NCBI GenBank assembly: GCA_001805445.1
Contig: MHGF01000034.1
Coordinates: forward strand, 33,929 to 97,928
Length of the DNA stretch: 64,000 bases
Source of the DNA: Omnitrophica WOR_2 bacterium GWF2_43_52
GTDB lineage: Bacteria; Omnitrophota; Gorgyraeia; Gygaellales; UBA12090
Direction: 5' to 3'
Both the position numbers and the translations under genes were made by a program. This document shows, piece by piece, positions 1-64,000 of this stretch. Position 1 is the first letter of the stretch; each line of letters opens with the position of its first letter. The notes beneath the pieces were generated by a model, which saw nothing but the letters and a program-made list of their open reading frames with translations, ran no database searches and had not been told where the DNA came from.

Positions 1-1981
<1,981 letters not shown>

Positions 1982-1987
1982 TTTCCG

Positions 1988-3076
1988 CTATATCCTCATG
2001 GGCAAGACTATATAAACATAGCCGTTATCGCGGATTACCCCCGGTTTCTCTGAATCTGTAACCTCAAAATTGATACTTTCGTCCTGAAGATTTTTTAACA
2101 CATCGATAAGGTATGACGGATTAAACCCAATGGCTAACTCTTTTCCGGCATATTCCGAAAGCAGTTCCTCTCTTGACTCACCAATATCTGGTGTCGATTT
2201 TGAAATCACCAGTTTATTTTTAAAAACCTCCAATTTTACCGCCTGATAATCAAGCGTTGATAAGATCGCGGCTCGCCGCAGCGCGAGTAAGAATTTTTCG
2301 CGGTCAAGCAATAGTGCTTCTTTCTGCCGCTCAGGAATAACTTGGTGATAATCCGGAAATTCTCCTTCTATAAGGCGGGAAATAACCTGGACTGCTCCTA
2401 AGTCGAACAATGCCTGATTTTCTCCTAAGATAAGTGAAAGATCTCCCTCATCTGACAAGTTGCGGCTTAACTCATGGATTGTCTTGAGAGGAACGATCAT
2501 CTGTATTTTTTTGTTGCCGGATGATTTTAATTTTTTCTCAATTAAGGCCAGTCTTCTGCCATCGGTGGCGACAAGGAGAATTTTATCATTTTCTATTTTA
2601 AAGAGTATGCCGTTTAATACATACCGGGTTTCGTCATGTGATACCGCGAAGCTTGTTTTTCCCACCATCTCCTTTAACAGGCTTTGTTCTATTTTTATAA
2701 CTTCTTTTTCCTTAAATTCCGGAAGCTTCGGAAATTCTTCTTTAGGAAGCCCCATAATTTTAAATTCGCAGGTCTCTGTCTGTATGGTTACCATATTATT
2801 TTTCTTTACCGCGATCACTACCGGCCCGGAAGGTAGCTCATGAATGATTTCCGCGAATCTTTTTGAAGGAACCGTGATTGCGCCGTTTTCCACAACTTCC
2901 ACAGGATATTCACATGATATGCCGATATCCAAATCTGTGGTAATAAGCTTTATTTTTCCATCTGTTGCCTCTAAAAGCATATTTGATAAAATAGGCAGGC
3001 TCACCCGTGGAGTAACTATATTCTGGGTGATTTGAATATGGCTGAATAAGTTTTCTTTAGTGGTTTGAAACTTCAT
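1988..3076 (-). CDS. dnaN: DNA polymerase III beta sliding clamp
   Basis: MKFQTTKENLFSHIQITQNIVTPRVSLPILSNMLLEA... is a typical DnaN N-terminus. The start at MKF (3076) is preferred over the upstream in-frame M at 3094. Confidence 0.9.
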   Translation of the reverse strand: MKFQTTKENLFSHIQITQNIVTPRVSLPILSNMLLEATDGKIKLITTDLDIGISCEYPVEVVENGAITVPSKRFAEIIHELPSGPVVIAVKKNNMVTIQTETCEFKIMGLPKEEFPKLPEFKEKEVIKIEQSLLKEMVGKTSFAVSHDETRYVLNGILFKIENDKILLVATDGRRLALIEKKLKSSGNKKIQMIVPLKTIHELSRNLSDEGDLSLILGENQALFDLGAVQVISRLIEGEFPDYHQVIPERQKEALLLDREKFLLALRRAAILSTLDYQAVKLEVFKNKLVISKSTPDIGESREELLSEYAGKELAIGFNPSYLIDVLKNLQDESINFEVTDSEKPGVIRDNGYVYIVLPMRI

Positions 3077-3242
3077 GAAAGGCTCCTTAACCAAAAGTAC
3101 TATTATTAATAGTTTTTAAATAGAATAAATAGTATTGGTAGTAATGGGGTTTCGCTTCTGTTGAAAAACGTAAGGTTTACCCACACCTATATACAACAAA
3201 ACTGGAAAATTATCAACAAGAATCTTTGTATTAGCTGTGGAT

Positions 3243-4574
3243 TTACTGTTTAAGGAGTTGCATAATTTTTTCAATGTCATGCCTTATTTTTGAGTCTTTT
3301 TCTTTACACGTTTTTATTTTGTTATAGGAATGAAGCACTGTCGTATGGTCCTTGCCGCCAAAAAAACCGCCTATTTCCGGAAAAGAAAAACTGGTCAGCT
3401 CGCGGCAGAAATACATGGCGACCTGGCGCGCCAAAACGATATTTTTATCCCTTTTGCTGCCTTTTAAGTCCTGGAGGCCAAAATGATAAAAATCGCTTAC
3501 CTGCTTTTGAATTAACTCAATGGTAATCGTTTTGGTGTTTTCTTTAAGCTGGTCCTTTAATACCTCTTTTGCTAATGCCAGGGTTATGGGTTTATTTTCT
3601 AAGAGCGAATACGCGAGCACCCGGATTAACGCGCCCTCAAGCTCCCGGATATTGGATTTAAGCGTTTGGGCGATAAAAAAGATAACCTCGTCGGGAATTG
3701 TGGTTGATTCATGCTCAATTTTTTTCTTTAAAATCGCGACTCTGGTTTCAAAATCCGGAGGCTGGACATCGGTAATCAGCCCCCAACCGAAACGCGAAAC
3801 GAGGCGCTCTTCAAGGTTAGATATATCTTTCGGCGTGCGGTCAGAGCAGATAATAATCTGTTTATGGGCGTCATGCAAAGCGTTAAAGGTATGGAAGAAT
3901 TCTTCCTGAGTAGCTTCCTTGCCGGCGATAAAATGGATATCGTCAATTACCAAGACATCAATAGTGCGGTATTTCTGGCGGAAACGGTTGGTTGAATGAT
4001 GTTGGATAGCGTCAATAAGCTCATTGGTGAATTTTTCAGAGGTGATATAGCATATTTTCATGTTTTGGCCTTCACGCTTTAAAATAGCGTGGCAGATTGC
4101 CTGCATCAGGTGCGTTTTGCCTAATCCTACGCCGCCATAAATGAAAAGAGGGTTATATGTCTTTGCGGGAGCTTCGCTCACGGCAATAGCCGCGGCATGT
4201 GAAAAACGGTTAGAAGGGCCAACCACGAAGTTCTCAAAGGTATAGCGCGGATTTAAATTTATAGAAGACGCGTTTTTTTCAGAAGGAGCGCTTTTAACAG
4301 AAGATGAAAGTTCCGCCTTAGGAGCAGGACGGCATAAGACCGAGAATTCAATCTGAATCCCCTTGGGGGTAAATCTGTTTAAGGCGTCTTCGATTAACGA
4401 ACGGTAATGTTTCTTTACCCAGTCTTTGGAAAATTCATCCGGCGCGCCTAAAACCAGAGTGTCAGAATTCGACTCTCTGGCTTCTAATCTATTGATCCAG
4501 GCTTCGCAGGCAGCTTCTCCGATGTTTTTTGAAAGAACCTCTTTTGCCTTTACCCAAGATTCTACAAGACTCAT
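3243..4574 (-). CDS. dnaA: chromosomal replication initiator DnaA
   Basis: MSLVESW... (compare E. coli MSLSLWQQ), Walker A GGVGLGKTHLMQAI, AAA+ and a C-terminal DNA-binding domain. The ORF track extends to a GTG at 4586, but the ATG at 4574 fits DnaA N-termini. Confidence 0.9.
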   Translation of the reverse strand: MSLVESWVKAKEVLSKNIGEAACEAWINRLEARESNSDTLVLGAPDEFSKDWVKKHYRSLIEDALNRFTPKGIQIEFSVLCRPAPKAELSSSVKSAPSEKNASSINLNPRYTFENFVVGPSNRFSHAAAIAVSEAPAKTYNPLFIYGGVGLGKTHLMQAICHAILKREGQNMKICYITSEKFTNELIDAIQHHSTNRFRQKYRTIDVLVIDDIHFIAGKEATQEEFFHTFNALHDAHKQIIICSDRTPKDISNLEERLVSRFGWGLITDVQPPDFETRVAILKKKIEHESTTIPDEVIFFIAQTLKSNIRELEGALIRVLAYSLLENKPITLALAKEVLKDQLKENTKTITIELIQKQVSDFYHFGLQDLKGSKRDKNIVLARQVAMYFCRELTSFSFPEIGGFFGGKDHTTVLHSYNKIKTCKEKDSKIRHDIEKIMQLLKQ

Positions 4575-4578
4575 GGTT

Positions 4579-4607
4579 TTTTCCACAGTATCAACAGTTT
4601 ATCCACA
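4579..4607. promoter_or_regulatory. DnaA box pair (TTTTCCACA and perfect TTATCCACA) immediately upstream of dnaA
   Basis: ttttccaca at 4579-4587 and ttatccaca at 4599-4607, read directly from the sequence. Consistent with dnaA autoregulation or part of oriC. Confidence 0.5.
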
Positions 4608-4937
4608 GAAACAAAAGACAAAAATTCTCGCTTTTCCCTAATGGCATAAGAATGTAAAGCACTAGGCTTTATTGTGTACGCAATCGTGAATAGATGGCTA
4701 TAGAGAATAAAACAATTAGGGAATTAGAGTTGCGGGATTAAATACTCTCTTCTCGAACTCCTCAACGTCGCACCCAGGAATTAAGCTTTTCGTATAACCG
4801 GAAAATAATTATAGCAGGAATAGAAACCATTGCAAGTAAAAAATTAATGGTTCTATGAGAAAAAGAGGCTAGATAGAAAAATGGCTTGTTGTTTGTCTGG
4901 AACGTCTTTACTTGCAAATTCCTGAAGGTATGTACTC

Positions 4938-5190
4938 CACTAGTACACCGTGACATAAATTACTGTTATATAGGGCGGAGGTCCTGTCAAGGTTATGTCT
5001 TCGCGGGGACGAACGGCTCAGCTCCTGCGGCAGGCCTCACTCGGCGTAAATTTCTGCACGCCTCGCTCACCGCTCGGCGGCCAAGCTGCAAAAATTTCCG
5101 TACGCCCCGCTCACACATAACCTTGCCACCCCCGCTTTCAAGATAAAGCGCGGTAGCATGAATTTATGTCATAACGCACTAGTGTATAGG
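4938..5190 (+). repeat. MITE-like repeat family A, copy 1 (~250 bp, imperfect terminal inverted repeats, highly structured core)
   Basis: Left end cactagtacaccgtgacataaatt, right end catgaatttatgtcataacgcactagtg (inverted). Core gggcggaggtcctgtcaaggttatgtcttcgcgggg...gcaaaaatttccgtacgccccgctcacacataac shared with 54905-55127 and, inverted, 34271-34513. Confidence 0.6.
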
Positions 5191-5241
5191 TAGGCAAAAT
5201 TCAGAATTAAGGCCGTTGTTTGGGTGCGGATAGAAAAGGGC

Positions 5242-5913
5242 TTATTCGTTGGAAAACGTGTACGCGGTTAAATGCAGGACGATTGCTTGGAGGGGGACAA
5301 TTTCTTTTTTACGTTCAATAGCGATATGTTCAATGGTAATCATTCTTTCCAGGGTATGGATTTTTTGCAATAGCGCAAGCAGTTGAGCATAGGTACCGTT
5401 AAACGTCATTTCAAAACGCAAAGGCTTTAAGGTTTGCGCAGTTGCCTGGTACGAGACCGTTTGCGTTTCTTGGCTAACCATGGTGTCACCTGTTTCTTCG
5501 TCAGCCATCGGTGCCCCCTGGGTTTCAATTCCGAAAGTATTCTCTGCGAGGCTCTCTTCTTTGACGCGAAAACCTGCTTTTTGCAGCCCTAAGGTATCAG
5601 CTATGGTAGTGAGGGTTTTGATGAGGCTAAAAGGGTGTTTTTCATCAAGAGGAACCTGTTTAAGTATCGCCGCTTCTTTTTCGGTTAAGTCCTGGGCCTG
5701 GCGTTCTAATTTTTTTAAATGTTTACTGGTTTTTTGAGCCCTGGCAAGTTCCACCTTTTTTTCAACAAGGGTTTTTTTTAAGCCTATACTTGTTGTCGTC
5801 TGCCACAGGCAGATGGCTACGAGGCCAAGAAGCACTATTACCAGCAGCGTATTTTTGATAAACTGCTTTTTGTCTTTTATTTCTAACTTAAGAGAAATGT
5901 TTGTGTCAAACAC
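5242..5913 (-). CDS. pilO: type IV pilus assembly protein PilO-like (single TM, coiled coil, C-terminal domain)
   Basis: TM segment TLLVIVLLGLVAICLW followed by a coiled coil. Lies directly downstream of the pilM-pilN fusion. Confidence 0.55.
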   Translation of the reverse strand: MFDTNISLKLEIKDKKQFIKNTLLVIVLLGLVAICLWQTTTSIGLKKTLVEKKVELARAQKTSKHLKKLERQAQDLTEKEAAILKQVPLDEKHPFSLIKTLTTIADTLGLQKAGFRVKEESLAENTFGIETQGAPMADEETGDTMVSQETQTVSYQATAQTLKPLRFEMTFNGTYAQLLALLQKIHTLERMITIEHIAIERKKEIVPLQAIVLHLTAYTFSNE

Positions 5914-5923
5914 CGACGACTCC

Positions 5924-7747
5924 TTATTGCGATTGCGCGGGAACGGCTATTTGGGCATTAAGCGAAAATATCCTGGTTTGGGATTTGGTTAACCCGGTTA
6001 CCTTGCCTGTCTGCGTGTTTCTTTGAGGGCTAATCTCTTCTAACTGCAAGTCTGAAGCGGTAATATTTTTTAAATAGGGTATGTTCTCTAAGTTGCCGCG
6101 GAAACGTTTGATGAGGCCAAGCGCTGTTTCATAATCACTCACTACGGCAGCCGAAATGCTTAGACGATACGTTTCGGCAATAGCACCATAAGAAACATCC
6201 GGATTCTCCGCGGCCTCTTGCGCCATATCTGCAGCCTGTCCTTTAGCGATGGTTACGTGGGTTAAAAGAATGGCCTGAGGCGTACTTTTAGCCAAAGAGG
6301 CAAGGATTAAGAAGAAAGGAATTCTTTGGTTATGTATGGCTTCAATGGCCATTGTATCCTGGGTTATCTTTTTTTCCCGCCTGTCGAATTCCTTGAGGGT
6401 TTCGGCAACGTCTCTAACTATTGCCAAATCTGTTTCTATTGTGGCAAGCGCCTTGGTATATATCAGAGTGTGAACGAAGGCTATCGCCGAAAGCGTGGCA
6501 GTGCTACATACCAAAACGATAGCTGCAATAAGAAACCACAGGCGTTTTTTGGCATGTGTTTTTTTGGCTTTTAAATTTGGCGGCAGGAAATTAATTACCG
6601 CGATCTCTTTCTGTCCACAGCTTAAAGCAATGGCCGCGGCATTACTAAAAATAGGCGTCTGCGCATGGTTCTCGATACCGGTGCCATGTATCTGCATATT
6701 CTTAAAAGGATAGACTATCTGCCATTCACCGCCGAGCTGTTTGACCAAGAGCGCGATCAGGTTTTTAATATGGGCGCCGCCGCCTAAAAAGCAGATATGT
6801 TCCACCCTTCTACCTTCGGATTGTTCCTTATAAAACATAAGCGAACGCCTTAACTCATGAAGCATGCGTTCAATATGCGCCTGCCAGAGCGAACGTAATT
6901 CCAGGGCATTAATTTCCTCCAGTTCATTCTTACCGGCAGTATCAACGCTTGCCTCATATTTTTGGCGCATGATTTCTTCGGCAAGGGCAACTTTGTCTTT
7001 TAAATCAAAATCTACCTCAGGAATTCCCTTTTCTAGGAGTACTTCTTCCGTCCGGTTTTCGGAAAGGGCGAGGTTTTTAGCAAGATCTTTGATTATATCA
7101 TTGAGGCCAAACGCGGTATTCCTGAAAAAACTAAGTTTCCCTTCCCGCAGGATAGAGGTGTTGATAGAGAGCATTCCGATATCAACAAACGCGGTATCGG
7201 CATTTTTGTCGGCAAGGGCCTGCGCGGGAAGTAGAGAAAATAAGGCGGAGCTCGAGAATCCAATAAGTTCAGGCTCAAGGTGCAGGTATCCAAAGAGCTC
7301 AAGAAGGTGTTTTACCAGGGATATATCGGAACGGGCAACCATAACCTCATAGCGGGGAATTTTCGCGGTAATTCGCGAGCCAACAAGGAAATTCTCAAAA
7401 ATATGGTTTGGCCCTGACACAGGAATCATTTTACGCTTTGCCTCGGTCGTGGCTATCGCGGTAAGTTCATTTTTAGCAACCCGGGGAAGTAACAGCGTCA
7501 TGGCGCTTACCGCGTTTGAAGGCAAGGTGACGGCAATATGGGCAGCGCGGAGTTTTTCCTGCGGAATATGTTTGGTTGTCTCTTCCCAGAATATTTTTAT
7601 ATCAAGGGGATTCCCGCTTGCGGCGGCTTGTGAGAGATAGGGGGTTTTAAACTCAAGCCACGCGGTAAGCGTAATGGCGGGTTTACGTTCCAGAGCTACT
7701 ATCTTGGTGTAACGGCTTCCGATATCTATGCCGATATAATTTTCCAT
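5924..7747 (-). CDS. pilMN: PilM (actin-like ATPase) fused to PilN-like TM/coiled-coil domain
   Basis: N-terminus IGIDIGSRYTKIVALE (PilM), then TM WFLIAAIVLVCSTATLSAIAFV and a PilN-like periplasmic part; 607 aa. Confidence 0.75.
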   Translation of the reverse strand: MENYIGIDIGSRYTKIVALERKPAITLTAWLEFKTPYLSQAAASGNPLDIKIFWEETTKHIPQEKLRAAHIAVTLPSNAVSAMTLLLPRVAKNELTAIATTEAKRKMIPVSGPNHIFENFLVGSRITAKIPRYEVMVARSDISLVKHLLELFGYLHLEPELIGFSSSALFSLLPAQALADKNADTAFVDIGMLSINTSILREGKLSFFRNTAFGLNDIIKDLAKNLALSENRTEEVLLEKGIPEVDFDLKDKVALAEEIMRQKYEASVDTAGKNELEEINALELRSLWQAHIERMLHELRRSLMFYKEQSEGRRVEHICFLGGGAHIKNLIALLVKQLGGEWQIVYPFKNMQIHGTGIENHAQTPIFSNAAAIALSCGQKEIAVINFLPPNLKAKKTHAKKRLWFLIAAIVLVCSTATLSAIAFVHTLIYTKALATIETDLAIVRDVAETLKEFDRREKKITQDTMAIEAIHNQRIPFFLILASLAKSTPQAILLTHVTIAKGQAADMAQEAAENPDVSYGAIAETYRLSISAAVVSDYETALGLIKRFRGNLENIPYLKNITASDLQLEEISPQRNTQTGKVTGLTKSQTRIFSLNAQIAVPAQSQ

Positions 7748-7763
7748 GCGTTTTAGAGTTTTT

Positions 7764-8972
7764 TCATCCGCCCATCGCGTCTGACATCTTAAACATTGGC
7801 AGAAAGAGCGCGATCGCGATGCCTCCGACGATAAGCCCCATTAAAACAATCATTGCCGGTTCAAAAAAGGAAAACATCGTGCGTATGGTTGCCGGGACCT
7901 CGCGGTCATAAAATTGATTTACTTTTTCCAGAGTCTCGCCAAGCGAGCCGGATTGCTCCCCCACGTTAATCATTCTTAAGACAAGGGGAGGGAATTCTCC
8001 CGAAATCTGAAAGGATGTCCCGAGCTTTTCTCCCACATTTACCGAATCCCGTGCTTTTTCGATAGAGCGTTGGATACGCGTATTGCCCACTACTTCAGCC
8101 GCAAATTCTAAGGCGGTCAATATATTTACCCCTGATTTTAAGCCGAGGCTAAAGGTGTGGCAGAATCTGGAGATGGCGATTTTTCTGAGCAGGCCTCCGG
8201 CAATAGGAATCTTTAATTTTAGGCTGTCCAAGGCGTATTTGCCCTTTGGGGTGGCATTATAGAATTTATACCCGGCAATCAGGCCGATAACTATACCGGT
8301 AATTATATACCAGCTGCTACGGACAAAACGGCTGATATCTAAGACAATCTGGGTAGGCGCGGGAAGGGTTATGCGCATTTCTTTAAATATCGGCTCGAAG
8401 GTAGGGATCATTTTTACTACCAGAAGCGTTACCACCCCCATCATGACGCAAAAAAGAATCAAAGGATAGGTCGCGGCCTCAGTGATTTTTGCCTTTAATT
8501 CTAACTGCCATTCTAAGAGCCTTGCTAATTCATTGAGGCAGGCAGGCAGTTTTCCCGTGGATTCGCCTGCCCCCACGATCGCGGTATAGAGCTTAGGAAA
8601 AGAGCGGTATTGTATAGACAGGGCTTCTTTTAGGGAAGCGCCTGATTCCACGCGATAGCGGATATCGTCAATAAGCTTTTGCATGGTTTGTTTTGTTTCA
8701 TCCTGCGCTAAATCCCGAAGCGCTGCCACTAGAGGCACTCCGGCATCAAGCAGGGTGCCCATATGAATGGTAAAATTAAGCAGCTCTTTTGAGTTGAGGC
8801 GAAACAGCGTCGTGGTTTTACGCGCCTGTTCTTCAGAAAGCGTTTTATACTGGACAAGATAATAACCAAGGTTTGAGATTTTGTTGGAGAGGTCCACATC
8901 GTTATCCGCCATCATGGTGCCGCGGACGACTTTTCCCATAGTGTCCCGCGCGGTATACGAAAAGTTTTGCAT
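7764..8972 (-). CDS. pilC: type IV pilus inner-membrane platform protein PilC/GspF
   Basis: Two T2SS-F repeats, 402 aa, three TM segments, typical PilC layout. Confidence 0.85.
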   Translation of the reverse strand: MQNFSYTARDTMGKVVRGTMMADNDVDLSNKISNLGYYLVQYKTLSEEQARKTTTLFRLNSKELLNFTIHMGTLLDAGVPLVAALRDLAQDETKQTMQKLIDDIRYRVESGASLKEALSIQYRSFPKLYTAIVGAGESTGKLPACLNELARLLEWQLELKAKITEAATYPLILFCVMMGVVTLLVVKMIPTFEPIFKEMRITLPAPTQIVLDISRFVRSSWYIITGIVIGLIAGYKFYNATPKGKYALDSLKLKIPIAGGLLRKIAISRFCHTFSLGLKSGVNILTALEFAAEVVGNTRIQRSIEKARDSVNVGEKLGTSFQISGEFPPLVLRMINVGEQSGSLGETLEKVNQFYDREVPATIRTMFSFFEPAMIVLMGLIVGGIAIALFLPMFKMSDAMGG

Positions 8973-8974
8973 GG

Positions 8975-9415
8975 TTATTGTTCTCTCCAGCTCCAGGCTG
9001 CTTGAATATCGTTTGCAGTATCAATATTAGGAGTCTCGATGTTGGTAATTTGTAGGCTAATTTGTCTTTCGGCTATCGGGTTAGCCGCGGCATCTAAAGT
9101 CTGTCCTGCCGAAATAATGTTCCTATTGACGCCACCAAGAGTATTTACAGTATAGCCATATCTTCCACTGCCAAAGTTTTGCCATGGTGAGTTAAAAGGG
9201 AACAGGCCTCCGGGATTATTCCTGATCCAAATTTTAGCCTCTTCAATTCCAGCCTGCGCCAAATACAAGGCAATCAGCCCGTCCCTGTCAGATGAGCGGG
9301 TGCGTAGCTCCGATTCCCACATTGAAGCAAGCCCTGAGCCTAAAATAGCAAAGACAGCTGTAACAAAGAGGATAAAAATCATGGCCTGGCTTTTTACATT
9401 GCTAAATTGTTTCAT
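8975..9415 (-). CDS. PilX-like minor pilin / pseudopilin (N-terminal hydrophobic segment without canonical G|FTLIE)
   Basis: MKQFSNVKSQAMIFILFVTAVFAILGSG... Its N-terminal region is paralogous to that of the 31488..32597 product. Confidence 0.45.
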   Translation of the reverse strand: MKQFSNVKSQAMIFILFVTAVFAILGSGLASMWESELRTRSSDRDGLIALYLAQAGIEEAKIWIRNNPGGLFPFNSPWQNFGSGRYGYTVNTLGGVNRNIISAGQTLDAAANPIAERQISLQITNIETPNIDTANDIQAAWSWREQ

Positions 9416-9425
9416 TGTTAAATTG

Positions 9426-9797
9426 CTACACAGTTAACCGATCATTAGTAAATTTAATCAAGGAGTTGACTTCTTTAGGTAATCTCTCTAGTTCGCCAGA
9501 GATATGCAGATATTCGTTGTTTCCCAGCAATTTTCTTTTATTTGCTTTTTCCGCCCAATCCACGCTTTCCTCTATTGAACCATAACTGTAGCGATAGAAA
9601 TTAATCTTATCCTTCTTAAAATATCTCCCAAAACCTTCCGCGATATTAGCTGAGATAGAATCGACTGCTTTAACCAGTTGTCTACCCACGGTATCTTTAG
9701 CAAAATAATCCCATTTAATCACTATTCTCCAGATATAATTAGATAAATCAAAAGCAATTCTATAGGAACTCAAGTCTTTTAGCCCCAGATATTTCAT
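9426..9797 (-). CDS. four-helix-bundle protein (TIGR02436 / 23S rRNA IVS protein / Avd-like family)
   Basis: ...RQLVKAVDSISANIAEGFGRYFKKDKINFYRYSYGSIEES... carries the S(I/V).ANIAEG and GS..E signatures of the family; 123 aa. Confidence 0.7.
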   Translation of the reverse strand: MKYLGLKDLSSYRIAFDLSNYIWRIVIKWDYFAKDTVGRQLVKAVDSISANIAEGFGRYFKKDKINFYRYSYGSIEESVDWAEKANKRKLLGNNEYLHISGELERLPKEVNSLIKFTNDRLTV

Positions 9798-9827
9798 AAC
9801 AATTTAACCTTTTGACAATTTAGCAAT

Positions 9828-10418
9828 TTAATTCCTCGGCCTCACCTGCGTGCGCAGGGTGTAATCGCGGTTTTCCCTGCCGATCGGCAGCGTTGGTTGT
9901 GGGCGGACGGTGAGCTCAATAGTATACAATCCTCCTCCGGCATCGGTAAAAAGGGCGTTGCCGCTGGGATTAGGAAGGACAATAAAATTTGCTAATTCTT
10001 CCCAAGCGCTCCAGGCGCTCCAAAGAGGCCCCGGAGGGCCGGTTCTGGTTCTTTGTCTCCTTTGTATCTGCGCAGTCGCCCCTGCGGGCCTTCGAAATTG
10101 TACCTGAATATCTCCAATATCAACGTCATTGTCACCGTCAGAATCTCTGCCGAGCTGTATGCCGTTACCTACGAGGATAATCTGAGTTTGTGCCCATGCA
10201 GGAGCAGCGCTTACAGTGGCGTGTCTTACCTCGTTTGCCATAAATTCCATTGCCCAACGGGCATTCTGGACTAAATCAAGGGTGTTTCTTTGTTTGCGCC
10301 AGGCCTGTTGTACGGAGGAAAATATGCCGCTGGCTCCCGCCATAACCAATCCAAGGACGGCAATGGCGACTAATACTTCAAGTAAGGTAAAACCCTTTTC
10401 ATTGCTACATTGTTTCAT
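9828..10418 (-). CDS. type IV prepilin-like minor pilin
   Basis: MKQCSNEKG|FTLLEVLVAIAVLGLV is a class III signal with Glu at +5; 196 aa. Confidence 0.75.
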   Translation of the reverse strand: MKQCSNEKGFTLLEVLVAIAVLGLVMAGASGIFSSVQQAWRKQRNTLDLVQNARWAMEFMANEVRHATVSAAPAWAQTQIILVGNGIQLGRDSDGDNDVDIGDIQVQFRRPAGATAQIQRRQRTRTGPPGPLWSAWSAWEELANFIVLPNPSGNALFTDAGGGLYTIELTVRPQPTLPIGRENRDYTLRTQVRPRN

Positions 10419-10458
10419 GGCTAAATTGCTAAGCCTGTTAACAGTTTGACCGTTTGTT

Positions 10459-10902
10459 TTAATAATTCGCCTTTAAGGTTGATACGGAGATATTCCTTGC
10501 AATACTCCCATCTGTCCAATCAACAGTGGTATTTAGTAATTTTAGCTGCGCAGGGCTTATCGGGCCATCAGAAATTGTTAACGTAGGAGTATAGATAATA
10601 TTGTTAAGCGTAACTGCAGGGCGTCCGTTTACCTGGTTGGTTACTATACCATCAAGCCCATCTAACTGGTCAAGGCTTGTCCAATCCGAATACTGTTCCA
10701 GAACCGCTCGGGCTAAATTATAGGCAATAGTTTGCTGTTGGGTTTTTCTCGCGGCTTTGGCGCCTGCGGCAAACACACTAACCACAGTCCCTGCTACTAA
10801 TCCCAGAACAGCAATGGCAATGGCGACTTCAATGAGGCTGAAGCCCTTTATAACCATCTTTCTTTTTTTTAGCAGACCTGTGGCTAGTTGATATTGTTTC
10901 AT
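10459..10902 (-). CDS. type IV prepilin-like protein
   Basis: ...VIKG|FSLIEVAIAIAVLGLVAG. Long leader if it starts at MKQ; the alternative start MVIKG gives a 5-aa leader. Confidence 0.7.
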   Translation of the reverse strand: MKQYQLATGLLKKRKMVIKGFSLIEVAIAIAVLGLVAGTVVSVFAAGAKAARKTQQQTIAYNLARAVLEQYSDWTSLDQLDGLDGIVTNQVNGRPAVTLNNIIYTPTLTISDGPISPAQLKLLNTTVDWTDGSIARNISVSTLKANY

Positions 10903-10954
10903 GGTTAAAATGCTATAAGCAATTTAGCAATTGAGCAGTTTGACAGTTTAAGGC

Positions 10955-11479
10955 TTATTGTACCCTCACATAGCCGGTGTTGTTAAAAACCTGCACAGTT
11001 CTGGTTTTGCCTTGGGCGTTGAGCGTAATGGTTGTGGTGCCAGCGCTTGAGGCGTTTCCTTGAGGAAAAAGAAAAGAGAATTGCGTCAAAGGGAGTACTG
11101 ATACTAAATCAATTCCTGCGCTTAATGTTCGCCGTTTTATTTCTTCATTGGCATCAGGCGCGCTATTCGCGTTTAGATCGTCGTAAATGGCATAGCTTTC
11201 GCTTGAGGTATCAAAAACCACAATCTGATTTCGGTGTTTAGCTACTGCCATCTGGCGCATCCAGCAGAGGTCAGCGGCAATTGACCGGGCATCAAGCGTA
11301 AGCCTGTTTCCAGTAAGAGAAGAAAATGAAACCATGCTTAAGGCGCTGAGTGTGGCGATAATGGCAATGACAACCATGAGCTCTATTAGGGTAAACCCCG
11401 TTGGAAACCCTATCTTCTTTGCGGGTCGCCCTGTAGTTTCGAACGGGGTAAAGCTGGTTATATAGTTACATTGTTTCAT
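10955..11479 (-). CDS. type IV prepilin-like protein (long leader)
   Basis: ...GFPTG|FTLIELMVVIAIIATL; 174 aa. Confidence 0.7.
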   Translation of the reverse strand: MKQCNYITSFTPFETTGRPAKKIGFPTGFTLIELMVVIAIIATLSALSMVSFSSLTGNRLTLDARSIAADLCWMRQMAVAKHRNQIVVFDTSSESYAIYDDLNANSAPDANEEIKRRTLSAGIDLVSVLPLTQFSFLFPQGNASSAGTTTITLNAQGKTRTVQVFNNTGYVRVQ

Positions 11480-11508
11480 GGCTACATTGTTAAAACAAAA
11501 GCACCTTT

Positions 11509-11557
11509 AAAAAATTATTTTAAAAAATCCCTCCCTCTAAATACAGAGAGGGAGGGA
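11509..11557 (-). terminator. rho-independent terminator downstream of pilA
   Basis: Minus-strand RNA: ccctccctct-ctgtattt-agagggaggg, followed by auuuuuuaaaauaauuuuuu. Confidence 0.6.
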
Positions 11558-11576
11558 TAAAAAGTAAGGAAAACTT

Positions 11577-12158
11577 TTAATTTGTCGGGCCATCACGGGA
11601 GACTAATATGTTTATGTTGGCGGCAAGACCTCCTGCGTATCTCATCCAGCCAGCGGTACCGGTTTGGGCTTTGTCTATGTCCATATCCAGTTTATTGCGG
11701 TCTGGAAGAGTCATAGTATTTCCGGCAACCGGCGCTACTATAGTTAAATATCTTTCTCCAGAAGTAGCGCAGGCGTTACAAAATAAATTGGTAGCAGGCG
11801 GGGGTAACGTCCCTGTTCTGACCCAGTTATACGTTCCTCCCCACGGCGTAAGAGTTGGCCACCTTTCAAGATACGGGCCATCCCAGTTACCTAGCACAGC
11901 AGGCGGAGTTATGAAACCACCTACAGCGGTAGCGCACGCGTTGCCAATACAGGATGGCGGCCAGCTTCCCATATCAGAAAAATAAGCATTAGCGGCTGTC
12001 TTTACCGTGTTATAAAAGGATTCAGCATTAGAAATCCTGCCTTTTGCAATCTGCCTAAATACCTGCGGCGCAGCTACTGCCGCTAACACGGCAATGATGG
12101 CAATAACCACCATTAATTCAATTAAGGTAAAACCAAGTTTCTTTTTTAGAAACAACAT
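11577..12158 (-). CDS. pilA: major type IVa pilin PilA-like
   Basis: MLFLKKKLG|FTLIELMVVIAIIAVLAAVAAPQ with a short leader; 193 aa. It is the only pilin gene in this block whose own terminator was recognised. Confidence 0.8.
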   Translation of the reverse strand: MLFLKKKLGFTLIELMVVIAIIAVLAAVAAPQVFRQIAKGRISNAESFYNTVKTAANAYFSDMGSWPPSCIGNACATAVGGFITPPAVLGNWDGPYLERWPTLTPWGGTYNWVRTGTLPPPATNLFCNACATSGERYLTIVAPVAGNTMTLPDRNKLDMDIDKAQTGTAGWMRYAGGLAANINILVSRDGPTN

Positions 12159-12281
12159 TTGTTCCTCCTTTCATAAACAGCATACGTAAGAAAAAAGAAT
12201 TCTTTGTTTACAATATAAATGGAGAGCATCCACCTCCTTTCCTAATAGTAGACAAACAGTAAAATGTGTTTTTCATTATTG

Positions 12282-13958
12282 TTACTCGCTAGCCTCTAAG
12301 GTTACCCGCATAACTTCTTCTGGAGTAGTCAGTCCGGCAAGGAGTTTTTGTAAGGCGGCATCACGAAGAGTGCTAAGCCCTTCTTTTATGGCGATCGCCC
12401 GTATATCATCGGCGGAAGACCTTTTTAAAACTGTCTCTTGTACTTTTGGAGAGACTTTCAGTATCTCGTAGATACCCAGGCGCCCTTTATATCCGCTTGA
12501 ATTACAGAGTTTACAGCCAATGCCTTTATTAAAGGTAATATTCTGCCCGATTTTATCGGCTAAGCCGATGTTCCTTAAGGCTTCCTCAGAAGGGGCATAC
12601 GATTCTTTGCATCTTTCGCAGACCCTGCGGATGAGCCGCTGGGCCATGACTCCTAAAATTGAAGAAGAAACCAGAAACGGCTCGATTCCCATATCGATGA
12701 GGCGGCTAAACGCCGAAGAAGAATCGTTGGTGTGCAGGGTTGAAAGCACGAGGTGGCCGGTCAGGGCTGCTTGTATCGCGATTTCCGCGGTTTCATGGTC
12801 GCGGATTTCTCCCAGCATTATGATATTTGGATCTTGGCGCAGGAATGAGCGCAGGGCGGCGGCAAAGGTAAGCCCTGTTTTTACATTAACCGGCACCTGG
12901 CGTATCCCGGGGAATTGGTATTCAACAGGGTCTTCGACGGTCATAATATTCACCGTTTCTTTATTAAGAATCTGTAAGGCTGAATATAAGGTGGTTGTTT
13001 TCCCACTTCCGGTTGGCCCGGTAACCAGGATGATGCCGTAAGGCGAGTGAATCATTTCCTGAAACATGCCAAGTTCCTTTGCCGGAAACCCTAGGGTTTC
13101 CAACCCCAACACAACGCCGCTTTTATCCAGGATTCTTAATACCACATTTTCCCCGTGAATGGTGGGGCATGTGGAAACGCGGAAGTCGATATCTTTGTTG
13201 CCGATTTTCATGATAATCCTGCCGTCTTGAGGAAGGCGCTTTTCCGAAATATCAAGGCCGGACATAATTTTAAAGCGCGAGATAACCGCTCCGGATAGAT
13301 CTTTCGGCAGCGGTGACTGCCTGCGCAGGAGCCCGTCGACGCGGTAGCGTATATTGAGTGTTTTTTCTTCAGGCTCGATGTGGATGTCTGATGCCTTAAG
13401 CTGGACCGCCTGCATAATCAGGTAATTGACAATCTTGATAATCGGGGCTTCTTCCCCTAACTTCTCCCCTTCCGAGAGTTTACTTCGGTCAATAGAGGCG
13501 ACGATTTCTAAAAGCGTGCCCGAGCCCCCGTAATACTGGTCCTGGGATTTTTTGATTTCCAGTTCCTGCGCCAGGACAGGCTCAACCATAAGCTTGGTAA
13601 GCCGCTGTAATTCGTCAATGATAAAGACGTTGGTAGGGTCGGCCATGGCGACGGTGAGGGTGTTTTCGATTAAAAAAACGGGCAGGAGTTTGTACTTTCG
13701 GGCGAAATCTTCCGGGATAAGCTTGAAAAGAGAGGGTTCGATAATGTAATTGGAAAGGTCAAAACGGGCTATTCCTTTTTGCTTGGAAAGAGCAAGTTCA
13801 ATTTCTTCTTGTCCCACAACGCCCTTTTTAACTAAAATCTCGCCAACTTTTTCACCGGTGAGTTTTTGCTCTTCAAGGGCCTCACGCAGCTGCTCCATGC
13901 TGATGAAGCCTTGCTCGATTAAAATCTCGCCTATTTTTTTGTAACTGATTTCAGCCAT
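12282..13958 (-). CDS. pilB: type IV pilus assembly ATPase PilB/GspE
   Basis: N-terminal GSPII_E_N domain, Walker A GPTGSGKTTTLYS, C-terminal tetracysteine motif CERCKESYAPS...CKLCNSSGYKGRLGIYE. Confidence 0.9.
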   Translation of the reverse strand: MAEISYKKIGEILIEQGFISMEQLREALEEQKLTGEKVGEILVKKGVVGQEEIELALSKQKGIARFDLSNYIIEPSLFKLIPEDFARKYKLLPVFLIENTLTVAMADPTNVFIIDELQRLTKLMVEPVLAQELEIKKSQDQYYGGSGTLLEIVASIDRSKLSEGEKLGEEAPIIKIVNYLIMQAVQLKASDIHIEPEEKTLNIRYRVDGLLRRQSPLPKDLSGAVISRFKIMSGLDISEKRLPQDGRIIMKIGNKDIDFRVSTCPTIHGENVVLRILDKSGVVLGLETLGFPAKELGMFQEMIHSPYGIILVTGPTGSGKTTTLYSALQILNKETVNIMTVEDPVEYQFPGIRQVPVNVKTGLTFAAALRSFLRQDPNIIMLGEIRDHETAEIAIQAALTGHLVLSTLHTNDSSSAFSRLIDMGIEPFLVSSSILGVMAQRLIRRVCERCKESYAPSEEALRNIGLADKIGQNITFNKGIGCKLCNSSGYKGRLGIYEILKVSPKVQETVLKRSSADDIRAIAIKEGLSTLRDAALQKLLAGLTTPEEVMRVTLEASE

Positions 13959-13977
13959 GCCAAATGTTTTTGAGAAA

Positions 13978-15243
13978 CTATTTTTGAGTGGGGTGTAATG
14001 ATTTTAAGTTTTTCTTTTCCTCGAGCACCGTTGCTTCCAAATTTTCTTTTTCCTCTTGCAGGGTTTTTTGCTTATCAACGGCTGTTTCTATTTTCTTATT
14101 GAGTTCGTTTTTCTGCTCTTCTTTGCGCAAGGCCTCTGTTTTTAGGAATTCTCTTTGCTTCGCATAGTTTTTGTCCCAAAGTTTCGGCTCTTCCTTTGCC
14201 ATATGGATGAGATCATTGGAGGTAATGATTTTGGGAGATACAAAGATGAGTAATTCCGTCTTTTCGACGATATCCTTTTTGCTTTTAAAAAGATATCCCA
14301 GATAGGGAATATCTCCAAGAAGGGGAACCTTTGACTCTCCCTTGGTAATTTTGTCTTTAATCAACCCGCCGATAATTAAGGTTTGGCCGTTACCAACAAC
14401 AACTTTGGTTGAGGCGCTGCGCGAATCAATGATGGGCACCGTATAGGTTACCGAGGTGCCGCTTGCGGTGGCGGTAAGGGAATAATCGCTGGTTTTTTCG
14501 CTGACCTCAGGGGTAAGCACCATGGTAATGTCGCCGTTTTCATTAATGGTCGGGGTAGTTTTTAAAACAATCCCTACCTCTTCAAAGTTAACCGTCCAGG
14601 TAGTTGAGGCGGTTCCGGCATCATCAATAGTTATTGTCGGTTCCGCCCAGGGAAGCCTTTGGATGATTTTGATTTCTGCTTCGCGGTTATTGACGGTAGT
14701 TACCTTGGGCGCGGAAAGGATATTGGTGTTGAGTTCGCTGGCTAATGTCTGCACTACGATATTAATGTTATCGTCAAAAATAGCAAAGGTAAAGGGAGAT
14801 TCCTGCCCCGTGGTCGTTTGAGCAGGGGGATAAAACGTCGGTTTGTAATTAATCGTCTGTTGCGGCGGCACAGGAGGGCTGCCTAAGGCAGTAGAATAGC
14901 CGAGTTTAAACCTGCCGAAGGGAATATAACCTTTATCCGCGAATGCCTTCCAGTTTACCCCCAAGGCATGCTCTTTCTGAAGCTTTACCTCAACGACCCG
15001 CGCTTCAATAAGCACTTGGGCCGGAGCCACGTCCATTTTATCCAGATAGTCAGCCACCTGCTCGATATTTTCAGGATAGTCAATCACAATGATGGAATTA
15101 GGCTCATCGCCGTATATCGCCTTTCCCTGGCTTGAGAGCAGGTTCTGTATATTATTGCTTATTTCCTGGGCGTCAAGCGGCAGGTTTCCCGCGCAGGCAA
15201 GAAGGAGTGCCGAAAGGAAAAATACAACGCCATATTTTCTCAT
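13978..15243 (-). CDS. pilQ: type IV pilus secretin PilQ with signal peptide and unusual C-terminal coiled-coil tail
   Basis: Secretin core VVVGNGQTLIIGGLIKDK...VPLLGDIPYLGYLF. N-domain motif NSIIVIDYPENIEQVADYLDKMD. C-terminal ~90 aa is a K/E-rich coiled coil. Confidence 0.85.
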   Translation of the reverse strand: MRKYGVVFFLSALLLACAGNLPLDAQEISNNIQNLLSSQGKAIYGDEPNSIIVIDYPENIEQVADYLDKMDVAPAQVLIEARVVEVKLQKEHALGVNWKAFADKGYIPFGRFKLGYSTALGSPPVPPQQTINYKPTFYPPAQTTTGQESPFTFAIFDDNINIVVQTLASELNTNILSAPKVTTVNNREAEIKIIQRLPWAEPTITIDDAGTASTTWTVNFEEVGIVLKTTPTINENGDITMVLTPEVSEKTSDYSLTATASGTSVTYTVPIIDSRSASTKVVVGNGQTLIIGGLIKDKITKGESKVPLLGDIPYLGYLFKSKKDIVEKTELLIFVSPKIITSNDLIHMAKEEPKLWDKNYAKQREFLKTEALRKEEQKNELNKKIETAVDKQKTLQEEKENLEATVLEEKKNLKSLHPTQK

Positions 15244-16133
15244 GAGCCTGTATCTCCTGTTGATGAAGATGAGGCCGACTCTGCTGAAGAAGAAGAGCTC
15301 TCGCTTGAGGAGGTTGTAGTGGAACTTTTCCCGACAACATCCGCGGCCTTTAGATAGTTAAGTTTAAAGACCCTGCGGGCCATTTTTTTATCCATTTCGT
15401 TAAGGTAGGTTTCAACTTTTTCCACGTTTGGGGGATAATCAATGACTACAATAGAATTCGGCTGCTTTCCCAAGAAAACTTTCCCTTTTTCAGAGAGCAG
15501 GTCGCCGAAAACATTGCTTGTTGAGGAGCTTGACGCGTCTTCGGAAGAACTTGATGAATCAAATATTCCTTGTGCCTCAATATATTTTAACCTAAATATT
15601 TTAGTTACAAAATGCGGGCTGACTCTCGTAACATTGCCCTTTTTTTGTAAAATCAGATTTTGGGATTCGGCGATAGTTTCCAGCGCCTCTTCCAATGAAA
15701 CATTGGCAAGGCTCGCGGTAACCGTGCCGTCAACCTCTTTGTCAACCAGCAGATTGAGCTTATAGTCATGGGCTAATGCCCGGAAGAGATCGCCTATGGC
15801 AACATCCCGCAACTCAAAGGAATAAAGAGATTCTTCGGTTTCTGAGCGTTTTATCTCCATCACTGGAGCTGCTTCCGGAAGCGCGGTTTCTGTGTTGGTA
15901 TCATCTAAAGGTGCTGGTGAGTTTTCTGCTTCGGAGATTGGCAGGTCTTGAGAGATAGCTTCTTGGGCAAAAATATATGCGGCCTTCCAGCAAAGGCTCA
16001 GGCAGAGAAAAAGTAACAAACATCCCGATATTTTTCCTGCCGGTAGAACAGGGGTATCTTTGTTTCGGTGTTTTCGCTGAAAGATGGTTTTTGACAATTG
16101 CCCAACCGGAATCAGAATCAATAAGAGCGCCAT
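15240..16133 (-). CDS. secretin N-domain-only protein with Ser-rich tail
   Basis: NSIVVIDYPPNVEKVETYLNEMD and FKLNYLKAADV parallel the PilQ N-domains. It lacks the secretin C-domain. Ends SSTTTSSSESSSSSAESASSSSTGDTGS. Overlaps the pilQ start by 4 nt. Confidence 0.5.
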   Translation of the reverse strand: MALLLILIPVGQLSKTIFQRKHRNKDTPVLPAGKISGCLLLFLCLSLCWKAAYIFAQEAISQDLPISEAENSPAPLDDTNTETALPEAAPVMEIKRSETEESLYSFELRDVAIGDLFRALAHDYKLNLLVDKEVDGTVTASLANVSLEEALETIAESQNLILQKKGNVTRVSPHFVTKIFRLKYIEAQGIFDSSSSSEDASSSSTSNVFGDLLSEKGKVFLGKQPNSIVVIDYPPNVEKVETYLNEMDKKMARRVFKLNYLKAADVVGKSSTTTSSSESSSSSAESASSSSTGDTGS

Positions 16134-16141
16134 ATTTTCGG

Positions 16142-16597
16142 TTATTCCCTTAATTTCACCAGGTATTCGTTTCCATCATCTTTGAGGGTAACGGTTTCCG
16201 GCTGAATTTTGGTAACCTGCTTATTATCTATGCTGTCTCCTGTTTCTATAATCTGGCCGTTAATGATCGCCTTGCTTGTGCCTCTCTCCGAATAAAGAAT
16301 TGCCGACGCGCTCAGATAGTCAATAAGTATTGTTTTCTTTGCCTCAGCGGGGACGGTATTCTCTGCTTCGGTTAAAAATGGATTGCGGGTTATTTCGTTA
16401 AGCGAAAACTCTGCCTTTTGTTGAGGTGCCTCTCCTTGAGTTTGAACGGCAGCCTGCGTATCTGCCGCGGGTTCATTGTGGCTTTGCGCTATTTCTTTTT
16501 TCGCGCATCCAGTAAAAGACAGCGCGCATAAAAAAAACAAAAATAGTTTATTCACTATGCCCCCGCATAATTTCTTTGAGCTTGACGATATCTTCAT
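16142..16597 (-). CDS. PilP-like lipoprotein
   Basis: Lipobox LSFTGC|A. C-terminal beta domain AIINGQIIETGDSIDNKQVTKIQPETVTLKDDGNEYLVKL fits the PilP pattern. Confidence 0.5.
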   Translation of the reverse strand: MKISSSSKKLCGGIVNKLFLFFLCALSFTGCAKKEIAQSHNEPAADTQAAVQTQGEAPQQKAEFSLNEITRNPFLTEAENTVPAEAKKTILIDYLSASAILYSERGTSKAIINGQIIETGDSIDNKQVTKIQPETVTLKDDGNEYLVKLRE

Positions 16598-16739
16598 GTG
16601 TGTATTGCCGCCAGCGGTTTATCGCGTTACGCTGGGGCTTGGGAAAAACACCCTTTTTTTCATAGCGATAGAGCGTCTGTTTGGAAATGCCTAATTCTTG
16701 AGCAGCCCGCTCAATGGTAAGAAATTTATTGTTAATCAT
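16548..16739 (-). CDS. small MerR/excisionase-like HTH DNA-binding protein
   Basis: LTIERAAQELGISKQTLYRYEKKGVFPKP is a HTH; 63 aa. Overlaps the 5' 50 nt of the PilP-like ORF. Sits 47 bp from MITE-B copy 1. Confidence 0.45.
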   Translation of the reverse strand: MINNKFLTIERAAQELGISKQTLYRYEKKGVFPKPQRNAINRWRQYTHEDIVKLKEIMRGHSE

Positions 16740-16785
16740 AGTTTTTAGGTTATCAGAAATAGAGAATCTGTATCATAATAATGGT

Positions 16786-17099
16786 TCATTCGTAAATTTT
16801 GTGGATAGTGTGCTTCACGAAACTAATACTTTTTTCGCTCAGGACGATTTTTTCACGTCAAAAAGTCTCTCACAGTTTCGGCGACTGCGGAACTCGCCCG
16901 TCAGCTTGCGCCAGGACGGGCTCAAACATCCTCGTCGTCCGCTATTACATTAGTGGCGGATTCCCGAAACTGTTCGGACTTTTTGACTAAAATCGTCATT
17001 CGCTGAAAAAACCATTAGTTTCATTGCGCACAGTAATTTTAGCGTTTCTCTTTTACTATTAAATAGTTACGATAACTGCTCCACATTATTTGCGAATGA
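16786..17099 (+). repeat. MITE-like repeat family B, copy 1 (~314 bp, 16-bp TIRs tcattcgtaaattttg / cattatttgcgaatga)
   Basis: About 90% identical to 31156-31469 in the same orientation. The interior folds as nested inverted repeats (gacgatttt/aaaatcgtc, gtcaaaaagtc/gactttttgac, cagtttcgg/ccgaaactg, gcccgtc/gacgggc). Confidence 0.65.
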
Positions 17100-17273
17100 T
17101 TCATACTATCAATAGGTTAAAGCAATGCCTCAGAAAGCGCAGATTTTTTGGCTATCTTGTATATGTTTGATAGTATTTAGCTATATCTTAAGCTATTAAA
17201 TAGTATCTGTCAAGCTTATTTAGTTAGTGCTGAAAAACTCATTCCTATTCTAAAATACCTTTTTCAGTGGAAA

Positions 17274-18110
17274 CTATTTAGGCGTTGCTAATTTAAATAG
17301 TTGTTCCCGTGCCTCGGAAGTGATTTCAGTAAATTTTATCCCTAAAAAATACTGCCGGCCCTTCTCCATTCGGCAGTAAACGATTTCTCCTTTTGTTTTG
17401 ATGCTGTACCCGGAGGAAAAGAGCGATGCCTCTGGCCTGAATTCCAAAGCGATGTTGACGCCTTTTGGTAAATACAAAAATACCTCTAATCCTATTGCCG
17501 TGCCGTTATGGGAAATATCGCGGGTATATCCGTCAATAGGCGTGGCATACGGCAGGGATAAGGCCTCATCTTCGATGCTTAAGCTCATGGGGATAGTAAG
17601 CGGCAGCCTTTGAGATTCTCGCCAAAAGGTAAGCCCTTGTAGAGGCTTCTGCTGGACAATGGATTTTTCTAAGATAAACGTTTTTTCTTCAGGGCCCCAG
17701 GAGGCATCTAAGGCGGCGGCTATTGAGCGAGGAGGTGCCAGAAGAAATTCTATCGCGCAGCCAAGAGTTTTGGGAAGCGTATCCGTTAATTCGGCATCGA
17801 AAGGGTTGGTGCAGGCAAGATATACCGTATCTTTTATTTTAAAAAGCGGAATAAGGATATACTGGCGGCAGAAATCTTCATCTAATAAAGCAAGCACCTC
17901 AGGCTTAATTTTATAATCGGAAATTCGCACATAAGGAATACCGCTTTCCTGCGCGAAGAATATACTTAAGTCATCAAGTGACAGGTAGCTTGCTTTTACC
18001 AGCATTGACCATACCGATTTATTCGTTTTCGCGGCCTCTTGGCGTGCCGCTTCAAACTGCTCTTTCCTGACCCAGTGGCCGTCGACAAGTTTATTTTCTA
18101 GAGATTCCAT
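17274..18110 (-). CDS. T2SS-E N-terminal (MshEN-like) domain fused to PilZ-like domain; candidate c-di-GMP effector
   Basis: N-terminal GSPII_E_N-like fold (..LDDLSIFFAQESGIPYVRISDYKIKPEVLALLDEDFCRQYILIPLF...VYLACTNPFD). C-terminal RESQR and DISHNG motifs (RxxxR / DxSxxG). Confidence 0.55.
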   Translation of the reverse strand: MESLENKLVDGHWVRKEQFEAARQEAAKTNKSVWSMLVKASYLSLDDLSIFFAQESGIPYVRISDYKIKPEVLALLDEDFCRQYILIPLFKIKDTVYLACTNPFDAELTDTLPKTLGCAIEFLLAPPRSIAAALDASWGPEEKTFILEKSIVQQKPLQGLTFWRESQRLPLTIPMSLSIEDEALSLPYATPIDGYTRDISHNGTAIGLEVFLYLPKGVNIALEFRPEASLFSSGYSIKTKGEIVYCRMEKGRQYFLGIKFTEITSEAREQLFKLATPK

Positions 18111-18154
18111 AAGGTTTGTAGCATGGCGTACTCAACCTACGAGGTTGAATACGG

Positions 18155-18724
18155 TTATTTTGACCCGTCAGGATAATATTTTTTCATGAAATCTTCCAGG
18201 GTTTCTGAAATCCGCTGCTCGTCAATAATATAGAGGCCGGTTTTATCGATTTCATTCGGCGAGAGCTGCGGATATTTTTTTTGAACATAAGAAAGAAAAT
18301 CCCTTTGCTGTTTGGCAATCTTGAGGAGCTCTCGGTTATCTTTGAGTATGGCCGAATAGTCCAATGCCTGTTTCACCAACAGCTTAAACTCTTCGTTTTG
18401 CCAGGGTTTGGTAATAAAACGGTAGATTTGGCCGTTATTGACGGCTTTAATCACCGATTCCAGGTCTGGATAGCCGGTGATAAGAACGCGGATGGTGTCA
18501 GGGTATAATTGCTTTACCTTGATGAGAAACTCCACCCCGGACATATTCGGCAGCTTGTTATCCGAAATGACCAAATCCGCGCCCTGGTTGTTTTTTAGTT
18601 TTTCTAAAGCCTCTGCGGCGTCAAGCGCCGTTATTATCTCGCGGTCGTCGCTGCGCAAAAGCCTCGAGAGGCTGTTTAAAATATTTTGCTCATCATCTAA
18701 CAATACAATACAATGTTTTTGCAC
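18155..18724 (-). CDS. response regulator, receiver domain with C-terminal extension
   Basis: CIVLLDDEQNILNSL...ADLVISDNKLPNMSGVEFL...RFITKPW; 189 aa. Confidence 0.8.
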   Translation of the reverse strand: MQKHCIVLLDDEQNILNSLSRLLRSDDREIITALDAAEALEKLKNNQGADLVISDNKLPNMSGVEFLIKVKQLYPDTIRVLITGYPDLESVIKAVNNGQIYRFITKPWQNEEFKLLVKQALDYSAILKDNRELLKIAKQQRDFLSYVQKKYPQLSPNEIDKTGLYIIDEQRISETLEDFMKKYYPDGSK

Positions 18725-18727
18725 GTC

Positions 18728-19102
18728 TTATCCTCCGCTATTCTTTATCATATCATCAATAAATTGTTTTGAGAGAAAGGGGGTGATTTTGGTGAACATG
18801 ATTCCCATGCCCGCCGGAAGGACCTCGCCATCTGCAGTTTTGATTGATTGGGTTCTGTTCCATGCCACGACCCCTTCTGCACGGATGGTTTTCTTATTTT
18901 CTTTGCCAAGCTCAAACATGACCTCTATTTTTGTCTGTGCCGGCTCGACTTTTTCAGTGGCGATAAACATGCCTCCCGCGGAAAGGTCCTGGGCCTCGAC
19001 CATTTGCCAGAAACTTTTCCCGCGGTATTCAACCTTCAGTTTGACCAACGCGCGTTTATGCTTTCTTTTTTCATTTTCATTCATCGTATCTGCTCCTTCC
19101 AT
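18728..19102 (-). CDS. PilZ domain protein (c-di-GMP receptor)
   Basis: RKHKRALVK (RxxxR) and DLSAGGMFI (DxSxGG); 124 aa. Confidence 0.7.
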   Translation of the reverse strand: MEGADTMNENEKRKHKRALVKLKVEYRGKSFWQMVEAQDLSAGGMFIATEKVEPAQTKIEVMFELGKENKKTIRAEGVVAWNRTQSIKTADGEVLPAGMGIMFTKITPFLSKQFIDDMIKNSGG

Positions 19103-19108
19103 ATGCCT

Positions 19109-19999
19109 TTATAGGAATGGGGTATTTTTTTCGTTTTTAGTTTCCTTGCTTCTTTTGGGCAATTGTATGGTAAAGGTTGTTCCCTGCCCCGGCGAACTGT
19201 CAACGTTTATATCGCCGTGATGCTGTTTTATAATGTTATAACTTACCGAAAGCCCGAGGCCGGATCCTTTCTTTTTCGTTGAAAAAAACGGGTCAAAAAT
19301 TTTTGGCAGGACTTCTTTCGGGATGCCGCAGCCGTTATCTTTTATTATTACAAAAAGGTTATTCTGATCCTCCCGAGTAGATAAATTGATGGTGCCTTTT
19401 TCGGTAATCGTTTGAGAGGAATCAATTGCCTGTGAGGCATTGAGGAGGATATTCAGGAATACTTGTGAGAGCTGGGTGGCATCGGCTAAAATCTCCGACT
19501 GCGCCTGATACTCTTTTGTCAGCGAAACTTTGTATTTTATTTCGTTCCAGATAATCGAGAGCGTGGAATCGAGCACCTGATGGATATCGGTTAAAACCTT
19601 TTCCGTCTCATTTTGGCGGCTGAAGGTGCGCAAGTCAGAAACGATTTTTTTAATGCGTAAAGCCCCTTCCAGGGATTCTTCGGTCATGGGCAGGAAATCC
19701 TCAAGAATGGTTTTGGCATGCGGGCTTTCCGCGGGTAATTCCCGCGCGAAGCTTTTTACGTAATCCCGCAGGCTCTCGAGGTTACTGATAAGAAACCCCA
19801 GGGGATTATTGATTTCATGGGCAATGCCGGCAGCAAGCGTTCCTATGGATGCCATTTTTTCCATCTGGATAAGCTGTGCCTCGGTTTCCTTGATCAGCTT
19901 GACCTTTTCATGAATGGTTTTTCCCAAGCGCCGGTTCACCATAAAGGCGTAGCCAATAAAGACACAGATTGAAACAATTAAAACTATCGTAATTACCAT
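19109..19999 (-). CDS. membrane-anchored sensor histidine kinase
   Basis: N-terminal TM, H-box IAHEINNPLGFL, HATPase G-box GSGLGLSVSYNIIKQHHGDI. Confidence 0.85.
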   Translation of the reverse strand: MVITIVLIVSICVFIGYAFMVNRRLGKTIHEKVKLIKETEAQLIQMEKMASIGTLAAGIAHEINNPLGFLISNLESLRDYVKSFARELPAESPHAKTILEDFLPMTEESLEGALRIKKIVSDLRTFSRQNETEKVLTDIHQVLDSTLSIIWNEIKYKVSLTKEYQAQSEILADATQLSQVFLNILLNASQAIDSSQTITEKGTINLSTREDQNNLFVIIKDNGCGIPKEVLPKIFDPFFSTKKKGSGLGLSVSYNIIKQHHGDINVDSSPGQGTTFTIQLPKRSKETKNEKNTPFL

Positions 20000-20018
20000 A
20001 GATTCCTTTCCTGAAGCA

Positions 20019-21251
20019 CTAGCCTCCTCCTTTCATTACCGAAATCATTTCCCAGAGCGGCAGGAATATCGCAAGGCACATGGTCATAACAACGATACCG
20101 AGCGTCGCGGTCATAATCGGCTCAATCAAACCGGTGAGGCCTTTAACCGCGGCTTTGACTTCCAGGCTAAAATACTCGCATACCGAATCAAGCATCGTTG
20201 GTAACGATCCGCTTCTTTCGCCGACGGAAATCATGAATCCGACGATGCGGGGGAAATATTTGCTGCTAAGTACCGCCGTGGAAATGCCTTTCCCGTCAGC
20301 CAGGGCCTGTTTCATTGTGGCAATTTCCTGGGATAAGACCACATTACCGATAGTCAGGCCGACGATATCCATGGTTTTGAGTACCGGCAGGCCCGCTTGG
20401 TAAAGGACGCTCAGCATTGAAGTGAAACGCTGCATCGTAATTTTGGTGTAAATTTCACCGATCAGGGGAGTTTTAAATTTAAGGCCGTCCCACCAAAACC
20501 GGCCTTTTTTGGTATTGATATGATGGTTGAACATAAAGAAGCCGCCGATACAGGAAGGGATAAGAAGATACCAATAGTGCTTCATAATGGTGCTGATAAG
20601 GATCATAATCTGGGTCGGCAGGGGAAGTTTCATCTTAGCGTCAATATAAATTTTAGCAAACTGCGGAACGACAAAAATAGAAAGGACAAATACCGCTATC
20701 ACCAAGGCAATCATAACCATAATGGGATAACGCATCGCCTCATTGATTTTGGCGCGGGTTTCAAAATCATCTTCAAGCATACGCGAAAGCTTGGCAAGGA
20801 CGGTTTCCAGGACGCCCGCGCTTTCTCCGGCGACAATGGTATTGACGTAAAGTTCGTTAAAGACATTAGGATGGCGCATCATTGCCTGGGAAAGGCTAAT
20901 GCCGCCTTTGACTTCGTTGACAATATTTTGGAGCGCCTGTTTTAAGGCAATGTCCTCGGTTTGCTCGGATAATACCGTCAGCCCGTCGACGATAGGAATG
21001 CCGGCCTTGATAATGGTTGAGAATTGGCGGGAAAATATAATAATTGATTGGGTGCTTGCTTTCCCCGCCTTTTTTACCGCTGTTTCGGAAACCTGCTTGG
21101 TTTTTACGGTTTTAAAGCTTATGCTTATACTGATAGGCATGTACCCTATCTTGGCAAGATGGGTGGTTACTTCCATTTCGTTGGCAGCTTCTAATTCGCC
21201 TTTTACCAGTTTACCGCCTGCGTCTGCCGCTTTATAAAGGTAGAGGGGCAT
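20019..21251 (-). CDS. PilC/GspF/MshG-family platform protein (second copy)
   Basis: Two T2SS-F repeats, 410 aa; paralog of the 7764..8972 product. Confidence 0.85.
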   Translation of the reverse strand: MPLYLYKAADAGGKLVKGELEAANEMEVTTHLAKIGYMPISISISFKTVKTKQVSETAVKKAGKASTQSIIIFSRQFSTIIKAGIPIVDGLTVLSEQTEDIALKQALQNIVNEVKGGISLSQAMMRHPNVFNELYVNTIVAGESAGVLETVLAKLSRMLEDDFETRAKINEAMRYPIMVMIALVIAVFVLSIFVVPQFAKIYIDAKMKLPLPTQIMILISTIMKHYWYLLIPSCIGGFFMFNHHINTKKGRFWWDGLKFKTPLIGEIYTKITMQRFTSMLSVLYQAGLPVLKTMDIVGLTIGNVVLSQEIATMKQALADGKGISTAVLSSKYFPRIVGFMISVGERSGSLPTMLDSVCEYFSLEVKAAVKGLTGLIEPIMTATLGIVVMTMCLAIFLPLWEMISVMKGGG

Positions 21252-21315
21252 GTATAGTGTGTAAGTTTATAAGTGTAAAGTGAGTAAGTATATAGGTATA
21301 AAGTGTGTGCATTTT

Positions 21316-22146
21316 TCAGCTTAGATTAAAATCCTTGATTACCGAACTTACTAAGGCGGCATCAACCGTTTCCGCTTTTTGCGCGAAGCCGGACATCAAG
21401 GCAAAATCGCAGAGGGTGTTGATGCGCCGGGGAATACCCCCCGAATATTGAAACACCGCCTTTAACGCGTCTTTATTAAAAACAGGGTTTCCAGATTCCG
21501 GCCGTCCCGCGACCTTAAGGCGGTGGCTGATATATTTATCCACATCTTCCTCAGAGAGCGGCCCGAGTGAACAGCGTATCGCTACCCGCTGGTCCAGCGG
21601 CTTATTGTTCTCTACCTTCTCCTTTAATTCCGGTTGGCCAAAAAGCAGGAGGGTTAAGAGAAATTTGTTCTCCATCTGGAAATTTAAAATCATGCGTAAT
21701 TGTTCAAATAATTTCGCGTCTTCTATGGTGTGCGTCTCATCGATAATGACGATATTTTCTTTTCCGTCCCGCGCGTTATCTACGAGAATGGCGTTAAGTT
21801 TTTCTAAGAGTGAGTCGGCAAGCAAATCGCTTTTTTTATCCGGCAGAGGCTGAGGGCTTAAGCCCCGCACTATAGCCCTCAGTAATTCAGCCGGTTCGCT
21901 ATATGAGGGGCTGGAAACAAAGGCGGAACGCACCTTATCTTTACCCAAATCATTGAGCAGGGCCTTGCCCAAAAGCGTTTTCCCGCAGCCAAAGACTCCC
22001 ATAAGCATGCCGCAGCCTAACCCCTGGGTAACGCAATAGCTGAGCTTCATAATCGCGTCTTCATGCTGGGCGGATAAATACAGGTACCGCGGGTCAGGCG
22101 TATTTTGAAAAGGTTTTTCCTTAAACTGCCAGTGTTGTTCGTACAT
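21316..22146 (-). CDS. ExeA/MshM-like AAA ATPase
   Basis: Walker A GVFGCGKTLLGKAL; sits in the MshM position of an msh-like operon. Confidence 0.6.
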   Translation of the reverse strand: MYEQHWQFKEKPFQNTPDPRYLYLSAQHEDAIMKLSYCVTQGLGCGMLMGVFGCGKTLLGKALLNDLGKDKVRSAFVSSPSYSEPAELLRAIVRGLSPQPLPDKKSDLLADSLLEKLNAILVDNARDGKENIVIIDETHTIEDAKLFEQLRMILNFQMENKFLLTLLLFGQPELKEKVENNKPLDQRVAIRCSLGPLSEEDVDKYISHRLKVAGRPESGNPVFNKDALKAVFQYSGGIPRRINTLCDFALMSGFAQKAETVDAALVSSVIKDFNLS

Positions 22147-22198
22147 TAAATGAGCACACAGCTTACGGAACGTAGTGAACGTAAGTTGTTGTGCGAAT

Positions 22199-24019
22199 TT
22201 ACTTCTTTCTGCTGAGCCAATTCGCTACGCGTTTTTGGTATTCCTCAAAATCGGTAGTTTTGACGTCTACTTTTTCGCTTCCCGCGGCTATCGGCGCCTG
22301 AGCGCCTCGTGTTAAAGGCTCAACCTTTACCTCATGAGAGGGTTTGAGTTCAATATGCTCTTCGCAGACCCTGGCGATTTCTTCGATGGTCGTCATGCCT
22401 TTTAAGGCTTTGGCAACGCCGTCTTCAGCCAAAAGGAGCATTCCTTTCTCCTGGGCTTTTTTACGCAGTACCATGGTAGAGGCTTCAGCGATAATCAATT
22501 CGCGCAATTCATCGTCAAGCACCATTAATTCAAATACCCCCAGCCTTCCTTTATAACCGGTCCCTTTACATTTATCGCAGCCTTTTCCCCGGTAAAGCTT
22601 AATGCCTTCCTTGCCTTTGAGCCCCCATTTGTCTAAAAGCGCCTTTGACGGCTCATAGGTTTCTTTGCAATCGGAGCAGATGAGCCGTATCAGGCGCTGC
22701 GCCATAATACCCATTAAGCTCGCGGAGATAAGAAACGGCTCTATCCCCATATTGACTAATCGTGTTATTGAAGAGGGCGCGTCATTGGTGTGCAGGGTGG
22801 AAAATACCAAATGGCCGGTAAGCGCTGCTTGTATGGCAATGGTCGCGGTTTCCAGGTCACGGATTTCTCCTACCATGATAACATCGGGGTCCTGCCTGAG
22901 AATCGCGCGTAAACCTCCGGCAAAACTGATGCCTGCCTTGGGGTTTACCTGTATTTGGCGGATGAGCCCTAAGCGGTATTCAACAGGATCCTCGATGGTG
23001 ATAATATTGCGGTCAATGGTATTAATTCTCATAAGCGCCGAATACAGCGTTGTTGTTTTTCCGCTTCCCGTTGGCCCTGTAGAAAGAATAATGCCGTAGG
23101 GCTTCGCGATAAGTTCTTCGTATTTTTTAAGGTGTTCATAGCTGGAAAAGCCTAATTTTTCAAGGCCGATCATGACCGACGCGGTATCCAAAATACGAAG
23201 AACCAGATTTTCTCCATAGATAGTCGGGATAGTCGCGACGCGGAAGTCAATGATTTTATCTTCTGTCTTTGCCTGAAAATGGCCGTCTTGAGGAATCCTG
23301 CTTTCGGCAATATCCATACCCGATAATACCTTGATGCGGGAAATTATCGCCACTTCCCAAGGTTTTGGAGGCGAAGGAATTTCATGGAGGATGCCGTCAA
23401 TCCTGAAGCGTATGCGGGTTAATTCTTGCTCCGGCTCGATATGGATGTCAGAGGCATGGTCCCGTACTGCTTGAGCGAGGATTAAATCCACAAGCTTGAT
23501 AATGGAGGAGCCTTCCGCCATCATTTCTTTAGCCGATGTTTGGGGGCCTCCCTTATGCAAATCGGATAATAAATCAGCGATAGCGGAACGTTCCTCGTAT
23601 ATCCTGTTTAAGGCATCGTTGATTTCCTGGGGGCTTGAAAGCGCGATATCTAAAGGCATGCCGGTTTGCATTTGGATTTGGTCTATAGAGTAGAGGTCAG
23701 TGGGGTCGGCCATGGCAATCTGCAGGGTGCCGTTTACTATTTTTACCGGTACAGCCAGGGTCTGGCGCGCCAAGGCCGCCGGCATAACCTTGGTAAGTTC
23801 TTCGTCGGCTTTATTGAGCCCCTCAAGGCTTAGGTATACAAAACCCAGGTGTTTGGCAATTGCTTCATAGAGAGCGGCCTTGGACAAAAGGCGGTTTTCG
23901 ACAACGATTTTCTCAAGCGGCCGTTTTAATTTTTTAGTTTCTTCAATAGCCTTATTGAGTTCGTCTTGATTAATCAGATTACGTTCAAATAATAAGTTTT
24001 GCAGCTGCTCGTCGTTCAT
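22199..24019 (-). CDS. PilB/GspE/MshE-family secretion ATPase (second copy)
   Basis: GSPII_E_N domain, GPTGSGKTTTLYSAL, CSDCKETYEPS...CDKCKGTGYKGRLGVFE. Confidence 0.9.
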   Translation of the reverse strand: MNDEQLQNLLFERNLINQDELNKAIEETKKLKRPLEKIVVENRLLSKAALYEAIAKHLGFVYLSLEGLNKADEELTKVMPAALARQTLAVPVKIVNGTLQIAMADPTDLYSIDQIQMQTGMPLDIALSSPQEINDALNRIYEERSAIADLLSDLHKGGPQTSAKEMMAEGSSIIKLVDLILAQAVRDHASDIHIEPEQELTRIRFRIDGILHEIPSPPKPWEVAIISRIKVLSGMDIAESRIPQDGHFQAKTEDKIIDFRVATIPTIYGENLVLRILDTASVMIGLEKLGFSSYEHLKKYEELIAKPYGIILSTGPTGSGKTTTLYSALMRINTIDRNIITIEDPVEYRLGLIRQIQVNPKAGISFAGGLRAILRQDPDVIMVGEIRDLETATIAIQAALTGHLVFSTLHTNDAPSSITRLVNMGIEPFLISASLMGIMAQRLIRLICSDCKETYEPSKALLDKWGLKGKEGIKLYRGKGCDKCKGTGYKGRLGVFELMVLDDELRELIIAEASTMVLRKKAQEKGMLLLAEDGVAKALKGMTTIEEIARVCEEHIELKPSHEVKVEPLTRGAQAPIAAGSEKVDVKTTDFEEYQKRVANWLSRKK

Positions 24020-24681
24020 TTAGTCTCAAGCTCTTTTTTTATCTGCCGTACCCACTCCCTAACCTCGTTTCCTGCTTCCTTAGGCGAGATAAATTTAAGG
24101 TAGCGGTTGTAGTAGGTTAAGGCCATTGATTTATCCTTAAGATAGCTTTCATAGAGCACGCCCAAATTATAATAGGCATCAGTATCCTTAGGGTGTAACT
24201 GGATCACTTTCTTCAAAAATTCCGCGGCTATTTTGTATTCACGGGCCTTGAGGTAGAGCATAGCGAGGTTATAATAAAGATTCGGATTTTGCGGAGCGGC
24301 TTCTATGGCTTTGGTGTAAAAGGCAAGAGACGTAGGAAGAAGCGTGTTTTCCGGTTTTTCAATGGCCGTATTCGGCAAAGCCCTTTCGGCTTTTGTTTGA
24401 GCAGGCAGATTTTGAGGCGCGTCCGGAATGTCTGCCGCGGAAACCGGAATATCTGAGGTGCCGGTAAGCAGGAACTGCGCTTTTTTAAAAGATTCGTTAG
24501 CTCCGGTATAGTTACCCTGCTCAAGGAGTTTTTTACCGGCCAGATGATATTCCCGGGATTTTTTGATTTTGTCTTCAGGGGAAATTTCCGCTTCCTGCTG
24601 GCAAAAGCAGTCACTCGCCGCGAAAAGAAAAATGATACCCGCGGTAAAAAACAAAGGCAGTAATTTATTTTTCTGTCGCAT
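24016..24681 (-). CDS. TPR-repeat protein with signal peptide (PilF/MshN-like)
   Basis: TPR-like helices (YYNLAMLYLKAREYKIAAEFLKKVIQL, YYNLGVLYESY). Confidence 0.55.
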   Translation of the reverse strand: MRQKNKLLPLFFTAGIIFLFAASDCFCQQEAEISPEDKIKKSREYHLAGKKLLEQGNYTGANESFKKAQFLLTGTSDIPVSAADIPDAPQNLPAQTKAERALPNTAIEKPENTLLPTSLAFYTKAIEAAPQNPNLYYNLAMLYLKAREYKIAAEFLKKVIQLHPKDTDAYYNLGVLYESYLKDKSMALTYYNRYLKFISPKEAGNEVREWVRQIKKELETK

Positions 24682-26323
24682 TGTTTTGTTCTAAAAGCAT
24701 GGTTTCTTGGTTTGGCGTTTCTTGTCGTGGCGGCTCTGAAGGTTCAGTATCTTTTACCGGAGTAATCTCAAGCTTTATCTTTTTAGTTTCATGGGATAGT
24801 GGTGGTTCAGGAGGTTTTGTGTTTTGTAAGATAGTGGTGATGAGCGAGGCCTGGCCTTCAAGCTCGCTGAGCCTTTGCGTTACCCGGGCAAGCTGTGTTT
24901 TCGCCGTTTCTTTTTCTATTTGTACTGCTACATTTTGTTCCCGCAACAGGGCGCTTTCCCTTTCCAGTTCTTTAGCCCGAGCCTGAACTTCGGACAGTTT
25001 ATAGTGGGCATCAACCTGTTTTTCTTCGGCAGACAAAATTCTGTTTGCGCGTTTTCCCAGCTCAATTTCATTGTTGGAGAGGGTTTCTTTTACGGCGGTG
25101 TAGGCATTCTGCAGCTGGGCGTAGGCATCAGTAAGCTGGGTAAGCTGCTTCTGAAGCGCCGCAGCCTCATTTTGCAGTTTTTGGGTATTAGTAAGTGAAT
25201 TTCGCGCGTCGGCCAAGCTTTTTACCAAAACTTGTTTTTCCTCATCCGTGTTTGCTAAGTGCCTTTGCGAGGATTCCTGCAGGTTTTTTAAGGATGCGTT
25301 ATAGTGCGTGGTAAGCGTTTCTTTTTCTTTCTCAAAAGCCGCAAGCCGGCGTTGCGCCTCGTTGACGGTTTTTTCTAAACGCGTGTTTTCTCTTGCGAGA
25401 GCGGCATTTGCTTGCGCGAGTTCCGCGCGCACGTTTTCCAAGCCGGTAATTTTCTTGTCGAGGCCCTCGCGATCCTGCCGCATTTTCTTAAGTTCTTCAG
25501 GTATGTTGAGCGCATCTGTTTTTGATGGTTGATTTTTCTGAGCCTTAGCCGCGGCCTGATTCTCTAATTCCTGGATACGAGTTTCTTTTTGGGAAAGCAT
25601 AGCCTGCAAATTTTCCGCCCTTTGCTTAGAGGAGGCATTTTCTTTAAGGGAAAGCGGTGCTTGGGAATCTAGGGCGTCTAATTTTTTATGTATATCCTTC
25701 AGGATATGCTTAAGCTCATTTTTTTTAGGGCCGGTAGCCGAAGACTGATCAAGCGATGATTCAATAGCTGTAATTTTCTGTCGGAGAGGCTGGGTTGCCG
25801 TAACTTCTGCTTTTGCCTGAGCGAGTTCTTTTAAGAGCGATTGTTGTTGTTGGGCAAGCACACGCTGTTGATCGAGAAGGGATTGTTTTTGCTCAACCAG
25901 CGATTGTTGCTGGGCAACCAGCGATTGTTGTTGAGCGTTCGCATCGTTTAAGGCTTGTTCCAGGCGTACCCGCTCTTTTTTTTCTTCTTGCAATGAGCCG
26001 TCGATTTTTCGGTTGATCTGTACAATGGCCTGAAAGGAATCTTTTAGCTGCTCGAGTTGCCGCGTCGTTTCGGCGGCTTCCTGAGGCTTTATGTGGGTTG
26101 TGCGAATAGTCTTTTTACGCGCAGGGCTGCCAAGGTATGCCAGTACTATAGCGCTAAAGATAAGCGCCAAAAGAACAAACAACAGGGTTTTTTTATCTTT
26201 CATAATGCGAGGCCTTATGATTTTACCGGAAGGGGCATTATTTTTAGCTGTCTCGGGAGACTCCGGTACGAAAGCGGCATTTTGTTCTTTGTGTTCGATA
26301 TCGTCCATCGAGGTATTCCTCAT
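24665..26323 (-). CDS. membrane-anchored long coiled-coil protein (Q-rich heptads)
   Basis: TM segment LLFVLLALIFSAIVLAYLG followed by ~450 aa of coiled coil (QQQSLVAQQQSLVEQKQSLLDQQRVLAQQQQSLL). No recognisable catalytic domain. Confidence 0.4.
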   Translation of the reverse strand: MRNTSMDDIEHKEQNAAFVPESPETAKNNAPSGKIIRPRIMKDKKTLLFVLLALIFSAIVLAYLGSPARKKTIRTTHIKPQEAAETTRQLEQLKDSFQAIVQINRKIDGSLQEEKKERVRLEQALNDANAQQQSLVAQQQSLVEQKQSLLDQQRVLAQQQQSLLKELAQAKAEVTATQPLRQKITAIESSLDQSSATGPKKNELKHILKDIHKKLDALDSQAPLSLKENASSKQRAENLQAMLSQKETRIQELENQAAAKAQKNQPSKTDALNIPEELKKMRQDREGLDKKITGLENVRAELAQANAALARENTRLEKTVNEAQRRLAAFEKEKETLTTHYNASLKNLQESSQRHLANTDEEKQVLVKSLADARNSLTNTQKLQNEAAALQKQLTQLTDAYAQLQNAYTAVKETLSNNEIELGKRANRILSAEEKQVDAHYKLSEVQARAKELERESALLREQNVAVQIEKETAKTQLARVTQRLSELEGQASLITTILQNTKPPEPPLSHETKKIKLEITPVKDTEPSEPPRQETPNQETMLLEQNNATEK

Positions 26324-27732
26324 TTTATTGCCCGGAGATCCATTTTAAGCGGCCGCGCCGGCGAAGTGACAATATTGCTCTCATACGCCAGGAGCTGTTC
26401 ATCGGTATCTTTAATTATACGGGCGGTAACGAAAATTAGCAAGTCTGTTTTTTCCTGCGGGTTTGAGCTTGAGCCAACCTCTTTTCGGCTGAAGAAAAAG
26501 CCAAGAAGAGGAATATCCCCCAAGAAAGGAACCTTGCTTACTTTTGTAAATGATTCATCTTTAACCAAGCCGCCGATTACCACGGTTTGTCCGTCACGAA
26601 TGAGCACTTCGGTTTCTACGGTTCTCGTTGAAGTAATAGGCGCGGCGTCTTCGCCCTCGATCTTTATAAAATCGCTAATGCTGCTTACCGCGGGTTTAAG
26701 CTTTAATTTAATATGGCCATCAGGCGAGATTTGCGGAGTGACTTCTAATTCTACGCCGACCTTTTTATCTTCGGACCATCCGGTAATCTCCATTTTTCCC
26801 GTAGTATCATTTCTTTCATAAACTGGAATGGGGACATCTTTGCCTACGTGGATGAGCGCTTTTTGATTATTAAGGGTAACGACTCGCGGATTGGCGATGA
26901 GTTTCGTATCGTTACGGTTCTTCAAGAAATCCAGGATCAATTTTAAAGAGCTTGCATCAAGGGTTCCAAGGGTAAAATCACCTTTAACCGCGGTAGGAAA
27001 ACCATAGGGATGGCCAGTAGGGAAATCGGAGCCCGATGCCGGATTCGGCGGGAAGACATTTTCCATCCACCCTCTGTCTCCCTTGGGAGAAAACGGTAAT
27101 GTCATTGGCCTTTTAGCGCCGCTGGCACTCAAGGTTGTGGTCCAGTCTATGCCTAATTTATCGCTTCTGGTTAATGAGGTTTCGATAAGCTTGGTTTCAA
27201 TCAAAACCTGAAGCGTAAGCCCGTCAAGGGTGGGGAGTATTTCGGCAACTTTATTGATAACTGAGAGGATATCGGTAACAATAATAGAATTAGAACGGGA
27301 GTCCGCTTCAATAGAGCCGTCAGGAGTTAAGACTTTGGAAAGGGTCCCTTTCAAGGTCATAGCATCCGCGTTATTGAGCCGGAATAATTTAGTTTGTTTG
27401 CCTTCACGTTCTGCTTCGTCGGGAGTCGTTACCTTAATCACATTGTCTTTTTTGGCGTAGACAAAACCGTTAACCGTAATAATGGAATCAAGCGCCTCTT
27501 CAATAGAAACATTGCTCAGCTGGACGGTAACCAGGCCGCTTACTTTTTCGGAGAAGACGATGTTAAGGTTATACTGCTTGCTGAGCTGGCGCAGCACGTC
27601 TTTGATATCAAGCTCACGGAATTCCAACGATTCAATGATGTTGTCTTCGCCGGTTGCCTGCTGGCTATGAGTAAACGCCGCAGGTAAGAGCAGCGCGTAG
27701 ATGAATGCAGCTACTACCGCATACTTTTTCAC
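26320..27732 (-). CDS. secretin (GspD/PilQ/MshL-family), second copy
   Basis: Signal peptide, N-domains, secretin core VVIGGLVKDE...VPFLGDIPLLGFFF. Confidence 0.85.
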   Translation of the reverse strand: MKKYAVVAAFIYALLLPAAFTHSQQATGEDNIIESLEFRELDIKDVLRQLSKQYNLNIVFSEKVSGLVTVQLSNVSIEEALDSIITVNGFVYAKKDNVIKVTTPDEAEREGKQTKLFRLNNADAMTLKGTLSKVLTPDGSIEADSRSNSIIVTDILSVINKVAEILPTLDGLTLQVLIETKLIETSLTRSDKLGIDWTTTLSASGAKRPMTLPFSPKGDRGWMENVFPPNPASGSDFPTGHPYGFPTAVKGDFTLGTLDASSLKLILDFLKNRNDTKLIANPRVVTLNNQKALIHVGKDVPIPVYERNDTTGKMEITGWSEDKKVGVELEVTPQISPDGHIKLKLKPAVSSISDFIKIEGEDAAPITSTRTVETEVLIRDGQTVVIGGLVKDESFTKVSKVPFLGDIPLLGFFFSRKEVGSSSNPQEKTDLLIFVTARIIKDTDEQLLAYESNIVTSPARPLKMDLRAIK

Positions 27733-27765
27733 CTTTTCACCTCGTTTTGTATTTACTTCAATAGG

Positions 27766-28239
27766 TTATTCTTCAGGCAAAGTTATGTAAAAACTCTGCT
27801 CGCCTTTACGTAAGAGTACCTTGTCTTTTTCGATTTCCACCACTTCATACGCTCCCAAGGTGTCTCCCTGCTTGACAATCTCAGTATTGATAAAGGCCAA
27901 TGCTTTTTTATCTTTACCCACTGAAATGCCTTTTAGTTCAAGATGGGCTTTTTGGAATTCCTGGCTTACCTTCAGCGCGCTGAAAGGGTTTCTTCCCCAG
28001 GCTATTTGAGCGCGCTCTTTTTGCAGGGTGTCCATTTTTTTGGCCGCGTTTTCGTCTTTAACTTCCGGCATAGGGGCAGCCTTTGGCAAGCCTTGCGGTT
28101 GCGCGGGTTTTATCGCCTCTTCCGGGGCCTCGGCAACAGGCTTTTTTTTTGCCTTTCCTTTGAGGCTCCCAACAACGAGTAACGCCAAGACGCCAATAAG
28201 TACTGCGGTAATGACAATTTCCGTTTGTTGCTTGCTCAT
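27766..28239 (-). CDS. PilP-like protein (TM anchor plus PilP-type beta domain)
   Basis: C-terminal ALAFINTEIVKQGDTLGAYEVVEIEKDKVLLRKGEQSFYITL parallels that of the 16142..16597 product. Confidence 0.45.
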   Translation of the reverse strand: MSKQQTEIVITAVLIGVLALLVVGSLKGKAKKKPVAEAPEEAIKPAQPQGLPKAAPMPEVKDENAAKKMDTLQKERAQIAWGRNPFSALKVSQEFQKAHLELKGISVGKDKKALAFINTEIVKQGDTLGAYEVVEIEKDKVLLRKGEQSFYITLPEE

Positions 28240-28862
28240 ATCTCTACCACCGTAAAGGTGCTGATTAAAAGCGCTGCCACGAGTTTTTCTTCTTGCTCAG
28301 CGGTTTTATTAAAAGGTTTTTCTGCCGCAACGGATTCTTGGGAGGTGTCAGTTTTTTCCATGGTTAAACGCTCGATGATAAAGGTATTGGGCAGCTCGCT
28401 TAAGGCCTTGGTGTATTCGGCGATAGCTTGATAAGAGCCGCTTAAGATAAGTTCGATATATACTTTATTTACTCCCGGCGGCAGGATCTCGGCGCCTAAA
28501 GGTATATCCTGGCGCGGCTTGATGGAAATAACGGTAGCGTTCAATTTATTTGCCGGAAGCGCCAATAACTGGATAAGCCTCGGGATTTGGCGGCTCGTTG
28601 CCCCCATTTCTTTTAATTCCTCCGCCTTTTTTTCTATTTCTTCGCTTGCCTTTTGAGGGTTTGGAAAGCGCCGGATAAGCTCTTCTGCTTCTTTAAGCTT
28701 ATCCTGAGAAAGGGTAAATTCAGCCTTGAGTTTCTCTTGGTATTTCATGATCGGCGTGCGGATAAAAAAATAAGCAAGGGCCAAAACAATAACGCACATA
28801 ATAGCGGTAAGAGCTACTTGTATCATTTTATTCGTTTTTATTCGCGCGATAAAGGCTACCAT
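28236..28862 (-). CDS. PilO/MshJ-like bitopic protein
   Basis: Single TM, coiled coil, C-terminal domain; positioned between PilM/N-like and PilP-like genes. Confidence 0.45.
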   Translation of the reverse strand: MVAFIARIKTNKMIQVALTAIMCVIVLALAYFFIRTPIMKYQEKLKAEFTLSQDKLKEAEELIRRFPNPQKASEEIEKKAEELKEMGATSRQIPRLIQLLALPANKLNATVISIKPRQDIPLGAEILPPGVNKVYIELILSGSYQAIAEYTKALSELPNTFIIERLTMEKTDTSQESVAAEKPFNKTAEQEEKLVAALLISTFTVVEI

Positions 28863-28866
28863 AGAA

Positions 28867-30654
28867 TTAATACGTTAAGAGGCAGACAATTTCAAAGCTT
28901 GCCGTGGGAATTGCCGAATACATATCCTGTTTGGTTTTTTCCGGGACCTGGCGCACCTGCTCAAAAAACGGGGAGTCTTCAAGGGTCAGCACATACTGTG
29001 ATAGTTCCAGGTCCACGATGGTATATTTCGCCGATATTTTTCCCTCAATATGCATTTCCTTGGTGTTGACAACGGTTATTTTTGAAAAGACGACTTCCTC
29101 GGGCGTTATCGTGCCTAATTCCTTAAACGCCCCCCACCACAGCGGCTGATGGCTGCTGGTTTGCTCTAAAAGCTTTTTTCTCTGCTCGAGTTTTATATAG
29201 GTGTCGCGGTACTCGCGCGCCTTTGCCACAATGGGTTCTAATTGGCGCAACTGGATATTAATGCTATTAACGGAAGCCTTGTGTTTACGCGCATTCTTGA
29301 GAAGAATCCCGTAATACAACATGCTTAAGCCAAGGATTATCGGAACGACGATTTTTAATATGGTAATAAGAAAAAAGGCTTGCTGCTCTATTTTTTCCTT
29401 GAGCGGGAGAAGATTGATTTTAGCCCCTTTCCCCAGGCAAAGGCCAAAAGCAGCCGCCAGATGCGGCACTGCCTGCTCCATCATTAATTCCTGCCTGTAG
29501 ATGCCGGTATCTTTCCAGCCCTTGACCGCCTTTAAGGCATCGAGATTCTCAATCTTTTTTAATTCCTTTAAATTATCGAGAAAAAATTTATTGATATTCT
29601 TAAGGCGCGATGAGCCTCCGGTAAGAAATAATTCCTCTATCGCGCTCGCCTTGAAGGTAGAGGTGTAATAGGCGAGGGTACGGTTAATTTCCATGACCAG
29701 CCGTTCTAAAAGCGAGCGGAGCATTGATGAAATTTGTTCGCCTAGTATGGTGCCGAAATCGGTGAGGAATTCTATCTTTGCTTCTTCCGCGGAAGGGATG
29801 CCGCATTGGCGTTTAATCTTTTCCGCGTCTTCCTGGCTTATGGTGACGCTGCCGCTGGGAGTAGTTATGGTCCTGGCCAAGGCGCCGGTAAGATGGTCTC
29901 CGCCGACGGGTATTTCACGGGAAAAACTCAAGATACCGCCTTTATAGAAATTAAGCGTAGAGCTGTTTGCCCCCATATCCAGAATGGCTATGGATTTTTG
30001 GGGATTGATTTTTACGCAGTGAGAAAGCAGGTTACCGATGGCATCAGGGATAACGCAGAGGCCAAGCGGCCTTAGCCGCATGTCTTTTAAAAGCTGGACC
30101 TGTTCCTCAAGGGTGAAACGGTCGCAGGCAATACAGGTTACCTGGAGAATGGTGATGCCCTTTTCATCGCGCTGCTGGCCGGTAACAAAAAAATCAAAAG
30201 AAATCGTATCTAAATTAAGCTGAAACGGCAGGCGTTTTTTTAACTCCATACTGACCGCCCCGCGCAGGTCTTTTTTGTTTAACAAAGGGACATTGAGCGA
30301 AAAGATAAAAACGCCTTTACCCCAGATGGCTAAACGGCCAAGAGTGGTTTTTATCCGCGAGTTTTTAATGAATTCCTTGATAAATTCCTGAATAATCCTT
30401 TTTTTCTCGGCAGGATTGTCTTTTATCGAGCGGGGGATCGCGCGGGTAATATAATTGGCAATCAGGTAGCCTTTCGCGGTTTTCTGAAGCTGGACTATTT
30501 TAAAGGTATTTGAGCCGATATCAATACCGATGATATTCTGGGTCGCGCTAAAAAAGCTTGTGATGGGGGAAAGAATCGCTCCGAGAGAAAATTTTACCGC
30601 GGGCTTAGCGGCGGACGGATGGGCTTTTGCTTCCGTGGCATTTGGGCTATCCAT
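28867..30654 (-). CDS. PilM-like actin-fold ATPase fused to PilN-like domain (MshI-like)
   Basis: IIGIDIGSNTFKIVQLQ (PilM), then TM FFLITILKIVVPIILGLSMLYYGILL and a periplasmic domain; 595 aa. Confidence 0.7.
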   Translation of the reverse strand: MDSPNATEAKAHPSAAKPAVKFSLGAILSPITSFFSATQNIIGIDIGSNTFKIVQLQKTAKGYLIANYITRAIPRSIKDNPAEKKRIIQEFIKEFIKNSRIKTTLGRLAIWGKGVFIFSLNVPLLNKKDLRGAVSMELKKRLPFQLNLDTISFDFFVTGQQRDEKGITILQVTCIACDRFTLEEQVQLLKDMRLRPLGLCVIPDAIGNLLSHCVKINPQKSIAILDMGANSSTLNFYKGGILSFSREIPVGGDHLTGALARTITTPSGSVTISQEDAEKIKRQCGIPSAEEAKIEFLTDFGTILGEQISSMLRSLLERLVMEINRTLAYYTSTFKASAIEELFLTGGSSRLKNINKFFLDNLKELKKIENLDALKAVKGWKDTGIYRQELMMEQAVPHLAAAFGLCLGKGAKINLLPLKEKIEQQAFFLITILKIVVPIILGLSMLYYGILLKNARKHKASVNSINIQLRQLEPIVAKAREYRDTYIKLEQRKKLLEQTSSHQPLWWGAFKELGTITPEEVVFSKITVVNTKEMHIEGKISAKYTIVDLELSQYVLTLEDSPFFEQVRQVPEKTKQDMYSAIPTASFEIVCLLTY

Positions 30655-30870
30655 AGTTTATATAATTCTATCAGTTTATCTGATTATGTCAAGGTAATCA
30701 ACGGGGTATTCTGTAATCGGCCGATAAGCGGGGGAAATGGGTGGCCCCGCCGTAGGCGGGGACAGGACCCATTTTCTTGGATGCGCGGAAATAAGAAAGA
30801 AACCGTGTCTAACGCGGTAATTAAAAAACCGCTTCTTTTTGACCTTGTCAATGACCAAGCCTTCTTTGGA

Positions 30871-31122
30871 TTAGCGGCTGGCTCGCACTTTGATAATTCC
30901 CAGCTCCGCGATGATTTTCTCTTGGTTGCTCAAGACGCGGTCTAATTTTTTATCCAAGTCCTTTTGTGAGCGCGTGATGGCTGTCAGCTCTTCGAGCCTT
31001 GATTCTATATGTTGCAGGGTTTGCGGCGGTTCCGCGGGTTCTTTCTGCGCGCATAAAGTACGCAGGCTGAGCCCGGCGACACATATCAAGAAAATAACGA
31101 CAAGAAAAATTTTTTTTATCAT
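30871..31122 (-). CDS. small secreted/membrane coiled-coil protein
   Basis: Signal/TM IFLVVIFLICVAGLSL; 83 aa. Its start lies 34 bp from MITE-B copy 2. Confidence 0.3.
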   Translation of the reverse strand: MIKKIFLVVIFLICVAGLSLRTLCAQKEPAEPPQTLQHIESRLEELTAITRSQKDLDKKLDRVLSNQEKIIAELGIIKVRASR

Positions 31123-31155
31123 GGCCCATTCTCCTTCTTTAGGTAATTTAAGGTC

Positions 31156-31469
31156 CTTTCGTGAATTTTGTGATTAGAGTAGTTTGCGAAACTAATAATT
31201 TTTTCGCTCAGGACGATTTTTTCACGTCAAAAAGCCTCTCATAGTTTCGGCGACTGCGGAACTCGCCCGTCGGCTTGCGCCAGGACGGGCTCAAACATCC
31301 TCGTCGTCCGCCACTATTGCACAGTGGCGGATACCCGAAACTATTCGGGCTTTTTGCCTAAAATCGTCATTCGCTGCAAAAACTATTAGTTTCGCTATGC
31401 ACAGTGATCTTAGTGATGCCCTTGATTATCAAACAGTTATGTTACTTGCTCCACATTATTTACGAATGA
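31156..31469 (+). repeat. MITE-like repeat family B, copy 2
   Basis: Collinear with 16786-17099, including the terminal cattatttacgaatga. Confidence 0.65.
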
Positions 31470-31487
31470 ATTTAATTTCGCGTATCT

Positions 31488-32597
31488 TTATTGTTCCTGC
31501 CAGGTTGTTGACGAGAAATTCCCGGAAATGCCCATGCCGGTAGTGTCTACATACCTATCGGCATATTTAAGTTCAATATTGCCTCTGAGGTAAATAGCGG
31601 CTCCCATCAGGCCGCCTTCATTGTGTATACAATTAAAATCTATCGTTCCGTATTGCGTATAAATCAGGCCAGTAAAGTCGCGGCTTGAAGAAAGGTCCCC
31701 ATCTGGCGCAGAAGAAATAATGTTTCCGTTTTGTGTAGCCAAATTCGGAAAAGTTTCCGGCCCACCTTGTTTATTATGGGCAGAGATACTCATTTTTCCA
31801 ATTCCAATAATGGTAATGTTTCCTTCGGCAACGATACTTGTTTTTGAAAAAGTGATTTTATTGTTTCGATTAGTGCCGGTATCAATAGTGACATTTCCCG
31901 TAACGTAATAAAATTTGTTGTTATAACTGTTCTCTGCAAAAGTAGAAGAGCCGTTAGTGTAGTTGCATTGATTGCCGCAGGTTTTAGCATAATCTTCAAA
32001 ATACGTCATATTAATCGCGGGGATGCTGGTTGGCCCGACAATAGCAGTTGCATTTGAAGGCGGAGGAAAGGTCCAATCTTCGTCTTCATTGATCGTTGCA
32101 TCACTATCATCCCCTTCAAAATTTGGCGAGGCGATAGTTCCGTTGACGCTTATAGAATAACCGCTGGTATTATTCCAGTCAAACCTGTCTCCTCCTGCCG
32201 CGACGTTACTAAAGCCTCCCTGGGTAAGCGTAAGGTTTACCTGCCGCAGCGCGCGGTAGTTTGCCTGAGAAGGAACGTAACCTGTTGTAATAACAGTGAG
32301 TGCGTTGCCTGAGGAGGTGCAGTTACAGGCGTATTGCCCTGGCCCAAATGTGTGAGTTACATTGGTAATATTCGTGCAGTTAAAATTCCGGGAGAGTTGG
32401 TTTTGCGCCCATTGCGCTCCGGCCTCGGCTATATTGAGTGCTTGTTCAGAATTAAGGGTACGCAGGTTTATTTCAAAATCGCCGGACTCAAGATTGAGTA
32501 ATGCCCAGCCCAGAATGCTAAAAACCAGCATCGCGAAGATGACGATGATCAGGGCGGCCGCTTTATTATTACCGTGTATATTGCTAAATTGATTCAT
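31488..32597 (-). CDS. PilX-like minor pilin, Asn-rich with many N-x-S/T sequons
   Basis: MNQFSNIHGNNKAAALIIVIFAMLVFSILGWALL is paralogous to the N-terminus of the 8975..9415 product. About 15 NxS/T sequons in 369 aa. Confidence 0.45.
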   Translation of the reverse strand: MNQFSNIHGNNKAAALIIVIFAMLVFSILGWALLNLESGDFEINLRTLNSEQALNIAEAGAQWAQNQLSRNFNCTNITNVTHTFGPGQYACNCTSSGNALTVITTGYVPSQANYRALRQVNLTLTQGGFSNVAAGGDRFDWNNTSGYSISVNGTIASPNFEGDDSDATINEDEDWTFPPPSNATAIVGPTSIPAINMTYFEDYAKTCGNQCNYTNGSSTFAENSYNNKFYYVTGNVTIDTGTNRNNKITFSKTSIVAEGNITIIGIGKMSISAHNKQGGPETFPNLATQNGNIISSAPDGDLSSSRDFTGLIYTQYGTIDFNCIHNEGGLMGAAIYLRGNIELKYADRYVDTTGMGISGNFSSTTWQEQ

Positions 32598-32639
32598 TGT
32601 TAAATTGTTAAACGATCATTGGTAAATCTAATAACCTTA

Positions 32640-32745
32640 ATTAATTGTTTGCCCACAGTATCCTTGGCAAAATAATTCCATTTAAGCATAGTTTCCCGCA
32701 TATAATTTGATAAATTAAAAGCAATTATATGCGTACGTATATCTT
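32640..32745 (-). pseudogene. truncated remnant (N-terminal ~35 codons) of a four-helix-bundle gene paralogous to 9426..9797
   Basis: Nucleotide collinearity between 32640-32745 and 9690-9800 (ttgtttgcccacagtatccttggcaaaataattccattt.. versus ttgtctacccacggtatctttagcaaaataatcccattt..). Minus-frame translation ..LKDIRTHIIAFNLSNYMRETMLKWNYFAKDTVGKQLIK, then a stop. Confidence 0.5.
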
Positions 32746-32999
32746 TTAACTCCAGCAGTTTAGCAATTTAACCATGTAACAATTTAATTCCATCACTTTA
32801 ACTCCAGCAGTTTAACAATGTAGCCATGTAACAATTTAATTCCGTCACTTTAACTCCAGCAGTTTAACAATGTAGCCATGTAACAATTTAATTCCGTCAC
32901 TTTAACTCCAACAGTTTAACAATGTAACCATGTAACAATTTAATTCCGTCACTTTAACTCCAGCAGTTTAACAATGTAGCCATTTAACAATTTAATTAA
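32741..32999. repeat. tandem array, 5 copies of a 52-53-bp unit carrying the pilin 5' motif
   Basis: Unit ctttaactccagcagtttaacaatgtagccatgtaacaatttaattccgtca starts at 32745, 32798, 32850, 32902 and 32954. It contains catggctacattgttaaa (minus strand), identical to the start-codon region of the 10955..11479 gene. Confidence 0.8.
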
Positions 33000-33553
33000 A
33001 GGTTTCTCGGATACACCTTTGTTTTTATTGTCTTAGACTGCGTGCCCGACTGAAACGTCGCGTTAATATCTATCCGATAGACATCGGTCGCGGTAGGCGC
33101 GACAAGCGGCGTCGTAATAAGCTGGTTAGTTTTATTGTAATAACTAAAGGTGAAATTGTTTACCCCTGCGGCAAGGATGTCGGTATTACGCAGTAAATTA
33201 TTGCCTGATACTTGATAGGAAATTGACGTGCTCTTGGTGTCAGTAAACTGTAATTGCCAGGCGCTGGCGGCTGCAAGCGAGTCGGCATCCCGCATCTGCC
33301 GTATTTCCCTTGACATTCTCATCAGCGCCAGCCTTCCCTGCGAAATCACTTCATTACGAAAGGAAAGGAAACGCCAGAGATTAACGGTTTCTCGGATATA
33401 GAGCGACGAGATGCCGGTTAAGATTCCCACGATAACGATTACCGTAATCAGTTCAATCAGGGTTACGGCTTTGGTTGAGTTTTTTTTACTCGTTTTCTTT
33501 TGTGTTGTCATATAAAGATACAGAGAGTACTGAAAAAATACCTTTTTACACAA
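32996..33553 (-). CDS. type IV prepilin-like minor pilin (FimT/PilW-like)
   Basis: ...NSTKA|VTLIELITVIVIVGILTG. The likely start is the internal MTTQKK at about 33511. Confidence 0.65.
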   Translation of the reverse strand: MCKKVFFQYSLYLYMTTQKKTSKKNSTKAVTLIELITVIVIVGILTGISSLYIRETVNLWRFLSFRNEVISQGRLALMRMSREIRQMRDADSLAAASAWQLQFTDTKSTSISYQVSGNNLLRNTDILAAGVNNFTFSYYNKTNQLITTPLVAPTATDVYRIDINATFQSGTQSKTIKTKVYPRNL

Positions 33554-33602
33554 AGTCGTGTTTACCTTAATTTTTCAGCAACCTCATACATTAAGTTTGC
33601 GC

Positions 33603-34199
33603 TTAATGCGCGCTTATAATTGTAGTCATCGCGGTATCATTAGTAAGGCCGCGGCCTGATACCGAAACCGTTACCTGTTTATAACAACATTCATTACAGC
33701 TGGTGCAATTGTTTATTGCTCCGCAGGTAGCCGTGGTGCAGGCTTGCCAGGCGGTATTATTGAGTACTGCGTACTGGATGTTTACTGTTCGATTGTATCC
33801 TGTGACCGGGATATCCGTAGCGTTACGGAAATCATCAATATCATCCCAATTGTCTCTTGCCGCGGCGGTTTCATTAGTCACATTGTTTAAGCCTTTTGTG
33901 GTGTTGTCGATTCCAAGGTTCGTGCTCCAGGGAGCGGCCGTATTCTCGTCAAAGCGTTTTGTTCTTATTTCTTCCATAAGCTCTTGGGTGTAAAATGCCG
34001 CGTCCGCGAGCGCCTCCGAACGACCCGAGCGCCAGGCGACATTTGCCCACATATTCAGTAGCGGAGGAATAGCCACCCCCAGGACAACAATGATAACGAT
34101 AATTTCAATAAGGGTGAGGCCGCTTGCTTTTTTTTTCCGCGATTTTAAATTCAAAAAGGTAATCCTCATAGAATATGTTTTCTGTAAGTTAATCACCAA
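33603..34199 (-). CDS. type IV prepilin-like minor pilin, Cys-rich and sequon-rich C-terminal domain
   Basis: ...KKKASG|LTLIEIIVIIVVLGVAI. Eight NxS/T sequons; cluster CTTATCGAINNCTSCNECC. Confidence 0.65.
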   Translation of the reverse strand: MVINLQKTYSMRITFLNLKSRKKKASGLTLIEIIVIIVVLGVAIPPLLNMWANVAWRSGRSEALADAAFYTQELMEEIRTKRFDENTAAPWSTNLGIDNTTKGLNNVTNETAAARDNWDDIDDFRNATDIPVTGYNRTVNIQYAVLNNTAWQACTTATCGAINNCTSCNECCYKQVTVSVSGRGLTNDTAMTTIISAH

Positions 34200-34270
34200 T
34201 AATCAAGATACAATAACCATATAATAAACAATCACCAATTTACCAATATTTAAATAGTTTTGTTGTTTGG

Positions 34271-34513
34271 ACATTAGTACATTGTTACATAAGTTTTTAA
34301 AATAGCTGTAAAAATGGGTGGCCGGGTTGTGTTTGAGCGGGGCGTACGGAAATTTCTGCGGCTTGGACTCCGCCGCAGGCGGAGCGCAGAAATTTACGCC
34401 GAGTGAGGCTTGCCGCAGGAGCAAGCCGAACGTCCCCGCGAAAACATAACCTGGACAGGACCCATTTTTACCATCATATCTATCAAAGAACTTATGTAAC
34501 AATGCATTAGGTA
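34271..34513 (-). repeat. MITE-like repeat family A, copy 3 (inverted orientation)
   Basis: Core is the reverse complement of the 4973-5150 core (gagcggggcgtacggaaatttctgcg...). TIRs cattagtacattgttacataagtt / aacttatgtaacaatgcattagg are homologous to the copy 1 TIRs. Confidence 0.6.
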
Positions 34514-34609
34514 TTGGAATTTATTTGGTAATTGTATTTTGGTTATTGATTATTGTATACTCTTATAATTTCTTTTCCATTTTAACCTGCAACCTGTGGC
34601 CTGTGGCGG

Positions 34610-35143
34610 TTATTCCACCCGCACCCTTCCCGTGTTAGGGTTTACATAGAGTGTAGAATTGTTTCCCTTATAGATAAAATTTACCCAACCATCACTGCTT
34701 AAATTTGTTCCGGTCGCGTTTTGAGGAATCCCTTCCCAGTTAAAACGCAAGGTAGCTCCTCCTCCAAAGTTAGCCGCGGTGATGTTGATGCCGTTATAGT
34801 AAGGGTCTATTCTAAAATTCACCGTAAGATTAGCCTTAGTGAAAGGATCGGGAATTGCCACCCAGGCATTGCTTCCCTGGGGAGATTCCTCCTCAGCCGC
34901 ATAGGTATCGATTGTTTCGTCAAAGATAATCCTGCAATTGGTATGCTTAGCGATAGCGATTTGCTGGACAAAACGGACATTTTGGGTGATTTTTTTGAGC
35001 GCGCCGCTAAACTGAATCATGGCAAAGCCGGCGATACGGGGAAGCGCTATCATGGCGATGATGCCGATAATGACTATCACCATAATAAGCTCAATAAGGG
35101 TAAAAGCGCCGGGAAGGGTTTTCTTTTTTATCCTAAGGTTCAT
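34610..35143 (-). CDS. type IV prepilin-like protein
   Basis: MNLRIKKKTLPGA|FTLIELIMVIVIIGIIAMIALP; 177 aa. Confidence 0.7.
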   Translation of the reverse strand: MNLRIKKKTLPGAFTLIELIMVIVIIGIIAMIALPRIAGFAMIQFSGALKKITQNVRFVQQIAIAKHTNCRIIFDETIDTYAAEEESPQGSNAWVAIPDPFTKANLTVNFRIDPYYNGINITAANFGGGATLRFNWEGIPQNATGTNLSSDGWVNFIYKGNNSTLYVNPNTGRVRVE

Positions 35144-35239
35144 AATTACTTTATTTTATGTTGTTTACGCGTAAATAGCAAGCAAAAAAGGCAAAAAAAT
35201 ATTACAAAACGCGGTATTTATGGTATAGTATCTTTCACT

Positions 35240-36352
35240 ATGGCGGAAAAACAAAAAAATATCATGGAAGATATCGCCCGCGATTTTATCAAGCATTCTC
35301 TGACGATGCGCTATGATATTTGCACCTGTGGGCAATGCAAAGAGGATATGGTTGCGTCAGCGCTTACCACTCTTCCTGTTGAGAATGTTCCGCTACAGGC
35401 GGTATCGGCTTCGCTCATAGACGAGACAAAGCTTAAGTATAAGGCAGAGCTTGCCCGGGCAATGTTTAACGCTATAGATATGGTAAGTAAAAACCCCAGC
35501 CATAAGCTTACCGAAGACAGAATTGAATCATTTCGGTTGTTGCTTAATAATATTCTTGAAGATAGAGGCCTTGATTTCAGGCAGTATAACCAGGGGGTAA
35601 TCAGGCGCAAGGTCGGATATAGAATGCATATGAACGGAGTAAGTTCTTATGGCGAATACGCGCGGTTTTTAAGAAAAAGCCCTGATGAGTATGAAAAAAT
35701 GCTAGAGGCCTTATGTATTAACGTCACCGAATTTTTCCGCGATATGGAGGTGTGGGTAACCATACGCTATCTTTTGGAAACCCTCATTAATCAAAAAAAA
35801 CTCAAAGGCCATAACACCCTGCGCATATGGTCGGCGGGCTGCTCAAGCGGCGAAGAACCGTATTCTCTGGCCATTGTGCTTAAGGAATTATTAAAGGCGG
35901 GGCTCAAAAATTTCTCTTTTGAACTCTACGCCACCGATATTGACAAAAAATGTTTATTGATGGCCAGCGATGGGGTGTACCCAAAAAATAACCTGAAGAA
36001 TGTGGAGGAAAAATATCTCAAGAGTTATTTTACCCTTCTTGGCGACGGAAATTACCGCATAAAAGAAGAAATAAAAAACATGGTGAAATTTCAGTATCTG
36101 GATTTGATAAAGCAGGATTTTTTAAGGGAAACCGATGTTATTGTGTGCCGGAATGTCTTTATTTATTTTAACCGCGAGCTCCAAGAGCAATTGCTGAAGA
36201 AATTCTATTTTTCGTTATGCCCCGGAGGGTATTTAATTAAAGGTAAGGCCGAGACCATTATCAATGAGGCAAGTGGATACCATTTTGAGGATGTGGACAC
36301 CAATGCCCGTATTTATAGAAAGCTCATACCTACAGATAGCCTAGTAAAGTAA
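35240..36352 (+). CDS. ComFB-like domain fused to CheR-type SAM-dependent methyltransferase
   Basis: N-terminus MAEKQKNIMEDIARDFI...YDICTCGQCKEDMVASALTTLP..KNPSH has the ComFB Cys cluster and ALN.LP motif. Then a CheR fold (VTEFFRD..LRIWSAGCSSGEEPYSLAIVL..ELYATDID..VIVCRNVFIYF). The ORF-track start at 34721 is a spurious upstream extension. Confidence 0.7.
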   Translation: MAEKQKNIMEDIARDFIKHSLTMRYDICTCGQCKEDMVASALTTLPVENVPLQAVSASLIDETKLKYKAELARAMFNAIDMVSKNPSHKLTEDRIESFRLLLNNILEDRGLDFRQYNQGVIRRKVGYRMHMNGVSSYGEYARFLRKSPDEYEKMLEALCINVTEFFRDMEVWVTIRYLLETLINQKKLKGHNTLRIWSAGCSSGEEPYSLAIVLKELLKAGLKNFSFELYATDIDKKCLLMASDGVYPKNNLKNVEEKYLKSYFTLLGDGNYRIKEEIKNMVKFQYLDLIKQDFLRETDVIVCRNVFIYFNRELQEQLLKKFYFSLCPGGYLIKGKAETIINEASGYHFEDVDTNARIYRKLIPTDSLVK

Positions 36353-36491
36353 CGGCGCGCTCTCTTAGGTGTGTGTATTAAAAGATGCAAAAACTTTTCT
36401 CACAAGGCTCGCTTTAGAGGTTACTGAAAAATTAAGGTAAACACGAATTTGTGTAAAAAGGTATTTTTTCAGCACCCTCATTCTATTTTGC

Positions 36492-36520
36492 TTGACAAAA
36501 AATGCTTTAATTTTATAATG
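36492..36520 (+). promoter_or_regulatory. consensus sigma70-type promoter TTGACA-17-TATAAT
   Basis: ttgaca at 36492-36497, 17-nt spacer, tataat at 36515-36520. About 205 nt upstream of the REC-GGDEF start. Confidence 0.5.
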
Positions 36521-36725
36521 AAAAGATATGTTGTTTTCTTTTTGAAAGAAAATGTTTTATTAAGACAGCGATTTTTTTAGCAAGAAAATGCGCTTTTGGG
36601 AAAATAGGATTGTAACACTATGGTTTGCAGCGTATTGTAACTCAAAGGAAACAGAAATCGCCAGAACTTATTTTTACAAAAGTATAGTGTTATAAGCGAT
36701 TTGATGCTTCAATAACGGGATTACT

Positions 36726-37661
36726 ATGAGCGATTCTGATGGCAGCATCTTAGTTTTAGTAGAAGATAACCCTACGCAAGAATTATTATCGGGGCTTCTT
36801 CAGGGTGAAGGTTATGCTATAATTACCGCGCATAGCCAAATCGAGGCGTTAGATATTTTGAGCCGGCAATCCTTTAGCCTGGTAATTTTGGATTTTGAAA
36901 GTTCGCGTATTAAAGGGATTGAGTTTTGCAAAACGATACGTAAAAATTTCAGGCTGCGCCATATCAATTTGATCCTTTTAATGGCCAATAAAGACCCTTT
37001 AAATAAAATTAAGGGTATTTACGCGGGAGCGGATGATTATATCGATAAACCAATCGATTCCGCGGAATTTTTAGCGCGGGTAAAGGCCTCGCTTGTGCGC
37101 ATGACCAGGGATTTGGACGCGAATCCTTTAACGAAGCTGCCCGGTAATTTCTCCTTATTGAGGGAATTGGAAGAAAGGACAAAAGCCCATGCCCCTATGG
37201 CAGTAGGGTATTTGGACTTAAGCAAATTTAAGGAATTCAACGACCGCTATGGTTTTGAAAAGGGAGACCATGTCATTGCCCATACGGCAAGCATTATCAG
37301 TAAAACCTTGGAGGAAATGGGCAATTCCACGGACTTCTTAGGCCATGTTGGAGGCGATGATTTCATTTTCATTACCACTCCTGATTGCCTGGACGCGGTG
37401 TGCAAGAAGATCATCGGCGATTTTGATACAAGTATCCTCTCTTTTTATGATGAAGAGGACAGGAAGCGGGGTTATATTGTTACCAAAAACAGAATGGGCC
37501 AAATATCCAAAGTTCCTATTATGACCGTTTCTATTGGTATCGCAACCAACGAATGCCGGAAATTTTCTCATATCGGCGAGATAATTCAGGTGTTTACAGA
37601 GCTGAAAAATTACGCCAAGACCTTAGGCAAAAGTATCTATGTAAAGGACAGGCGCAAATAG
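36726..37661 (+). CDS. response regulator receiver fused to GGDEF domain (motif GGDDF)
   Basis: REC domain ([20 protein letters not shown]), GGDEF fold ([30 protein letters not shown]). Confidence 0.8.
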
Positions 37662-37850
37662 GAAGATACTGTAAATATCCCGCCTCGCCTGCCTCGCCGG
37701 CAGGCGGGTAAGCTGTGCTAAAATTTCGATTCGATGATTTTAGCGCATTCGGCGGGATCAATTCCGGCAAACAACTTATGACGCTCGTACAAAAATAAAG
37801 GTTTCCCGTTTAACGGCAGGCATAAGTTGTGTCGTCATTGAGGAGGCGCG

Positions 37851-38156
37851 ATGGACGAAAAGCGTAAATACAGAAGGACTCCCGCCAGGGAAAAGGCATT
37901 TTTAAAATGCAAAGAAAATAATTCGCACGAGGGTGAGCTTATGGATGTCAGCTCGGGAGGCTTGCGTATGCTTTCGGCAGATAAGGTTAAAGTGGGAAGC
38001 ACGCTTACCGGGAAGTTTAAAATTATGCCGCAGATGGGAAGTTTTTATATATCAGGCGAGGTTATATGGGTGAAGCCGATGGCCAGTGAATCAAATCAGG
38101 CAGTGTATGAAGTAGGGATAAAATTTAATAAAGTAAGCACAATTCCTTCAGAATAA
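37851..38156 (+). CDS. PilZ domain protein
   Basis: RKYRRTPAR (RxxxR) and DVSSGGLRM (DxSxGG); 101 aa. Confidence 0.7.
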   Translation: MDEKRKYRRTPAREKAFLKCKENNSHEGELMDVSSGGLRMLSADKVKVGSTLTGKFKIMPQMGSFYISGEVIWVKPMASESNQAVYEVGIKFNKVSTIPSE

Positions 38157-38249
38157 CCTTTTTTATAGATACACTAAAAATCCATAAAAAGAAACTCCGT
38201 TAGAAAAAAACTAACGGAGTTTCTTTTTTACAACGTCATTGAAAGCGCG

Positions 38250-39584
38250 TTAGAACGCGTATATTGCTTCTAAAGCTATAGTATCCTGATGATCGCCGGA
38301 TTTAGGCGGCGTGTAAGGGCTAAAGATATTAGAGCTTGATTCATCATAGCGGTACTCTAAGCGGGTAATCAGGTCTTTATACGGCCTTAGCTCAAAGGTA
38401 AAGGTCGTTTCCCAGATGTCCTGGGGATTTCCCGCGGTAAGCCTCAGGCCCTGAGGGTCGCTGAAGAATTCAGTCCTGCTGATGAGGCTTATCTTATCGG
38501 TCATATCGTACTTTACATACCCTGCCACCCCGCTCCATGCGCCGTCTTTTCCCGCGGTTACGGCATCTTCATCATGGGCGTAATCGGCATTGAGCATAAG
38601 GGTCCACTTCGGATGCAGCTTATAGATGGTAACGAAGTCTATAAGTGCTCGTTGGGAATGGTTATTGGTGGTTTGTTCCGGGCCGTACATCCCGGCTAAG
38701 TTAAAAGAAAGCTTATCGGTCGCTGTCCAGCCAAGAGCGGCTTCTACGGACTTAGCGTTATTATTATCTTTGACATTATCCCAGCCGTTGACTAACCCTA
38801 GATAACTACTTAATTTTTCAGTAAGCTGATACCCAGCGCGGATACCGGTATGGGTAAACGGTATGGCATAGCCGAAGAGGAGCCCCCGGCTAAAGTTCCA
38901 GTTGTCTTTTGCCTCAATTACCTCAGAGCCGTGCATCGTCACGAATTTCCCAATCTTTATCCACTGCCAATGCCCAAAAGGCAGGTTAAAACCATTAGGC
39001 TTTAACTGGATATACGCCTGTTCAAGGTCAAATTGATCCCTGGCTGAACCATTGGGAGTGATAACCTCCGCGTCTGAACCAAAGTAGAGGTCAGTGCGAA
39101 AACCTGCCCCTCCTTCATCAGGCGGAAGCTTTTCCATAACCAGCTCAGCGGCACGCACATTGAAATTATTGGCTTCGGTATCAAACACCCGGGCAGGATT
39201 GGTAGCGCCGGTCGTTGAGCTTGTGTCGGGATTTTGGGCGTTATAGGTATAGCTGGTATCCACAAATCCGCTTATGTTGATACCCTTTAACAGATCCATC
39301 GTCTGGGTTACCGCTTCTTTTCTTTTATCAAGCGCTGCCTGCACCTTCTTTTCAACGATCTCTTCCCCGATTTTGCTTGCCTCAAGGGTAGACTGCATCT
39401 CCAGCTTCCTGTTTAAGGACTCTACCTTTTTCTCTAAGGCGTCAATCCTGTTTAGAAGTGTTTTTGTTTTTTCGTCTGCCTCATCGGCAAAGGCAAAAAC
39501 CTGCATTGATACCACAAGAGCGATAATAAGTAGAAGCTTCTGTTTAAAGAAAAAACCATGGGATAATACTTTTTGTTTTTTCAT
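38250..39584 (-). CDS. outer-membrane beta-barrel protein (porin-like) with N-terminal coiled coil
   Basis: Signal peptide, coiled coil, alternating amphipathic strands, C-terminal ...ALEAIYAF. Confidence 0.5.
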   Translation of the reverse strand: MKKQKVLSHGFFFKQKLLLIIALVVSMQVFAFADEADEKTKTLLNRIDALEKKVESLNRKLEMQSTLEASKIGEEIVEKKVQAALDKRKEAVTQTMDLLKGINISGFVDTSYTYNAQNPDTSSTTGATNPARVFDTEANNFNVRAAELVMEKLPPDEGGAGFRTDLYFGSDAEVITPNGSARDQFDLEQAYIQLKPNGFNLPFGHWQWIKIGKFVTMHGSEVIEAKDNWNFSRGLLFGYAIPFTHTGIRAGYQLTEKLSSYLGLVNGWDNVKDNNNAKSVEAALGWTATDKLSFNLAGMYGPEQTTNNHSQRALIDFVTIYKLHPKWTLMLNADYAHDEDAVTAGKDGAWSGVAGYVKYDMTDKISLISRTEFFSDPQGLRLTAGNPQDIWETTFTFELRPYKDLITRLEYRYDESSSNIFSPYTPPKSGDHQDTIALEAIYAF

Positions 39585-39617
39585 CGTGTTTTTAACCCTC
39601 CTTTTCTCGCGTTTTAG

Positions 39618-40100
39618 TTAGCGGATAATTGTTTTAATAGCCTCGATTTCTTCGGAAGAAAGTACCTCCGCCAAATCTATTAAAATAAGCAGGCGCTCAT
39701 TTCCTAATTTCCCTATTCCCTTGATACAGCCATGCTGGCTAATGCCGCCAAGGATATGGGGAATGTCTTCAATATCATCTTGGGGAAGCCGCAGGACCTC
39801 GGTAACTTCGTCAACAATCATTCCCACAATATTCTTTTCTATCTCTACAACGACAATCCTCGTTTTTTCCGAATGAGGCTTGCCTTTAAGATTGAGCCGT
39901 TTGGCAAGGTCTATAATAGGCAGTATCCTGCCGCGCAGGTCTATAAGCCCCTCAACAAAACTGGATACTTTGGGCAGGGGGGTTATAGCGGTAAGCTTGA
40001 TAATCTCAATTACCTGGCGTATCTCTACGCCAAAATCCTCATTGCCGATAGCAAAGATGGCTAATTGCAATTCGTGGGATTCCGCGGAAGATTTCTCCAT
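39618..40100 (-). CDS. cheW: chemotaxis coupling protein CheW
   Basis: EDFGVEIRQVIEIIKL..LIDLRGRILPIIDLAKRL..GMIVDEVTEVLRL. Confidence 0.85.
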   Translation of the reverse strand: MEKSSAESHELQLAIFAIGNEDFGVEIRQVIEIIKLTAITPLPKVSSFVEGLIDLRGRILPIIDLAKRLNLKGKPHSEKTRIVVVEIEKNIVGMIVDEVTEVLRLPQDDIEDIPHILGGISQHGCIKGIGKLGNERLLILIDLAEVLSSEEIEAIKTIIR

Positions 40101-40168
40101 CAGGGATTTTTTTATACTCCTTGATTATCAATAAATCTTTTATAACTGCCGCTCGTATACGCTAAGGC

Positions 40169-41914
40169 TTACAGCTTAAATTTGGTCACCATGTTTTTAA
40201 GTGATAGAGAAAGATTAGAAAGCTCCTGCGCGGACGCTGACATTTCTTGCATTGAGGCAGTCTGTTCCTCGGTTGAGGAAGAAACCTCTTCCGCGGTTGC
40301 CGCTGATTCTTTGGCAATGCTGGAGACGTCGTTAACAGCCTTAGAAACGAGCTCATTATCTTTTACCTGCTGCTGCATAGAAGTAGATATCTGATTTGCC
40401 ATGGCGTTGACTTCTTGCACAGCCTTGTTGATCTCGCCGAGGATATCGGTTATCTTGGTTACTTCGGCTCTGCCTTCCTGCACTTCTTTGGAACTTGCCT
40501 GTATGGCGCTGACTGCTTCCTGAGTCTCTGACTGAATGGATTTAATGAGTTTTCCAATCTTTCGCACTGCCTCGGCAGAGCCTTCGGCAAGCTTTCGCAC
40601 CTCTTCGGCGACAACCGCGAAGCCGCGTCCTGCTTCACCGGCTCGCGCTGCCTCGATGGCCGCGTTTAATGCCAGAAGATTGGTTTGGTCGGCGATAGAA
40701 GTAATGGTATCGGTGATTTCACCGATAGCCTGGGATTTTTCTCCCAAGCCCTGGATGACTTTCGCGGTTGAGACAACCGTGTCCGCGAGCCGGGTGATCT
40801 TTTCCACCGCTTCCTGGGCCGCGGTTTTTCCGTTCTGGGCGTAATTTGAGGCTTGGTTTACCGCGCTTGAAGTGCTTTGGGCATTAGCTACCGCTTGTTT
40901 TAAGTTTACCGATGACCTTTCCATTGCCAGGGAAGTCTGCGAGCTCTTTTCTGCCTGGGTGCTGGCGCCTTTGGCAACATTGTTGATGGCGGTAGATACT
41001 TCCTGGGTTGAGGCATTCATTTCTTCCGCAGAGCTGGATAGTTCTTGCGATGACGAGGCAACTTTATCCGCGGTTGAGCGCACCTCAAGGAATATCGCGC
41101 GGAGTGAGTCTAAAAGTTTGTTGAACACCTCGCCAAGCCTGCCGAGTTCGTCTTGAGAGCTTATCTTTATCTTATCCGCGGTCAGGTCTCCCTGGGCTAT
41201 TCGTTCCGCGGTAGCAACTACCTGTTGCAAAGGAAGCGTAATTTGGCGGATGATTAACACGCAGATGATGAGGATTAAGACAATGTCTCCAAGGCCAATC
41301 ATAATCAAAAGGAAGGTCCTCCATCTGATGGTAGCTGTCCCGCGCTGCTCATCAACTTTGTTTCTTTCGATGGACATAGAAACCACCTTGTCAACGCCGA
41401 CGCGGTGCTCTTCGTATTTTTCATTGAGAAAAGTTTTGGCTAATTCCCGCGCCTTATCCTTTTCACCCTTTTGAATGAGAGGAATGAATTCATCAAAGAA
41501 TTTCTTATGGAATTCAATAGCCGGATTATACGAAAGGCTGATGATCGCGTCTCTGAGTTCTTTATCCGTTGCCAGATCTCCAAAACTTTCAGAGATCCAG
41601 TACTCATGGCGGGTGTCGTATTCGCTTTTTAAGAATTTGGCATTTTCAATGAGCTTCTCAATCTTTACGGAATTTGTTTCATCAAGAAGCTGAAGGCTGA
41701 TGAGATAGGTTTCAATGATATATTCAGGTGGAGGAAGGACATCCGCGATAAGGTCTTTTCCCTGCACAATCCTCTTATAGAGGGGGCCGTTGACCTTTAC
41801 CGTGTTCAATGTCCAATACGACATTATCCCAAAGATAAAAAACCCTAGTATTGATACCCCAGCCAGCAGCATCAGGCGCAGCTTTATGCTAAGGCCTTTG
41901 ATTACATTCATCAT
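40169..41914 (-). CDS. methyl-accepting chemotaxis protein (TM, HAMP, MA domain)
   Basis: [25 protein letters not shown]; signalling hairpin [33 protein letters not shown]. Confidence 0.9.
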
Positions 41915-42233
41915 GGCGTTCCTCCTCCTTTTTCGGGAATGGTATCCCGTTACTTATTAGTATAAGTAAAATCGCGGTGTCTTTGGTAACTGCCGCCTTT
42001 AAAGTTACCCCTTTAATTGCAAGAGGTTAACATGATTCAGATTTTACAATATCATACGATGTTGAAAAGTCAAGAATTATTTTGACGCGAATTTTTAGCA
42101 TGCTCATCGGCGTAGAGAAAATGCCTCGCTGACTTAGTGGAGGGTATGCTTTTTAGTAAAATAGCTTGATAAGCGGAAATCAAGATGTTACTATGATGAA
42201 CGCGAAAAAAAGATTTTAGAATATCTCTCACAA

Positions 42234-43013
42234 TTGAAGGTATGCTCACATAAAAGGAATATGAAGAAATCTGCGAAGGATTCTTTTGTACGCTTGTTTT
42301 GTTCAATAAAGTTCGTTGTTACGCTCTTAGCGTTGATTATTCTCACGATTATTAGCGGTACGCTCATACCTCAAGGGGCTTTGGCGCAGGCGTATAGTGC
42401 CCGGTATGGAGAGCGGTTCTATCGCGTTCTTTCTTTTCTGCGGTTAACCGATGTGTATCATTCCTGGTGGTTTATCGGTTTGGTATTTTTTCTGTGGCTG
42501 AGCCTTTTAACCTGTACCCTGCGCCAAGTAAAAACATGGAAAAAATCACTGGCTTCCCTTATTGCTCATCTGGGGCTTTTAATAATTATCGTCGGAAGCC
42601 TCGTTACCTGTATTTTCGGCCACACGGGTTTCTTGGTAGTATATAAAGGCCATTCCCAGGATACCTTTATAACCGCGGGCAACACCTTAAAGCCGTTAGG
42701 TTTTAGAATATACCTTGATGATTTTGAGATTGAATGGTATGATGCTACCCGTAGCCATATAAAAGATTATAGGAGTAAAGCGGTAATCCTTGATGGGAGC
42801 GGCAGGCCTGTTTTTGCTAAAATAATAAAGGTGAATCATCCCTTGAGCTTTAAGGGGTATACCTTATGCCAGGCAAGTTATGATGAGAAGCATGGCCTTT
42901 GGACAGGGCTGCAGGTATCCAAGGACCCAGGGGTACAGATAGTATACGCGGGCTTCATTTTTCTTAATATAGGGGTAATCTTTATCGTCAGCGGCAAATC
43001 AAAGCACAAGTGA
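42234..43013 (+). CDS. ccsB: ResB/CcsB-like cytochrome c biogenesis protein (short form, system II)
   Basis: Membrane protein directly upstream of ccsA; 259 aa with TM-loop-TM topology. Alternative start at MKKSAKD (42261). Confidence 0.55.
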   Translation: MKVCSHKRNMKKSAKDSFVRLFCSIKFVVTLLALIILTIISGTLIPQGALAQAYSARYGERFYRVLSFLRLTDVYHSWWFIGLVFFLWLSLLTCTLRQVKTWKKSLASLIAHLGLLIIIVGSLVTCIFGHTGFLVVYKGHSQDTFITAGNTLKPLGFRIYLDDFEIEWYDATRSHIKDYRSKAVILDGSGRPVFAKIIKVNHPLSFKGYTLCQASYDEKHGLWTGLQVSKDPGVQIVYAGFIFLNIGVIFIVSGKSKHK

Positions 43014-43274
43014 GGTAGTAACATGTTAAAAGCGCCTGCCTGCCGCAGGCAGGGATATCTGGGTATCAGGGAATTGGGATTTTCCCGCTATAGTCTTTGA
43101 TGAGGCGGGATCCCGCCTTGGGCGGGAGGGTATCGGGAAATCGGGAGATTAGGGAAAACCCGATATTTTGTTCCCAATATCCTGATATCCTAATTACCAA
43201 ATCCTAATCTCCCGATCACCTAATCCCCGCATTTAACATGCTCAATTACATATATTATACGAGGAGTAAAGGCC

Positions 43275-44060
43275 ATGAATTTCACTTTGATTAATGTGGT
43301 AATGGGCGCGTATCTTTTTGCCGGCATAGGCTTTTTTTTATACACAAACTTCCAAAAAATAATTTTTAAAAGTTTCGCAATCGCTTTATTATCAATAGGT
43401 TTTGCTTCTCATACCGGATTCCTCATTCAACGCTGGATAAGCGCGGGCCATTTTCCTATTATCGGCTTATATGAATCCCTGCTTTTTTTTAGCTGGTCAA
43501 CGGTGTGTGTGTTTTTCATCCTCTTAAGAAATTTCAAGCTTGAGTTTTTGGCTATGCCCGTGAGTATCGGCGCCGCCCTGATTGTAGGATATACCTCAAT
43601 TCTTGACAAAACCCTAAAGCCTCTTATGCCGGCATTAAAGAGTAATTGGATTGTTATCCATGTGGTAAGCTATTTTCTCGGCTATGCTTCGGTCGCGATT
43701 TCTTGTATTGTCAGTATCAAATACCTTGTCAATGCCCGTAAAGCTTCTCCTGATTCGTTGACAGCTTTAGATACGCTTAGTTATCGTCTCATCGCCTTTG
43801 CCTTTCCTTTTTTGACTATCGGGCTTACTACCGGAGCGGTATGGGCAAAGACCGCCTGGGGCAGCTATTGGAGCTGGGACCCTAAAGAGACCTGGGCGCT
43901 GATTACTTGGTGCGTCTACGCGGCGTATTTACATTTGCGCCTGCTTAAAAACTGGCATGGCCGTCGAGGCGCCTATATTAATATCATAGGGTTTTTTTGC
44001 GTTCTTTTTACCTTTATCGGGGTAAATTATCTTTTTAAAGGCTTGCACAGTTATTTATAG
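43275..44060 (+). CDS. ccsA: cytochrome c assembly protein CcsA/ResC
   Basis: W-rich haem-handling motif WAKTAWGSYWSWDPKETWAL plus conserved His residues. Confidence 0.8.
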   Translation: MNFTLINVVMGAYLFAGIGFFLYTNFQKIIFKSFAIALLSIGFASHTGFLIQRWISAGHFPIIGLYESLLFFSWSTVCVFFILLRNFKLEFLAMPVSIGAALIVGYTSILDKTLKPLMPALKSNWIVIHVVSYFLGYASVAISCIVSIKYLVNARKASPDSLTALDTLSYRLIAFAFPFLTIGLTTGAVWAKTAWGSYWSWDPKETWALITWCVYAAYLHLRLLKNWHGRRGAYINIIGFFCVLFTFIGVNYLFKGLHSYL

Positions 44061-44062
44061 CT

Positions 44063-44120
44063 TTCAGCCTTCAGCCTTCAGCTTTCAGCTGATTGCTGAT
44101 AGCTGATAGCTGAAGGCTTA
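44063..44120 (+). terminator. GC-rich hairpin after ccsA (gccttcagc...gctgaaggc) containing repeated TCAGCTGA units
   Basis: agctttcagccttcagccttcagctttcagctgattgctgatagctgatagctgaaggc. The 22-mer ctttcagctgattgctgatagc recurs at 47507-47528. Confidence 0.4.
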
Positions 44121-44125
44121 TTTCT

Positions 44126-46765
44126 ATGCGTCTTAGGACAAAATTCCTTCTTACGTTTCTGGCCATTTCCATCATTCCCCTTATTTTCATTAGTGCCTTA
44201 AGCTTTTCTTACGCGAAAAAGTCGTTAGAAGCGACTGCCTTAAAAGGCCTGAATATTGTGGCTCTGGCCAAGAAGGCCGAAGTCCTGGAGTATTTAAGCG
44301 GTAAAAAAGGCAGGACCATTGATTTTGCCTCCGACGGTTTTATCAGAGATCAGGCAGAAGCTATCTTTAAGAGCGCCGCCGCAGAGAAAACACGCTTAAG
44401 CAGGTCTTTAAATGAGCATCTTAGGGTTAATAAAAAACCTCTCGATGAGGAAATTTTAGAAATCCGCGTCCTTGATATAACCGGTAAGATTATCGGCGAT
44501 AGCGAGGGCGAGGCCCTACTAGGGCTTGCCACAGGCAAGACGCAAGCCTATTTTCTTGAAGGGCAGCATACGGCCTATATTCAGGATAGCGGTATTTTTA
44601 TGCATTGGGGCGCGGAAGAAGAAATTATTGCCATTGGCACGCCTTTAAAAAGCAGAACGACGAATACACTCATCGGAGTCTTGGTTAATTTTTATACCTT
44701 AGCCAATGTTCAGGATGTCCTTCTGGGAATAAAAGGCCACCGCTGGGATAAACAGAGTATTGTCGGCGGCCAAGAAACCACCATGGATATATTCTTGGTG
44801 AATCAGCAAGGCCTGCTTTTAACCCCTTCCAAAAAGCTCGATACCTATAGGCCGTTAAAAACGAAAATAATCACCGAGCCTGTTCTCCAGGCAACGGCAG
44901 ATTTTGGCGTTCTTAATAGATCGTGGGTAGATATGCGGGGAAACAATGTATTGGGCGCATCGGTGCTTTTAGATATTGAGGAGGACTGGAAGTGGCTTTT
45001 AATCATAGAGCAAGACCAAAAAGAGGTACTTTTGCCGGTGTATGAATTAAGGAATTTTTTGGCAACGGCAGCGGTCATTATATGGCTTTTTGTAGGGTTC
45101 ATCGCGGTAGCAATAGCTGAATCAATTACGGCGCCGGTACGCAAGCTTACCAGGGTTGCCGATAGGATTAGCAGGGGTGAAGCAGGATTACGCATAGAGA
45201 ATACGTCAAAGGATGAAATCGGGACACTCGCCTCTTCCTTTAACCGGATGGTAGAGATCCGCCAAAGTGTCGAAGACGAGTTGAGGCTGGCTAAGACGCG
45301 CATCAGCGAAGAAAAAACCAAGTGCGAGCTTGTCCTGGCGAGTATCGGCGAGGGTATGATTGTCATTAGCCAAGATGCCAAGGTGATGATGATGAATAGC
45401 GAAGCCGAGCATATGTTCGGCTGGGAGCTGATTGAGTTGGTAGGAAAAAATTTTGGCGAAGCGCTTATTTGTGAAGATGAAAAAGGCAACCCGGTTCCCG
45501 AAGCAGAGAGAATTATGGCCCGTCCGCTTGAGGATAATAAAACTATCCATGTCAACGCGTACTATTATCGAAGAGATGCGACGAGGTTTCCTGTTTCCGT
45601 GACGGCCTCCCCTATCCTTTTTGAAAGCAAGGTCATCGGGGCAATCGGGATATTCCGCGATATTACCAAAGAGAAAGAAATAGACAGAATGAAAACTGAT
45701 TTTATCTCGACGGTTTCGCATGAAATCCGCACACCCCTGACGACGATACGCGAGGGGGTTTCTCAGGCGCTTGACGGCCTTTTGGGAGGTATTACCGAAA
45801 AACAAAGAGAAATATTTTCCATTGTCCTTGAGGATTCCGACCGTCTCAAGCGTATTATTGACAGCCTCTTGGATATAGCGAAAATAGAAGCCGGGAAAGT
45901 AGAATTAAAAAAAGAGTTAGTCGATATTGCCGCCGTAGCTAAAACCGTAGCCGCTGCCTTCGGCCTGCAGGCGCAAGAGAAGAAACTGCAAATCCGCACG
46001 CATTTTTCTAAGCCAAAAATCAAGGCATACGTTGATAGAGATAGGATTAACCAGGTTTTTATAAATCTGGTGGGAAATGCCCTTAAATTCACGGAAAATG
46101 GCAGTATTACTATTTCAGTAGAGGATACCGCCGCGTCGATAGAATGTTCGGTTGCCGATACGGGGAAAGGCATTGCCAAGGAGGACCAGCCGAAATTATT
46201 CAGTAAATTTCAGCAGTTTGGCCGGGCGCACGGCCCGGGAGAAAAAGGAACCGGCCTGGGGCTTTCCATTTCTAAGGGCATCGTTGAACTGCATAAAGGA
46301 AAGATTTGGGCTGAGTCCCAACCGCGTAAAGGGACAAAAATCAGTTTCACGATTCCGCGCTATAGCCAAGAACAGCTCTTTAAAGAATATGTGGCAGGCG
46401 GGATAAAAAAGGCTATGCGCCAGAACAATGTTTTATCTCTGGTGCTTTTTAGCCTTTGGGATGTATCGGATACGCCCTTAAGCGATAGTGACGCGCTGGC
46501 CGATAATTTAACGGATTTTATCAGAAAAAAGATCCATTGGGACTCTGAGGCCATTGTGGAAAGCGGCAATCGTATTCTTATGCTTTTTCCCGGGGTTACA
46601 AAAGAAAACGCGCGGGTGATCGCCGGAAAGATCCGTAACATATTCGTCCACTACACGGCACGGCAAGGCGGGGAAAAACATATAACAATTTCTTTTAAAG
46701 TCATTACCTATCCTCAAGACGGCTCGCACGAAGAAGGCTTGGTCTTGGGGATATTGAATATATAA
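44126..46765 (+). CDS. sensor histidine kinase with periplasmic Cache-like domain, HAMP, PAS, HisKA, HATPase and a ~130-aa C-terminal domain of unknown type
   Basis: H-box SHEIRTPLTTI; G-box GTGLGLSISKGIVELHKG. The N-terminal sensor region is paralogous to that of the MCP at 50694..52799 (KKGRTIDFASDGFIRD versus [16 protein letters not shown]). Confidence 0.85.
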   Translation: MRLRTKFLLTFLAISIIPLIFISALSFSYAKKSLEATALKGLNIVALAKKAEVLEYLSGKKGRTIDFASDGFIRDQAEAIFKSAAAEKTRLSRSLNEHLRVNKKPLDEEILEIRVLDITGKIIGDSEGEALLGLATGKTQAYFLEGQHTAYIQDSGIFMHWGAEEEIIAIGTPLKSRTTNTLIGVLVNFYTLANVQDVLLGIKGHRWDKQSIVGGQETTMDIFLVNQQGLLLTPSKKLDTYRPLKTKIITEPVLQATADFGVLNRSWVDMRGNNVLGASVLLDIEEDWKWLLIIEQDQKEVLLPVYELRNFLATAAVIIWLFVGFIAVAIAESITAPVRKLTRVADRISRGEAGLRIENTSKDEIGTLASSFNRMVEIRQSVEDELRLAKTRISEEKTKCELVLASIGEGMIVISQDAKVMMMNSEAEHMFGWELIELVGKNFGEALICEDEKGNPVPEAERIMARPLEDNKTIHVNAYYYRRDATRFPVSVTASPILFESKVIGAIGIFRDITKEKEIDRMKTDFISTVSHEIRTPLTTIREGVSQALDGLLGGITEKQREIFSIVLEDSDRLKRIIDSLLDIAKIEAGKVELKKELVDIAAVAKTVAAAFGLQAQEKKLQIRTHFSKPKIKAYVDRDRINQVFINLVGNALKFTENGSITISVEDTAASIECSVADTGKGIAKEDQPKLFSKFQQFGRAHGPGEKGTGLGLSISKGIVELHKGKIWAESQPRKGTKISFTIPRYSQEQLFKEYVAGGIKKAMRQNNVLSLVLFSLWDVSDTPLSDSDALADNLTDFIRKKIHWDSEAIVESGNRILMLFPGVTKENARVIAGKIRNIFVHYTARQGGEKHITISFKVITYPQDGSHEEGLVLGILNI

Positions 46766-46900
46766 AGAGCAAAGGTAAACCCTTAAGAAGAATGTTGTTT
46801 GTGAAGTGTAGAGTGAAAAAAAGTCAAGGGTTTCCTTCGCGCGTGTAACGCAAGGTGTGTGTGAGAAATTTGCAGGCGCCACCGCCTGCGTTCTGTGGTT

Positions 46901-47049
46901 ACTAGTACACTGTAACAAAAGTTTTTAACTCTTCCCCTCCCTTGATGGGAGGGGTTAGGGGAGGGAGATGCCCGACTAATATCACCCCCACCTATCCTCC
47001 CCCATTAAGGGGGAGGAAATTCAATAACTTATGTTATACTGTACTAGTC
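46901..47049. repeat. small element bounded by family-A-type TIRs (actagtacactgtaaca / tgttatactgtactagt) with a G/C-rich hairpin core
   Basis: The TIRs are read directly from the sequence. Core ctcttcccctcccttgatgggaggggttaggggagggag...cccccattaagggggagg. Confidence 0.4.
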
Positions 47050-47064
47050 ATTCTAAGGAGGTAG

Positions 47065-47454
47065 ATGCGTATGGCAAAGAAAAAGATTTTAGTTGCTGAT
47101 GATGACCCTAATATCGTGAAGCTGATTAAGGCGCGGCTGGAAGCGAATAATTACGAAGTAATTACTGCCGCTGATGGCGAGGAATGCCTGCAAAAGATTT
47201 CCGCGGAAAAACCTGATTTGTTGATTTTAGATGTCCTGATGCCTAAGGCCGACGGCTATAATGTCCTTATCGGCATGAATGAAATCAAGGCCCTTACCGG
47301 AGAGATGCCCATTGTTCCGGTTATTGTCTTGACCGCTTTAAGCGACCCCAGGGTTAAAAATATGATTGAAAAGGAAGAAATCAAAGATTATGTGGTTAAG
47401 CCTTTTGAATCCGAAGAACTCTTATCAAAAATAAGAAAGGCTTTGGGAGAATAA
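47065..47454 (+). CDS. single-domain response regulator (CheY/DivK-like)
   Basis: KKILVADDDPNIVKLI...LLILDVLMPKADGYNVL...VKPF; 129 aa. Confidence 0.85.
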   Translation: MRMAKKKILVADDDPNIVKLIKARLEANNYEVITAADGEECLQKISAEKPDLLILDVLMPKADGYNVLIGMNEIKALTGEMPIVPVIVLTALSDPRVKNMIEKEEIKDYVVKPFESEELLSKIRKALGE

Positions 47455-47628
47455 CGTATAGCTTTCTCCGCCGCAGGCGGATACGCCTACGGCGTAAGCT
47501 TTCTGCTTTCAGCTGATTGCTGAGAGCTTTTTATGCGCGGTTTTACCTGTAGTAGCCATGTGTCGGCAGTACGCCTTGCAGGGGGCAAAACCAAACTGCG
47601 GAAATTGGGATAATAAGGATAAAAAACA

Positions 47629-48009
47629 GTGCCAAAGAAAATACTGCTGGCGGATGATGACCCGAATATTTTGAAGCTGGTAAAGCTGCGGTTAGAGGCA
47701 AATGGCTATGAAGTAGTTACCGCCAGCGATGGAGAAGAATGTATGGCGAAGGTTTTTTCAGAGAAGCCGCAGCTTATCCTTTTGGACCTTATGATGCCTA
47801 AGGTTGACGGTTATGCCGTGCTCGTGGGCTTAAAAGAAATGCATGGTCTCCAAGAGGGAATTCCCGATATCCCGGTGGTCGTGCTTACGGCTATGGGAGA
47901 TTCCCGGGTTAAGGATTTGGTGCAAAAGGAACATATTGCTGACTATGTCCTCAAACCGTTTAATTCCCAGGATCTATTGGCAAAGGTTAAAAAGGCCTTA
48001 GGCGAGTGA
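47629..48009 (+). CDS. single-domain response regulator, tandem paralog of the 47065..47454 product
   Basis: KKILLADDDPNILKLV...LILLDLMMPKVDGYAVL...LKPF. Confidence 0.85.
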   Translation: MPKKILLADDDPNILKLVKLRLEANGYEVVTASDGEECMAKVFSEKPQLILLDLMMPKVDGYAVLVGLKEMHGLQEGIPDIPVVVLTAMGDSRVKDLVQKEHIADYVLKPFNSQDLLAKVKKALGE

Positions 48010-48204
48010 GTTTATCCCGACGCTTCAAAACTGCGGCCTTCAGGCCGCGGATGGAGTTCCGACGTTTTCGGTCGGAACAAGTCGGTCGGGATTCCGCCCC
48101 GAAGGGGCAAGAAGAAAAGGAACTTCAGGCTTTAGCCCGGGTGGGCTCCATTTTATTATTTATTTATTACCAAGTAGTTACAAAAATATTTTTTGAAAAA
48201 ATAC

Positions 48205-48233
48205 TTGACAAAGCTATAGATTGAAGCTATATT
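48205..48233 (+). promoter_or_regulatory. sigma70-like promoter TTGACA-17-TATATT with AT-rich upstream region
   Basis: ttgaca at 48205-48210, tatatt at 48228-48233. About 230 nt upstream of the 48461 gene. Confidence 0.4.
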
Positions 48234-48460
48234 TAAACCTAACTTTAGTTAATAATTGTTCGTTGAAATTTTGTTTAATTGTGTCTACAATGAACCTCTT
48301 TACCTTGGAGTTTTAAAAAAAGGCTAAAAAAGAAAGCTTCAAAAGGTAAAGCTATCTTATCCCTTATCTATAACATATAATACAAATATCTATAATTTAT
48401 AGAAAGGGATAGGATAATAGTTAGGCGCAGAGCTTGCGTGGGCAGGTGTTCACGTAGGAT

Positions 48461-49852
48461 GTGCCTTATATAAAGGAAAGGAGAGCGAAAAAGATGAAAC
48501 GGAAAAGACAGAGTTGTCTTTTGGCAATGTTGCTTGCTCTTGCGGTAGTAATGGTTACGCAGGCCCATGCAGGAGCTACCAGTGAAGGGTTTTTTATTCA
48601 AAATTATCTTCCCAAGGAATTAAAAGAAAAGCTTAAAGTAAGCCTCGAAATGCGCTATCGGCTTGAGGCGCGCGATGATTTTGATTTTAGCGAAACTGCC
48701 GATAGGACTACGAACGAAACCGATACCTTCCATCTCTTAAGAACCCGCCTTATGCTTGATGCCACTATTTCAGAATCTCTGCGCGGCTTTGTGCAGCTGC
48801 AGGATTCCCGTATTTTTGGCACTACTCCGGCAAATAGATGGAGCATTGCTTTTCGTGATGAGTTTGACGTGCGCCAGGCGTATATTGATTATAAGATAAA
48901 GCAAATTTCAGACGCGCTCACCCTGCGCTTAGGAAGGCAGGAGCTTTCCTACGGTGACCAGCGGTTAGTCGGAGGTTTTGACTGGTCAAATGTGGCGCAG
49001 TCTTTTGACGCGGCAAAGGTTATCTTCGCGCAAAAGCAGTTTACCATTGAAGGTTTTCTTTCGGAAAAAGTAAATATCGACCTTGCCAATCCTAATAATT
49101 GGTATGATGATAATGAAGGGTTTCACGGAGTGTACACCAGCTATAAAGGTTTAGATAAGCATGTTCTTGACATGTATTATCTTTATCGGAATAGCTCGGA
49201 ACCGGTTTCCTTTGGCCCCAGCGGGTCAAGGAAATTAAACGAGTTAACTTCAGGTATCAGATTAAAAGGCGATAAGGTGAATAATTTTGATTATACCTTG
49301 GAATACGCCTATCAGTCTGGTGAATTCGGCTCTCAGGATATTAACGCCTATGCCCTTATCCTGCAGGCAGGCTATACCTTGAGTGATATTCCCTGGACGC
49401 CGCGCCTTGGCCTGGAATGGGATTTTGCCACTGGCGATGAGGATTCAACCGACAACGAAAGAAACACCTTTGATAATCTCTGGCCTACGAACCACCTCTT
49501 CTATGGTTATATTGACTTCGTGAGCCTGCAGAATATCAATGCCTATAACCTCAGGTTAAATCTTAGCCCTACCAAGAAACTCAGCCTGCAGGGAGATTAT
49601 TGGCTGTTTTATCTTGACGAGACAACCGACGCGTTATATAATGCGGGAAGAGCCCAGCTAAGAGCGGCTAATCAAAGGGTTGGCAGCGGCTACGTGGGTT
49701 CTGAGGTGGATTTCCTGCTTAAATACGCCTTCAATAAAAATATCAATCTCTTAAGCGGCTATTCCCATTTCTTTGCCGGGACATTCTTAGCCCGCACCGG
49801 CGCCAATGACGACGCGGATTTCTTCTATCTGCAGAGTCTTTTGAAATTTTAA
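48461..49852 (+). CDS. outer-membrane beta-barrel protein (alginate-export/porin-like), C-terminal Phe
   Basis: Signal peptide MKRKRQSCLLAMLLALAVVMVTQAHA, beta-strand-rich, ends ...FFYLQSLLKF. Confidence 0.5.
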   Translation: MPYIKERRAKKMKRKRQSCLLAMLLALAVVMVTQAHAGATSEGFFIQNYLPKELKEKLKVSLEMRYRLEARDDFDFSETADRTTNETDTFHLLRTRLMLDATISESLRGFVQLQDSRIFGTTPANRWSIAFRDEFDVRQAYIDYKIKQISDALTLRLGRQELSYGDQRLVGGFDWSNVAQSFDAAKVIFAQKQFTIEGFLSEKVNIDLANPNNWYDDNEGFHGVYTSYKGLDKHVLDMYYLYRNSSEPVSFGPSGSRKLNELTSGIRLKGDKVNNFDYTLEYAYQSGEFGSQDINAYALILQAGYTLSDIPWTPRLGLEWDFATGDEDSTDNERNTFDNLWPTNHLFYGYIDFVSLQNINAYNLRLNLSPTKKLSLQGDYWLFYLDETTDALYNAGRAQLRAANQRVGSGYVGSEVDFLLKYAFNKNINLLSGYSHFFAGTFLARTGANDDADFFYLQSLLKF

Positions 49853-49867
49853 CTTAAGGGTCAGTTC

Positions 49868-49901
49868 GTCCTTCCTGTTTCTTCAATGAAACAGGAAGGA
49901 C
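49868..49901. other. perfect 14-bp stem hairpin (gtccttcctgtttc / gaaacaggaaggac) between the porin and haem-sensor genes
   Basis: Read directly from the sequence. It is followed on the plus strand by an A-run rather than a U-run, so it is not a canonical terminator. Confidence 0.4.
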
Positions 49902-49940
49902 GAAAAAAGATAAAAAACAGATGCGCGAAAGGAGGAAACA

Positions 49941-50573
49941 ATGTTAAAAAAGGTGAGCGTAACAATGGTTTTATTTGCCTTCATCATAGGTTGTGTAGGC
50001 ATTCTTCCGGCAATGGCTGCCGAGAAGATAGATGTGCGTAAGGTGGCCGAGGATTTAGCCCAATACCTGGTTTCTACCCGCCGTATGATTTCGCAAATGG
50101 TAGATGTTATTAATACCCATGGGGCAAAGGTTGAAGAACCTCTTCCTAAGGATGCTCCTTATGCCTTTAAAGGGGTTATTCCCGCGTATATGGGAAGAAT
50201 TATCGGCGACGATTTCTTTAAAAATAGCGGTATCCGGGTAAAACAGACCACCTTAGGTAAGGGCGAATACGGTGTACGTAACACCTATAACACGGCCGAT
50301 GACTGGGAAAAAGAGGTGTTAACCCGTTTCTATGAGCCATCATATCCTAAAGGAAAAGGCTATGGTGAAGAAGCTGACTGGGAAGGCAAAAAAGTGTACC
50401 GTTATATGCTTCCCCTCTATATTGAAAAGAGCTGCCTGAAATGCCATGGGGACCCTGCCACCTCTCCTACCGGAGACGGAAAGGATATGGCGGGAAAGCC
50501 TATGGAGAATTATCTGGAAGGCGAAATACGAGGCGGGATTAGCGTTATTATACCTTTAGAAGAGAAAACCTAA
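49941..50573 (+). CDS. periplasmic c-type haem protein, DUF3365 (Tll0287-like) sensor domain
   Basis: Signal peptide; CXXCH as SCLKCHGDP near the C-terminus, preceded by VYRYMLPLY. Immediately upstream of the MCP gene. Confidence 0.6.
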   Translation: MLKKVSVTMVLFAFIIGCVGILPAMAAEKIDVRKVAEDLAQYLVSTRRMISQMVDVINTHGAKVEEPLPKDAPYAFKGVIPAYMGRIIGDDFFKNSGIRVKQTTLGKGEYGVRNTYNTADDWEKEVLTRFYEPSYPKGKGYGEEADWEGKKVYRYMLPLYIEKSCLKCHGDPATSPTGDGKDMAGKPMENYLEGEIRGGISVIIPLEEKT

Positions 50574-50693
50574 TACCGAAAAGCTAAAAATAAAACATAT
50601 GGCGGGGGTAGATACGGTATAAAGAATCTACCTCCGCATAGTTTTAGGAAACCATAGCATAAGAATTTCTACTAAAAAAGGAGCTGAGAAAGG

Positions 50694-52799
50694 ATGGGGA
50701 AAAAATCATATACCAGTATACGGGTGAAGCTGTTGAGGTGGTTTATCCTTATCTCTATAGGGCCTCTATCGTTAGCTAGTATCCTTATCTACCTTAACAG
50801 CCGTACCATAGTAACCGAAAGAATCGCCAGCGAATTAAATATCTTGACCAAAGGTATTGAAGGAAAGGTAGCGGCATTTATCGAAGGTAAAAAAGGCAGG
50901 ACCCTTGATTTCTGTTCAGATGGTGTGGTCAAAGACGGCCTTACCTATTACGATCCTGATGATTCTGCCGTAGCGACTCTGGTCAAAAATACCAATAATC
51001 ATTTAATTAAAAACAAGATGTCCTTGGATAGTTATTTAGTGGATCTTATGATAATTAATCTCAAGGGAAAAGTCGTTTTTGCCACGAATGATAAGCTTCT
51101 GGGAAGGGATGAATCAAAGAAGGAATATTTTATTAATATCAGTAAATATTTTAAAGATAAGGCAATGCAGGAGAAACTAAAAAAAGATCCTACAGTCTTA
51201 GTCTATGCTACGGATTTTTATATGGCAGAAGATTTAGGCAAGCCGGTATTAGCCATAAGCAATGTGGTTACCGCGCGGGCAACATCGCTTCCTTTGGGGG
51301 TATTGGTTAACCGCTATAAGGGCGATATGCTTAATCAGGTGCTTGCGGAAGAAGGCGATACCTTAGGAACGGGCGGAAAGTCCTATGTGGTAAATAAGGA
51401 TGGTTTTCTATTGACCATACCTAAATTTATGGAAGGAAAAGGCGATCAGGTTATTCTTAAGGAACAGCTTAAGAGTTTTCCCATCATTCAGGCGCAGAAA
51501 AAGTCAGTAGGAACAGACGCGAAAACGTATCAGGATTCTACCGGAAAGACTGTTTTGGGCTCGGCTATGATTGATAAGGCAAAAGGCTGGATTATTCTGG
51601 CAGAACGGGACGTTAAGGTGGCATTCGCCCCTTTAAACAGCTTAGTAAGTCTCTTATGTATCATAGGTATTATAGCGCTGGTGATTGTAATCTTATTGTC
51701 AATCTTTATCTCAGGACGGATTGCCAGCCCTATTCTAAAACTTTTAGGTATTTCTGAGGTGATTACCAAGGGAGACTTAACGACAGAGGTTAACGTTCAC
51801 AGTAATGATGAAATAGGCCGTTTAGCGGATTCTTTTAAAAGTATGGTTGGCGCTATGCACGATATGGTTTCTCAGGCGCTGAGTACCGCGGATAAAGTTG
51901 CTTCGTCAGCACAAGAGCTATCCAGCTCTTCGGAAGAAATGAATGCCTCTACCCAGGAGGTATCCACGGCGATTCAGAATGTGGCAAAAGGCGCGATAAC
52001 CCAGGCTGAACGCGCGGCCCAGACTTCAGAGGCAATGGAGCAGGCATCGGTAACCTTAAAAGAAGTGGTCGCGAATGCCCAGAGTACGACAAACGCGGTA
52101 AATCAGGCAAGCGCGCGCGTGCAAAAGGGTAAGGCCACTGCTCAGGAAGCAGTGAATAAGATTACCGGTTTGACCGATACGGTTGTCTCAACCGCGAAAG
52201 TCATCCAGGGCTTAGGAGAAAAATCCCAGGCTATCGGTGAAATCACTGATACTATCACTTCTATTGCCGACCAGACCAATCTCCTGGCATTAAACGCGGC
52301 CATAGAGGCGGCGCGTGCCGGTGAAGCAGGCCGCGGCTTCGCGGTTGTTGCCGAAGAGGTGCGAAAACTTGCCGAAGGTTCTGCCGAGGCAGTGCGAAAG
52401 ATTGGAAAACTCATTAAGTCCATTCAGTCAGAGACTCAGGAAGCAGTTAGCGCGATACAGGCAAGTTCCAAAGAGGTGCAGGAAGGGCAGGCTGAGGTAG
52501 CCAAGATAACCGATATCCTCGGTGAGATCAACAAGGCAGTGCAGGAAGTCAACGCCATGGCTGGCCAGATTACGACTTTAATTCAGCAGCAGGTTAAGGC
52601 TAACGAACAGGTTACTAAGGCAGTCAATGATGTTTCGGTAATTGCCAAAGAATCAGCGGCAACCGCGGAAGAGGTTTCTTCCTCAACCGAGGAACAGACT
52701 GCCTCTATGCAGGAGATGTCCGCCTCAGCCCAGGAGCTTTCCAACCTCTCGATGAGCCTGAAGAATTTGGTTGGAAGATTCAGGGTGCGCGGAAAATAA
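50694..52799 (+). CDS. methyl-accepting chemotaxis protein with periplasmic Cache-like sensor domain
   Basis: TM-sensor-TM-HAMP-MA architecture. The C-terminal ~300 aa are nearly identical to the 40169..41914 product. Confidence 0.9.
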
Positions 52800-52861
52800 A
52801 ATAGTAGCAAGAAAAAACACTTTTAAGATTGTATATAAAGATTGTTGGTAGCTGTCAAAAA

Positions 52862-52908
52862 AATATATACCCTGCCGGAGATTACTCTGGCGGGGTATAT
52901 TTTTCCCC
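52862..52908 (+). terminator. rho-independent terminator after the MCP gene
   Basis: ataccctgccggagattactctggcggggtat followed by atttttcc. Confidence 0.5.
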
Positions 52909-52914
52909 AAGAAA

Positions 52915-52990
52915 GCCTCTAGTACACAGTAAAGATAGTTTTTATGAAAAATATACTGTGCACTAGTAGAACGTGACATTACTTATTGCA
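52915..52990. repeat. TIR-only remnant of MITE family A (ctagtacacagt ... actgtgcactagtagaacgtgacattacttattg)
   Basis: Palindromic pair read directly from the sequence. The right half matches the copy 1 left TIR (actagtacaccgtgacataaattactg). Confidence 0.35.
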
Positions 52991-53125
52991 AAATAACCAA
53001 ACATCAATTTCCAATAATCAAATAATAACCAATATGCCAATGACCAAACGATTTGGTTATTGGGTATTGTTACGAGAAGCTGGTCTCTTGCCTCTATAAG
53101 ATAATAGGCAGGTGACTTTATTGTA

Positions 53126-53689
53126 ATGAGATATTATCCTATTCTTTTAGATTTAAAAGGCAAAGAATGTGTCGTCGTTGGGGGGGGGAGCGTAGCGCAA
53201 AGAAAGGTTTATGCTCTGCTTAAAGCCGGCGCGCGCGTTAAGGTAATCAGCCCTAAACTTACGAAAGGCCTAAGGGAGCTAAAAAAAAAGAAGAAGATTG
53301 CTTGCCTATCTTCAACCTACACCAAAGGTTCTCTTCAGGATGCTTTCTTAGTTATTGCCGCAACCAATAGCCAAGTAACCAATAAACAAGTAGCGCTTGA
53401 TGCGGCATCGCGCGGCAGTTTGATTAACGTGGTCGACGCCTCTGTTTTAAGTAATTTTATTGTTCCTTCAGTAATAGCAAAAAAAGATTTGATTATTAGT
53501 ATCTCGACAAGCGGTAAAGCTCCTTGTTTAAGTAAAAGAATACGCAAAGATTTAGAAAAGCTTTTGGTTCCGGAATATGCCATCTTCTTGAGCCGGTTAA
53601 AGGAAATCCGCGGTAATATAAAGTTGCGATGCCTCAACGCAAAGCAAAAGGCGCAAGTATTACATAGCCTGGTTGAGGCAAAGGTATAA
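53126..53689 (+). CDS. sirC: precorrin-2 dehydrogenase / sirohydrochlorin ferrochelatase (SirC/CysG-N-like)
   Basis: YPILLDLKGKECVVVGGGSVAQRKVYALLKAGARVKVISP Rossmann N-terminus; 187 aa. Confidence 0.65.
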   Translation: MRYYPILLDLKGKECVVVGGGSVAQRKVYALLKAGARVKVISPKLTKGLRELKKKKKIACLSSTYTKGSLQDAFLVIAATNSQVTNKQVALDAASRGSLINVVDASVLSNFIVPSVIAKKDLIISISTSGKAPCLSKRIRKDLEKLLVPEYAIFLSRLKEIRGNIKLRCLNAKQKAQVLHSLVEAKV

Positions 53690-53692
53690 CGC

Positions 53693-54742
53693 ATGCATTT
53701 TCAAATCGTCGGTATAAATCATAAGAGTGCCCCCATAGGGATACGGGAAAAGGTTTCTTTCTCCGCTAAAGAGCTTGGTAGCGCCCTCAGGCAGTTAGCG
53801 GCAAGCGAGGCTATAGCAGAAACCCTGATTTTATCTACCTGTAACCGTGTCGAGCTTTATAGTATCACCGGTGACCTGCATCAAGGTTTTCAATCCGCGG
53901 TTGAGTTTTTATGCGGCTTCCATAAGATTGAGAATGACTATCTCAAGAAGCACCTCTATTGCTTACATGATACCCATGCCTTGAGGCACCTTTTTAAGGT
54001 AGTGTCTTCTTTAGATTCTATGGTAGTAGGAGAAACCCAAATCTTTGGCCAGGTTAAGGATGCGTTAGCCAAGGCAAAAGAATCGGCTACCATAGGCAAA
54101 CAGCTCAATAAAATCTTTGAAGAAGCCATCCGCGTGGGTAAAAAGGCCCGCGCCGAAACCGCGATCGGAAAGGGCGCTGTTTCTATAAGTTCAGCGGCGA
54201 TAGTATTAGCCAAGAAGATTTTTGGAAACCTTAACAACAAAAAGATATTGATTATCGGCGCGGGGAAAATCGCGGAACTTGCCGTGGATAATCTCTACGC
54301 CAAGGGCGTAAAGACCGTCATCGTCGCAAACCGCACCTTTGATAAGGCTAAGGAATTAGCGTCTTTATTTGGAGGACAAGCCGTCGGCTTTGATCAAATC
54401 TTTGGCTGCCTGCAGGACGCGGACATCCTGATTAGCTCAACCAGCGCGCCTCACTACATTATTACCTATAAGCATATCGCGGAAGCTATGAAGCTAAGAA
54501 ACCATCGGACGCTCTTTCTTATTGATTTGGGGCTTCCCCGTAATATTTCTCCTGAAGTTTCTGAGCTTGAGCAGGTGCATCTTTATAATATCGATGGTTT
54601 AACCAGTGTGTGCGACGCGAATATCAGAGAAAGGCTTTTAGAGGTCAAGAAGGTAGAGCAGATTATAGAGCGGCGCATGGCGCGCCTTGAGAAAGAATTG
54701 TTTTCCCCACAGCAAGAAGCATTATCGGAGTCCGTAGCATAA
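53693..54742 (+). CDS. hemA: glutamyl-tRNA reductase
   Basis: LSTCNRVELY, HLF.V.S.LDSMVVGE.QI.GQVK, IIGAGKIAELA. Confidence 0.85.
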   Translation: MHFQIVGINHKSAPIGIREKVSFSAKELGSALRQLAASEAIAETLILSTCNRVELYSITGDLHQGFQSAVEFLCGFHKIENDYLKKHLYCLHDTHALRHLFKVVSSLDSMVVGETQIFGQVKDALAKAKESATIGKQLNKIFEEAIRVGKKARAETAIGKGAVSISSAAIVLAKKIFGNLNNKKILIIGAGKIAELAVDNLYAKGVKTVIVANRTFDKAKELASLFGGQAVGFDQIFGCLQDADILISSTSAPHYIITYKHIAEAMKLRNHRTLFLIDLGLPRNISPEVSELEQVHLYNIDGLTSVCDANIRERLLEVKKVEQIIERRMARLEKELFSPQQEALSESVA

Positions 54743-54904
54743 ACCCGCATTGTAGTTTCTTACGCATTCCCTTATGAAACTTTCATGCCCCGCTAAAGGC
54801 GCGGGGCACTAAAGAGAATGAAAATTAGGATACCCCCGAGGTGCAACGTGTTGCTCTTTTGGGGTGAATGATGGTTATATCGGTGATTATGGTAATCCGG
54901 ACAG

Positions 54905-55127
54905 AAGTGCACTACTGTCATAGATTTCTCTTAGGCAGGGCGGAGGTCCTGTCAAGGTTATGTCTTCGCAGGGACGTTCGGCTTGCTCCTGCGGCAATCC
55001 TCACTCGGCGTAAATTTTCGCGCCCGCCACTAAAAGCGATGGCGGGTCCAAGCCGCAAAAATTTCCGTACGCCCCGCTCACACATAACTTTGCCACCCCC
55101 GCTTTCGAAGGTAGTGACTAGTTCAAT
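54905..55127 (+). repeat. MITE-like repeat family A, copy 2
   Basis: Core gggcggaggtcctgtcaaggttatgtcttcgcagggacg...gcaaaaatttccgtacgccccgctcacacataac, collinear with copy 1. TIRs partly degenerate. Confidence 0.6.
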
Positions 55128-55154
55128 GCGGGTTTAGAATAAGGAGATTTTCGA

Positions 55155-56102
55155 GTGAAAAAACAGGAAATAATAGTCGGCGCCAGGGGAAGCCTGCTCT
55201 CGGTTACTCAGGCCCAAGGGCTGATTCGTTCTCTGAAGAGAAAATTGCCGCGCCATAGCTTTTTGCTCAAGAAAATCACAACATTTGGAGATAAGGCTAA
55301 AGACTGGCAGCGTTTGGAGGTAGGGATATTTGTCAAGGAATTAGAAGACGCACTTTTGCGTCATGAAATAGATCTTGCCGTTCATAGCGTTAAGGACTTG
55401 CCTTCCAGCCTTCCTAAAGGGTTATCGTTAGCGGCAATTCCTCGACGGCAAGACCCGCGAGATTGCGTCATTACGAGGCGAAGGGCTACCCTTTTAAAAC
55501 TTAAAAGAAACGCTATTATCGGTACCAGCAGCCTGCGCAGGGCCGCGCAGTGTTTAGCCCTGCGTCCAGATATACAGATTAAAGATTTACGGGGAAATGT
55601 AGATACCCGGATTAAGAAATTGTTGTCCGGTGAATATGAGGCACTTATAATAGCCTTAGCCGCTCTTAAGCGGCTTGGATATAAGGCTCCTTTGGCGTAT
55701 ATGGGGAAAGAGCGATTTTTTATCCAGCCTCTCCCTATTGGGTTGATGACTCCTGCCTGCGGGCAGGGCGCTTTGGGAGTTGAAATACGAAGCGATAATC
55801 AAAAGGCGCGCTTTGTGGCAAAAGCAATCAATGACGATAAAAGTTTTCTCCGCGTCCAGTGCGAACGGGTATTTTTAAAAGAGTTTGGCGCTGGATGCCG
55901 TATCCCTTTAGGGGCTTTGGCTAAGATTAGGGGCAGGCAGATTCATTTGTCAATAATGGTTGCACGTAGCGATGGTAAGAAAATAGTCCGTTTCAGCCGT
56001 AAGGCGGATATAAAAGACGCGAAAATATTAGCAAAGCAGGCAGCGCGTGAAGTCTTTAAAAGAGCGGATAAGGACATCTTAGAAGGGGTGGACAAGCTTT
56101 GA
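55155..56102 (+). CDS. hemC: porphobilinogen deaminase (hydroxymethylbilane synthase)
   Basis: IIVGARGSLLSVTQAQ..., GTSSLRRAAQ; 315 aa. Confidence 0.85.
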   Translation: MKKQEIIVGARGSLLSVTQAQGLIRSLKRKLPRHSFLLKKITTFGDKAKDWQRLEVGIFVKELEDALLRHEIDLAVHSVKDLPSSLPKGLSLAAIPRRQDPRDCVITRRRATLLKLKRNAIIGTSSLRRAAQCLALRPDIQIKDLRGNVDTRIKKLLSGEYEALIIALAALKRLGYKAPLAYMGKERFFIQPLPIGLMTPACGQGALGVEIRSDNQKARFVAKAINDDKSFLRVQCERVFLKEFGAGCRIPLGALAKIRGRQIHLSIMVARSDGKKIVRFSRKADIKDAKILAKQAAREVFKRADKDILEGVDKL

Positions 56103-57616
56103 AAAAGACAGGTAAAGTATATTTGGTAGGGGCAGGCCCGGGCGATCCTGGCTTACTTACTATCAAAGGCCTTGAGTGCTTACAGGGTGCCCAGGTTGTT
56201 ATCTATGACCGGCTGGTGAATCCATACTTACTTACGCTTGTATCTCCTTTAGCAGAGCGTATTTACGCGGGAAAATCTCCCCGCAGGCATACCCTCTCAC
56301 AGGAGGATATCAACGCGCTTTTGGTGAAAAAAGCCAAGGCAGGTAAAATAGTCGTGCGGCTTAAATGCGGAGACCCTTTTTTATTCGGCAGAGGCGCTGA
56401 AGAGGCATTAACCTTGGCGTGTTGCCATATTCCTTTTGAAGTGGTTCCGGGAGTTTCCAGCGCTTTCGCGGTGCCTTCGTACGCGGGCATTCCCCTTACC
56501 CACCGAGGCCATACCTCATCCGTAGGCATATTTACCGGCCATGAAGATGCCGCTAAACAGTGTTCGGCTATAGACTGGGAAAAGGTTTCGTGTGGTTTGG
56601 GAACGCTTGTTTTTTTAATGGGCGTAGAGAACCTTTCAGAAATTGTAAAAAATCTCATTCGCTATGGCAGGCCGCGGCAGACCCCCTGCTGTGTGATTCA
56701 ACAGGGCAGCCTCCCGGAACAAAAAACTGTGAGCGCTGATTTGGCAACTATTGTTGATAAGGCCATAAAAGAAAACATTACTCCTCCTGCGATATGCGTG
56801 GTTGGCGAGGTTGTCTCGTTAAGAAAAGAAATTAATTGGTTTGAAACCAAGCCGCTTTTTGGCAAAAAGATTTTAATCACCCGTCCCTCCGAGAACGAGG
56901 AGCACGCGTTATCAAGGCTTTTAACGGCATACGGGGCATCGTGTACGGAATTTCCGGTGGTTGAAATTAAGCCGCTTGCTTCCTATGTGTCGCTTGATAG
57001 GATTATTAAACAGATAGACAGGTTTGATTGGGTGATCTTTACCAGTCAAAACGGAGTCCGGTTTTTTAATACACGATTAGCTTTTCAAAAAAAAGACTGG
57101 CGAATACTGCAGGATATAAAGCTTGCCGCGATAGGCCCAAGAACCGCCGCGGCCATCAAAGCTTTCGGTATTCGGGTTGATTCTGAGGCACGCACTTTTT
57201 GCCAGGAAGGTTTATTGGAACAATTTAGGAAAATAAAAGTAAAAGGGAAATCTATCGCCTTGGTCAGGGCCCAAGAAGCGCGGGATATTCTTCCTCAAGG
57301 CCTTAAAAAAATGGGAGCGGCAGTTACTCTTGCTCCGGCCTATCGGACCGTTGCCAAAAGCTCTCCTAAAGCCGCCGTGGGCTTTCTCGCTGATTTTGAT
57401 AGTATCAGTTTTACCAGCTCATCGTGTGTTCAGGGTTTTTTTAACATTTTTTCTACAAAAGCTATCAAGAGCCGAAAGAATAAATTTAAGGTTGCAAGTA
57501 TTGGCCCGATTACCTCAAAAACCGCGCGTGGCTTTGGGCTTAAGGTAGATATTGAAGCTACAGAGTATACGTTCGACGGCCTGGCACAGGCGATTGCAGG
57601 ATATTATAAAAAATAA
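56099..57616 (+). CDS. cobA-hemD: uroporphyrinogen-III C-methyltransferase fused to uroporphyrinogen-III synthase (CobA/HemD)
   Basis: VYLVGAGPGDPGLLTIKGLECLQGAQVVIYDRLV (SUMT) plus a C-terminal HemD-like half; 505 aa. Confidence 0.8.
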   Translation: MKKTGKVYLVGAGPGDPGLLTIKGLECLQGAQVVIYDRLVNPYLLTLVSPLAERIYAGKSPRRHTLSQEDINALLVKKAKAGKIVVRLKCGDPFLFGRGAEEALTLACCHIPFEVVPGVSSAFAVPSYAGIPLTHRGHTSSVGIFTGHEDAAKQCSAIDWEKVSCGLGTLVFLMGVENLSEIVKNLIRYGRPRQTPCCVIQQGSLPEQKTVSADLATIVDKAIKENITPPAICVVGEVVSLRKEINWFETKPLFGKKILITRPSENEEHALSRLLTAYGASCTEFPVVEIKPLASYVSLDRIIKQIDRFDWVIFTSQNGVRFFNTRLAFQKKDWRILQDIKLAAIGPRTAAAIKAFGIRVDSEARTFCQEGLLEQFRKIKVKGKSIALVRAQEARDILPQGLKKMGAAVTLAPAYRTVAKSSPKAAVGFLADFDSISFTSSSCVQGFFNIFSTKAIKSRKNKFKVASIGPITSKTARGFGLKVDIEATEYTFDGLAQAIAGYYKK

Positions 57617-57747
57617 CATAACTGTCAAAAATAGCGCAGTCGAACCATCGAATCTCGTCCGCGGCCTTACCGCCAGCTAGAGGGCAGTGCCAAGGCGCAG
57701 CCTTAAGAATGTAAGTAACTTTCTAAGGCCGCGCCTTGATTAAATAA

Positions 57748-58905
57748 ATGATTAACATCACCAAACTACTCTATAACGTCTCTTCCTACGGGGATGAATT
57801 GCGGTACCGTAAGGATTTAAGCCTTGGCGAACGAAAGCCTATTGTCGTCTGGAATACCTCCCGCCGATGCAATCTTTCTTGCGTTCATTGCTATTCAGAC
57901 TCGGGCAATCAAAGCTATAGCGGTGAACTAACTACCGAAGAAGCGCAAACGATGATTAAGGATTTAGCTGTTTTTAAAGTTCCGGTACTGCTTTTTTCGG
58001 GAGGTGAACCTCTGCTGCGCAAAGATATATTTATCCTCAACGCCTTAGCTCGAAGCCTTGGGATTCGCAGTGTTATTTCAACTAATGGAACGCTGATAAC
58101 CGAGGCAATGGCCAGGAAGATTAAAAAAGAAGGCTTTGATTACGTGGGGGTTAGCCTCGATGGGATTGGTAAAAATAATGACCGTTTCCGTGGCAAAAGG
58201 GGGGCATTCACGCAAGCCGTACGAGGGATACGAAACTTAGTTGCTGCTGGACAAAAAGTTGGCCTGCGTTTTACGATCACGCGGCATAACTACCATGATC
58301 TATCGGCTATTTTTAAGCTTGTTGAAGATGAAGCTATTAACCGGGTTTGTTTTTATCATTTAGTGTATGCCGGCAGGGGCAGCTCTATGATTGAAGATGA
58401 TGTAAGCCATAGAGAAACGCGACAGGCTATTGATTCTCTTTGCGCGTGGACGGACTACCTGAATACTAAGGGCCTGCAGAAGGAAATCCTGACGGTTGAT
58501 AATCACGCGGATGGGCCCTATATTTATTTGCGGTTGCAGAAAGAAAATCCCCGGAAGGCAGAGAAAGTTTTAGAGCTTTTGCGCTGCAATGGCGGAAACA
58601 GTTCCGGTATCGGCATTGCCAATATTGATACTCAGGGCAATGTCCACGCGGACCAGTTTTGGCAAAGCTATTCTTTTGGAAATATCCGCGAAAATACTTT
58701 TGGCGCGATCTGGCTTGACACCAGTGATGAACGTATGCGTAAGCTCAAAGACAGAAAGGCTTTTATAAAGGGCAGATGTTCTTCTTGTAGGTTTTTGGAT
58801 ATTTGTAACGCTAATTTCCGGGTGCGCGCGGAAGCAGTCTATAACGATATTTGGCAAGAAGATCCCGCCTGTTATTTAACCGACGAGGAGATAACCAAGC
58901 CTTAA
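57748..58905 (+). CDS. radical SAM / SPASM protein, AhbC/AhbD/NirJ-like (candidate alternative haem biosynthesis enzyme)
   Basis: WNTSRRCNLSCVHC (CxxxCxxC); C-terminal Cys cluster CSSCRFLDICNANFRVRAEA. Confidence 0.55.
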   Translation: MINITKLLYNVSSYGDELRYRKDLSLGERKPIVVWNTSRRCNLSCVHCYSDSGNQSYSGELTTEEAQTMIKDLAVFKVPVLLFSGGEPLLRKDIFILNALARSLGIRSVISTNGTLITEAMARKIKKEGFDYVGVSLDGIGKNNDRFRGKRGAFTQAVRGIRNLVAAGQKVGLRFTITRHNYHDLSAIFKLVEDEAINRVCFYHLVYAGRGSSMIEDDVSHRETRQAIDSLCAWTDYLNTKGLQKEILTVDNHADGPYIYLRLQKENPRKAEKVLELLRCNGGNSSGIGIANIDTQGNVHADQFWQSYSFGNIRENTFGAIWLDTSDERMRKLKDRKAFIKGRCSSCRFLDICNANFRVRAEAVYNDIWQEDPACYLTDEEITKP

Positions 58906-58911
58906 AGGAAA

Positions 58912-59010
58912 AGGGGTCACACCTATTTTTTCGCTTTTCTCTTCGTTGTCTGAACTACTGTAAAAGATATATTGTGAGGAAAAAGTGAATAAAAATAGGT
59001 GTGACCCCTT
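58912..59010. other. long-range perfect inverted repeat (17-bp arms ggggtcacacctatttt / aaaataggtgtgacccc) between convergent genes
   Basis: Read directly from the sequence. The ~60-nt loop is AT-rich. Confidence 0.4.
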
Positions 59011-59024
59011 TTCTCTCTAAAGTT

Positions 59025-59555
59025 TTAAACTTCTGCCTTCTGTCCGGAAACGACTTTTTCTACATGCTGAATTTCCGTAGGAGTCAAAACTTTCTTTAAA
59101 TCTAAGAGAACCAGCAGCCTGTCCTTGAGTTTCCCTACGCCGGAAATATAGTGCTCCTGAACCTCGGTTTGGATAACCGAAGGAACTTCTTCCACATGCT
59201 CGGAAGAAAGCCTTAAAACCTCAGAAACAGAGTCTACAATCATTCCCATGGTTAGCCCTTCGATTTCCACAATAATAATCCGCGTGTTCTCACCCCGCTG
59301 CTTAGAGGGAATTGATAGCCGTTTTGCCAGATCAATAACCGCGACTACCTGGCCTCTAAGGTTAACTACGCCTTCAATAAAGTCCGGGGCCTTGGGCAGA
59401 TAGGTGATGGCGATAAGCCGCACAATTTCCCGTACCTGGCTGATATCAACCCCGAATTCTTCATCGCCGATGGCAAATACTACTAATTGATATTCTTTCT
59501 GCTTGTCTTTAGCCATGTTCTCCTCCTTAGCGTTAATGTAATCCCAGCGACTCAA
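59025..59555 (-). CDS. cheW: CheW
   Basis: EEFGVDISQVREIVRL..VVNLRGQVVAVIDLAKRL..GMIVDSVSEVLRL. Confidence 0.85.
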   Translation of the reverse strand: MSRWDYINAKEENMAKDKQKEYQLVVFAIGDEEFGVDISQVREIVRLIAITYLPKAPDFIEGVVNLRGQVVAVIDLAKRLSIPSKQRGENTRIIIVEIEGLTMGMIVDSVSEVLRLSSEHVEEVPSVIQTEVQEHYISGVGKLKDRLLVLLDLKKVLTPTEIQHVEKVVSGQKAEV

Positions 59556-60141
59556 AGATACGTTTCAGTGAGTCGGTGGAAGGGAAAAATAAAAATAGGC
59601 CTTCTAAGTTTACGTCGCTTACTTTTAAATCTGTTTTTATTATAAGCGCCTCTTCTGAATATTGGGCAATTTGGATAAAGATAAAATCCAGGATCGCCCC
59701 TACCATATCTAAAGCTAAAGATGGCGAGGAAATAAGCATATTTAAATTCGTCATATCGGCAAGTGCCGAGATATACGAGCCGCAAAGAATATTAGCGCAT
59801 TCTTTAATGGATGATTGCAGCATTTCATCTTTTAAATCTATTTCCTCCTGAGGCTTGCCTAAGAGATTATTGGCTAAGAGTTTCGCGTCTTGCGGAGAAA
59901 AGAGGAGAAAGATTCTTCCGGAGATATCCCCTGTGATTTCCATATCAATGACAAAAAAGGTGCGGTCTCTGGCGGTTAATAAAGTAGAGATATTTTCTAT
60001 AGGGATGAGATTTACCTGCGGCACCGTAATCTGGACTTTTTTAGAAATTAAGTCCGCCAAGGCCGTTGCCGCCCTTCCGGCTCCGATGGTGCCCGCTTCT
60101 TTCAAAGCGTCAAGCTGGGTAAGTGATAGTTTTCTGTCCAT
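59533..60141 (-). CDS. cheC: CheC-family CheY-P phosphatase
   Basis: LDALKEAGTIGAGRAATALADLI and a second ..ECANILCGSYISALADM repeat. Confidence 0.7.
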   Translation of the reverse strand: MDRKLSLTQLDALKEAGTIGAGRAATALADLISKKVQITVPQVNLIPIENISTLLTARDRTFFVIDMEITGDISGRIFLLFSPQDAKLLANNLLGKPQEEIDLKDEMLQSSIKECANILCGSYISALADMTNLNMLISSPSLALDMVGAILDFIFIQIAQYSEEALIIKTDLKVSDVNLEGLFLFFPSTDSLKRIFESLGLH

Positions 60142-60144
60142 GGA

Positions 60145-61194
60145 TTATTTAGAGATTTCCCTAACTATAGCATCGGCAATTTTTGAAACGGGTAAGACCT
60201 TATCAGCAAGCTTTGCCTCATAGACTGCTTTGGGCATACCCCAGACTACCGAGCTTTCTTCATTTTGGATGATAACCGTGCCGCCTTCTTCTTTGATCCT
60301 GCGGCAGCCTTCCAAACCATCTTTTCCCATGCCGGTTAAGATAACGCCGATAACATCTTTTCCAAAGAGCTCTGCTGCCGAACGCATGGTTACATCAACG
60401 GATGGCCTGACGAAATTAACCAGCGCCTCCTGATTAAGCTGAATTTTAATTTGGTCGCCGTCTTCGGCCAACACCATATGGTAACCGGCAGGGGCAACAA
60501 AGGCTTTATCCGCCAACAGGATATCCCCTTCTTCGGCCTCCTTAGTTTTAATCCCCGATTGCCAGGAAATCCGTTCCGCGAAACTTAAGGTAAAGCCCTT
60601 AGGCATATGCTGGACAATCAAGAAAGCGGCGGGGGTTCCCGATTTTATTTCATGCATGACGTCAAGGACCGCTTTTGGCCCGCCGGTAGAAGCGCCGATA
60701 ACTACCAGTTTTTCAATCGCTACCGTTTTCTTTTTTACTCGGCTTGCCGCGGTAGGCGCGATGCTTGTCAAGAATTTATCAAGATCTATTTTTGCCGCTA
60801 ATTTTATTTTAGAGATAATTTCATCTTTTAATTTGTAGATATCTAAGGAAATTTCTCCCGAGGGCTTGGCAATAAAATCTATGGCGCCTAATTCCAGCGC
60901 CTTCATGGTCGCGGTTGTGCCTTCACGGGTATAGGCTGAGAGCATAACGATACGCGTGGGCTGTTTTTTCATTACCTCTTCCAGGACGCTTATCCCGTCT
61001 ACTAAAGGGATATTAATATCCAGGGTGACGACATCGGGCTTTAAGGAGAATATTTTTTCCAATGCTTCATGGCCGTTTTTTGCCTTATCGATGACTTCTA
61101 AGTCAGGGTCGCTTGAGATGCTATCCGCTATAATTTTACGCATTAACAGCGAATCGTCAACCACCAGTACCCGGATTTTTTCTGTATTTTCCAT
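60145..61194 (-). CDS. cheB: chemotaxis methylesterase CheB (REC plus esterase)
   Basis: IRVLVVDDSLLMRKII..VVTLDINIP; esterase VVIGASTGGPKAV. Confidence 0.9.
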   Translation of the reverse strand: MENTEKIRVLVVDDSLLMRKIIADSISSDPDLEVIDKAKNGHEALEKIFSLKPDVVTLDINIPLVDGISVLEEVMKKQPTRIVMLSAYTREGTTATMKALELGAIDFIAKPSGEISLDIYKLKDEIISKIKLAAKIDLDKFLTSIAPTAASRVKKKTVAIEKLVVIGASTGGPKAVLDVMHEIKSGTPAAFLIVQHMPKGFTLSFAERISWQSGIKTKEAEEGDILLADKAFVAPAGYHMVLAEDGDQIKIQLNQEALVNFVRPSVDVTMRSAAELFGKDVIGVILTGMGKDGLEGCRRIKEEGGTVIIQNEESSVVWGMPKAVYEAKLADKVLPVSKIADAIVREISK

Positions 61195-61682
61195 TATACC
61201 TCTTTTCTTCCCCAGGAAATCGTATCCACAATAACTTTGCCGTTCTCAAGATTTAACTCAATGGTTCTTCCAAAGGTCCCCCCGACTTCTTCAGCGATCG
61301 TCTTTAAGCCCAGTTCTTCAAAGACAGCCCTTGCCATAACAATATTTTTCTCGCCTACATTTAACGCGCTGTCGGCGTTGATAAAACTGAACATGTGCGC
61401 CCCGCCAAAGATTTTTACGGCGAGGTTAGCGCGAAGGTTGCCCGCGCTCTCAAGCTCTTCAAGCATTTTTCTGATGACGTAATTGACGTAGCGGTTAGGA
61501 TTAAGTTTTGTCCGCGATTTGTCAATGTCGGGAAGCATAGGGTGTGCCATTGCCCCTATTTTTTTAAAAGGATTGTAAATGGTAATGCCTAAACAGGAGC
61601 CGAGCGCTCTGGTCACTAAGCGCCCCGGGGCAGTGCCTTTTTGCATGTCTCCCATGCGGACTTCGATAATAGTTTCTTCCAC
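61194..61682 (-). CDS. cheD: chemoreceptor glutamine deamidase CheD
   Basis: ALGSCLGITIYNP..GAMAHPMLP. Confidence 0.8.
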   Translation of the reverse strand: MEETIIEVRMGDMQKGTAPGRLVTRALGSCLGITIYNPFKKIGAMAHPMLPDIDKSRTKLNPNRYVNYVIRKMLEELESAGNLRANLAVKIFGGAHMFSFINADSALNVGEKNIVMARAVFEELGLKTIAEEVGGTFGRTIELNLENGKVIVDTISWGRKEV

Positions 61683-61695
61683 GGTAGGGTTCCTG

Positions 61696-62067
61696 CTAGC
61701 CGTTTAAGGTGCGATTAATTGCCTCAACAACTCGTGAGGGTTGAAATGGCTTCGTAACGAAGTCTTTTGCTCCTGCCTGAATTGCCTCTACCACCAGCGA
61801 ATGCTGGCCCATTGCCGAAACCATGATAATCTTTGCCTTGGGGTCAAACTTTACAATCTCTTTGACCGCGCCAATGCCGTCAATCTCATTGACCTTCGGC
61901 ATGACAATATCCATGGTCACCACATCCGGTTTTAGCTGCTGGTATTTGTCAAACGCGTCTTTTCCGTTTTCCGCCTCCGCGCAGATCTCGAATCCCTCTT
62001 TCTTCAGGATATCCGAAAGCATCTTACGCATAAATAACGCATCATCTACAATCATTACTTTCGCCAT
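61696..62067 (-). CDS. cheY: CheY
   Basis: KVMIVDDALFMRKML..VVTMDIVMP..FVTKPF. Confidence 0.9.
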   Translation of the reverse strand: MAKVMIVDDALFMRKMLSDILKKEGFEICAEAENGKDAFDKYQQLKPDVVTMDIVMPKVNEIDGIGAVKEIVKFDPKAKIIMVSAMGQHSLVVEAIQAGAKDFVTKPFQPSRVVEAINRTLNG

Positions 62068-62079
62068 GTCTTCCTCCTT

Positions 62080-62928
62080 TTATTCCTTCTCTATTAGTGA
62101 TGCCTTTTGATAGATCTTTGCCCTGAGGTCTACAGGGATAAATAAGGCCCTTTCCCACAAACTTTCCACTTTTCCCAGCACTAGGAATCCTCCCGGATTT
62201 AAGAGCTGGTGGAATTTCTTAAAAAGCTCTATCATCTGCTGGCGGCTTAAATAAATCATGATGTTGCGGCAGAAGATAACGTCTATATTTTTAAATCCCG
62301 GGGTATGGAAGATATTATGCTGCTGGAATTTTACCATCTGTTTTATTTCATCAGTAAGATAATATGTTTCGCTGTCAACAGTTGTGAAGTATTTTTTTAA
62401 GATATCCCTGGGTATTTTTTTTAGTTCTTTTAAGGGATACGCGGCTTTTTTGGCTTTTTCCAAGGCTTGGGCGTCAATGTCAGTTGCTAAAATTTTTACC
62501 ACAAGGTGACGGTTGTCTTTAAGCTCTTCTTTGATTAAAATAGCTAAAGAGTAGGCTTCTTCTCCGCTTGCGCACGCAGACGACCAGATGCGCAGCGACC
62601 GAAAATCAGAAGCTGCTTTGCGCGTTATGAGCCCCGCGAGCACATTCTTTTTAAATGCTTCAAAGACATCGGGGTCGCGGAAAAACTCAGTGACATTTAT
62701 AGAAAGAGCGTCTAAGAAAAGGGCATATTCCTCAGGGCTTTTTTCAAGTAATCCGATATATTCATACGCCCCTAAAACTTTGGTTGTTTGCATCCTAAGG
62801 CGCAGCCGCCGGTAAAGAAAATTATCGCGGTATGAATGGAGGTCTAATCCTTTATTTTGATGAATGAATTTCAGTATTTTCTTTAGGCTTTCTTCATCAG
62901 CGATAGTATGTGTGTTTACCAAGGTCAT
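62080..62928 (-). CDS. cheR: chemotaxis methyltransferase CheR
   Basis: VTEFFRD..LRIWSSACASGEEAYSLAILI..ILATDID..VIFCRNIMIYL. Confidence 0.9.
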   Translation of the reverse strand: MTLVNTHTIADEESLKKILKFIHQNKGLDLHSYRDNFLYRRLRLRMQTTKVLGAYEYIGLLEKSPEEYALFLDALSINVTEFFRDPDVFEAFKKNVLAGLITRKAASDFRSLRIWSSACASGEEAYSLAILIKEELKDNRHLVVKILATDIDAQALEKAKKAAYPLKELKKIPRDILKKYFTTVDSETYYLTDEIKQMVKFQQHNIFHTPGFKNIDVIFCRNIMIYLSRQQMIELFKKFHQLLNPGGFLVLGKVESLWERALFIPVDLRAKIYQKASLIEKE

Positions 62929-62939
62929 TTTTTAAAAAA

Positions 62940-63203
62940 TTAATGCTGTGGCTTCTTGCTGATGTATAAAATTGCTTTGGTCAATTCCCGTATCACATCA
63001 ACCTGAAATTGCACGTTCTGTTCGGTGATCTTAGTAAAGACCCTGCCTTTTTCCGAAACGATGTACTTCGGAGGCAGCCGGTTGAGCGCCCAGGCAAGCA
63101 TATCTAATTTGCATTTCTGGCATTTACAGATATCTTTGGTATCTTCAAGGAGCCTTTCTAATTCATTGGCCGCGATATCTTCCATATAATTGAGCAGTTT
63201 CAT
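62940..63203 (-). CDS. comFB: standalone ComFB-family protein (cyclic-dinucleotide-binding family)
   Basis: MKLLNYMEDIAANELERLLEDTKDICKCQKCKLDMLAWALNRLPPKYIVSEKGRVF..KKPQH closely follows the ComFB pattern (C.C..C, ALN.LPPKYIV). Confidence 0.65.
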   Translation of the reverse strand: MKLLNYMEDIAANELERLLEDTKDICKCQKCKLDMLAWALNRLPPKYIVSEKGRVFTKITEQNVQFQVDVIRELTKAILYISKKPQH

Positions 63204-63232
63204 GTTTAACCCCCTTATGCGAACCGCACCCT

Positions 63233-64000
63233 TTATGCTTCCATTTTCCTATCTTCAAACAAGATGTTTACTCTTGAGCCTTCGGCTAAAGGAGTAGTAA
63301 AGCCGGCAGGCATATCGTTAACCAGGATGGTCATTTTCTTGCCAAAAGCTTTGCGGGGATCAAAGTCGATATACCTGAATATTTCAGAAAGCATCACTGA
63401 GCGTTCTTTTAAATAATACACCTTAATGTCTGCTCTATCAATAAGAAATTCTTGCGAATTTACCTGTTGGCCATTCATGAAAATTTGGACCGGCTCAATA
63501 GGCATTTCAATTTCTTTGCCGGATACGGTAACGCGCATTTTTTCGCGGCTTTCAGGCAGGTCTATGATATCGCTTATCCTGTAGGCAGTTGGTGTGGAGC
63601 GTGAAAAGGTAACCGTATCCCCCGCGCCGAGTGGTGCCGTGAGCCCTGCGGCTTGGCCGTTGAGTAAAAGGGTAAAATTTCGTTGGGTCAGCACCCTAGG
63701 GTTTGCGTTAAGGTTAACCAGAATCTGGCGCTCGAAAAGTTCTTCTAAAACAACTCCTTGAGAGGCAAGCAGATGTTCTATGGTAAGGGCTGGGGTGCGG
63801 ATTACCGCGCGGTCCTCAAGCGGGGTATCAATGCTCACCACTTTTTCATTCATGGCTACCGGTGGTATTACGTCTAAGGTTTCTTGGTTATAGGTTATGG
63901 GAATAAACTTAAGTTTCAGCAAGTCTTTTAATAGGCAAAAGCCGTTTTCTCCATCAACAGCCTCAGAAAATTCTAATCTATCGCCGGGCTCCACTTTTTC
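63233..64000 (-). CDS. hypothetical protein with three similar ~60-aa repeats (beta-grasp-like NG..AG.T.PL..GD.V), 5' end probably beyond window
   Basis: LLLNGQAAGLTAPLGAGDTVTF / IFMNGQQVNSQEFLIDRADIKV / ILVNDMPAGFTTPLAEGSRVNILF. The frame is still open at position 64000. Confidence 0.3.
   Translation of the reverse strand, partial: EKVEPGDRLEFSEAVDGENGFCLLKDLLKLKFIPITYNQETLDVIPPVAMNEKVVSIDTPLEDRAVIRTPALTIEHLLASQGVVLEELFERQILVNLNANPRVLTQRNFTLLLNGQAAGLTAPLGAGDTVTFSRSTPTAYRISDIIDLPESREKMRVTVSGKEIEMPIEPVQIFMNGQQVNSQEFLIDRADIKVYYLKERSVMLSEIFRYIDFDPRKAFGKKMTILVNDMPAGFTTPLAEGSRVNILFEDRKMEA

What the first reader, a model, noticed from the sequence alone, without database searches (positions are those of the whole stretch)
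17274..19999. Embedded c-di-GMP-responsive control set inside the MSHA-like operon: MshEN-PilZ fusion, response regulator, PilZ, histidine kinase
Four consecutive genes are co-oriented with the pilus genes. Their ORFs are spaced 3-44 nt apart: 44 nt between the MshEN-PilZ gene and the response regulator, 3 nt between the regulator and PilZ, and 6 nt between PilZ and the kinase. They encode a minimal membrane histidine kinase, a stand-alone PilZ protein (RKHKR and DLSAGG motifs), a receiver protein with a C-terminal extension, and a protein that combines a T2SS-E N-terminal (MshEN-type) fold with a C-terminal PilZ-like domain (RESQR and DISHNG). MshEN domains and PilZ domains are the two known c-di-GMP-binding modules that gate T4P ATPases. 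Finding both in one polypeptide that is detached from the ATPase, next to a two-component pair, suggests a dedicated c-di-GMP to pilus-extension switch that has not been characterised.
Basis: inference. Interest (0 to 1): 0.55.

Follow-up and report, generated by a model that had tools for sequence, protein, structure and literature searches.

The report
Pilus operon's detached MshEN-like–PilZ sensor
An uncultured Omnitrophota bacterium carries, inside a type IV pilus operon, a conserved small protein that joins a c-di-GMP-blind copy of the pilus motor's N-terminal domain to a c-di-GMP-binding PilZ domain, probably supplying in trans the second-messenger control that the motor itself has lost.

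Summary
Four co-oriented minus-strand genes lie 19/6/3/44 nt apart, directly after pilC of an MSHA-like type IV pilus operon in a Candidatus Omnitrophota MAG. They encode a histidine kinase, a PilZ protein, a response regulator and a 278-aa MshEN+PilZ fusion. Pfam, an AlphaFold model (pLDDT 89) and Foldseek (MshE 5HTL; YcgR and BcsA PilZ) confirm both domains of the fusion.

The PilZ half keeps the c-di-GMP motifs: RxxxR in 104/104 family members, and RxxxR plus [DN]xSxxG in 93/104. The MshEN half has lost the c-di-GMP motif: 0/104 pass even the relaxed motif, and Trp replaces the key Gly. It is therefore one sensor plus a docking-type domain, not two sensors.

The adjacent pilus ATPase is also motif-degenerate (0/20 orthologues). 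A second ATPase in the same window is canonical.

The fusion follows pilC in 22/22 related loci. The kinase-PilZ-regulator trio is accessory (15/22).

My best reading is that the fusion is a trans-acting c-di-GMP adaptor for a c-di-GMP-blind motor, with an optional HapZ-like two-component add-on. I class it as a new variant of a known kind. It is uncharacterised and, as far as sampled, restricted to Omnitrophota.

The parts
17274..18110 (-). FUS: 278-aa MshEN-like (residues ~1-150, c-di-GMP motif degenerate) + canonical PilZ (residues ~164-275; R164/R168, D197-I-S-H-N-G)
   Evidence: Pfam. AF2 model pLDDT 89 with a flexible linker at 150-165. Foldseek hits 5HTL (TMt 0.78) and the PilZ domains of YcgR, BcsA and MotI. 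Family alignment A1. Motif statistics.
18155..18724 (-). Response regulator: RpfG-type receiver with a conserved helical C-terminal extension (long helix 110-150 plus tail with YIIDE...KKYYP); no HD-GYP or other output domain
   Evidence: Pfam and NCBIfam (NF053512 matches only positions 1-140 of 422). PDB 2rjn, 99.9 bits. D10, D11, D55, K106 invariant and T83 nearly invariant. AF2 model.
18728..19102 (-). Stand-alone canonical PilZ protein (RKHKR ... DLSAGG), 124 aa
   Evidence: Pfam 36.1 bits. TIGR02266 49.7 bits, below its cut-off. Motifs conserved in 24 orthologues. No solved relative by sequence.
19109..19999 (-). Minimal histidine kinase: one N-terminal TM helix, HisKA + HATPase_c, no sensor domain
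   Evidence: H-box AAGIAHEINNPL and the N/G1/F/G2 boxes are conserved in 16 orthologues.
20019..21251 (-). PilC/GspF/MshG-type platform protein; the fusion gene (or the trio plus fusion) always follows it
   Evidence: Pfam T2SSF 191.8 bits. Synteny.
21316..22146 (-). MshM/ExeA-like AAA protein
   Evidence: AAA_22 and TIGR03015.
22199..24019 (-). Pilus ATPase A (MshE/PilB-like) whose MshEN motifs are degenerate (QLQ... / KRPLE...)
   Evidence: Key positions 5/11 and 6/11. NF053729 33.9 bits, below the 38-bit cut-off. 0/20 orthologues match the relaxed motif.
24016..30654 (-). Remainder of pilus system A: TPR (MshN-like), 552-aa coiled-coil protein, secretin, PilP-like, PilO, PilM-PilN fusion
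   Evidence: Conserved order in related loci.
12282..13958 (-). Contrast/control: ATPase B of the neighbouring second pilus/T2SS-like cluster, with a canonical tandem MshEN c-di-GMP motif at residues 8-31 and 37-60
   Evidence: Relaxed motif matched twice. Key positions 11/11 and 10/11. NF053729 62.1 bits, above the 38-bit cut-off. 4/4 orthologues canonical (5/5 counting the window).

Best explanation
The 278-aa protein is a dedicated, trans-acting c-di-GMP receptor and adaptor of the MSHA-like pilus machine encoded upstream.

Its C-terminal canonical PilZ domain binds c-di-GMP. This is inferred from intact RxxxR and [DN]xSxxG motifs on a flexible linker plus beta-barrel.

Its N-terminal domain has the full MshE N-terminal fold (four-helix bundle plus alpha/beta subdomain) but has lost the nucleotide-binding residues. 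I propose it serves as a protein-docking module of the kind the ATPase N-terminal domain uses. Precedents are GspE-N1E binding GspL/PilM-like proteins, and Xanthomonas PilB-N binding PilZ.

The cognate ATPase A is itself c-di-GMP-blind by motif. The fusion would therefore restore second-messenger control of pilus extension in trans, either by recruiting and activating the ATPase at the PilM/PilC platform or by competing with its N-terminal domain. The direction is not resolved.

In about two thirds of lineages, including this window, an accessory module has been inserted between pilC and the fusion gene. It consists of a sensor-less membrane kinase, a stand-alone PilZ and a receiver protein with a helical, non-enzymatic tail. 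The most likely mechanism is a HapZ-like one. The small PilZ would bind the kinase or receiver when loaded with c-di-GMP and gate phosphotransfer. The phosphorylated receiver would then act on the pilus machine by protein-protein contact.

Shown here: folds, motifs, synteny, the contrast between ATPase A and ATPase B, and restriction to Omnitrophota as far as sampled. Inferred: all binding and all interactions.
For: - Domains and folds.
- PilZ motifs: RxxxR in 104/104 and RxxxR plus [DN]xSxxG in 93/104 family members. R164 and R168 are invariant in A1.
- MshEN motif lost in the fusion: 0/104 relaxed matches, key positions 4/11 and 5/11, and no NF053729 hit.
- Published calibration of the motif: PilF GSPII-A, with one degenerate motif, does not bind c-di-GMP, and Q190E+Q218E abolishes binding in GSPII-B (PMC11731258). 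Motif definition: PMC5013675.
- ATPase A is degenerate in the window and in 20/20 distinct orthologues next to the fusion, with NF053729 below cut-off.
- ATPase B in the same window and its 4 orthologues in related loci is canonical, so the organism does use MshEN-type c-di-GMP sensing elsewhere.
- Synteny: the fusion lies immediately downstream of pilC, on the same strand, in 22/22 distinct loci. The trio is present in 15/22.
- A second, more distant fusion subfamily (P0116 and P0120 named Omnitrophota; P0114 carries no source name) also sits in pilus-regulatory context: upstream of a PilS-like HK (all three), followed by a PilR-like regulator and pilin where the contig extends far enough.
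- Physical precedent for PilZ pairing with a degenerate MshEN-like domain: the Xanthomonas PilB(12-163)-PilZ structure (PMC8389850), whose chains are also structural hits of the model (7LKM/7LKO).
- HapZ-SagS precedent for a stand-alone PilZ gating two-component phosphotransfer.
- The RR and HK catalytic residues are conserved.
- No minus-strand terminator-like site separates the genes.
Against: - No binding or interaction was or could be measured here. Motif-based prediction of non-binding by the MshEN half is strong but not absolute. Some substitutions are tolerated in PilF GSPII-B (K for R; single Q-to-E mutants still bind at sub-micromolar affinity).
- A minority of family members have weakened second PilZ motifs, for example DITTNA in P0068 and DVSSDY in P0099. 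c-di-GMP binding may therefore not be universal in the family.
- The second subfamily has no ATPase gene nearby. That fits a regulator of two-component signalling as well as an ATPase adaptor.
- The only GGDEF-type protein in the window has GGDDF rather than GG(D/E)EF, so c-di-GMP synthesis by this organism is not shown from the window.
- The AF2 pTM of 0.63 gives no reliable inter-domain geometry.
Confidence: 0.6

Rival explanations
1. One reading: the fusion is a double c-di-GMP sensor in which both the MshEN half and the PilZ half bind the nucleotide.
For: Both Pfam domains score above their cut-offs. The 24+5+24 spacing of the MshEN_N helices is preserved, and hydrophobic positions are partly kept. 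The Trp that replaces Gly3 of motif 2 is found in at least 86/104 members and could in principle stack on a base.
Against: 0/104 members pass the relaxed motif. R1, G3 and Q24 are replaced in both motifs. There is no NF053729 hit, whereas ATPase B passes it. Gly3 contributes a backbone amide H-bond to guanine and Gln24 binds the ribose-phosphate (PMC5013675, PMC11731258). A double Q-to-E mutant abolishes binding, and a domain with only one degenerate motif (GSPII-A) already fails to bind.
Confidence: 0.07
2. The fusion acts mainly on pilus two-component signalling and pilin expression rather than on the ATPase. Its MshEN-like domain or PilZ domain would bind a histidine kinase or receiver (the minimal HK/RR here; PilS/PilR-like pairs in the second subfamily) and tune phosphotransfer in response to c-di-GMP.
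For: The distant subfamily (P0114, P0116, P0120) lies directly upstream of a HAMP-PAS histidine kinase, followed (for P0116 and P0120) by a sigma54-type regulator and pilin genes, with no ATPase in the flanks. In this window and 15/22 loci a kinase and a receiver are the immediate neighbours. HapZ gives a precedent for PilZ-REC contacts.
Against: In 6/22 loci the fusion follows pilC with no kinase or receiver nearby (L001, L015, L016, L033, L034, L043). The N-terminal domain is specifically the fold used by secretion ATPases to dock on the machine. The correlation with a motif-degenerate ATPase is complete in the sampled loci.
Confidence: 0.2
3. The fusion is a decaying remnant of a duplicated ATPase N-terminus joined to a PilZ gene, with no present function.
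For: The MshEN motif is degenerate.
Against: There are 104 full-length members of constant length (~270-292 aa) at 39-87% identity, with 12 invariant and 32 nearly invariant columns in a 30-sequence alignment. Gene position is fixed. The fold prediction is confident. The N-domain is only 22-28% identical to either ATPase N-terminus, so it is not a recent duplicate.
Confidence: 0.02

Closest known systems
Vibrio cholerae MshE / MSHA pilus (c-di-GMP binds the MshEN domain of the extension ATPase; PDB 5HTL)
   Same: The operon has the same kinds of genes in nearly the same order: PilM-N (MshI-like), PilO, secretin, TPR (MshN-like), ATPase (MshE-like), AAA protein (MshM-like) and PilC (MshG-like). 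[quoted passage not shown]
   Different: The ATPase here lacks the c-di-GMP motif, and so does the fusion's MshEN-like domain. The predicted nucleotide site is a PilZ domain on a separate polypeptide.
Xanthomonas citri PilB-PilZ-FimX complex (PDB 7LKM/7LKN/7LKO; PMC8389850)
   Same: A pilus ATPase whose MshEN-like N-terminal domain cannot bind c-di-GMP receives the signal through a PilZ-fold partner. A PilZ fold and an MshEN-like fold form a physical pair. Here the two folds are covalently joined, in the manner of a Rosetta-stone fusion.
   Different: Xanthomonas PilZ is a non-binding (type II) PilZ, and the sensor is FimX's EAL domain. Here the PilZ motifs are canonical and no FimX-like gene lies in the window. 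The MshEN-like domain is detached from the ATPase rather than part of it.
Thermus thermophilus PilF GSPII-A (a non-binding MshEN-type domain)
   Same: It is an MshEN-fold domain with degenerate motifs that is retained for a role other than c-di-GMP binding. It is also a structural hit of the model (9G1W).
   Different: GSPII-A is part of the ATPase polypeptide and is not fused to PilZ.
Pseudomonas aeruginosa HapZ-SagS (a stand-alone PilZ adaptor that gates two-component phosphotransfer)
   Same: A small canonical PilZ protein is encoded with a kinase and a receiver. This is a plausible model for the HK-PilZ-RR trio.
   Different: No sequence membership in the HapZ cluster was shown. The kinase here has no REC domain, and the link to pili is by operon context only.
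YcgR/MotI-type PilZ brakes and xPilZ-PilZ two-domain receptors
   Same: These are two-domain receptors in which RxxxR lies on the inter-domain linker, and the N-terminal domain gives target specificity for a motility machine. The PilZ half hits YcgR and MotI structurally.
   Different: The N-terminal domain here is an MshEN fold, not a PilZN/xPilZ fold. The target is presumably a pilus machine, not a flagellar one.

Membership tests
MshEN c-di-GMP receptor domain (Wang et al. 2016; PF05157) | Two-subdomain fold: four-helix MshEN_N plus alpha/beta MshEN_C | tested here: met
   PF05157 66.2 bits. phmmer alignment to PilB and MshE N-termini over residues 7-138. AF2 model H4-56 plus beta/alpha 86-138. 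Foldseek 5HTL TMt 0.78, rmsd 2.9 A.
MshEN c-di-GMP receptor domain (Wang et al. 2016; PF05157) | Tandem 24-residue motifs RLGxx(L/V/I)(L/V/I)xxG(L/V/I)(L/V/I)xxxxLxxxLxxQ joined by a 5-residue spacer | tested here: not met
   Spacing is kept but key residues are lost: SLE...A and SVW...E, 4/11 and 5/11 key positions. 0/104 family members match the relaxed motif. No NF053729 hit. Positive control ATPase B: 11/11 and 10/11, 62.1 bits.
MshEN c-di-GMP receptor domain (Wang et al. 2016; PF05157) | Binds c-di-GMP | not testable with these tools
   Needs ITC or DRaCALA on residues 1-150.
Canonical PilZ domain (PF07238) | Beta-barrel with a C-terminal helix | tested here: met
   PF07238 41.0 bits. Model strands 168-262 plus helix 265-275. 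Foldseek hits to the PilZ domains of YcgR, BcsA, MotI, VCA0042, PA0012, Alg44 and MapZ.
Canonical PilZ domain (PF07238) | RxxxR and (D/N)xSxxG c-di-GMP-binding motifs | tested here: met
   RESQR (164-168) and DISHNG in the fusion; RKHKR and DLSAGG in the 124-aa protein. In the family, RxxxR 104/104 and both motifs 93/104.
Canonical PilZ domain (PF07238) | Binds c-di-GMP | not testable with these tools
   Needs a biochemical assay with R164A/R168A controls.
Xanthomonas-type PilB-PilZ-FimX regulatory complex | PilB N-terminal domain lacking the c-di-GMP motifs | tested here: met
   ATPase A.
Xanthomonas-type PilB-PilZ-FimX regulatory complex | Non-binding type II PilZ plus a FimX (GGDEF-EAL) sensor | tested here: not met
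   Both PilZ domains here carry canonical motifs. No EAL-domain protein was found among the window ORFs scanned. The whole genome was not available.
MSHA-type pilus system | mshI-J-K-L-M-N-E-G-like gene set | tested here: inconclusive
   PilM-N, PilO, PilP-like, secretin, TPR, ATPase, ExeA/MshM-like AAA and PilC are present in similar order. NCBIfam equivalog scores are all below cut-off (for example MshL model 143.8 bits against 250.2), so 'MSHA-like' is a description, not membership.
RpfG-family REC-HD-GYP response regulators | RpfG-type receiver domain | tested here: met
   NF053512 178 bits over positions 1-140. PDB 2rjn 99.9 bits. D10, D11, D55, K106 invariant and T83 nearly invariant.
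RpfG-family REC-HD-GYP response regulators | HD-GYP phosphodiesterase domain | tested here: not met
   The protein ends at residue 189, and only a helical tail follows the receiver.
HapZ-type PilZ adaptor of two-component systems | Stand-alone canonical PilZ that binds a REC domain or kinase when loaded with c-di-GMP | not testable with these tools
   Only operon context (6-nt and 3-nt gaps; overlapping HK and PilZ ORFs in L008, L009 and L020) and motif integrity are available.

The most novel reading that the evidence does not exclude
The fusion is a detachable, c-di-GMP-gated N1 domain for the pilus motor. c-di-GMP would be clamped between the PilZ linker (RxxxR) and the remodelled MshEN_N pocket, where a Trp found in at least 86/104 family members (the KSxW hallmark) replaces the motif Gly. 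That would be a composite binding site not yet described. The liganded protein would then substitute for or pair with the c-di-GMP-blind N-terminal domain of ATPase A (conserved KKLKRPLE patch) at the PilM/PilC platform to license extension. This would be a split form of MshE regulation found, as far as sampled, only in Omnitrophota, and it could be used to identify the long-sought docking partner of PilB-type N1 domains.
Probability: 0.15. Interest if true: 0.7.

Novelty: new variant of a known kind. Interest (0 to 1): 0.45.

Why it matters
c-di-GMP control of type IV pilus extension is known in two forms. In one, the nucleotide binds the ATPase's own MshEN domain (V. cholerae, M. xanthus, Clostridium, Thermus). 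In the other, it acts through FimX/PilZ partners of a motif-less PilB (Xanthomonas, Pseudomonas). This locus suggests a third wiring: a motif-less ATPase paired with a free-standing protein that combines an MshEN-fold docking domain with a canonical PilZ receptor.

The same genome also carries a second pilus/T2SS-like cluster whose ATPase keeps the canonical in-cis motif. That gives a natural internal control.

The role of the PilB/MshE N1 domain in the machine is still poorly understood (review PMC11656802). An isolated, soluble N1-like domain with a ligand switch would be a convenient probe for its binding partner.

Omnitrophota are uncultured, ultra-small and probably host-dependent bacteria, and their type IVa pili are proposed to mediate attachment to hosts (PMC10066038). 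A conserved second-messenger switch on that pilus is therefore a candidate control point for that lifestyle.

Tried and rejected
- Dual-sensor reading: rejected on motif evidence.
- Recent duplication of an ATPase N-terminus: rejected. The fusion's N-domain is only 22% (ATPase A) and 28% (ATPase B) identical to the ATPase N-termini. The two PilZ domains share no significant similarity.
- Pseudogene or remnant: rejected by conservation.
- Riboswitch or known RNA in or near the set: none. Rfam at gathering threshold on the whole window and at E<=1 on 16700-17300 gave no hits.
- Terminators inside the set: the consensus scan shows no minus-strand terminator between genes. The single minus-strand hit lies inside the PilZ ORF and is weak, and the overall count is not above shuffles.
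- Solved relatives of the 124-aa PilZ by sequence: none.
- AFDB fold search to obtain taxonomy of the architecture: library not installed.
- Search for the architecture outside Omnitrophota: every member that carries a taxon-bearing source name, including the distant P0116 and P0120, is labelled Omnitrophota. A few loci are labelled Planctomycetales or Planctomycetia MAGs, which I suspect are binning labels. Most metagenomic members carry no taxonomy, so the restriction is provisional.
- Literature search for an MshEN-PilZ or T2SSE_N-PilZ fusion: nothing found in the held library. Supplementary domain tables of Wang et al. 2016 were not read.
- RR tail: the model gives only helices at low confidence (pLDDT 47-79 after residue 140). 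No fold search was attempted on it.


Full report
**Observation**

The window carries four minus-strand ORFs at exactly the stated coordinates:
- histidine kinase, 19109-19999 (296 aa);
- PilZ protein, 18728-19102 (124 aa);
- response regulator, 18155-18724 (189 aa, GTG start);
- a 278-aa protein, 17274-18110.

The gaps are 6, 3 and 44 nt, and 19 nt separate the kinase from the preceding pilC gene (20019-21251).

- 278-aa protein: MshEN 66.2 bits plus PilZ 41.0 bits;
- 124-aa protein: PilZ 36.1 bits;
- regulator: Response_reg 68.2 bits;
- kinase: HisKA plus HATPase_c.

The quoted motifs are there. A regex for RxxxR...[DN]xSxxG hits only these two proteins among 59 window ORFs.

Upstream on the same strand lie a PilM-PilN fusion, PilO, a PilP-like protein, a secretin, a 552-aa coiled-coil protein, a TPR protein, a 606-aa MshEN+T2SSE ATPase ('ATPase A', 22199-24019), an ExeA/MshM-like AAA protein and PilC. 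This is an MSHA-like type IV pilus operon. No NCBIfam equivalog cut-off is reached, so 'MSHA-like' is descriptive only.

The organism is a Candidatus Omnitrophota MAG: a 100%-identical protein is named so in NCBI.

**The fusion protein itself**

A 30-sequence alignment (A1) gave an AlphaFold2 model with mean pLDDT 89. It has an N-terminal helical bundle plus alpha/beta subdomain (residues ~4-153), a low-confidence linker (~150-165) that carries RESQR, and a beta-barrel with a C-terminal helix (168-275).

Foldseek against the PDB returns two sets of hits:
- for the N-half: V. cholerae MshE-N with c-di-GMP (5HTL, TMt 0.78, rmsd 2.9 A), Thermus PilF GSPII domains and Xanthomonas PilB-N (7LKM/7LKO);
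- for the C-half: canonical PilZ domains (YcgR, BcsA, MotI, VCA0042, PA0012, Alg44, MapZ).

The fusion architecture is therefore real.

**Which half can bind c-di-GMP?**

Wang et al. [quoted passage not shown] They also give a relaxed search pattern.

The fusion keeps the 24+5+24 register but reads SLENKLVDGHWVRKEQFEAARQEA / AKTNK / SVWSMLVKASYLSLDDLSIFFAQE. Only 4/11 and 5/11 key positions are kept. Arg1, Gly3 and Gln24 are replaced in both motifs.

Across 104 full-length family members:
- none matches the relaxed pattern;
- at least 86 carry Trp in place of the motif-2 Gly (a 'KSxW' hallmark);
- RxxxR is present in 104/104, and RxxxR plus [DN]xSxxG in 93/104.

The curated NCBIfam model of the MshE-type c-di-GMP motif (NF053729) does not hit the fusion at all.

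Published data calibrate this result. Gly3 and Gln24 make the polar contacts. PilF GSPII-A, with only one degenerate motif, does not bind. A double Gln-to-Glu mutant abolishes binding in GSPII-B (PMC11731258).

My conclusion is that the PilZ half is the predicted c-di-GMP site, and the MshEN half is a structural or docking domain.

**The cognate ATPase is also motif-degenerate, and a neighbour is not**

ATPase A reads QLQNLLFERNLINQDELNKAIEET / KKLKR / PLEKIVVENRLLSKAALYEAIAKH. That is 5/11 and 6/11 key positions, and NF053729 scores 33.9 bits against a cut-off of 38. All 20 distinct orthologous ATPases that sit next to a fusion gene in related loci fail the relaxed motif and share a conserved KKLKRPLE segment.

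The window also holds a second pilus/T2SS-like cluster (5242-16739). It encodes a MerR-like protein, a PilP-like protein, a secretin, an ATPase, four pilin-like genes, a PilX-like protein, PilC, PilM and PilO.

Its ATPase B (12282-13958) has textbook motifs, KIGEILIEQGFISMEQLREALEEQ / KLTGE / KVGEILVKKGVVGQEEIELALSKQ:
- key positions 11/11 and 10/11;
- relaxed motif matched at residues 8 and 37;
- NF053729 62.1 bits, above cut-off.

Its four orthologues in related loci (L004, L015, L021, L028) are all canonical too. This serves as a positive control for the method. It also shows that the organism uses in-cis MshEN sensing for one machine and not the other.

**Conservation of context**

Two collection scans and several exact look-ups gave 43 loci. 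I searched them by tblastn with the window's proteins.
- In all 22 distinct loci where both genes are visible, the fusion gene lies directly downstream of pilC of the same operon, on the same strand.
- The kinase-PilZ-regulator trio is present, in the same order, in 15 of the 22.
- One locus (L028) has only the PilZ gene.
- Six loci (L001, L015, L016, L033, L034, L043) have none of the three. Two of these have a 67-68-aa ORF instead.

The fusion is therefore the core accessory gene of this pilus operon, and the two-component trio is an optional insertion.

A full HMMER scan of 1.84 billion representatives found 77 proteins at E<=1e-30. Roughly 35 of these are full-length fusion-type proteins. 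The rest are multi-MshEN ATPases or glycosyltransferases.

The more distant full-length members P0116 and P0120 are again named Omnitrophota; P0114 carries no source name. All three keep KSxW and the PilZ motifs. They occupy a different but related context: immediately upstream of a HAMP-PAS histidine kinase, followed for P0116 and P0120 by a sigma54-type regulator and pilin genes.

**The trio**

- The kinase has one N-terminal transmembrane helix and no sensor domain. Its H, N, G1, F and G2 boxes are conserved in 16 orthologues.
- The regulator has an RpfG-type receiver (NF053512 178 bits, but only model positions 1-140 of 422; PDB 2rjn 99.9 bits). D10, D11, D55 and K106 are invariant and T83 is nearly invariant.
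- The regulator's model shows a long helix (110-150) and a short, conserved helical tail (YIIDE...KKYYP) at low confidence. It has no HD-GYP or any other output domain.
- The 124-aa PilZ keeps both motifs in 24 orthologues.
- ORFs abut or overlap in several loci, and no terminator-like site separates them.

**Mechanism**

I propose that the fusion is a trans-acting c-di-GMP receptor for pilus system A.

*Shown:* a canonical PilZ motif set, a degenerate MshEN fold, fixed synteny with pilC and with a motif-degenerate ATPase, and a canonical paralogue next door.

*Inferred from established knowledge:*
- MshEN_C/N1E-type domains dock secretion ATPases to PilM/GspL-type platform proteins (EpsE-EpsL 2BH1 and GspE-GspL 4PHT, cited in PMC8389850; 4PHT is also a weak structural hit).
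- A PilZ fold binds the motif-less N-terminal domain of Xanthomonas PilB (7LKO).

Hence the fusion may take one of two geometries:
- (a) it sits on the platform through its MshEN-like domain and engages the ATPase N-domain through c-di-GMP-loaded PilZ; or
- (b) it competes with the ATPase N-domain.

I cannot decide the sign of the effect.

For the trio, the best precedent is HapZ, a stand-alone PilZ that binds a REC domain at high c-di-GMP and gates phosphotransfer. The receiver, lacking an enzymatic or DNA-binding output, would act by protein contact.

A serious rival (0.2) is that fusion-type proteins primarily modulate pilus two-component signalling. The second subfamily's position next to PilS/PilR-like pairs suggests this.

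**Comparison with known systems and novelty**

The closest systems are:
- V. cholerae MshE (same machine type and fold, but in-cis sensing);
- the Xanthomonas PilB-PilZ-FimX complex (same logic of a blind ATPase plus a PilZ-fold partner, but there PilZ is non-binding and FimX is the sensor);
- PilF GSPII-A (a retained non-binding MshEN domain);
- HapZ-SagS.

Automated pipelines already label the two domains (for example JGI's name for P0063). I found no paper describing the architecture or its link to a motif-less ATPase. The Omnitrophota survey that highlights type IVa pili does not mention c-di-GMP. I rate this a new variant of a known kind.

**Caveats**
- Everything about ligand binding and partners is inference.
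- A minority of family members have weakened second PilZ motifs.
- The nearby REC-GGDEF protein has GGDDF rather than GG(D/E)EF, so c-di-GMP synthesis is not demonstrated from this window.
- The taxonomic restriction rests on the subset of hits that carry names.

**Side observations**

A ~320-nt direct repeat lies upstream of each of the two pilus clusters (16783-17099 and 31152-31469; 85.6% identity overall, with a nearly identical core of about 185 nt). Both copies fold into the same very stable three-way-junction hairpin (z -6.1 and -7.2), with two compensatory differences. There is no Rfam match.

The window also carries a ComFB-CheR fusion, an architecture already noted for Omnitrophota in PMC12448109, and several chemotaxis genes.

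Noticed in passing
window 16783-17099 and 31152-31469 (minus strand): A ~320-nt direct repeat (85.6% identity overall, with a nearly identical core of about 185 nt). One copy lies in the 534-nt gap between the fusion gene and the MerR-like first gene of pilus cluster B. The other lies upstream of a small ORF plus the PilM-N gene, at the head of pilus cluster A. Both fold as RNA into the same long three-way-junction hairpin (-76.7 and -88 kcal/mol; z -6.1 and -7.2). Two of the few differences are compensatory (U-A to C-G, C-G to U-A). There is no Rfam match. It could be a shared leader or cis-regulatory RNA of both pilus operons, an sRNA, or a MITE-like element.
   Followed up: partly
window 12282-13958 (-) versus 22199-24019 (-): Two PilB/MshE-type ATPases lie 8 kb apart. 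One has a textbook tandem MshEN c-di-GMP motif and the other has both motifs degenerate and a conserved KKLKRPLE segment. The dichotomy holds in all related loci examined.
   Followed up: yes
window 34721-36352 (+): A ComFB-CheR fusion (ComFB 35.3 bits, CheR_N and CheR). ComFB is a recently described c-di-NMP receptor domain, and this architecture was already noted for Omnitrophota in PMC12448109.
   Followed up: partly
window 36726-37661 (+): A REC-GGDEF-like protein (311 aa) whose signature reads GGDDF instead of GG(D/E)EF, with only the first half of the Pfam GGDEF model matched. A similar REC-GGDEF gene lies near the pilus operon in L043. Cyclase activity is uncertain.
   Followed up: partly
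window 9426-9797 (-): A gene for a '23S rRNA-intervening sequence protein' family member (PF05635, 73.6 bits) sits inside the row of pilin-like genes of cluster B.
   Followed up: no
window 13978-16133 (-): The secretin of cluster B is read as two ORFs overlapping by 4 nt: an N-terminal part at 15240-16133 with Ser-rich low-complexity ends, and a C-terminal secretin domain at 13978-15243. The same two-part tblastn pattern appears in related loci. This may be a genuine split, a frameshift, or a low-complexity linker.
   Followed up: no
L001 9763-9969 and L043 9758-9961: In loci that lack the kinase-PilZ-regulator trio, a 67-68-aa ORF without Pfam hits occupies the space between pilC and the fusion gene.
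   Followed up: no
L040 3273-4151, L042 4413-5276, and the contig of P0114: A second, more distant MshEN-like+PilZ subfamily (P0116 and P0120 named Omnitrophota; P0114 carries no source name) lies directly upstream of a PilS-like HAMP-PAS kinase; in L040 and L042 a PilR-like sigma54 regulator, pilin genes and radical-SAM/SPASM and glycosyltransferase genes follow.
   Followed up: partly
proteins P0096, P0101, P0107 (not in the window): The profile search surfaced proteins with 4 tandem MshEN domains before a T2SSE ATPase, and one with 6 tandem MshEN domains before a family-2 glycosyltransferase.
   Followed up: partly
window 1988-4586 (-); 39618-41914 (-), 50694-52799 (+), 59533-61194 (-): dnaN and dnaA lie at the low-coordinate end of the window. 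The pilus clusters are surrounded by chemotaxis genes: two MCPs, CheW, CheB, CheC/CheX, and two single-domain receivers at 47065-48009.
   Followed up: no

What the first reader, a model, noticed from the sequence alone, without database searches (positions are those of the whole stretch)
32741..32999. Five tandem 52-bp repeats that amplify the pilin 5' motif in the promoter region of the PilX-like gene
Unit ctttaactccagcagtttaacaatgtagccatgtaacaatttaattccgtca repeats at 32745, 32798, 32850, 32902 and 32954. The first copy is the most divergent and carries the tagcaatttaacc version seen at gene starts. Each unit contains catggctacattgttaaa on the minus strand. This is identical to the start-codon region of the prepilin gene at 10955..11479 and includes an ATG, so it is an amplified copy of the regulatory or initiator module. 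The array abuts the stop of the upstream prepilin gene and the degenerate four-helix-bundle fragment. Copy-number change by slipped-strand mispairing would alter spacing or occupancy of whatever binds the AACAAT repeats. That makes this a candidate phase-variation switch for the downstream minor-pilin genes.
Basis: seen in the sequence. Interest (0 to 1): 0.55.

Follow-up and report, generated by a model that had tools for sequence, protein, structure and literature searches.

The report
Amplified hairpin arm of decayed element
The five 52-bp repeats are real, but they are tandem copies of one end of a decayed hairpin-flanked insertion element related to the intervening sequences of 23S rRNA, not an amplified pilin promoter module; the copy number differs (3, 4 or 5) between otherwise identical assemblies.

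Summary
There are 4.9 copies of a 52-bp unit at 32745..32997. They fill most of the 398-bp gap between a minus-strand pseudopilin gene and the PilX-like gene.

The shared "pilin 5' motif" is an 8-nt-periodic repeat, (TARCAATN)n. In the array it lies inverted relative to the flanking genes.

The same repeat, in the same left-inverted/right-direct arrangement, brackets an intact four-helix-bundle gene (PF05635/TIGR02436, the S23p family) in the window's other pilin cluster. It also brackets seven of the eight homologues of that gene examined in other phyla. The eighth, a truncated copy, keeps only its right arm.

The array unit consists of the pseudopilin 3' end, the left arm, and the first ~17 nt of the four-helix-bundle ORF. 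The ORF next to the array is a pseudogene with a ~215-nt deletion and no ATG. A 42%-identical orthologous locus has no insert at this junction.

I conclude that the array is a tandemly amplified left arm of a decayed IVS-like palindromic element.

Sixteen independent assemblies with near-identical flanks carry 5, 4 or 3 units, so slippage is plausible, although short-read collapse is not excluded.

No promoter was found in the array. Predicted pairing of the units with the PilX start region saturates at 2-3 units. A phase switch is therefore unsupported.

The parts
32745..32997 (-). Array of 4.9 tandem 52-bp units, starting at 32745, 32797, 32849, 32901 and 32953. I number the units U1 to U5 along the minus-strand transcript. 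U1 touches the pseudopilin stop. U5 (32745..) touches the ORF remnant and is the most ancestral-looking copy. U3 and U4 are identical.
32762..32991 (-). The five inverted-arm cores, one per unit. On the + strand these are ARCMAT clusters at 32762-32783, 32814-32835, 32866-32887, 32918-32939 and 32970-32991. In the mRNA each reads ATTGTTACATGGYTACATTGTTAAA.
   Evidence: 0.02 such clusters expected per shuffled window., I1-I12: 29-33-nt arms, 77-86% complementary to 32577-32613.
32600..32755 (-). Decayed four-helix-bundle (S23p-family) ORF remnant, LELKDIRTHIIAFNLSNYMRETMLKWNYFAKDTVGKQLIKVIRFTNDRLTI*. It has no start codon and lacks about 215 nt (roughly codons 44-112) relative to the intact paralogue at 9426..9797.
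   Evidence: 84% identity over 229 aligned nt with the cluster-1 element. The remnant is too short for a Pfam or NCBIfam hit.
32577..32613 (-). Right (direct) arm of the element, GTTTAACAATTTAACA-ATG-AATCAATTTAGCAAT. It contains the start codon (32595..32597) and the first 6 codons (MNQFSN) of the PilX-like gene.
31488..32597 (-). PilX-like minor pilin gene (369 aa) downstream of the array. The identical protein occurs in all 16 assemblies.
32996..33553 (-). Pseudopilin (PilW-like, N_methyl motif) gene whose stop codon abuts unit U1.
9426..9797 (-). Intact four-helix-bundle gene (123 aa) in the paralogous minor-pilin cluster. It lies between pseudopilin 9828..10418 and PilX-like 8975..9415 and serves as the reference copy of the element.
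   Evidence: PF05635, E = 1.8e-20, 73.6 bits against a cutoff of 33.8. TIGR02436, 77.4 bits against a cutoff of 24.
9798..9833 (-). Left (inverted) arm of the intact element, AATTAAATTGCTAAATTGTCAAAAGGTTAAATTGTT. It starts inside the pseudopilin stop codon (..CCGAGGAATTAA) and ends at the ATG of the four-helix-bundle gene. It is homologous to the array unit.
   Evidence: It pairs with the right arm in the minimum-free-energy fold.
9384..9428 (-). Right (direct) arm of the intact element, TAGCAATTTAACA-ATG-AAACAATTTAGCAATG. It begins with the stop codon of the four-helix-bundle gene and contains the start codon of PilX-like gene 8975..9415.
10401..10430 (-). Direct arm spanning the start of pseudopilin 9828..10418 (leader MKQCSNEKG|FTLLE). 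A short inverted partner lies just upstream, so this is an ORF-less hairpin form.
10903..10949 (-). ORF-less hairpin, AAACTGTCAAACTGCTCAATTGCTAAATTGCT-TAT-AGCATTTTAACC, immediately before ATG 10902.
11470..11494 (-). Solo direct arm, TTTAACAATGTAGCC-ATG-AAACAATG, at the start of GspH-like gene 10955..11479.

Best explanation
The array is the tandemly amplified left terminal arm of a decayed palindromic insertion element. The element is of the type that carries a four-helix-bundle (S23p/PF05635) ORF between inverted, 8-nt-periodic arms. That architecture matches the ORF-bearing intervening sequences (IVS) of 23S rRNA, but here the element sits between two cistrons of a minor-pilin operon.

Shown:
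- An intact copy lies at the same junction (PilW-like | PilX-like) in the window's other pilin cluster.
- The 52-bp unit consists of the last ~13 nt of the pseudopilin gene, the left arm, and the first ~17 nt of the four-helix-bundle ORF.
- The adjacent ORF is a pseudogene.
- A distant orthologous locus has no insert at this junction.

Inferred:
- The array arose by slippage or unequal exchange between the short direct repeats GGAATTAAA (at the pseudopilin stop) and GGAGTTAAA (at ORF codons 5-7).
- Copy number still drifts by slippage (5, 4 and 3 units are seen).
- The array is co-transcribed with the operon.
- In the mRNA, any unit can pair with the right arm that holds the PilX-like start codon. 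This would mildly occlude the start codon or create double-stranded RNA, a possible RNase III substrate.
- That effect saturates at 2-3 units.

The array is therefore best read as a hypervariable by-product of element decay, not a tuned switch.
For: 1. Architecture in cis. Cluster 1 reads pseudopilin stop - (NATTGYTA)n - ATG of the four-helix-bundle gene 9426..9797 - stop - (TARCAATN)n containing the PilX-like ATG. RNAfold pairs the two arms around the ORF, with z = -2.07.

2. Homology. The cluster-2 region aligns with the cluster-1 element at 84% identity over 229 nt. It has a ~215-nt internal deletion and has lost the ATG.

3. Unit register. U1 starts at the real gene end (CCGAGAAACCTTTAA). 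U2-U5 start with GTGAYGGAATTAA, which resembles the cluster-1 gene end GTGAGGCCGAGGAATTAA. Every unit ends with CTGCTGGAGTTAAA, the 5' end of the ORF.

4. Generality.
- The four-helix-bundle protein has 3928 homologues at E < 1e-10, and the best 120 listed are 67-98% identical.
- Seven of the eight homologues examined have the same inverted and direct octamer-periodic arms. Three of these were found through the motif (L050, L064, L072) and four were found through the protein alone (L129, L130, L133, L135).
- The eighth, L096, is a 67-aa ORF remnant with a direct arm after its stop and no left arm.
- Arm variants co-vary within a locus.
- Arm complementarity has z = -2.3 to -13.4 in the eight intact elements, that is those seven plus window cluster 1.
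- The proteins are 57-84% identical to the window copy across phyla.

5. Polarity and MITE-like forms. Of 127 direct arrays in 120 foreign loci, 37 have an inverted cluster upstream and 2 have one downstream. The loops are 9-48 nt (29 cases) or 370-400 nt (4 cases, the size of the ORF).

6. It is an insertion.
- The PilW|PilX junction in L128 (42% identical PilX) has overlapping genes and no insert.
- L127 (64% identical) has a different four-helix-bundle subfamily with different arms at the same junction.

7. Copy-number variation. There are 5 units in 9 assemblies, 4 in 5 assemblies and 3 in 2 assemblies. Flanks differ by 0-1 SNP per kb in most.

8. Precedent. The Coxiella IVS has an S23p ORF between a 28-bp terminal inverted-repeat stem that RNase III cleaves. 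It has tandem heptamers upstream of the ORF start that vary (2 or 3) between strains, and its ORF is decaying (PMC4990558).
Against: - The fold of the whole array region is no more stable than shuffled sequence (z = -0.35).
- In the eight ORF-bearing elements, the sense strand pairs no better than the antisense strand. RNA-level selection on the arms is therefore not demonstrated, and the arms could be DNA-level terminal repeats.
- In L135 the arms keep the CATTG/CAATG core but have C.A mismatches.
- No transposase, target-site duplication or presence/absence polymorphism at one locus was found, so mobility is inferred only from distribution.
- In this 64-kb window all arm clusters lie in the two minor-pilin clusters. 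The 'general mobile element' reading does not explain this.
- The 3- and 4-unit alleles come mostly from MEGAHIT k141 short-read assemblies and short contigs, so they could be repeat collapse.
Confidence: 0.7

Rival explanations
1. First reader's model. The array is an amplified regulatory or initiator module in the promoter of the PilX-like gene. Slipped-strand changes in unit number switch or tune expression of the downstream minor pilins (phase variation).
For: The array sits directly upstream of the PilX-like gene. Unit number differs (5, 4, 3) among assemblies with a 100% identical PilX protein and almost no flank SNPs. In this window the motif occurs only in minor-pilin clusters.
Against: The units are inverted relative to the gene-start motif. 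No sigma-70-like promoter lies in the array on the gene strand, and no terminator lies upstream, so read-through from the operon is expected. However, Omnitrophota promoters are uncharacterised. The motif is the arm of a cross-phylum four-helix-bundle element, and none of 127 foreign arrays precedes a recognisable prepilin. Modelled accessibility of the start region is the same for 3-7 units (0.31-0.34). Relatives manage without the array.
Confidence: 0.12
2. Protein-binding array. The 8-nt-periodic arms are recognition sites for a multimeric protein. The most obvious candidate is the pentameric four-helix-bundle protein still encoded at 9426..9797. The five extra arms would then act in trans as a sink, or in cis as a loading platform, on DNA or RNA. 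This affects processing or mobility and does not depend on base-pairing.
For: The CAATG/CATTG core and the 8-nt period are conserved across phyla even where arm complementarity is imperfect (L135). Different four-helix-bundle subfamilies carry different periodic arms (L009, L069, L075, L127). Arms typically hold 3-5 or more octamers. S23p of Xanthomonas is a homopentameric toroid (as cited in PMC4990558), and the homologous Avd is an accessory protein of diversity-generating retroelements (PMC10053308; that Avd binds nucleic acid and the reverse transcriptase is from my own knowledge).
Against: There is no direct evidence of binding. Co-inheritance of an ORF and its arms in one element lineage would give the same subfamily-specific pattern. 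Most octamer arrays (about 70%) have no nearby four-helix-bundle gene.
Confidence: 0.15
3. The array is a fixed, neutral relic with 5 units. The 4- and 3-unit versions are short-read assembly collapses, so there is no biological copy-number variation at all.
For: U3 and U4 are identical. Resolving them needs reads or k-mers spanning about 120 nt. Six of the seven shorter alleles come from one series of MEGAHIT k141 assemblies (ERZ272547xx to ERZ272548xx), and five of the seven shorter alleles lie on contigs of 1.7-2.6 kb. Flanks are identical, as expected if the underlying genomes are the same.
Against: The 3-unit allele (U1-U3-U5) also lacks U2, which has two diagnostic SNPs. Collapse of identical units alone does not produce this. 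MEGAHIT k127 assemblies recover 5 units (L005, L141, L142). One 4-unit allele lies on a 54.8-kb contig and another on an 89.6-kb contig with a different upstream gene context (L140, L004).
Confidence: 0.3

Closest known systems
ORF-bearing intervening sequences (IVS) of 23S rRNA (Leptospira, Coxiella burnetii, Brucella; S23p ORF)
   Same: A ~120-aa four-helix-bundle ORF (S23p/PF05635) sits in the loop of a long hairpin made by terminal inverted repeats. Short tandem repeats lie immediately upstream of the ORF start, and their number varies between strains (Coxiella heptamer GACAGAT, 2 or 3 copies). The ORF is prone to decay, and the element is regarded as selfish (PMC4990558).
   Different: The element here is not in rRNA. 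It lies between protein-coding cistrons of a pilin operon. Its arms are 8-nt-periodic arrays, not a unique stem. The right arm contains the start codon of the next gene. Here the whole left arm plus both of its junctions (52 bp) is amplified five-fold. RNase III cleavage is untested.
Palindromic miniature insertion elements co-transcribed into mRNAs (Neisseria Correia/NEMIS elements, enterobacterial ERIC/IRU) - recalled from my own knowledge
   Same: These are inverted-repeat elements inserted in intergenic regions of operons. They occur in full-length and shortened forms, and they fold into hairpins in the transcript that can be processed by RNase III and alter expression of the neighbouring gene. 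The ORF-less hairpins at 10903-10949 and 10401-10430, and the 29 short-loop cases in other genomes, look like this.
   Different: Those families are genus-restricted and have no associated ORF. The present arms are shared across phyla, and a fraction enclose a conserved ORF. No target-site duplication was identified here.
Tandem-repeat contingency (phase or graded variation) loci upstream of adhesin or pilus genes, e.g. the 7-bp repeats upstream of Haemophilus influenzae hmw1A/hmw2A - recalled from my own knowledge
   Same: A tandem repeat lies upstream of a surface-appendage gene, and its copy number differs between near-clonal genomes.
   Different: The unit is 52 bp (long for slippage-driven switching). 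It is derived from a mobile-element end. There is no promoter evidence, and no predicted dose-response between 3 and 5 units.
Avd, the accessory four-helix-bundle protein of diversity-generating retroelements
   Same: Same protein superfamily. PF05635 resembles Avd (PMC10053308).
   Different: No reverse transcriptase and no template/variable repeat pair lies near either copy in the window (ORF list; no such domains among the neighbours examined).

Membership tests
S23p / 23S rRNA-intervening-sequence protein family (PF05635, TIGR02436) | Protein matches the family profile above the curated cutoff | tested here: met
   For 9426..9797: PF05635, 73.6 bits (cutoff 33.8). TIGR02436, 77.4 bits (cutoff 24). 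The remnant next to the array is too short to score but is 84% identical in DNA to that gene.
23S rRNA intervening sequence (IVS) | Inserted in helix 25 or 45 of a 23S rRNA gene | tested here: not met
   Both copies lie between protein-coding pilin genes. Rfam finds no rRNA or any other RNA family there.
23S rRNA intervening sequence (IVS) | Terminal inverted repeats that form a stem enclosing the element | tested here: met
   Cluster-1 element: the minimum-free-energy fold pairs the arms around the ORF, z = -2.07. Duplex energy is -42 kcal/mol, z = -5.4. Array region: each unit is 77-86% complementary to the right arm, but the whole-region fold has z = -0.35.
23S rRNA intervening sequence (IVS) | Excision of the stem-loop by RNase III | not testable with these tools
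   This needs RNA-end mapping or an in vitro cleavage assay.
Phase-variable tandem-repeat (contingency) locus | Repeat number varies within or between closely related populations | tested here: inconclusive
   5, 4 or 3 units occur in 9, 5 and 2 assemblies with near-identical flanks. Short-read collapse is not excluded, and no read-level data were available.
Phase-variable tandem-repeat (contingency) locus | Repeat lies within a promoter (spacer or operator) or a reading frame, so that unit number changes expression | tested here: not met
   No sigma-70-like promoter lies in the array on the gene strand. No ORF runs through the array, because the unit has TAA in several frames and 52 is not a multiple of 3. 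Modelled start-site accessibility is flat from 3 to 7 units. Caveat: promoter consensus for Omnitrophota is unknown.
MITE-like palindromic insertion element | Terminal inverted repeats plus a target-site duplication, and filled versus empty sites in related genomes | tested here: inconclusive
   Inverted arms are present. An empty orthologous junction exists in L128, but at 42% protein identity it is too distant to define an insertion point. No target-site duplication was recognised.

The most novel reading that the evidence does not exclude
S23p-type four-helix-bundle genes, with their 8-nt-periodic inverted arms of fixed polarity, are a very large, horizontally spreading family of 'operon IVS' elements. 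They insert at intercistronic junctions of mRNAs, not only in 23S rRNA. The pentameric protein would recognise the octamer arms. Amplified-arm arrays such as this one would then act as hypervariable cis-elements that set how much of the polycistronic pilin mRNA is cleaved or translated past the junction, so controlling tip-pilin (PilX-like) supply.
Probability: 0.12. Interest if true: 0.8.

Novelty: new variant of a known kind. Interest (0 to 1): 0.5.

Why it matters
For this finding, the result removes a tempting but wrong reading, namely a pilin-specific regulatory module amplified into a switch. It replaces that reading with a concrete origin: an amplified end of a decaying selfish element.

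The result also matters more broadly. The function and origin of 23S rRNA intervening sequences and their S23p ORF are still described as unclear more than 25 years after their discovery (PMC4990558, 2016). This window shows the same ORF-in-a-hairpin architecture inside protein-coding operons.

I documented the following features of these elements:
- octamer-periodic arms shared across phyla;
- a fixed arm polarity;
- ORF-less derivatives;
- an intermediate decay stage.

If confirmed by a census, this gives thousands of natural variants for asking what the arms and the protein do. It also warns annotators that 'conserved 5' motifs' at gene starts can be element arms.

Tried and rejected
- **Rfam.** E-value mode over both pilin clusters gave nothing relevant.
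- **Promoter and terminator scan.** There was no promoter-like site in the array on the gene strand, and overall counts were near shuffled expectation.
- **'The direct arm generally donates start or stop codons to neighbouring genes.'** Rejected as a general rule. An ATG in the arm opens an ORF of at least 100 aa in 13% of 116 foreign arrays, against 9% of random windows. A stop in the arm closes an open frame of at least 100 aa in 5%, against 4%. It does hold for several pilin genes in this window.
- **'The motif is generally linked to pilin genes.'** Rejected. None of 127 foreign arrays precedes a recognisable prepilin. L135 is one independent pilin-cluster case.
- **Strand bias of arm pairing (G.U versus A.C) as a test for an RNA stem.** There was no consistent sense advantage in 8 elements, so the test is uninformative.
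- **Adjacency of four-helix-bundle genes to the motif.** Only 8 of the 120 motif-selected loci hold a four-helix-bundle gene, and 4 of those genes touch the motif. Most arrays are therefore ORF-less.
- **phmmer of the four-helix-bundle protein against PDB sequences.** No hit at E <= 0.01.
- **Literature searches.** Searches by repeat sequence and by family names found no description of these arms or of S23p elements in operons. The CRISPR-linked '23S rRNA IVP' mention in PMC10910872 is only a figure-legend abbreviation.
- **The 23-bp tandem repeat at 21251-21308.** It was checked for an inverted partner, and none was found.
- **DNA inversion between the array and the right arm.** All 16 assemblies have the same orientation.
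Full report
**1. The observation**

Tandem Repeats Finder reports one strong array in the window: 32745..32997, period 52, 4.9 copies, 95% matches, no indels. The repeat finder places the copies exactly 52 bp apart.

The array fills most of the 398-bp gap between two minus-strand genes. The upstream gene is a pseudopilin ORF at 32996..33553, whose TAA stop is at 32996-32998. The downstream gene is a 369-aa PilX-like ORF at 31488..32597.

It occurs with one mismatch in two units and with three mismatches in one. It also occurs exactly at 11477..11494. In total there are 9 matches at up to 3 mismatches, against 0.03 expected.

The array is present in 16 independent assemblies, so it is not an assembly artefact.

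**2. What the shared motif is within the window**

I read 60 nt upstream and 30 nt downstream of every minus-strand start codon. The motif is an 8-nt-periodic repeat, TARCAATN. It runs across the start codons of five minor-pilin genes, at 9415, 10418, 10902, 11479 and 32597. It encodes leaders such as MKQFSN and MKQCSN.

In the array, this sense version lies on the + strand. It is therefore inverted relative to the flanking genes. Each unit forms a 29-33-nt inverted repeat, 77-86% complementary, with 32577..32613. That region is the start of the PilX-like gene (I1-I12).

Clusters of the octamer occur in the 64-kb window only at the five array units and at four pilin gene starts. A shuffled window is expected to hold 0.02 such clusters.

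**3. The paralogous pilin cluster gives the key**

In the other cluster, an intact 123-aa gene lies between pseudopilin 9828..10418 and PilX-like 8975..9415. This gene (9426..9797) belongs to the four-helix-bundle family, also called S23p or '23S rRNA intervening sequence protein'. It scores 73.6 bits against PF05635 (cutoff 33.8) and 77.4 bits against TIGR02436 (cutoff 24).

An inverted octamer arm precedes the gene. The arm starts in the pseudopilin stop codon (CCGAGGAATTAA-ATTGCTAAATTG...) and ends at the gene's ATG. A direct arm follows the gene. It starts with the gene's stop codon and contains the PilX-like ATG.

RNAfold pairs the two arms around the whole ORF. The free energy is -109.6 kcal/mol, with z = -2.07 against shuffles.

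**4. Anatomy of the array**

I number the units U1 to U5 along the minus-strand transcript.
- U1 begins with the real pseudopilin end (CCGAGAAACCTTTAA).
- U2-U5 begin with GTGAYGGAATTAA. This resembles the cluster-1 gene end GTGAGGCCGAGGAATTAA.
- All units then carry the inverted arm, ATTGTTACATGGYTACATTGTTAAA.
- All units end with CTGCTGGAGTTAAA. This is the 5' end of a four-helix-bundle ORF.

Downstream of U5 the ORF continues as LELKDIRTHIIAFNLSNYMRETMLKWNYFAKDTVGKQLIKVIRFTNDRLTI*. A gapped alignment with the cluster-1 element gives 84% identity over 229 nt. It also shows a ~215-nt internal deletion and loss of the ATG.

The remnant's stop codon lies 2 nt before the PilX-like ATG, inside the direct arm.

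The unit therefore spans the junction from the gene end, through the left arm, into the ORF start. It is bounded by the near-identical nonamers GGAATTAAA and GGAGTTAAA. I infer that it was amplified by slippage or unequal exchange between those nonamers.

U5 is the unit most like the cluster-1 arm. U3 and U4 are identical, so the amplification is recent.

**5. The motif is not pilin-specific**

I scanned one genome per species for TARCAATNTARCMATGWAWCAAT. I calculated that about 2 matches would be expected by chance. These lie in Patescibacteria, Bacteroidota, uncultured Gammaproteobacteria, Ignavibacteria, Nitrospinota and other groups.

The hits are octamer arrays, and many are paired with an upstream inverted array. 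Of 127 direct arrays, 37 have an inverted cluster within 600 nt upstream and only 2 have one downstream. The loops are 9-48 nt in 29 cases and 370-400 nt in 4 cases. The longer size fits an enclosed ORF of about 123 codons.

The polarity is therefore fixed, with the CATTGTTA-type arm first and the TAACAATG-type arm second. Both ORF-bearing and ORF-less forms exist.

**6. The link to the four-helix-bundle gene**

In the motif-selected loci, four four-helix-bundle genes of the window's subfamily touch the arms.
- L050, L064 and L072 are intact and have both arms.
- L096 is a truncated 67-aa remnant that keeps only a direct arm after its stop.

For an unbiased sample I searched with the protein alone. 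This returned 3928 homologues at E < 1e-10. The best 120 listed are 67-98% identical, almost all 123-131 aa long, and many lie on contigs of about 1 kb.

I fetched four of these with long contigs. All four (L129, L130, L133, L135) have an inverted periodic arm running up to the ATG and a direct arm starting at or just after the stop. Arm variants co-vary within each locus, for example ATGGTTA with TAACCAT in L130, and ACTGCTA with TAGCAGT in L129.

Arm complementarity exceeds shuffles in all eight intact ORF-bearing elements, which are those seven loci plus window cluster 1 (z = -2.3 to -13.4). The proteins are 57-84% identical to the window copy.

The elements sit between co-oriented genes. 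Examples are the two fumarate hydratase subunits (L130), a UPF0102-family gene and a mechanosensitive channel (L133), and a prepilin peptidase and a pilin (L135).

Other four-helix-bundle subfamilies carry different periodic inverted arms (L009, L069, L075, L127).

**7. Evolution of the PilW|PilX junction**

The window organism is named Omnitrophica WOR_2 bacterium GWF2_43_52 by NCBI. Three relatives show different states of the junction.
- **L128 (42% identical PilX):** the two genes overlap and there is no insert.
- **L127 (64% identical):** the junction holds an intact four-helix-bundle gene of another subfamily, 27% identical to the window copy. Its arms are of the GGTTGCGTAA type. The gene has no stop codon and reads through its right arm into PilX, giving a 504-aa fusion call.
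- **A 51% relative (P0003):** its PilX starts with LHTHTPTHLHTYTLTHL, which looks like a translated periodic arm.

The insert is therefore dispensable, and this junction has been occupied repeatedly.

**8. Copy number**

All 16 assemblies carry the identical PilX protein.

| Units | Assemblies | Loci |
|---|---|---|
| 5 | 9 | L001, L002, L003, L005, L006, L141, L142, L143, L149 |
| 4 | 5 | L004, L140, L144, L145, L146 (one of the identical U3/U4 pair missing) |
| 3 | 2 | L147, L148 (U1-U3-U5) |

Unit sequences are otherwise identical. Flanks differ by 0-1 positions per kb in most assemblies.

This is what slippage would give, but it is not proof. Six of the seven shorter alleles come from one series of MEGAHIT k141 assemblies. 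Five of the seven lie on contigs of 1.7-2.6 kb.

Two points argue against pure collapse. The 3-unit allele also lacks U2, which has two diagnostic SNPs. MEGAHIT k127 assemblies recover 5 units.

**9. Function**

On the gene strand the array has no sigma-70-like promoter, and no terminator separates the genes. I therefore infer that it is transcribed as an intercistronic spacer.

The duplex energy between a unit and the right arm ranges from -16.5 to -24.2 kcal/mol. I computed partition functions for constructs with 0-7 units.

| Construct | Mean unpaired probability of the PilX start region (-20..+20) |
|---|---|
| No units | 0.48 |
| Shuffled array | 0.45 ± 0.06 |
| One unit | 0.35 |
| 2-7 units | 0.29-0.34 |

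With three or more units, at least 97% of the pairing of the start region goes to the array. Any cis effect is thus predicted to be mild occlusion. It would already be saturated at the observed copy numbers, and 4 and 5 units are indistinguishable.

The whole-region fold is no better than shuffled sequence (z = -0.35). Sense and antisense arm pairing are equally good across elements. I therefore cannot say whether the arms act as an RNA stem, as DNA terminal repeats, or as protein-binding repeats.

**10. Comparison with what is known**

The closest described system is the ORF-bearing IVS of 23S rRNA. In Coxiella, an S23p ORF sits in a hairpin closed by a 28-bp terminal inverted repeat that RNase III cleaves. 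Tandem heptamers just upstream of the ORF start vary (2 or 3 copies) between strains. The ORF is decaying. The element's origin is debated between a transposition remnant and a mobile element (PMC4990558).

The present element shares the ORF family, the hairpin, the variable short repeats at the ORF's 5' side, and the decay. It fails the defining feature of location in 23S rRNA. It differs in three further ways:
- its arms are octamer-periodic;
- its right arm carries a neighbour's start codon;
- a composite 52-bp unit has been amplified.

Correia-type and ERIC-type palindromic elements are functional analogues for the ORF-less forms. That comparison rests on my own knowledge.

I found no paper describing these arms or S23p elements inside operons in the searchable library. 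This is weak evidence of novelty.

**11. Verdict**

The motif sharing, the abutment to the stop codon and ORF fragment, and the instability are right. The orientation, the promoter status, the pilin specificity and the switch function are not supported.

The array is best explained as a tandemly amplified left arm of a decayed S23p-type IVS-like element. It is hypervariable in length, and its functional consequence is probably small. The wider element family is the more interesting result and deserves a census.

Noticed in passing
L135-L138, about 80-380 nt upstream of the four-helix-bundle gene at 3001..3378: A 78-bp unit (ATAATAAGGAAGGAGGTGAAATAAATATACTGAAAGCATATTTATTTCAACCGACTGACGAAATTGCAAGCTTCGCTT) lies next to the left arm of another four-helix-bundle element, in another organism's pilin cluster. 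It is present in 1, 2, 3 and 2 copies in four samples. This is a second case of a copy-number-variable tandem repeat on the left side of such an element.
   Followed up: partly
L127 92..1606 (protein P0002): In a relative with a 64% identical PilX, a four-helix-bundle ORF of a different subfamily has no stop codon. It reads through its right arm (ACCGCAACCTTACGTAGCCTCACGCAACC...) into the PilX-like gene, and the gene caller reports a 504-aa fusion.
   Followed up: partly
Protein P0003 (no DNA available): A 51%-identical PilX-like protein begins with the periodic peptide LHTHTPTHLHTYTLTHL. This looks like a translated short-period DNA repeat at the same junction.
   Followed up: no
window 32750..33010, minus strand: Each unit contains a 9-codon mini-ORF in mRNA sense (ATG GYT AMA TTG YTA AAC TGY TGG AGT TAA, i.e. 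M[AV][TK]LLNCWS*). No Shine-Dalgarno sequence precedes it. The CATG at its start is palindromic, which is why an ATG is seen on both strands.
   Followed up: no
L004 (ERZ27254744 k141_1534962), from about 1.5 kb upstream of the array: This 4-unit contig diverges completely from the other assemblies about 1479 nt upstream of the pseudopilin stop. It has ATP synthase and MshE/PilZ genes where the others have the GspH-like gene and ComFB-CheR. This is either a strain-level rearrangement or a chimeric contig.
   Followed up: partly
L018, L023, L121 and other Chryseobacterium loci: These loci hold long, pure (TAACAATG)n microsatellite-like arrays of up to about 220 nt, without an inverted partner or a four-helix-bundle gene. 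Their relation to the hairpin elements is unclear.
   Followed up: no
window 21251..21308: A 23-bp tandem repeat (TGTAAAGTGTGTAAGTATATAAG, 2.5 copies) lies directly upstream of the ATG of the 410-aa gene 20019..21251(-). No inverted partner lies within 400 nt.
   Followed up: partly
window 44059..44113: Two adjacent heptamer tandem repeats (AGCTTTC x 4.6, AGCTGAT x 3.9) end 13 nt before the start of the 879-aa ORF 44126..46765(+).
   Followed up: no
window 28867..30654(-): A single 595-aa ORF combines PilM (residues 43-407) and PilN (residues 510-591) domains. It is conserved as a fusion in the relatives L127 and L128.
   Followed up: no
window 9415, 10418, 11479, 32597 (gene starts): Within this window all direct arms coincide with minor-pilin start codons and encode the first residues of the leaders (MKQFSN, MKQCSN, MKQCNY, MNQFSN). 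The pilin in L135 likewise starts MKQWNN inside an arm. This is not general (13% versus 9% background). It may reflect tolerance of cleaved prepilin leaders to such insertions, or gene conversion among pilin 5' ends.
   Followed up: partly

Follow-up and report, generated by a model that had tools for sequence, protein, structure and literature searches.

ComFB paired with CheR twice in an Omnitrophota genome, once fused beside a type IV pilus cluster and once in the che operon: a candidate c-di-GMP input to chemoreceptor methylation

Described links between c-di-GMP, ComFB and CheR

The Pil-Chp chemosensory system of type IV pili has a CheR of its own, PilK, a paralogue that occurs alongside another CheR; it has no ComFB domain and is encoded inside the pilGHIJK-chp cluster. 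Control of a CheR by a cyclic dinucleotide is known from Pseudomonas aeruginosa, where the c-di-GMP-bound PilZ protein MapZ inhibits CheR1, for which PilJ is not a substrate (PMC6370697; structures 5XLY, 5Y4R, 5Y4S). Hence, the statement in the preliminary description of the DNA studied here, that no route from a cyclic dinucleotide to methylation has been described, was wrong.

ComFB proteins bind c-di-GMP and act via partner proteins (PMC12448109; bioRxiv 10.64898/2026.03.27.713163), through which published members of the family regulate motility and pilus functions. The c-di-GMP contact residues are Asp33, Asn40, Arg/Lys41, and Tyr55; in BsComFB the N40A replacement lowers the affinity approximately 30-fold, with binding still observed at 5 uM, and D33A lowers it approximately 70-fold, while the affinities across the family vary widely, from 0.17 to 284 uM, with variable contact residues (PMC12448109). 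Moreover, ComFB–CheR fusions have already been listed in Omnitrophota (Samir et al., PNAS 2025, PMC12448109; e.g., UniProt A0A1G1PT98). Our literature search on pili and chemotaxis in Omnitrophota returned nothing relevant.

The two ComFB–CheR loci and their recurrence

The window, that is, the whole analyzed stretch of 64,000 nt, contains two ComFB genes, two CheR genes, and no more of either; they are paired both times, once fused and once adjacent, as described preliminarily and as observed now with Pfam at both loci (Table 1).

Table 1. Features of the window relevant to the ComFB–CheR loci
Feature	Positions	Strand	Details	Basis
MSHA-like type IV pilus cluster	17274..35143	–	divergent from the fusion; order of transcription: four prepilin-like genes (35143 to 31488), PilM-N, PilO, small ORF, secretin, coiled-coil protein, TPR, MshEN-T2SSE ATPase, AAA_22, T2SSF, histidine kinase, PilZ, REC, MshEN-PilZ	Pfam
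Prepilin-like gene	34610-35143	–	divergent from the fusion	
ComFB–CheR fusion gene	35240..36352	+	370 aa	Pfam
ComFB domain of the fusion	35255-35497	+	residues 6-86	Pfam PF10719
CheR_N domain of the fusion	35528-35683	+	residues 97-148	Pfam PF03705
CheR SAM-binding domain of the fusion	35720-36274	+	residues 161-345	Pfam PF01739
Promoter-like site	36492..36519	+	TTGACA-16-TATAAT, in the 373-bp gap	12/12 consensus matches
Receiver + GGDEF protein (REC-GGDDF)	36726..37661	+	motif GGDDF	Pfam; alignments with orthologues and PleD
Single-domain PilZ protein	37851..38156	+		Pfam; alignment
CheW	39618-40100	–		Pfam
MCP with HAMP	40169-41914	–	no C-terminal pentapeptide	Pfam
Second candidate MCP substrate	50694-52799			
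CheY, CheD, CheB, CheC, CheW	59025..62067	–	remainder of the che operon, downstream of cheR	translations and orthology
cheR of the che operon	62080..62928	–	282 aa	Pfam
Stand-alone canonical ComFB	62940..63203	–	87 aa	Pfam, 89 bits
FtsA/MreB-like protein with beta-grasp tail	63233..63994	–	C-terminal 253 aa of ~712 aa; runs off the window	

The N-terminal part of the fusion product had been assigned to ComFB with the motifs ICTCGQCKEDM, ALTTLP, and KNPSH, all of which are found in the translation, and in profile searches it indeed scores as ComFB: PF10719 is matched over its full length (positions 1–83 of 83) with 36.2 bits at a cut-off of 25, and profile–profile alignment with the stand-alone ComFB family (hhalign) yields a probability of 99.7% and E 1e-25 over 86 columns. 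The AlphaFold2 model of residues 1–95 (pLDDT 88.7) has B. subtilis ComFB 4WAI (TM 0.66–0.73) and CdgR 8HJA as its only significant Foldseek matches in PDB. Profile and fold methods were needed for this assignment, as a sequence search of PDB with the N-terminal domain alone gave just E 0.87 to 4WAI, and the domain was modeled on its own, as the full-length model retrieved only methyltransferases in Foldseek.

The remainder of the protein is a complete CheR, as claimed, with both CheR_N (35 bits) and CheR (192 bits) domains identified by Pfam, and its model matches CheR structures 5FTW (E 6e-22), 1AF7, 5XLY, and 5Y4R (AlphaFold2 and Foldseek). Residue roles in the CheR alignment were drawn in part from Salmonella CheR. 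D233 and Y309 of the fusion align with D144 and Y222 of CheR1, which bind SAM (PMC6370697), R167 corresponds to the arginine of FFRD, and all three residues are invariant across 41 aligned members of the fusion family. The CheR part and the CheR of the che operon share 40% identity; judging by their scores with the enterobacterial CheR equivalog NCBIfam NF007902 (139 bits for the fusion and 144 bits for the operon CheR, cut-off 435), both are distant CheR homologues and not members of this equivalog. The start of the fusion gene at 35240 matches the N-termini of 40 homologues, which support it against a longer ORF from TTG at 34721, an over-call; the public call for this gene (543 aa) is mis-started.

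At the other locus, the previously described pair of cheR and a stand-alone comFB in a canonical che operon stands, with a gap of 11 nt instead of 12, while the described order, with the operon ending in cheR followed by comFB, does not. On the minus strand, comFB lies upstream of cheR and in the middle of the operon, and cheR is not the last gene: the order is x253–comFB–cheR–cheY–cheD–cheB–cheC–cheW, with the FtsA/MreB-like gene just upstream of comFB. The five genes from cheY to cheW were named based on translations, BLAST orthology to genes of two other contigs, and the same order in four further, Pfam-annotated ones.

Recurrence of the linkage in other genomes, on which the significance of the pairing had been made to depend, is clearly observed. 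The same fusion is present in at least 115 of the best 120 homologue clusters (made at 90% identity), with 46–71% identity to the protein of the window; nearly all of these clusters come from Candidatus Omnitrophota, and the named ones are Omnitrophota. The homologues are continuous proteins of 355–396 aa with both domains, 41 clusters having been aligned end to end. Moreover, the unfused pair is found in at least eight further che operons, in one of which cheC lies between comFB and cheR; three of these, returned by tblastn as full-length fusion matches, are really adjacent comFB and cheR genes. Several such operons adjoin pilus genes, and in contig JBHPKO010000001.1 the fusion, the pilus cluster, and then a che operon with comFB–cheR are found in this order. 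The contigs were scanned with CheR-only peptide patterns; the locus counts are lower bounds. Among the matches listed, none of the approximately 64 non-Omnitrophota CheR loci has ComFB within 10 kb of CheR. As the genes are paired both times in the window, and each of the two arrangements is seen again in numerous independent contigs, the pairing is not due to chance.

The fusion is collinear with the stand-alone ComFB (residues 5–87) followed by the operon CheR (residues 6–275), the sum of their lengths (87 + 282 = 369 aa) comparing with 370 aa of the fusion; such an arrangement is what read-through of this kind of gene pair would produce. A rough neighbor-joining tree places all the CheR domains of fusions together in one clade, and the CheRs of che operons in another, which suggests one origin for the fusion.

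Zinc, dimer and ligand residues of the two ComFB types

The stand-alone ComFB has sequence matches in PDB to 4WAI and 8HJA and contains the zinc site and every published ligand and dimer residue (N5, E8, C26, C28, C31, D34, A37, N41, R42, Y47, I48, F56, and H87 are retained). In 78 relatives, these positions show little or no variation, and N4, E7, D33, N40, R41, Y46, and Y/F55 are kept in the stand-alone family at or near 100%.

The fused domain, in turn, is predicted to keep a Cys3-His metal site and most of the dimer residues. Compared to the reference zinc site, formed by Cys25, Cys27, Cys30, and a fourth ligand (numbering of published ComFB), C28, C30, and C33 are invariant, as is H88, which replaces Cys88 at the C-terminal position; the other invariant positions are D26 and P86, and the dimer residues N7 and E10 hardly vary. 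The contact residues are kept less faithfully. Among 119 fused domains, the position of Asn40 is occupied by Ser in 94, Ala in 13, Thr in seven, and Asn in a single one, and Tyr55 is retained in just ten. Arg/Lys41 is retained in 80 domains, Tyr46 in 106, and Asp33 in 97, being missing in 22; the entire L006–L010 subclade, a deep one, lacks Asp33. The copy from the window has D36 as the equivalent of Asp33, Thr-Thr (T43, T44) at positions 40/41, and Asn at position 46, and lacks an aromatic residue at position 55; two dimer residues, Asn40 and Tyr46, are absent from it.

Because published contact residues have been lost from the fused domain, unlike the stand-alone ComFB, the cyclic-dinucleotide occupancy ascribed to it in the preliminary description cannot be assumed. 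The loss of Asn40 and Tyr55 probably weakens or alters the affinity of the domain for its ligand, and it is uncertain whether the fused copy senses a ligand. The replacement of Asn40 in fused domains, together with the frequent lack of Tyr55 and the loss of Asp33 from a deep subclade, is a new caveat; the loss of contact residues bears on the claim of c-di-GMP binding, and not on membership in the ComFB fold family.

This pattern raises an alternative that we consider possible, if rather unlikely, namely, that the fused ComFB senses no nucleotide and is a zinc-stabilized dimerization or docking module, which would make CheR bivalent or tether it to the receptor array or to the pilus machinery, replacing the pentapeptide tether, so that c-di-GMP input would come only via free ComFB, PilZ proteins, and MshEN domains. 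The strict conservation of the zinc ligands, D26, and P86, the near-invariance of N7 and E10, the family-wide replacement of Asn40 and Tyr55, and the loss of Asp33 from a deep subclade agree with it, as does the fact that none of the MCPs translated from the window has an NWETF-like C-terminal pentapeptide. Still, Asp33, Arg/Lys41, and Tyr46 persist in the majority of the fused domains, Ser at the position of Asn40 is capable of hydrogen bonds, and both the residual binding by BsComFB N40A and the wide range of published affinities at variable contact residues (PMC12448109) count against this alternative.

Genomic neighborhood, proposed role, and comparison with known systems

The order fusion, REC-GGDDF, PilZ reported preliminarily is correct for the window; as for its generality, REC-GGDDF and PilZ follow the fusion in the closest clade only (orthologues of REC-GGDDF do so in three other contigs) and are absent from most fusion loci, so that they can be discarded as core partners, the conserved partner elsewhere being the pilus cluster. 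REC-GGDDF has the Asp phospho-acceptor and no RxxD inhibitory site. Its motif deviates from the canonical [G/A/S]G[D/E]E[F/Y], GGDDF being found in five sequences of the subfamily, from the window and three other loci. The equivalents of D327, N335, and D344 of PleD are conserved, including KGD. A Hypr (cGAMP) GGDEF identity is rejected, the specificity position being Asp, which specifies guanine, and not Ser. Thus, GGDDF is not necessarily degenerate or weak, as had been supposed: it is conserved in the subfamily, the other catalytic residues are intact, and one GGDDF enzyme has been proven active (PMC8835794). Diguanylate cyclase activity of this protein is possible.

The PilZ protein contains RxxxR (RKYRR) and DxSxxG (DVSSGG) motifs, conserved in orthologues, and is a putative c-di-GMP-binding protein. 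The gap of 373 bp and the promoter-like site in it speak against a shared transcript of the fusion and REC-GGDDF, and the site suggests that REC-GGDDF and PilZ constitute their own transcription unit; it is known only as a match to the consensus, and the region as a whole contains no more such sites than expected from shuffled sequence. Rfam scans, run over the whole window and over 34400–38400, identified no c-di-GMP riboswitch or other family.

The most conserved neighbor of the fusion is the divergent MSHA-like pilus cluster. The divergent prepilin gene noted in the window is confirmed, and the same cluster is divergent from the fusion in at least nine contigs. In two others (L006 and L009) the fusion directly follows a PilB/MshE-like ATPase gene, in L005 it is located near a prepilin peptidase gene, and in L010, beside CheY–CheA. 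At most of the loci with the fusion, neither MCP nor che genes are encoded within 10 kb; in the window, an MCP–CheW pair is found 3.3 kb downstream of the fusion locus, and this MCP is the nearest candidate substrate of the fused CheR.

Such a neighborhood, conserved for pilus genes and mostly devoid of nearby MCP and che genes, could also be read as that of a CheR-type enzyme acting not on MCPs, but on a component of the neighboring type IV pilus or its regulator. We consider this improbable, given the complete CheR_N and CheR domains with CheR-specific motifs, the identity to the operon CheR, the CheR-like model, the fusion in the CheY–CheA operon of L010, and the MCP–CheW pair of the window. 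Moreover, to our knowledge, no CheR homologue has an established non-MCP substrate, which also counts against this reading. That the pairing is meaningless, a gene-calling or assembly artefact or a one-off adjacency, has a negligible probability and is refuted by the recurrence of continuous two-domain proteins in independent clusters, their end-to-end alignments, and the che operons with comFB–cheR in Omnitrophota against the listed CheR loci from elsewhere, even though the public call is mis-started and some full-length tblastn matches are two genes.

Most likely, ComFB provides CheR with an input of the MapZ type in a chemosensory system linked to the pilus. The initial idea of a cyclic-dinucleotide receptor feeding receptor methylation is reasonable, and the linkage recurs both fused and adjacent, with the reservations that such a route is already known and that the fused domain has lost contact residues. 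In the che operon, the stand-alone ComFB would act on CheR in trans as a c-di-GMP-dependent adaptor, possibly responding to c-di-AMP as well, and would thus play the role that MapZ plays for CheR1; at the pilus locus, the second CheR paralogue would carry ComFB covalently. As the fusion lies divergently beside the MSHA-like pilus cluster, it most likely methylates one or more MCPs of a pilus-linked pathway. In the genome of the window and those closest to it, REC-GGDDF may supply, and PilZ may read, a local c-di-GMP signal, whereas the role of the fused ComFB may partly be dimerization, or pairing with free ComFB. For the whole model, with ComFB wired to CheR twice, as an adaptor in the che operon and as a fusion at the pilus cluster, we see an even chance of being correct.

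More tentatively, and with considerable doubt, one might consider that CheR has, beside MapZ, another c-di-NMP adaptor of independent evolutionary origin, ComFB, which in Omnitrophota was fused into a CheR paralogue dedicated to the MSHA-like pilus, so that pilus behavior would adapt by receptor methylation under a second messenger, the Asn40-to-Ser replacement marking a shift in affinity or specificity, or heterodimerization with free ComFB as the ligand-competent partner. Should ComFB indeed control CheR, this would be the first enzymatic partner for the recently defined ComFB family, and the first handle on type IV pilus regulation in uncultured Omnitrophota. One genome holds the fused and unfused pairs, candidate MCPs, a candidate cyclase, and PilZ, which makes a compact set for in vitro tests. 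The value of these observations, which cover domain identities, recurrence, synteny, and residue conservation, is limited, as the architecture is already published and we infer every functional step, from ligand binding to the effect on methylation and the substrate.

The published fusions have the same PF10719 and PF01739 architecture and come from the same phylum; the main text of that paper lists the architecture only, with no comment on function, pilus synteny, che-operon adjacency, or Asn40 (PMC12448109). As the fusion has been published before and another system is known in which c-di-GMP controls CheR, the fusion is a useful lead, and not a new kind of pathway. B. subtilis ComFB (4WAI) and Synechocystis CdgR (8HJA) share the fold and the zinc site with the proteins studied here, and the stand-alone ComFB keeps all published ligand and dimer residues, whereas the fused domain has Ser, Thr, or Ala in place of Asn40. 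Known partners of stand-alone ComFB/CdgR proteins are the transcription factors SyCRP1/2 (bioRxiv 10.64898/2026.03.27.713163) or flagellar targets, not CheR.

Both PilK and the fusion are CheR paralogues with a pilus context, but the fusion stands alone by structural pilus genes. With MapZ–CheR1 the proposed pair of stand-alone ComFB and operon CheR shares its logic, a small dedicated c-di-GMP receptor controlling CheR and hence MCP methylation, and single-domain PilZ genes likewise lie close to the fusion and, in related che operons, at the ends. However, MapZ is a PilZ beta-barrel, while ComFB is helical and zinc-binding; MapZ is never fused to CheR1 and operates in a flagellar pathway, while the genomic context in Omnitrophota is that of a type IV pilus. 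Control of CheR by ComFB would mean that c-di-GMP has been linked to chemoreceptor adaptation at least twice, via the unrelated folds of PilZ and ComFB.

Pairing of ComFB and CheR domains

The window holds two ComFB genes and two CheR genes, no more, paired on both occasions, and all domains named in the preliminary description were recovered from the ORF list and the Pfam scan (see the table). The start of the ComFB-CheR fusion agrees with the N-termini of 40 homologues; the alternative 543-aa ORF from TTG 34721, identical to the public protein P0001, is over-extended. The P0001 call (34721-36352, plus strand) is 173 codons too long, overlapping the prepilin gene, which lies on the minus strand.

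Main features of the window
Feature	Position	Strand	Evidence
Second type IV pilus/type II secretion-like cluster	5242-16597	-	ORF sizes and N-terminal sequences only
PilB-like ATPase of this cluster	12282-13958		ORF size and N-terminal sequence only
MSHA-like type IV pilus cluster	17274-35143	-	Pfam
Prepilin-like gene, divergent from the fusion	34610-35143	-	ORF list, Pfam
ComFB-CheR fusion, 370 aa	35240-36352	+	ORF list, Pfam
ComFB domain of the fusion	residues 6-86, full model		PF10719, 36.2 bits (cut-off 25)
CheR_N domain of the fusion	residues 97-148		Pfam
CheR SAM-binding domain of the fusion	residues 161-345		Pfam, 192 bits
Sigma-70 consensus TTGACA-16-TATAAT	36492-36519	+	perfect match
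Receiver-GGDEF gene, motif GGDDF	36726-37661	+	Pfam
PilZ gene	37851-38156	+	Pfam
CheW-MCP pair	39618-41914
First MCP	40169-41914	-
Second MCP	50694-52799	+
Haem/sirohaem biosynthesis cluster	53126-58905	+
cheR of the che operon	62080-62928	-	Pfam
Stand-alone comFB, 87 aa	62940-63203	-	Pfam, 89 bits
FtsA/MreB-like gene, runs off the window	63233-63994	-

A plain sequence search of the fused N-terminal domain against PDB yields no significant match (4WAI, E 0.87). This domain nevertheless scores as ComFB in profile searches, both with Pfam and in the profile-profile comparison of 24 fused N-terminal domains vs. 30 stand-alone ComFBs (99.7% probability, E 1e-25, 86 columns). The AlphaFold2 model of residues 1-95 (pLDDT 88.7) matches in PDB only 4WAI (B. 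subtilis ComFB, TM 0.66-0.73) and 8HJA (Synechocystis CdgR), the rest being noise. The full-length model (pLDDT 87.9, pTM 0.76) superposes on CheR structures 5FTW, 1AF7/1BC5, and P. aeruginosa CheR1, with D233 and Y309 aligned to the SAM-binding D144 and Y222 of CheR1 (PMC6370697). Both residues, as well as R167 of the FFRD motif, are invariant among 41 family members, and therefore the fused enzyme looks intact by its residues and predicted fold.

Of the best 120 clusters in a search covering 5.8 billion proteins (46-71% identity, 353-413 aa), at least 115 combine ComFB, CheR_N and CheR. The named members all belong to Candidatus Omnitrophota, with one exception labelled Deltaproteobacteria, and are annotated either as "ComFB family protein" or as "CheR family methyltransferase".

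The che operon lies on the minus strand, so comFB is upstream of cheR inside the operon, rather than behind a terminal cheR as initially described, and the genes are separated by 11 nt, not 12 bp. The same direct adjacency is observed in che operons of seven related loci (L013, L053, L072, L087, L088, L089, L091), while in L011 cheC is inserted between comFB and cheR. The usual order is CheY - CheC - CheA - (FtsA-like, ~712 aa) - ComFB - CheR - CheY - CheD - CheB - CheC/X - CheW. The 78 close relatives of the free ComFB are nearly all 87-91 aa long, and every named one comes from Omnitrophota; in ~64 CheR loci from other phyla, no ComFB was found within 10 kb of CheR.

The fusion aligns to residues 5-87 of the free ComFB (37% identity) and then to residues 6-275 of the che-operon CheR (40%), and the summed lengths (87 + 282 = 369 aa) compare with 370 aa of the fusion. 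This layout is what read-through of neighbouring comFB and cheR genes would give. The fused CheR domains form one clade and the che-operon CheRs another in a rough neighbour-joining tree without support values. Four loci (L002, L003, L081, L083) carry two tandem fusion paralogues falling into separate subclades of the rough tree, suggesting an old duplication.

The ~712-aa protein is a conserved member of Omnitrophota che operons, encoded between cheA/cheX and comFB (L013 63-1976, L088 5743-7881, L089 5808-7952, L091 7857-9998). It has an FtsA/MreB-like actin fold and a C-terminal beta-grasp region with a faint resemblance to ThiS; che operons do not usually include an actin-like ATPase. The stand-alone 85-aa ComFB of L011 (5133-5390), upstream of cheC and cheR, has the fused-type ALSRLP signature, with Ser in place of Asn40, and possibly represents a stage intermediate between free and fused ComFB.

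Genomic surroundings

The pilus cluster comprises genes for four prepilin-like proteins, PilM-N, PilO, a secretin, a TPR protein, an MshEN-T2SSE ATPase, AAA_22, T2SSF, a histidine kinase, PilZ, REC, and MshEN-PilZ. The fusion is divergent from the same cluster in L001, L002, L003, L081, L083, L085, L086, L090, and the P0003 contig; it directly follows a PilB/MshE-like ATPase gene in L006 and L009, lies near a prepilin peptidase gene in L005, and is followed by a PilZ gene in L004 and by cheY and cheA in L010, with only housekeeping neighbours in L007 and L008. Contig JBHPKO010000001.1 carries, in succession, the fusion, the pilus cluster, MshEN-PilZ plus a pilin, and the che operon that contains comFB-cheR; pilus and REC-GGDEF genes also border the che operon in L088 and L089.

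The REC-GGDDF and PilZ genes, also proposed as partners, do follow the fusion, but only in the window and its closest clade (P0003 contig, 69% identity; L085, 61%; L086, 57%). Hence the conserved partner of ComFB/CheR is the type IV pilus, not the GGDDF gene.

Judging by ORF sizes and N-terminal sequences, the second cluster contains candidate prepilins, a PilB-like ATPase, a PilC-like gene, and a possible secretin; in L006 and L009, the ATPase encoded just before the fusion has an N-terminal sequence similar to that of this PilB-like ATPase. The CheW-MCP pair comes just after PilZ and a porin gene. The two MCPs have different N-terminal sensor regions and a long, nearly identical signalling domain, which suggests recent duplication or gene conversion. 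Haem/sirohaem genes, located between the fusion locus and the che operon, adjoin one or the other in relatives (L085 5193-10903, L089 12425-16264), so the wider synteny is conserved.

Ligand site and downstream genes

In B. subtilis ComFB, c-di-GMP is contacted by Asp33, Asn40, Arg/Lys41, Ala36, Leu37, Val47, and Tyr55, the dimer residues are Asn4, Glu7, Asp33, Asn40, and Tyr46, and Kd rises from 0.17 uM to 12.6 uM in D33A and to 5.0 uM in N40A (PMC12448109). In 78 stand-alone ComFBs, Asn40 (78), Tyr46 (78), Asp33 (77), Arg41 (77), and Tyr/Phe55 (76) are kept, and therefore the free ComFB looks like a competent receptor. Among 119 fused domains, in contrast, position 40 is Ser in 94, Ala in 13, Thr in seven, and Asn in just one, and Tyr55 is present in ten, while Asp33 (97), Arg/Lys41 (80), and Tyr46 (106) are more frequent; the deep subclade L006-L010 also lacks Asp33. 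The copy in the window carries D36, but has T43, T44, and N49. Judging by these substitutions, the ligand sensitivity of the fused domain may be lowered or altered. The three Cys and His88 hardly vary in either group. Alternatively, the fused domain might serve solely as a zinc-stabilised dimerisation or docking module, which we consider less likely.

The GGDDF motif, suspected to be degenerate, is conserved in five subfamily sequences together with metal- and substrate-binding residues and the Asp phospho-acceptor, and the GGDDF enzyme GSU1937 is active (PMC8835794). The RxxD inhibitory site is absent from this protein; Asp at its base-specificity position points to c-di-GMP, not cGAMP, as the expected product. 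The PilZ protein carries RxxxR and DxSxxG. The subfamily has a second form: while the window protein and L088 14080-15039 combine GGDDF with the Asp acceptor, che-adjacent paralogues (L088 1441-2379 and L089 984-1937, both on the minus strand) show QDDDY or RDDDF, with Glu in place of the acceptor Asp, and so are probably non-catalytic pseudo-receiver versions.

The 373-bp gap between the fusion and the REC-GGDDF gene, containing the sigma-70 consensus, is unusually long (~130-140 bp in the two relatives measured, P0003 contig and L085), and the two genes are probably transcribed separately. An Rfam scan found no RNA family, c-di-GMP riboswitches included.

Interpretation and known systems

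The domain identities are shown, as are the recurrence, the synteny, and the residue patterns; binding, regulation, and substrate we infer. By analogy with MapZ, ComFB is best read as an input to CheR within an Omnitrophota chemosensory system that is linked to the pilus; ComFB would act on CheR in trans from the che operon and, in the paralogue beside the pilus genes, in cis. That the fused enzyme has instead a non-MCP, pilus-related substrate seems improbable. Artefact or chance can practically be dismissed as the source of the pairing: the linkage is robust and recurs in other genomes, both as fusion clusters and as comFB-cheR pairs, and the original observation is correct.

The ComFB input to CheR had been presented as a route not described before, but its logic has a known precedent. 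In P. aeruginosa, the single-domain PilZ protein MapZ, when loaded with c-di-GMP, binds to CheR1 and suppresses the methylation of several MCPs (PMC6370697); structures 5XLY and 5Y4R of this system are among the structural matches. ComFB/CdgR proteins act via c-di-GMP-sensitive binding of partner proteins, and in B. subtilis inhibit flagellar motility. The architecture itself is already published, as Samir et al. (PNAS 2025, PMC12448109) mention Omnitrophota proteins, e.g., A0A1G1PT98, joining ComFB to CheR; the main text gives no function, synteny or residue analysis for them. To this the present analysis adds that the pilus synteny is conserved, that comFB-cheR pairs recur in che operons, that the collinearity is consistent with origin from a gene pair, and that Asn40 and Tyr55 have been lost family-wide from the fused domain.
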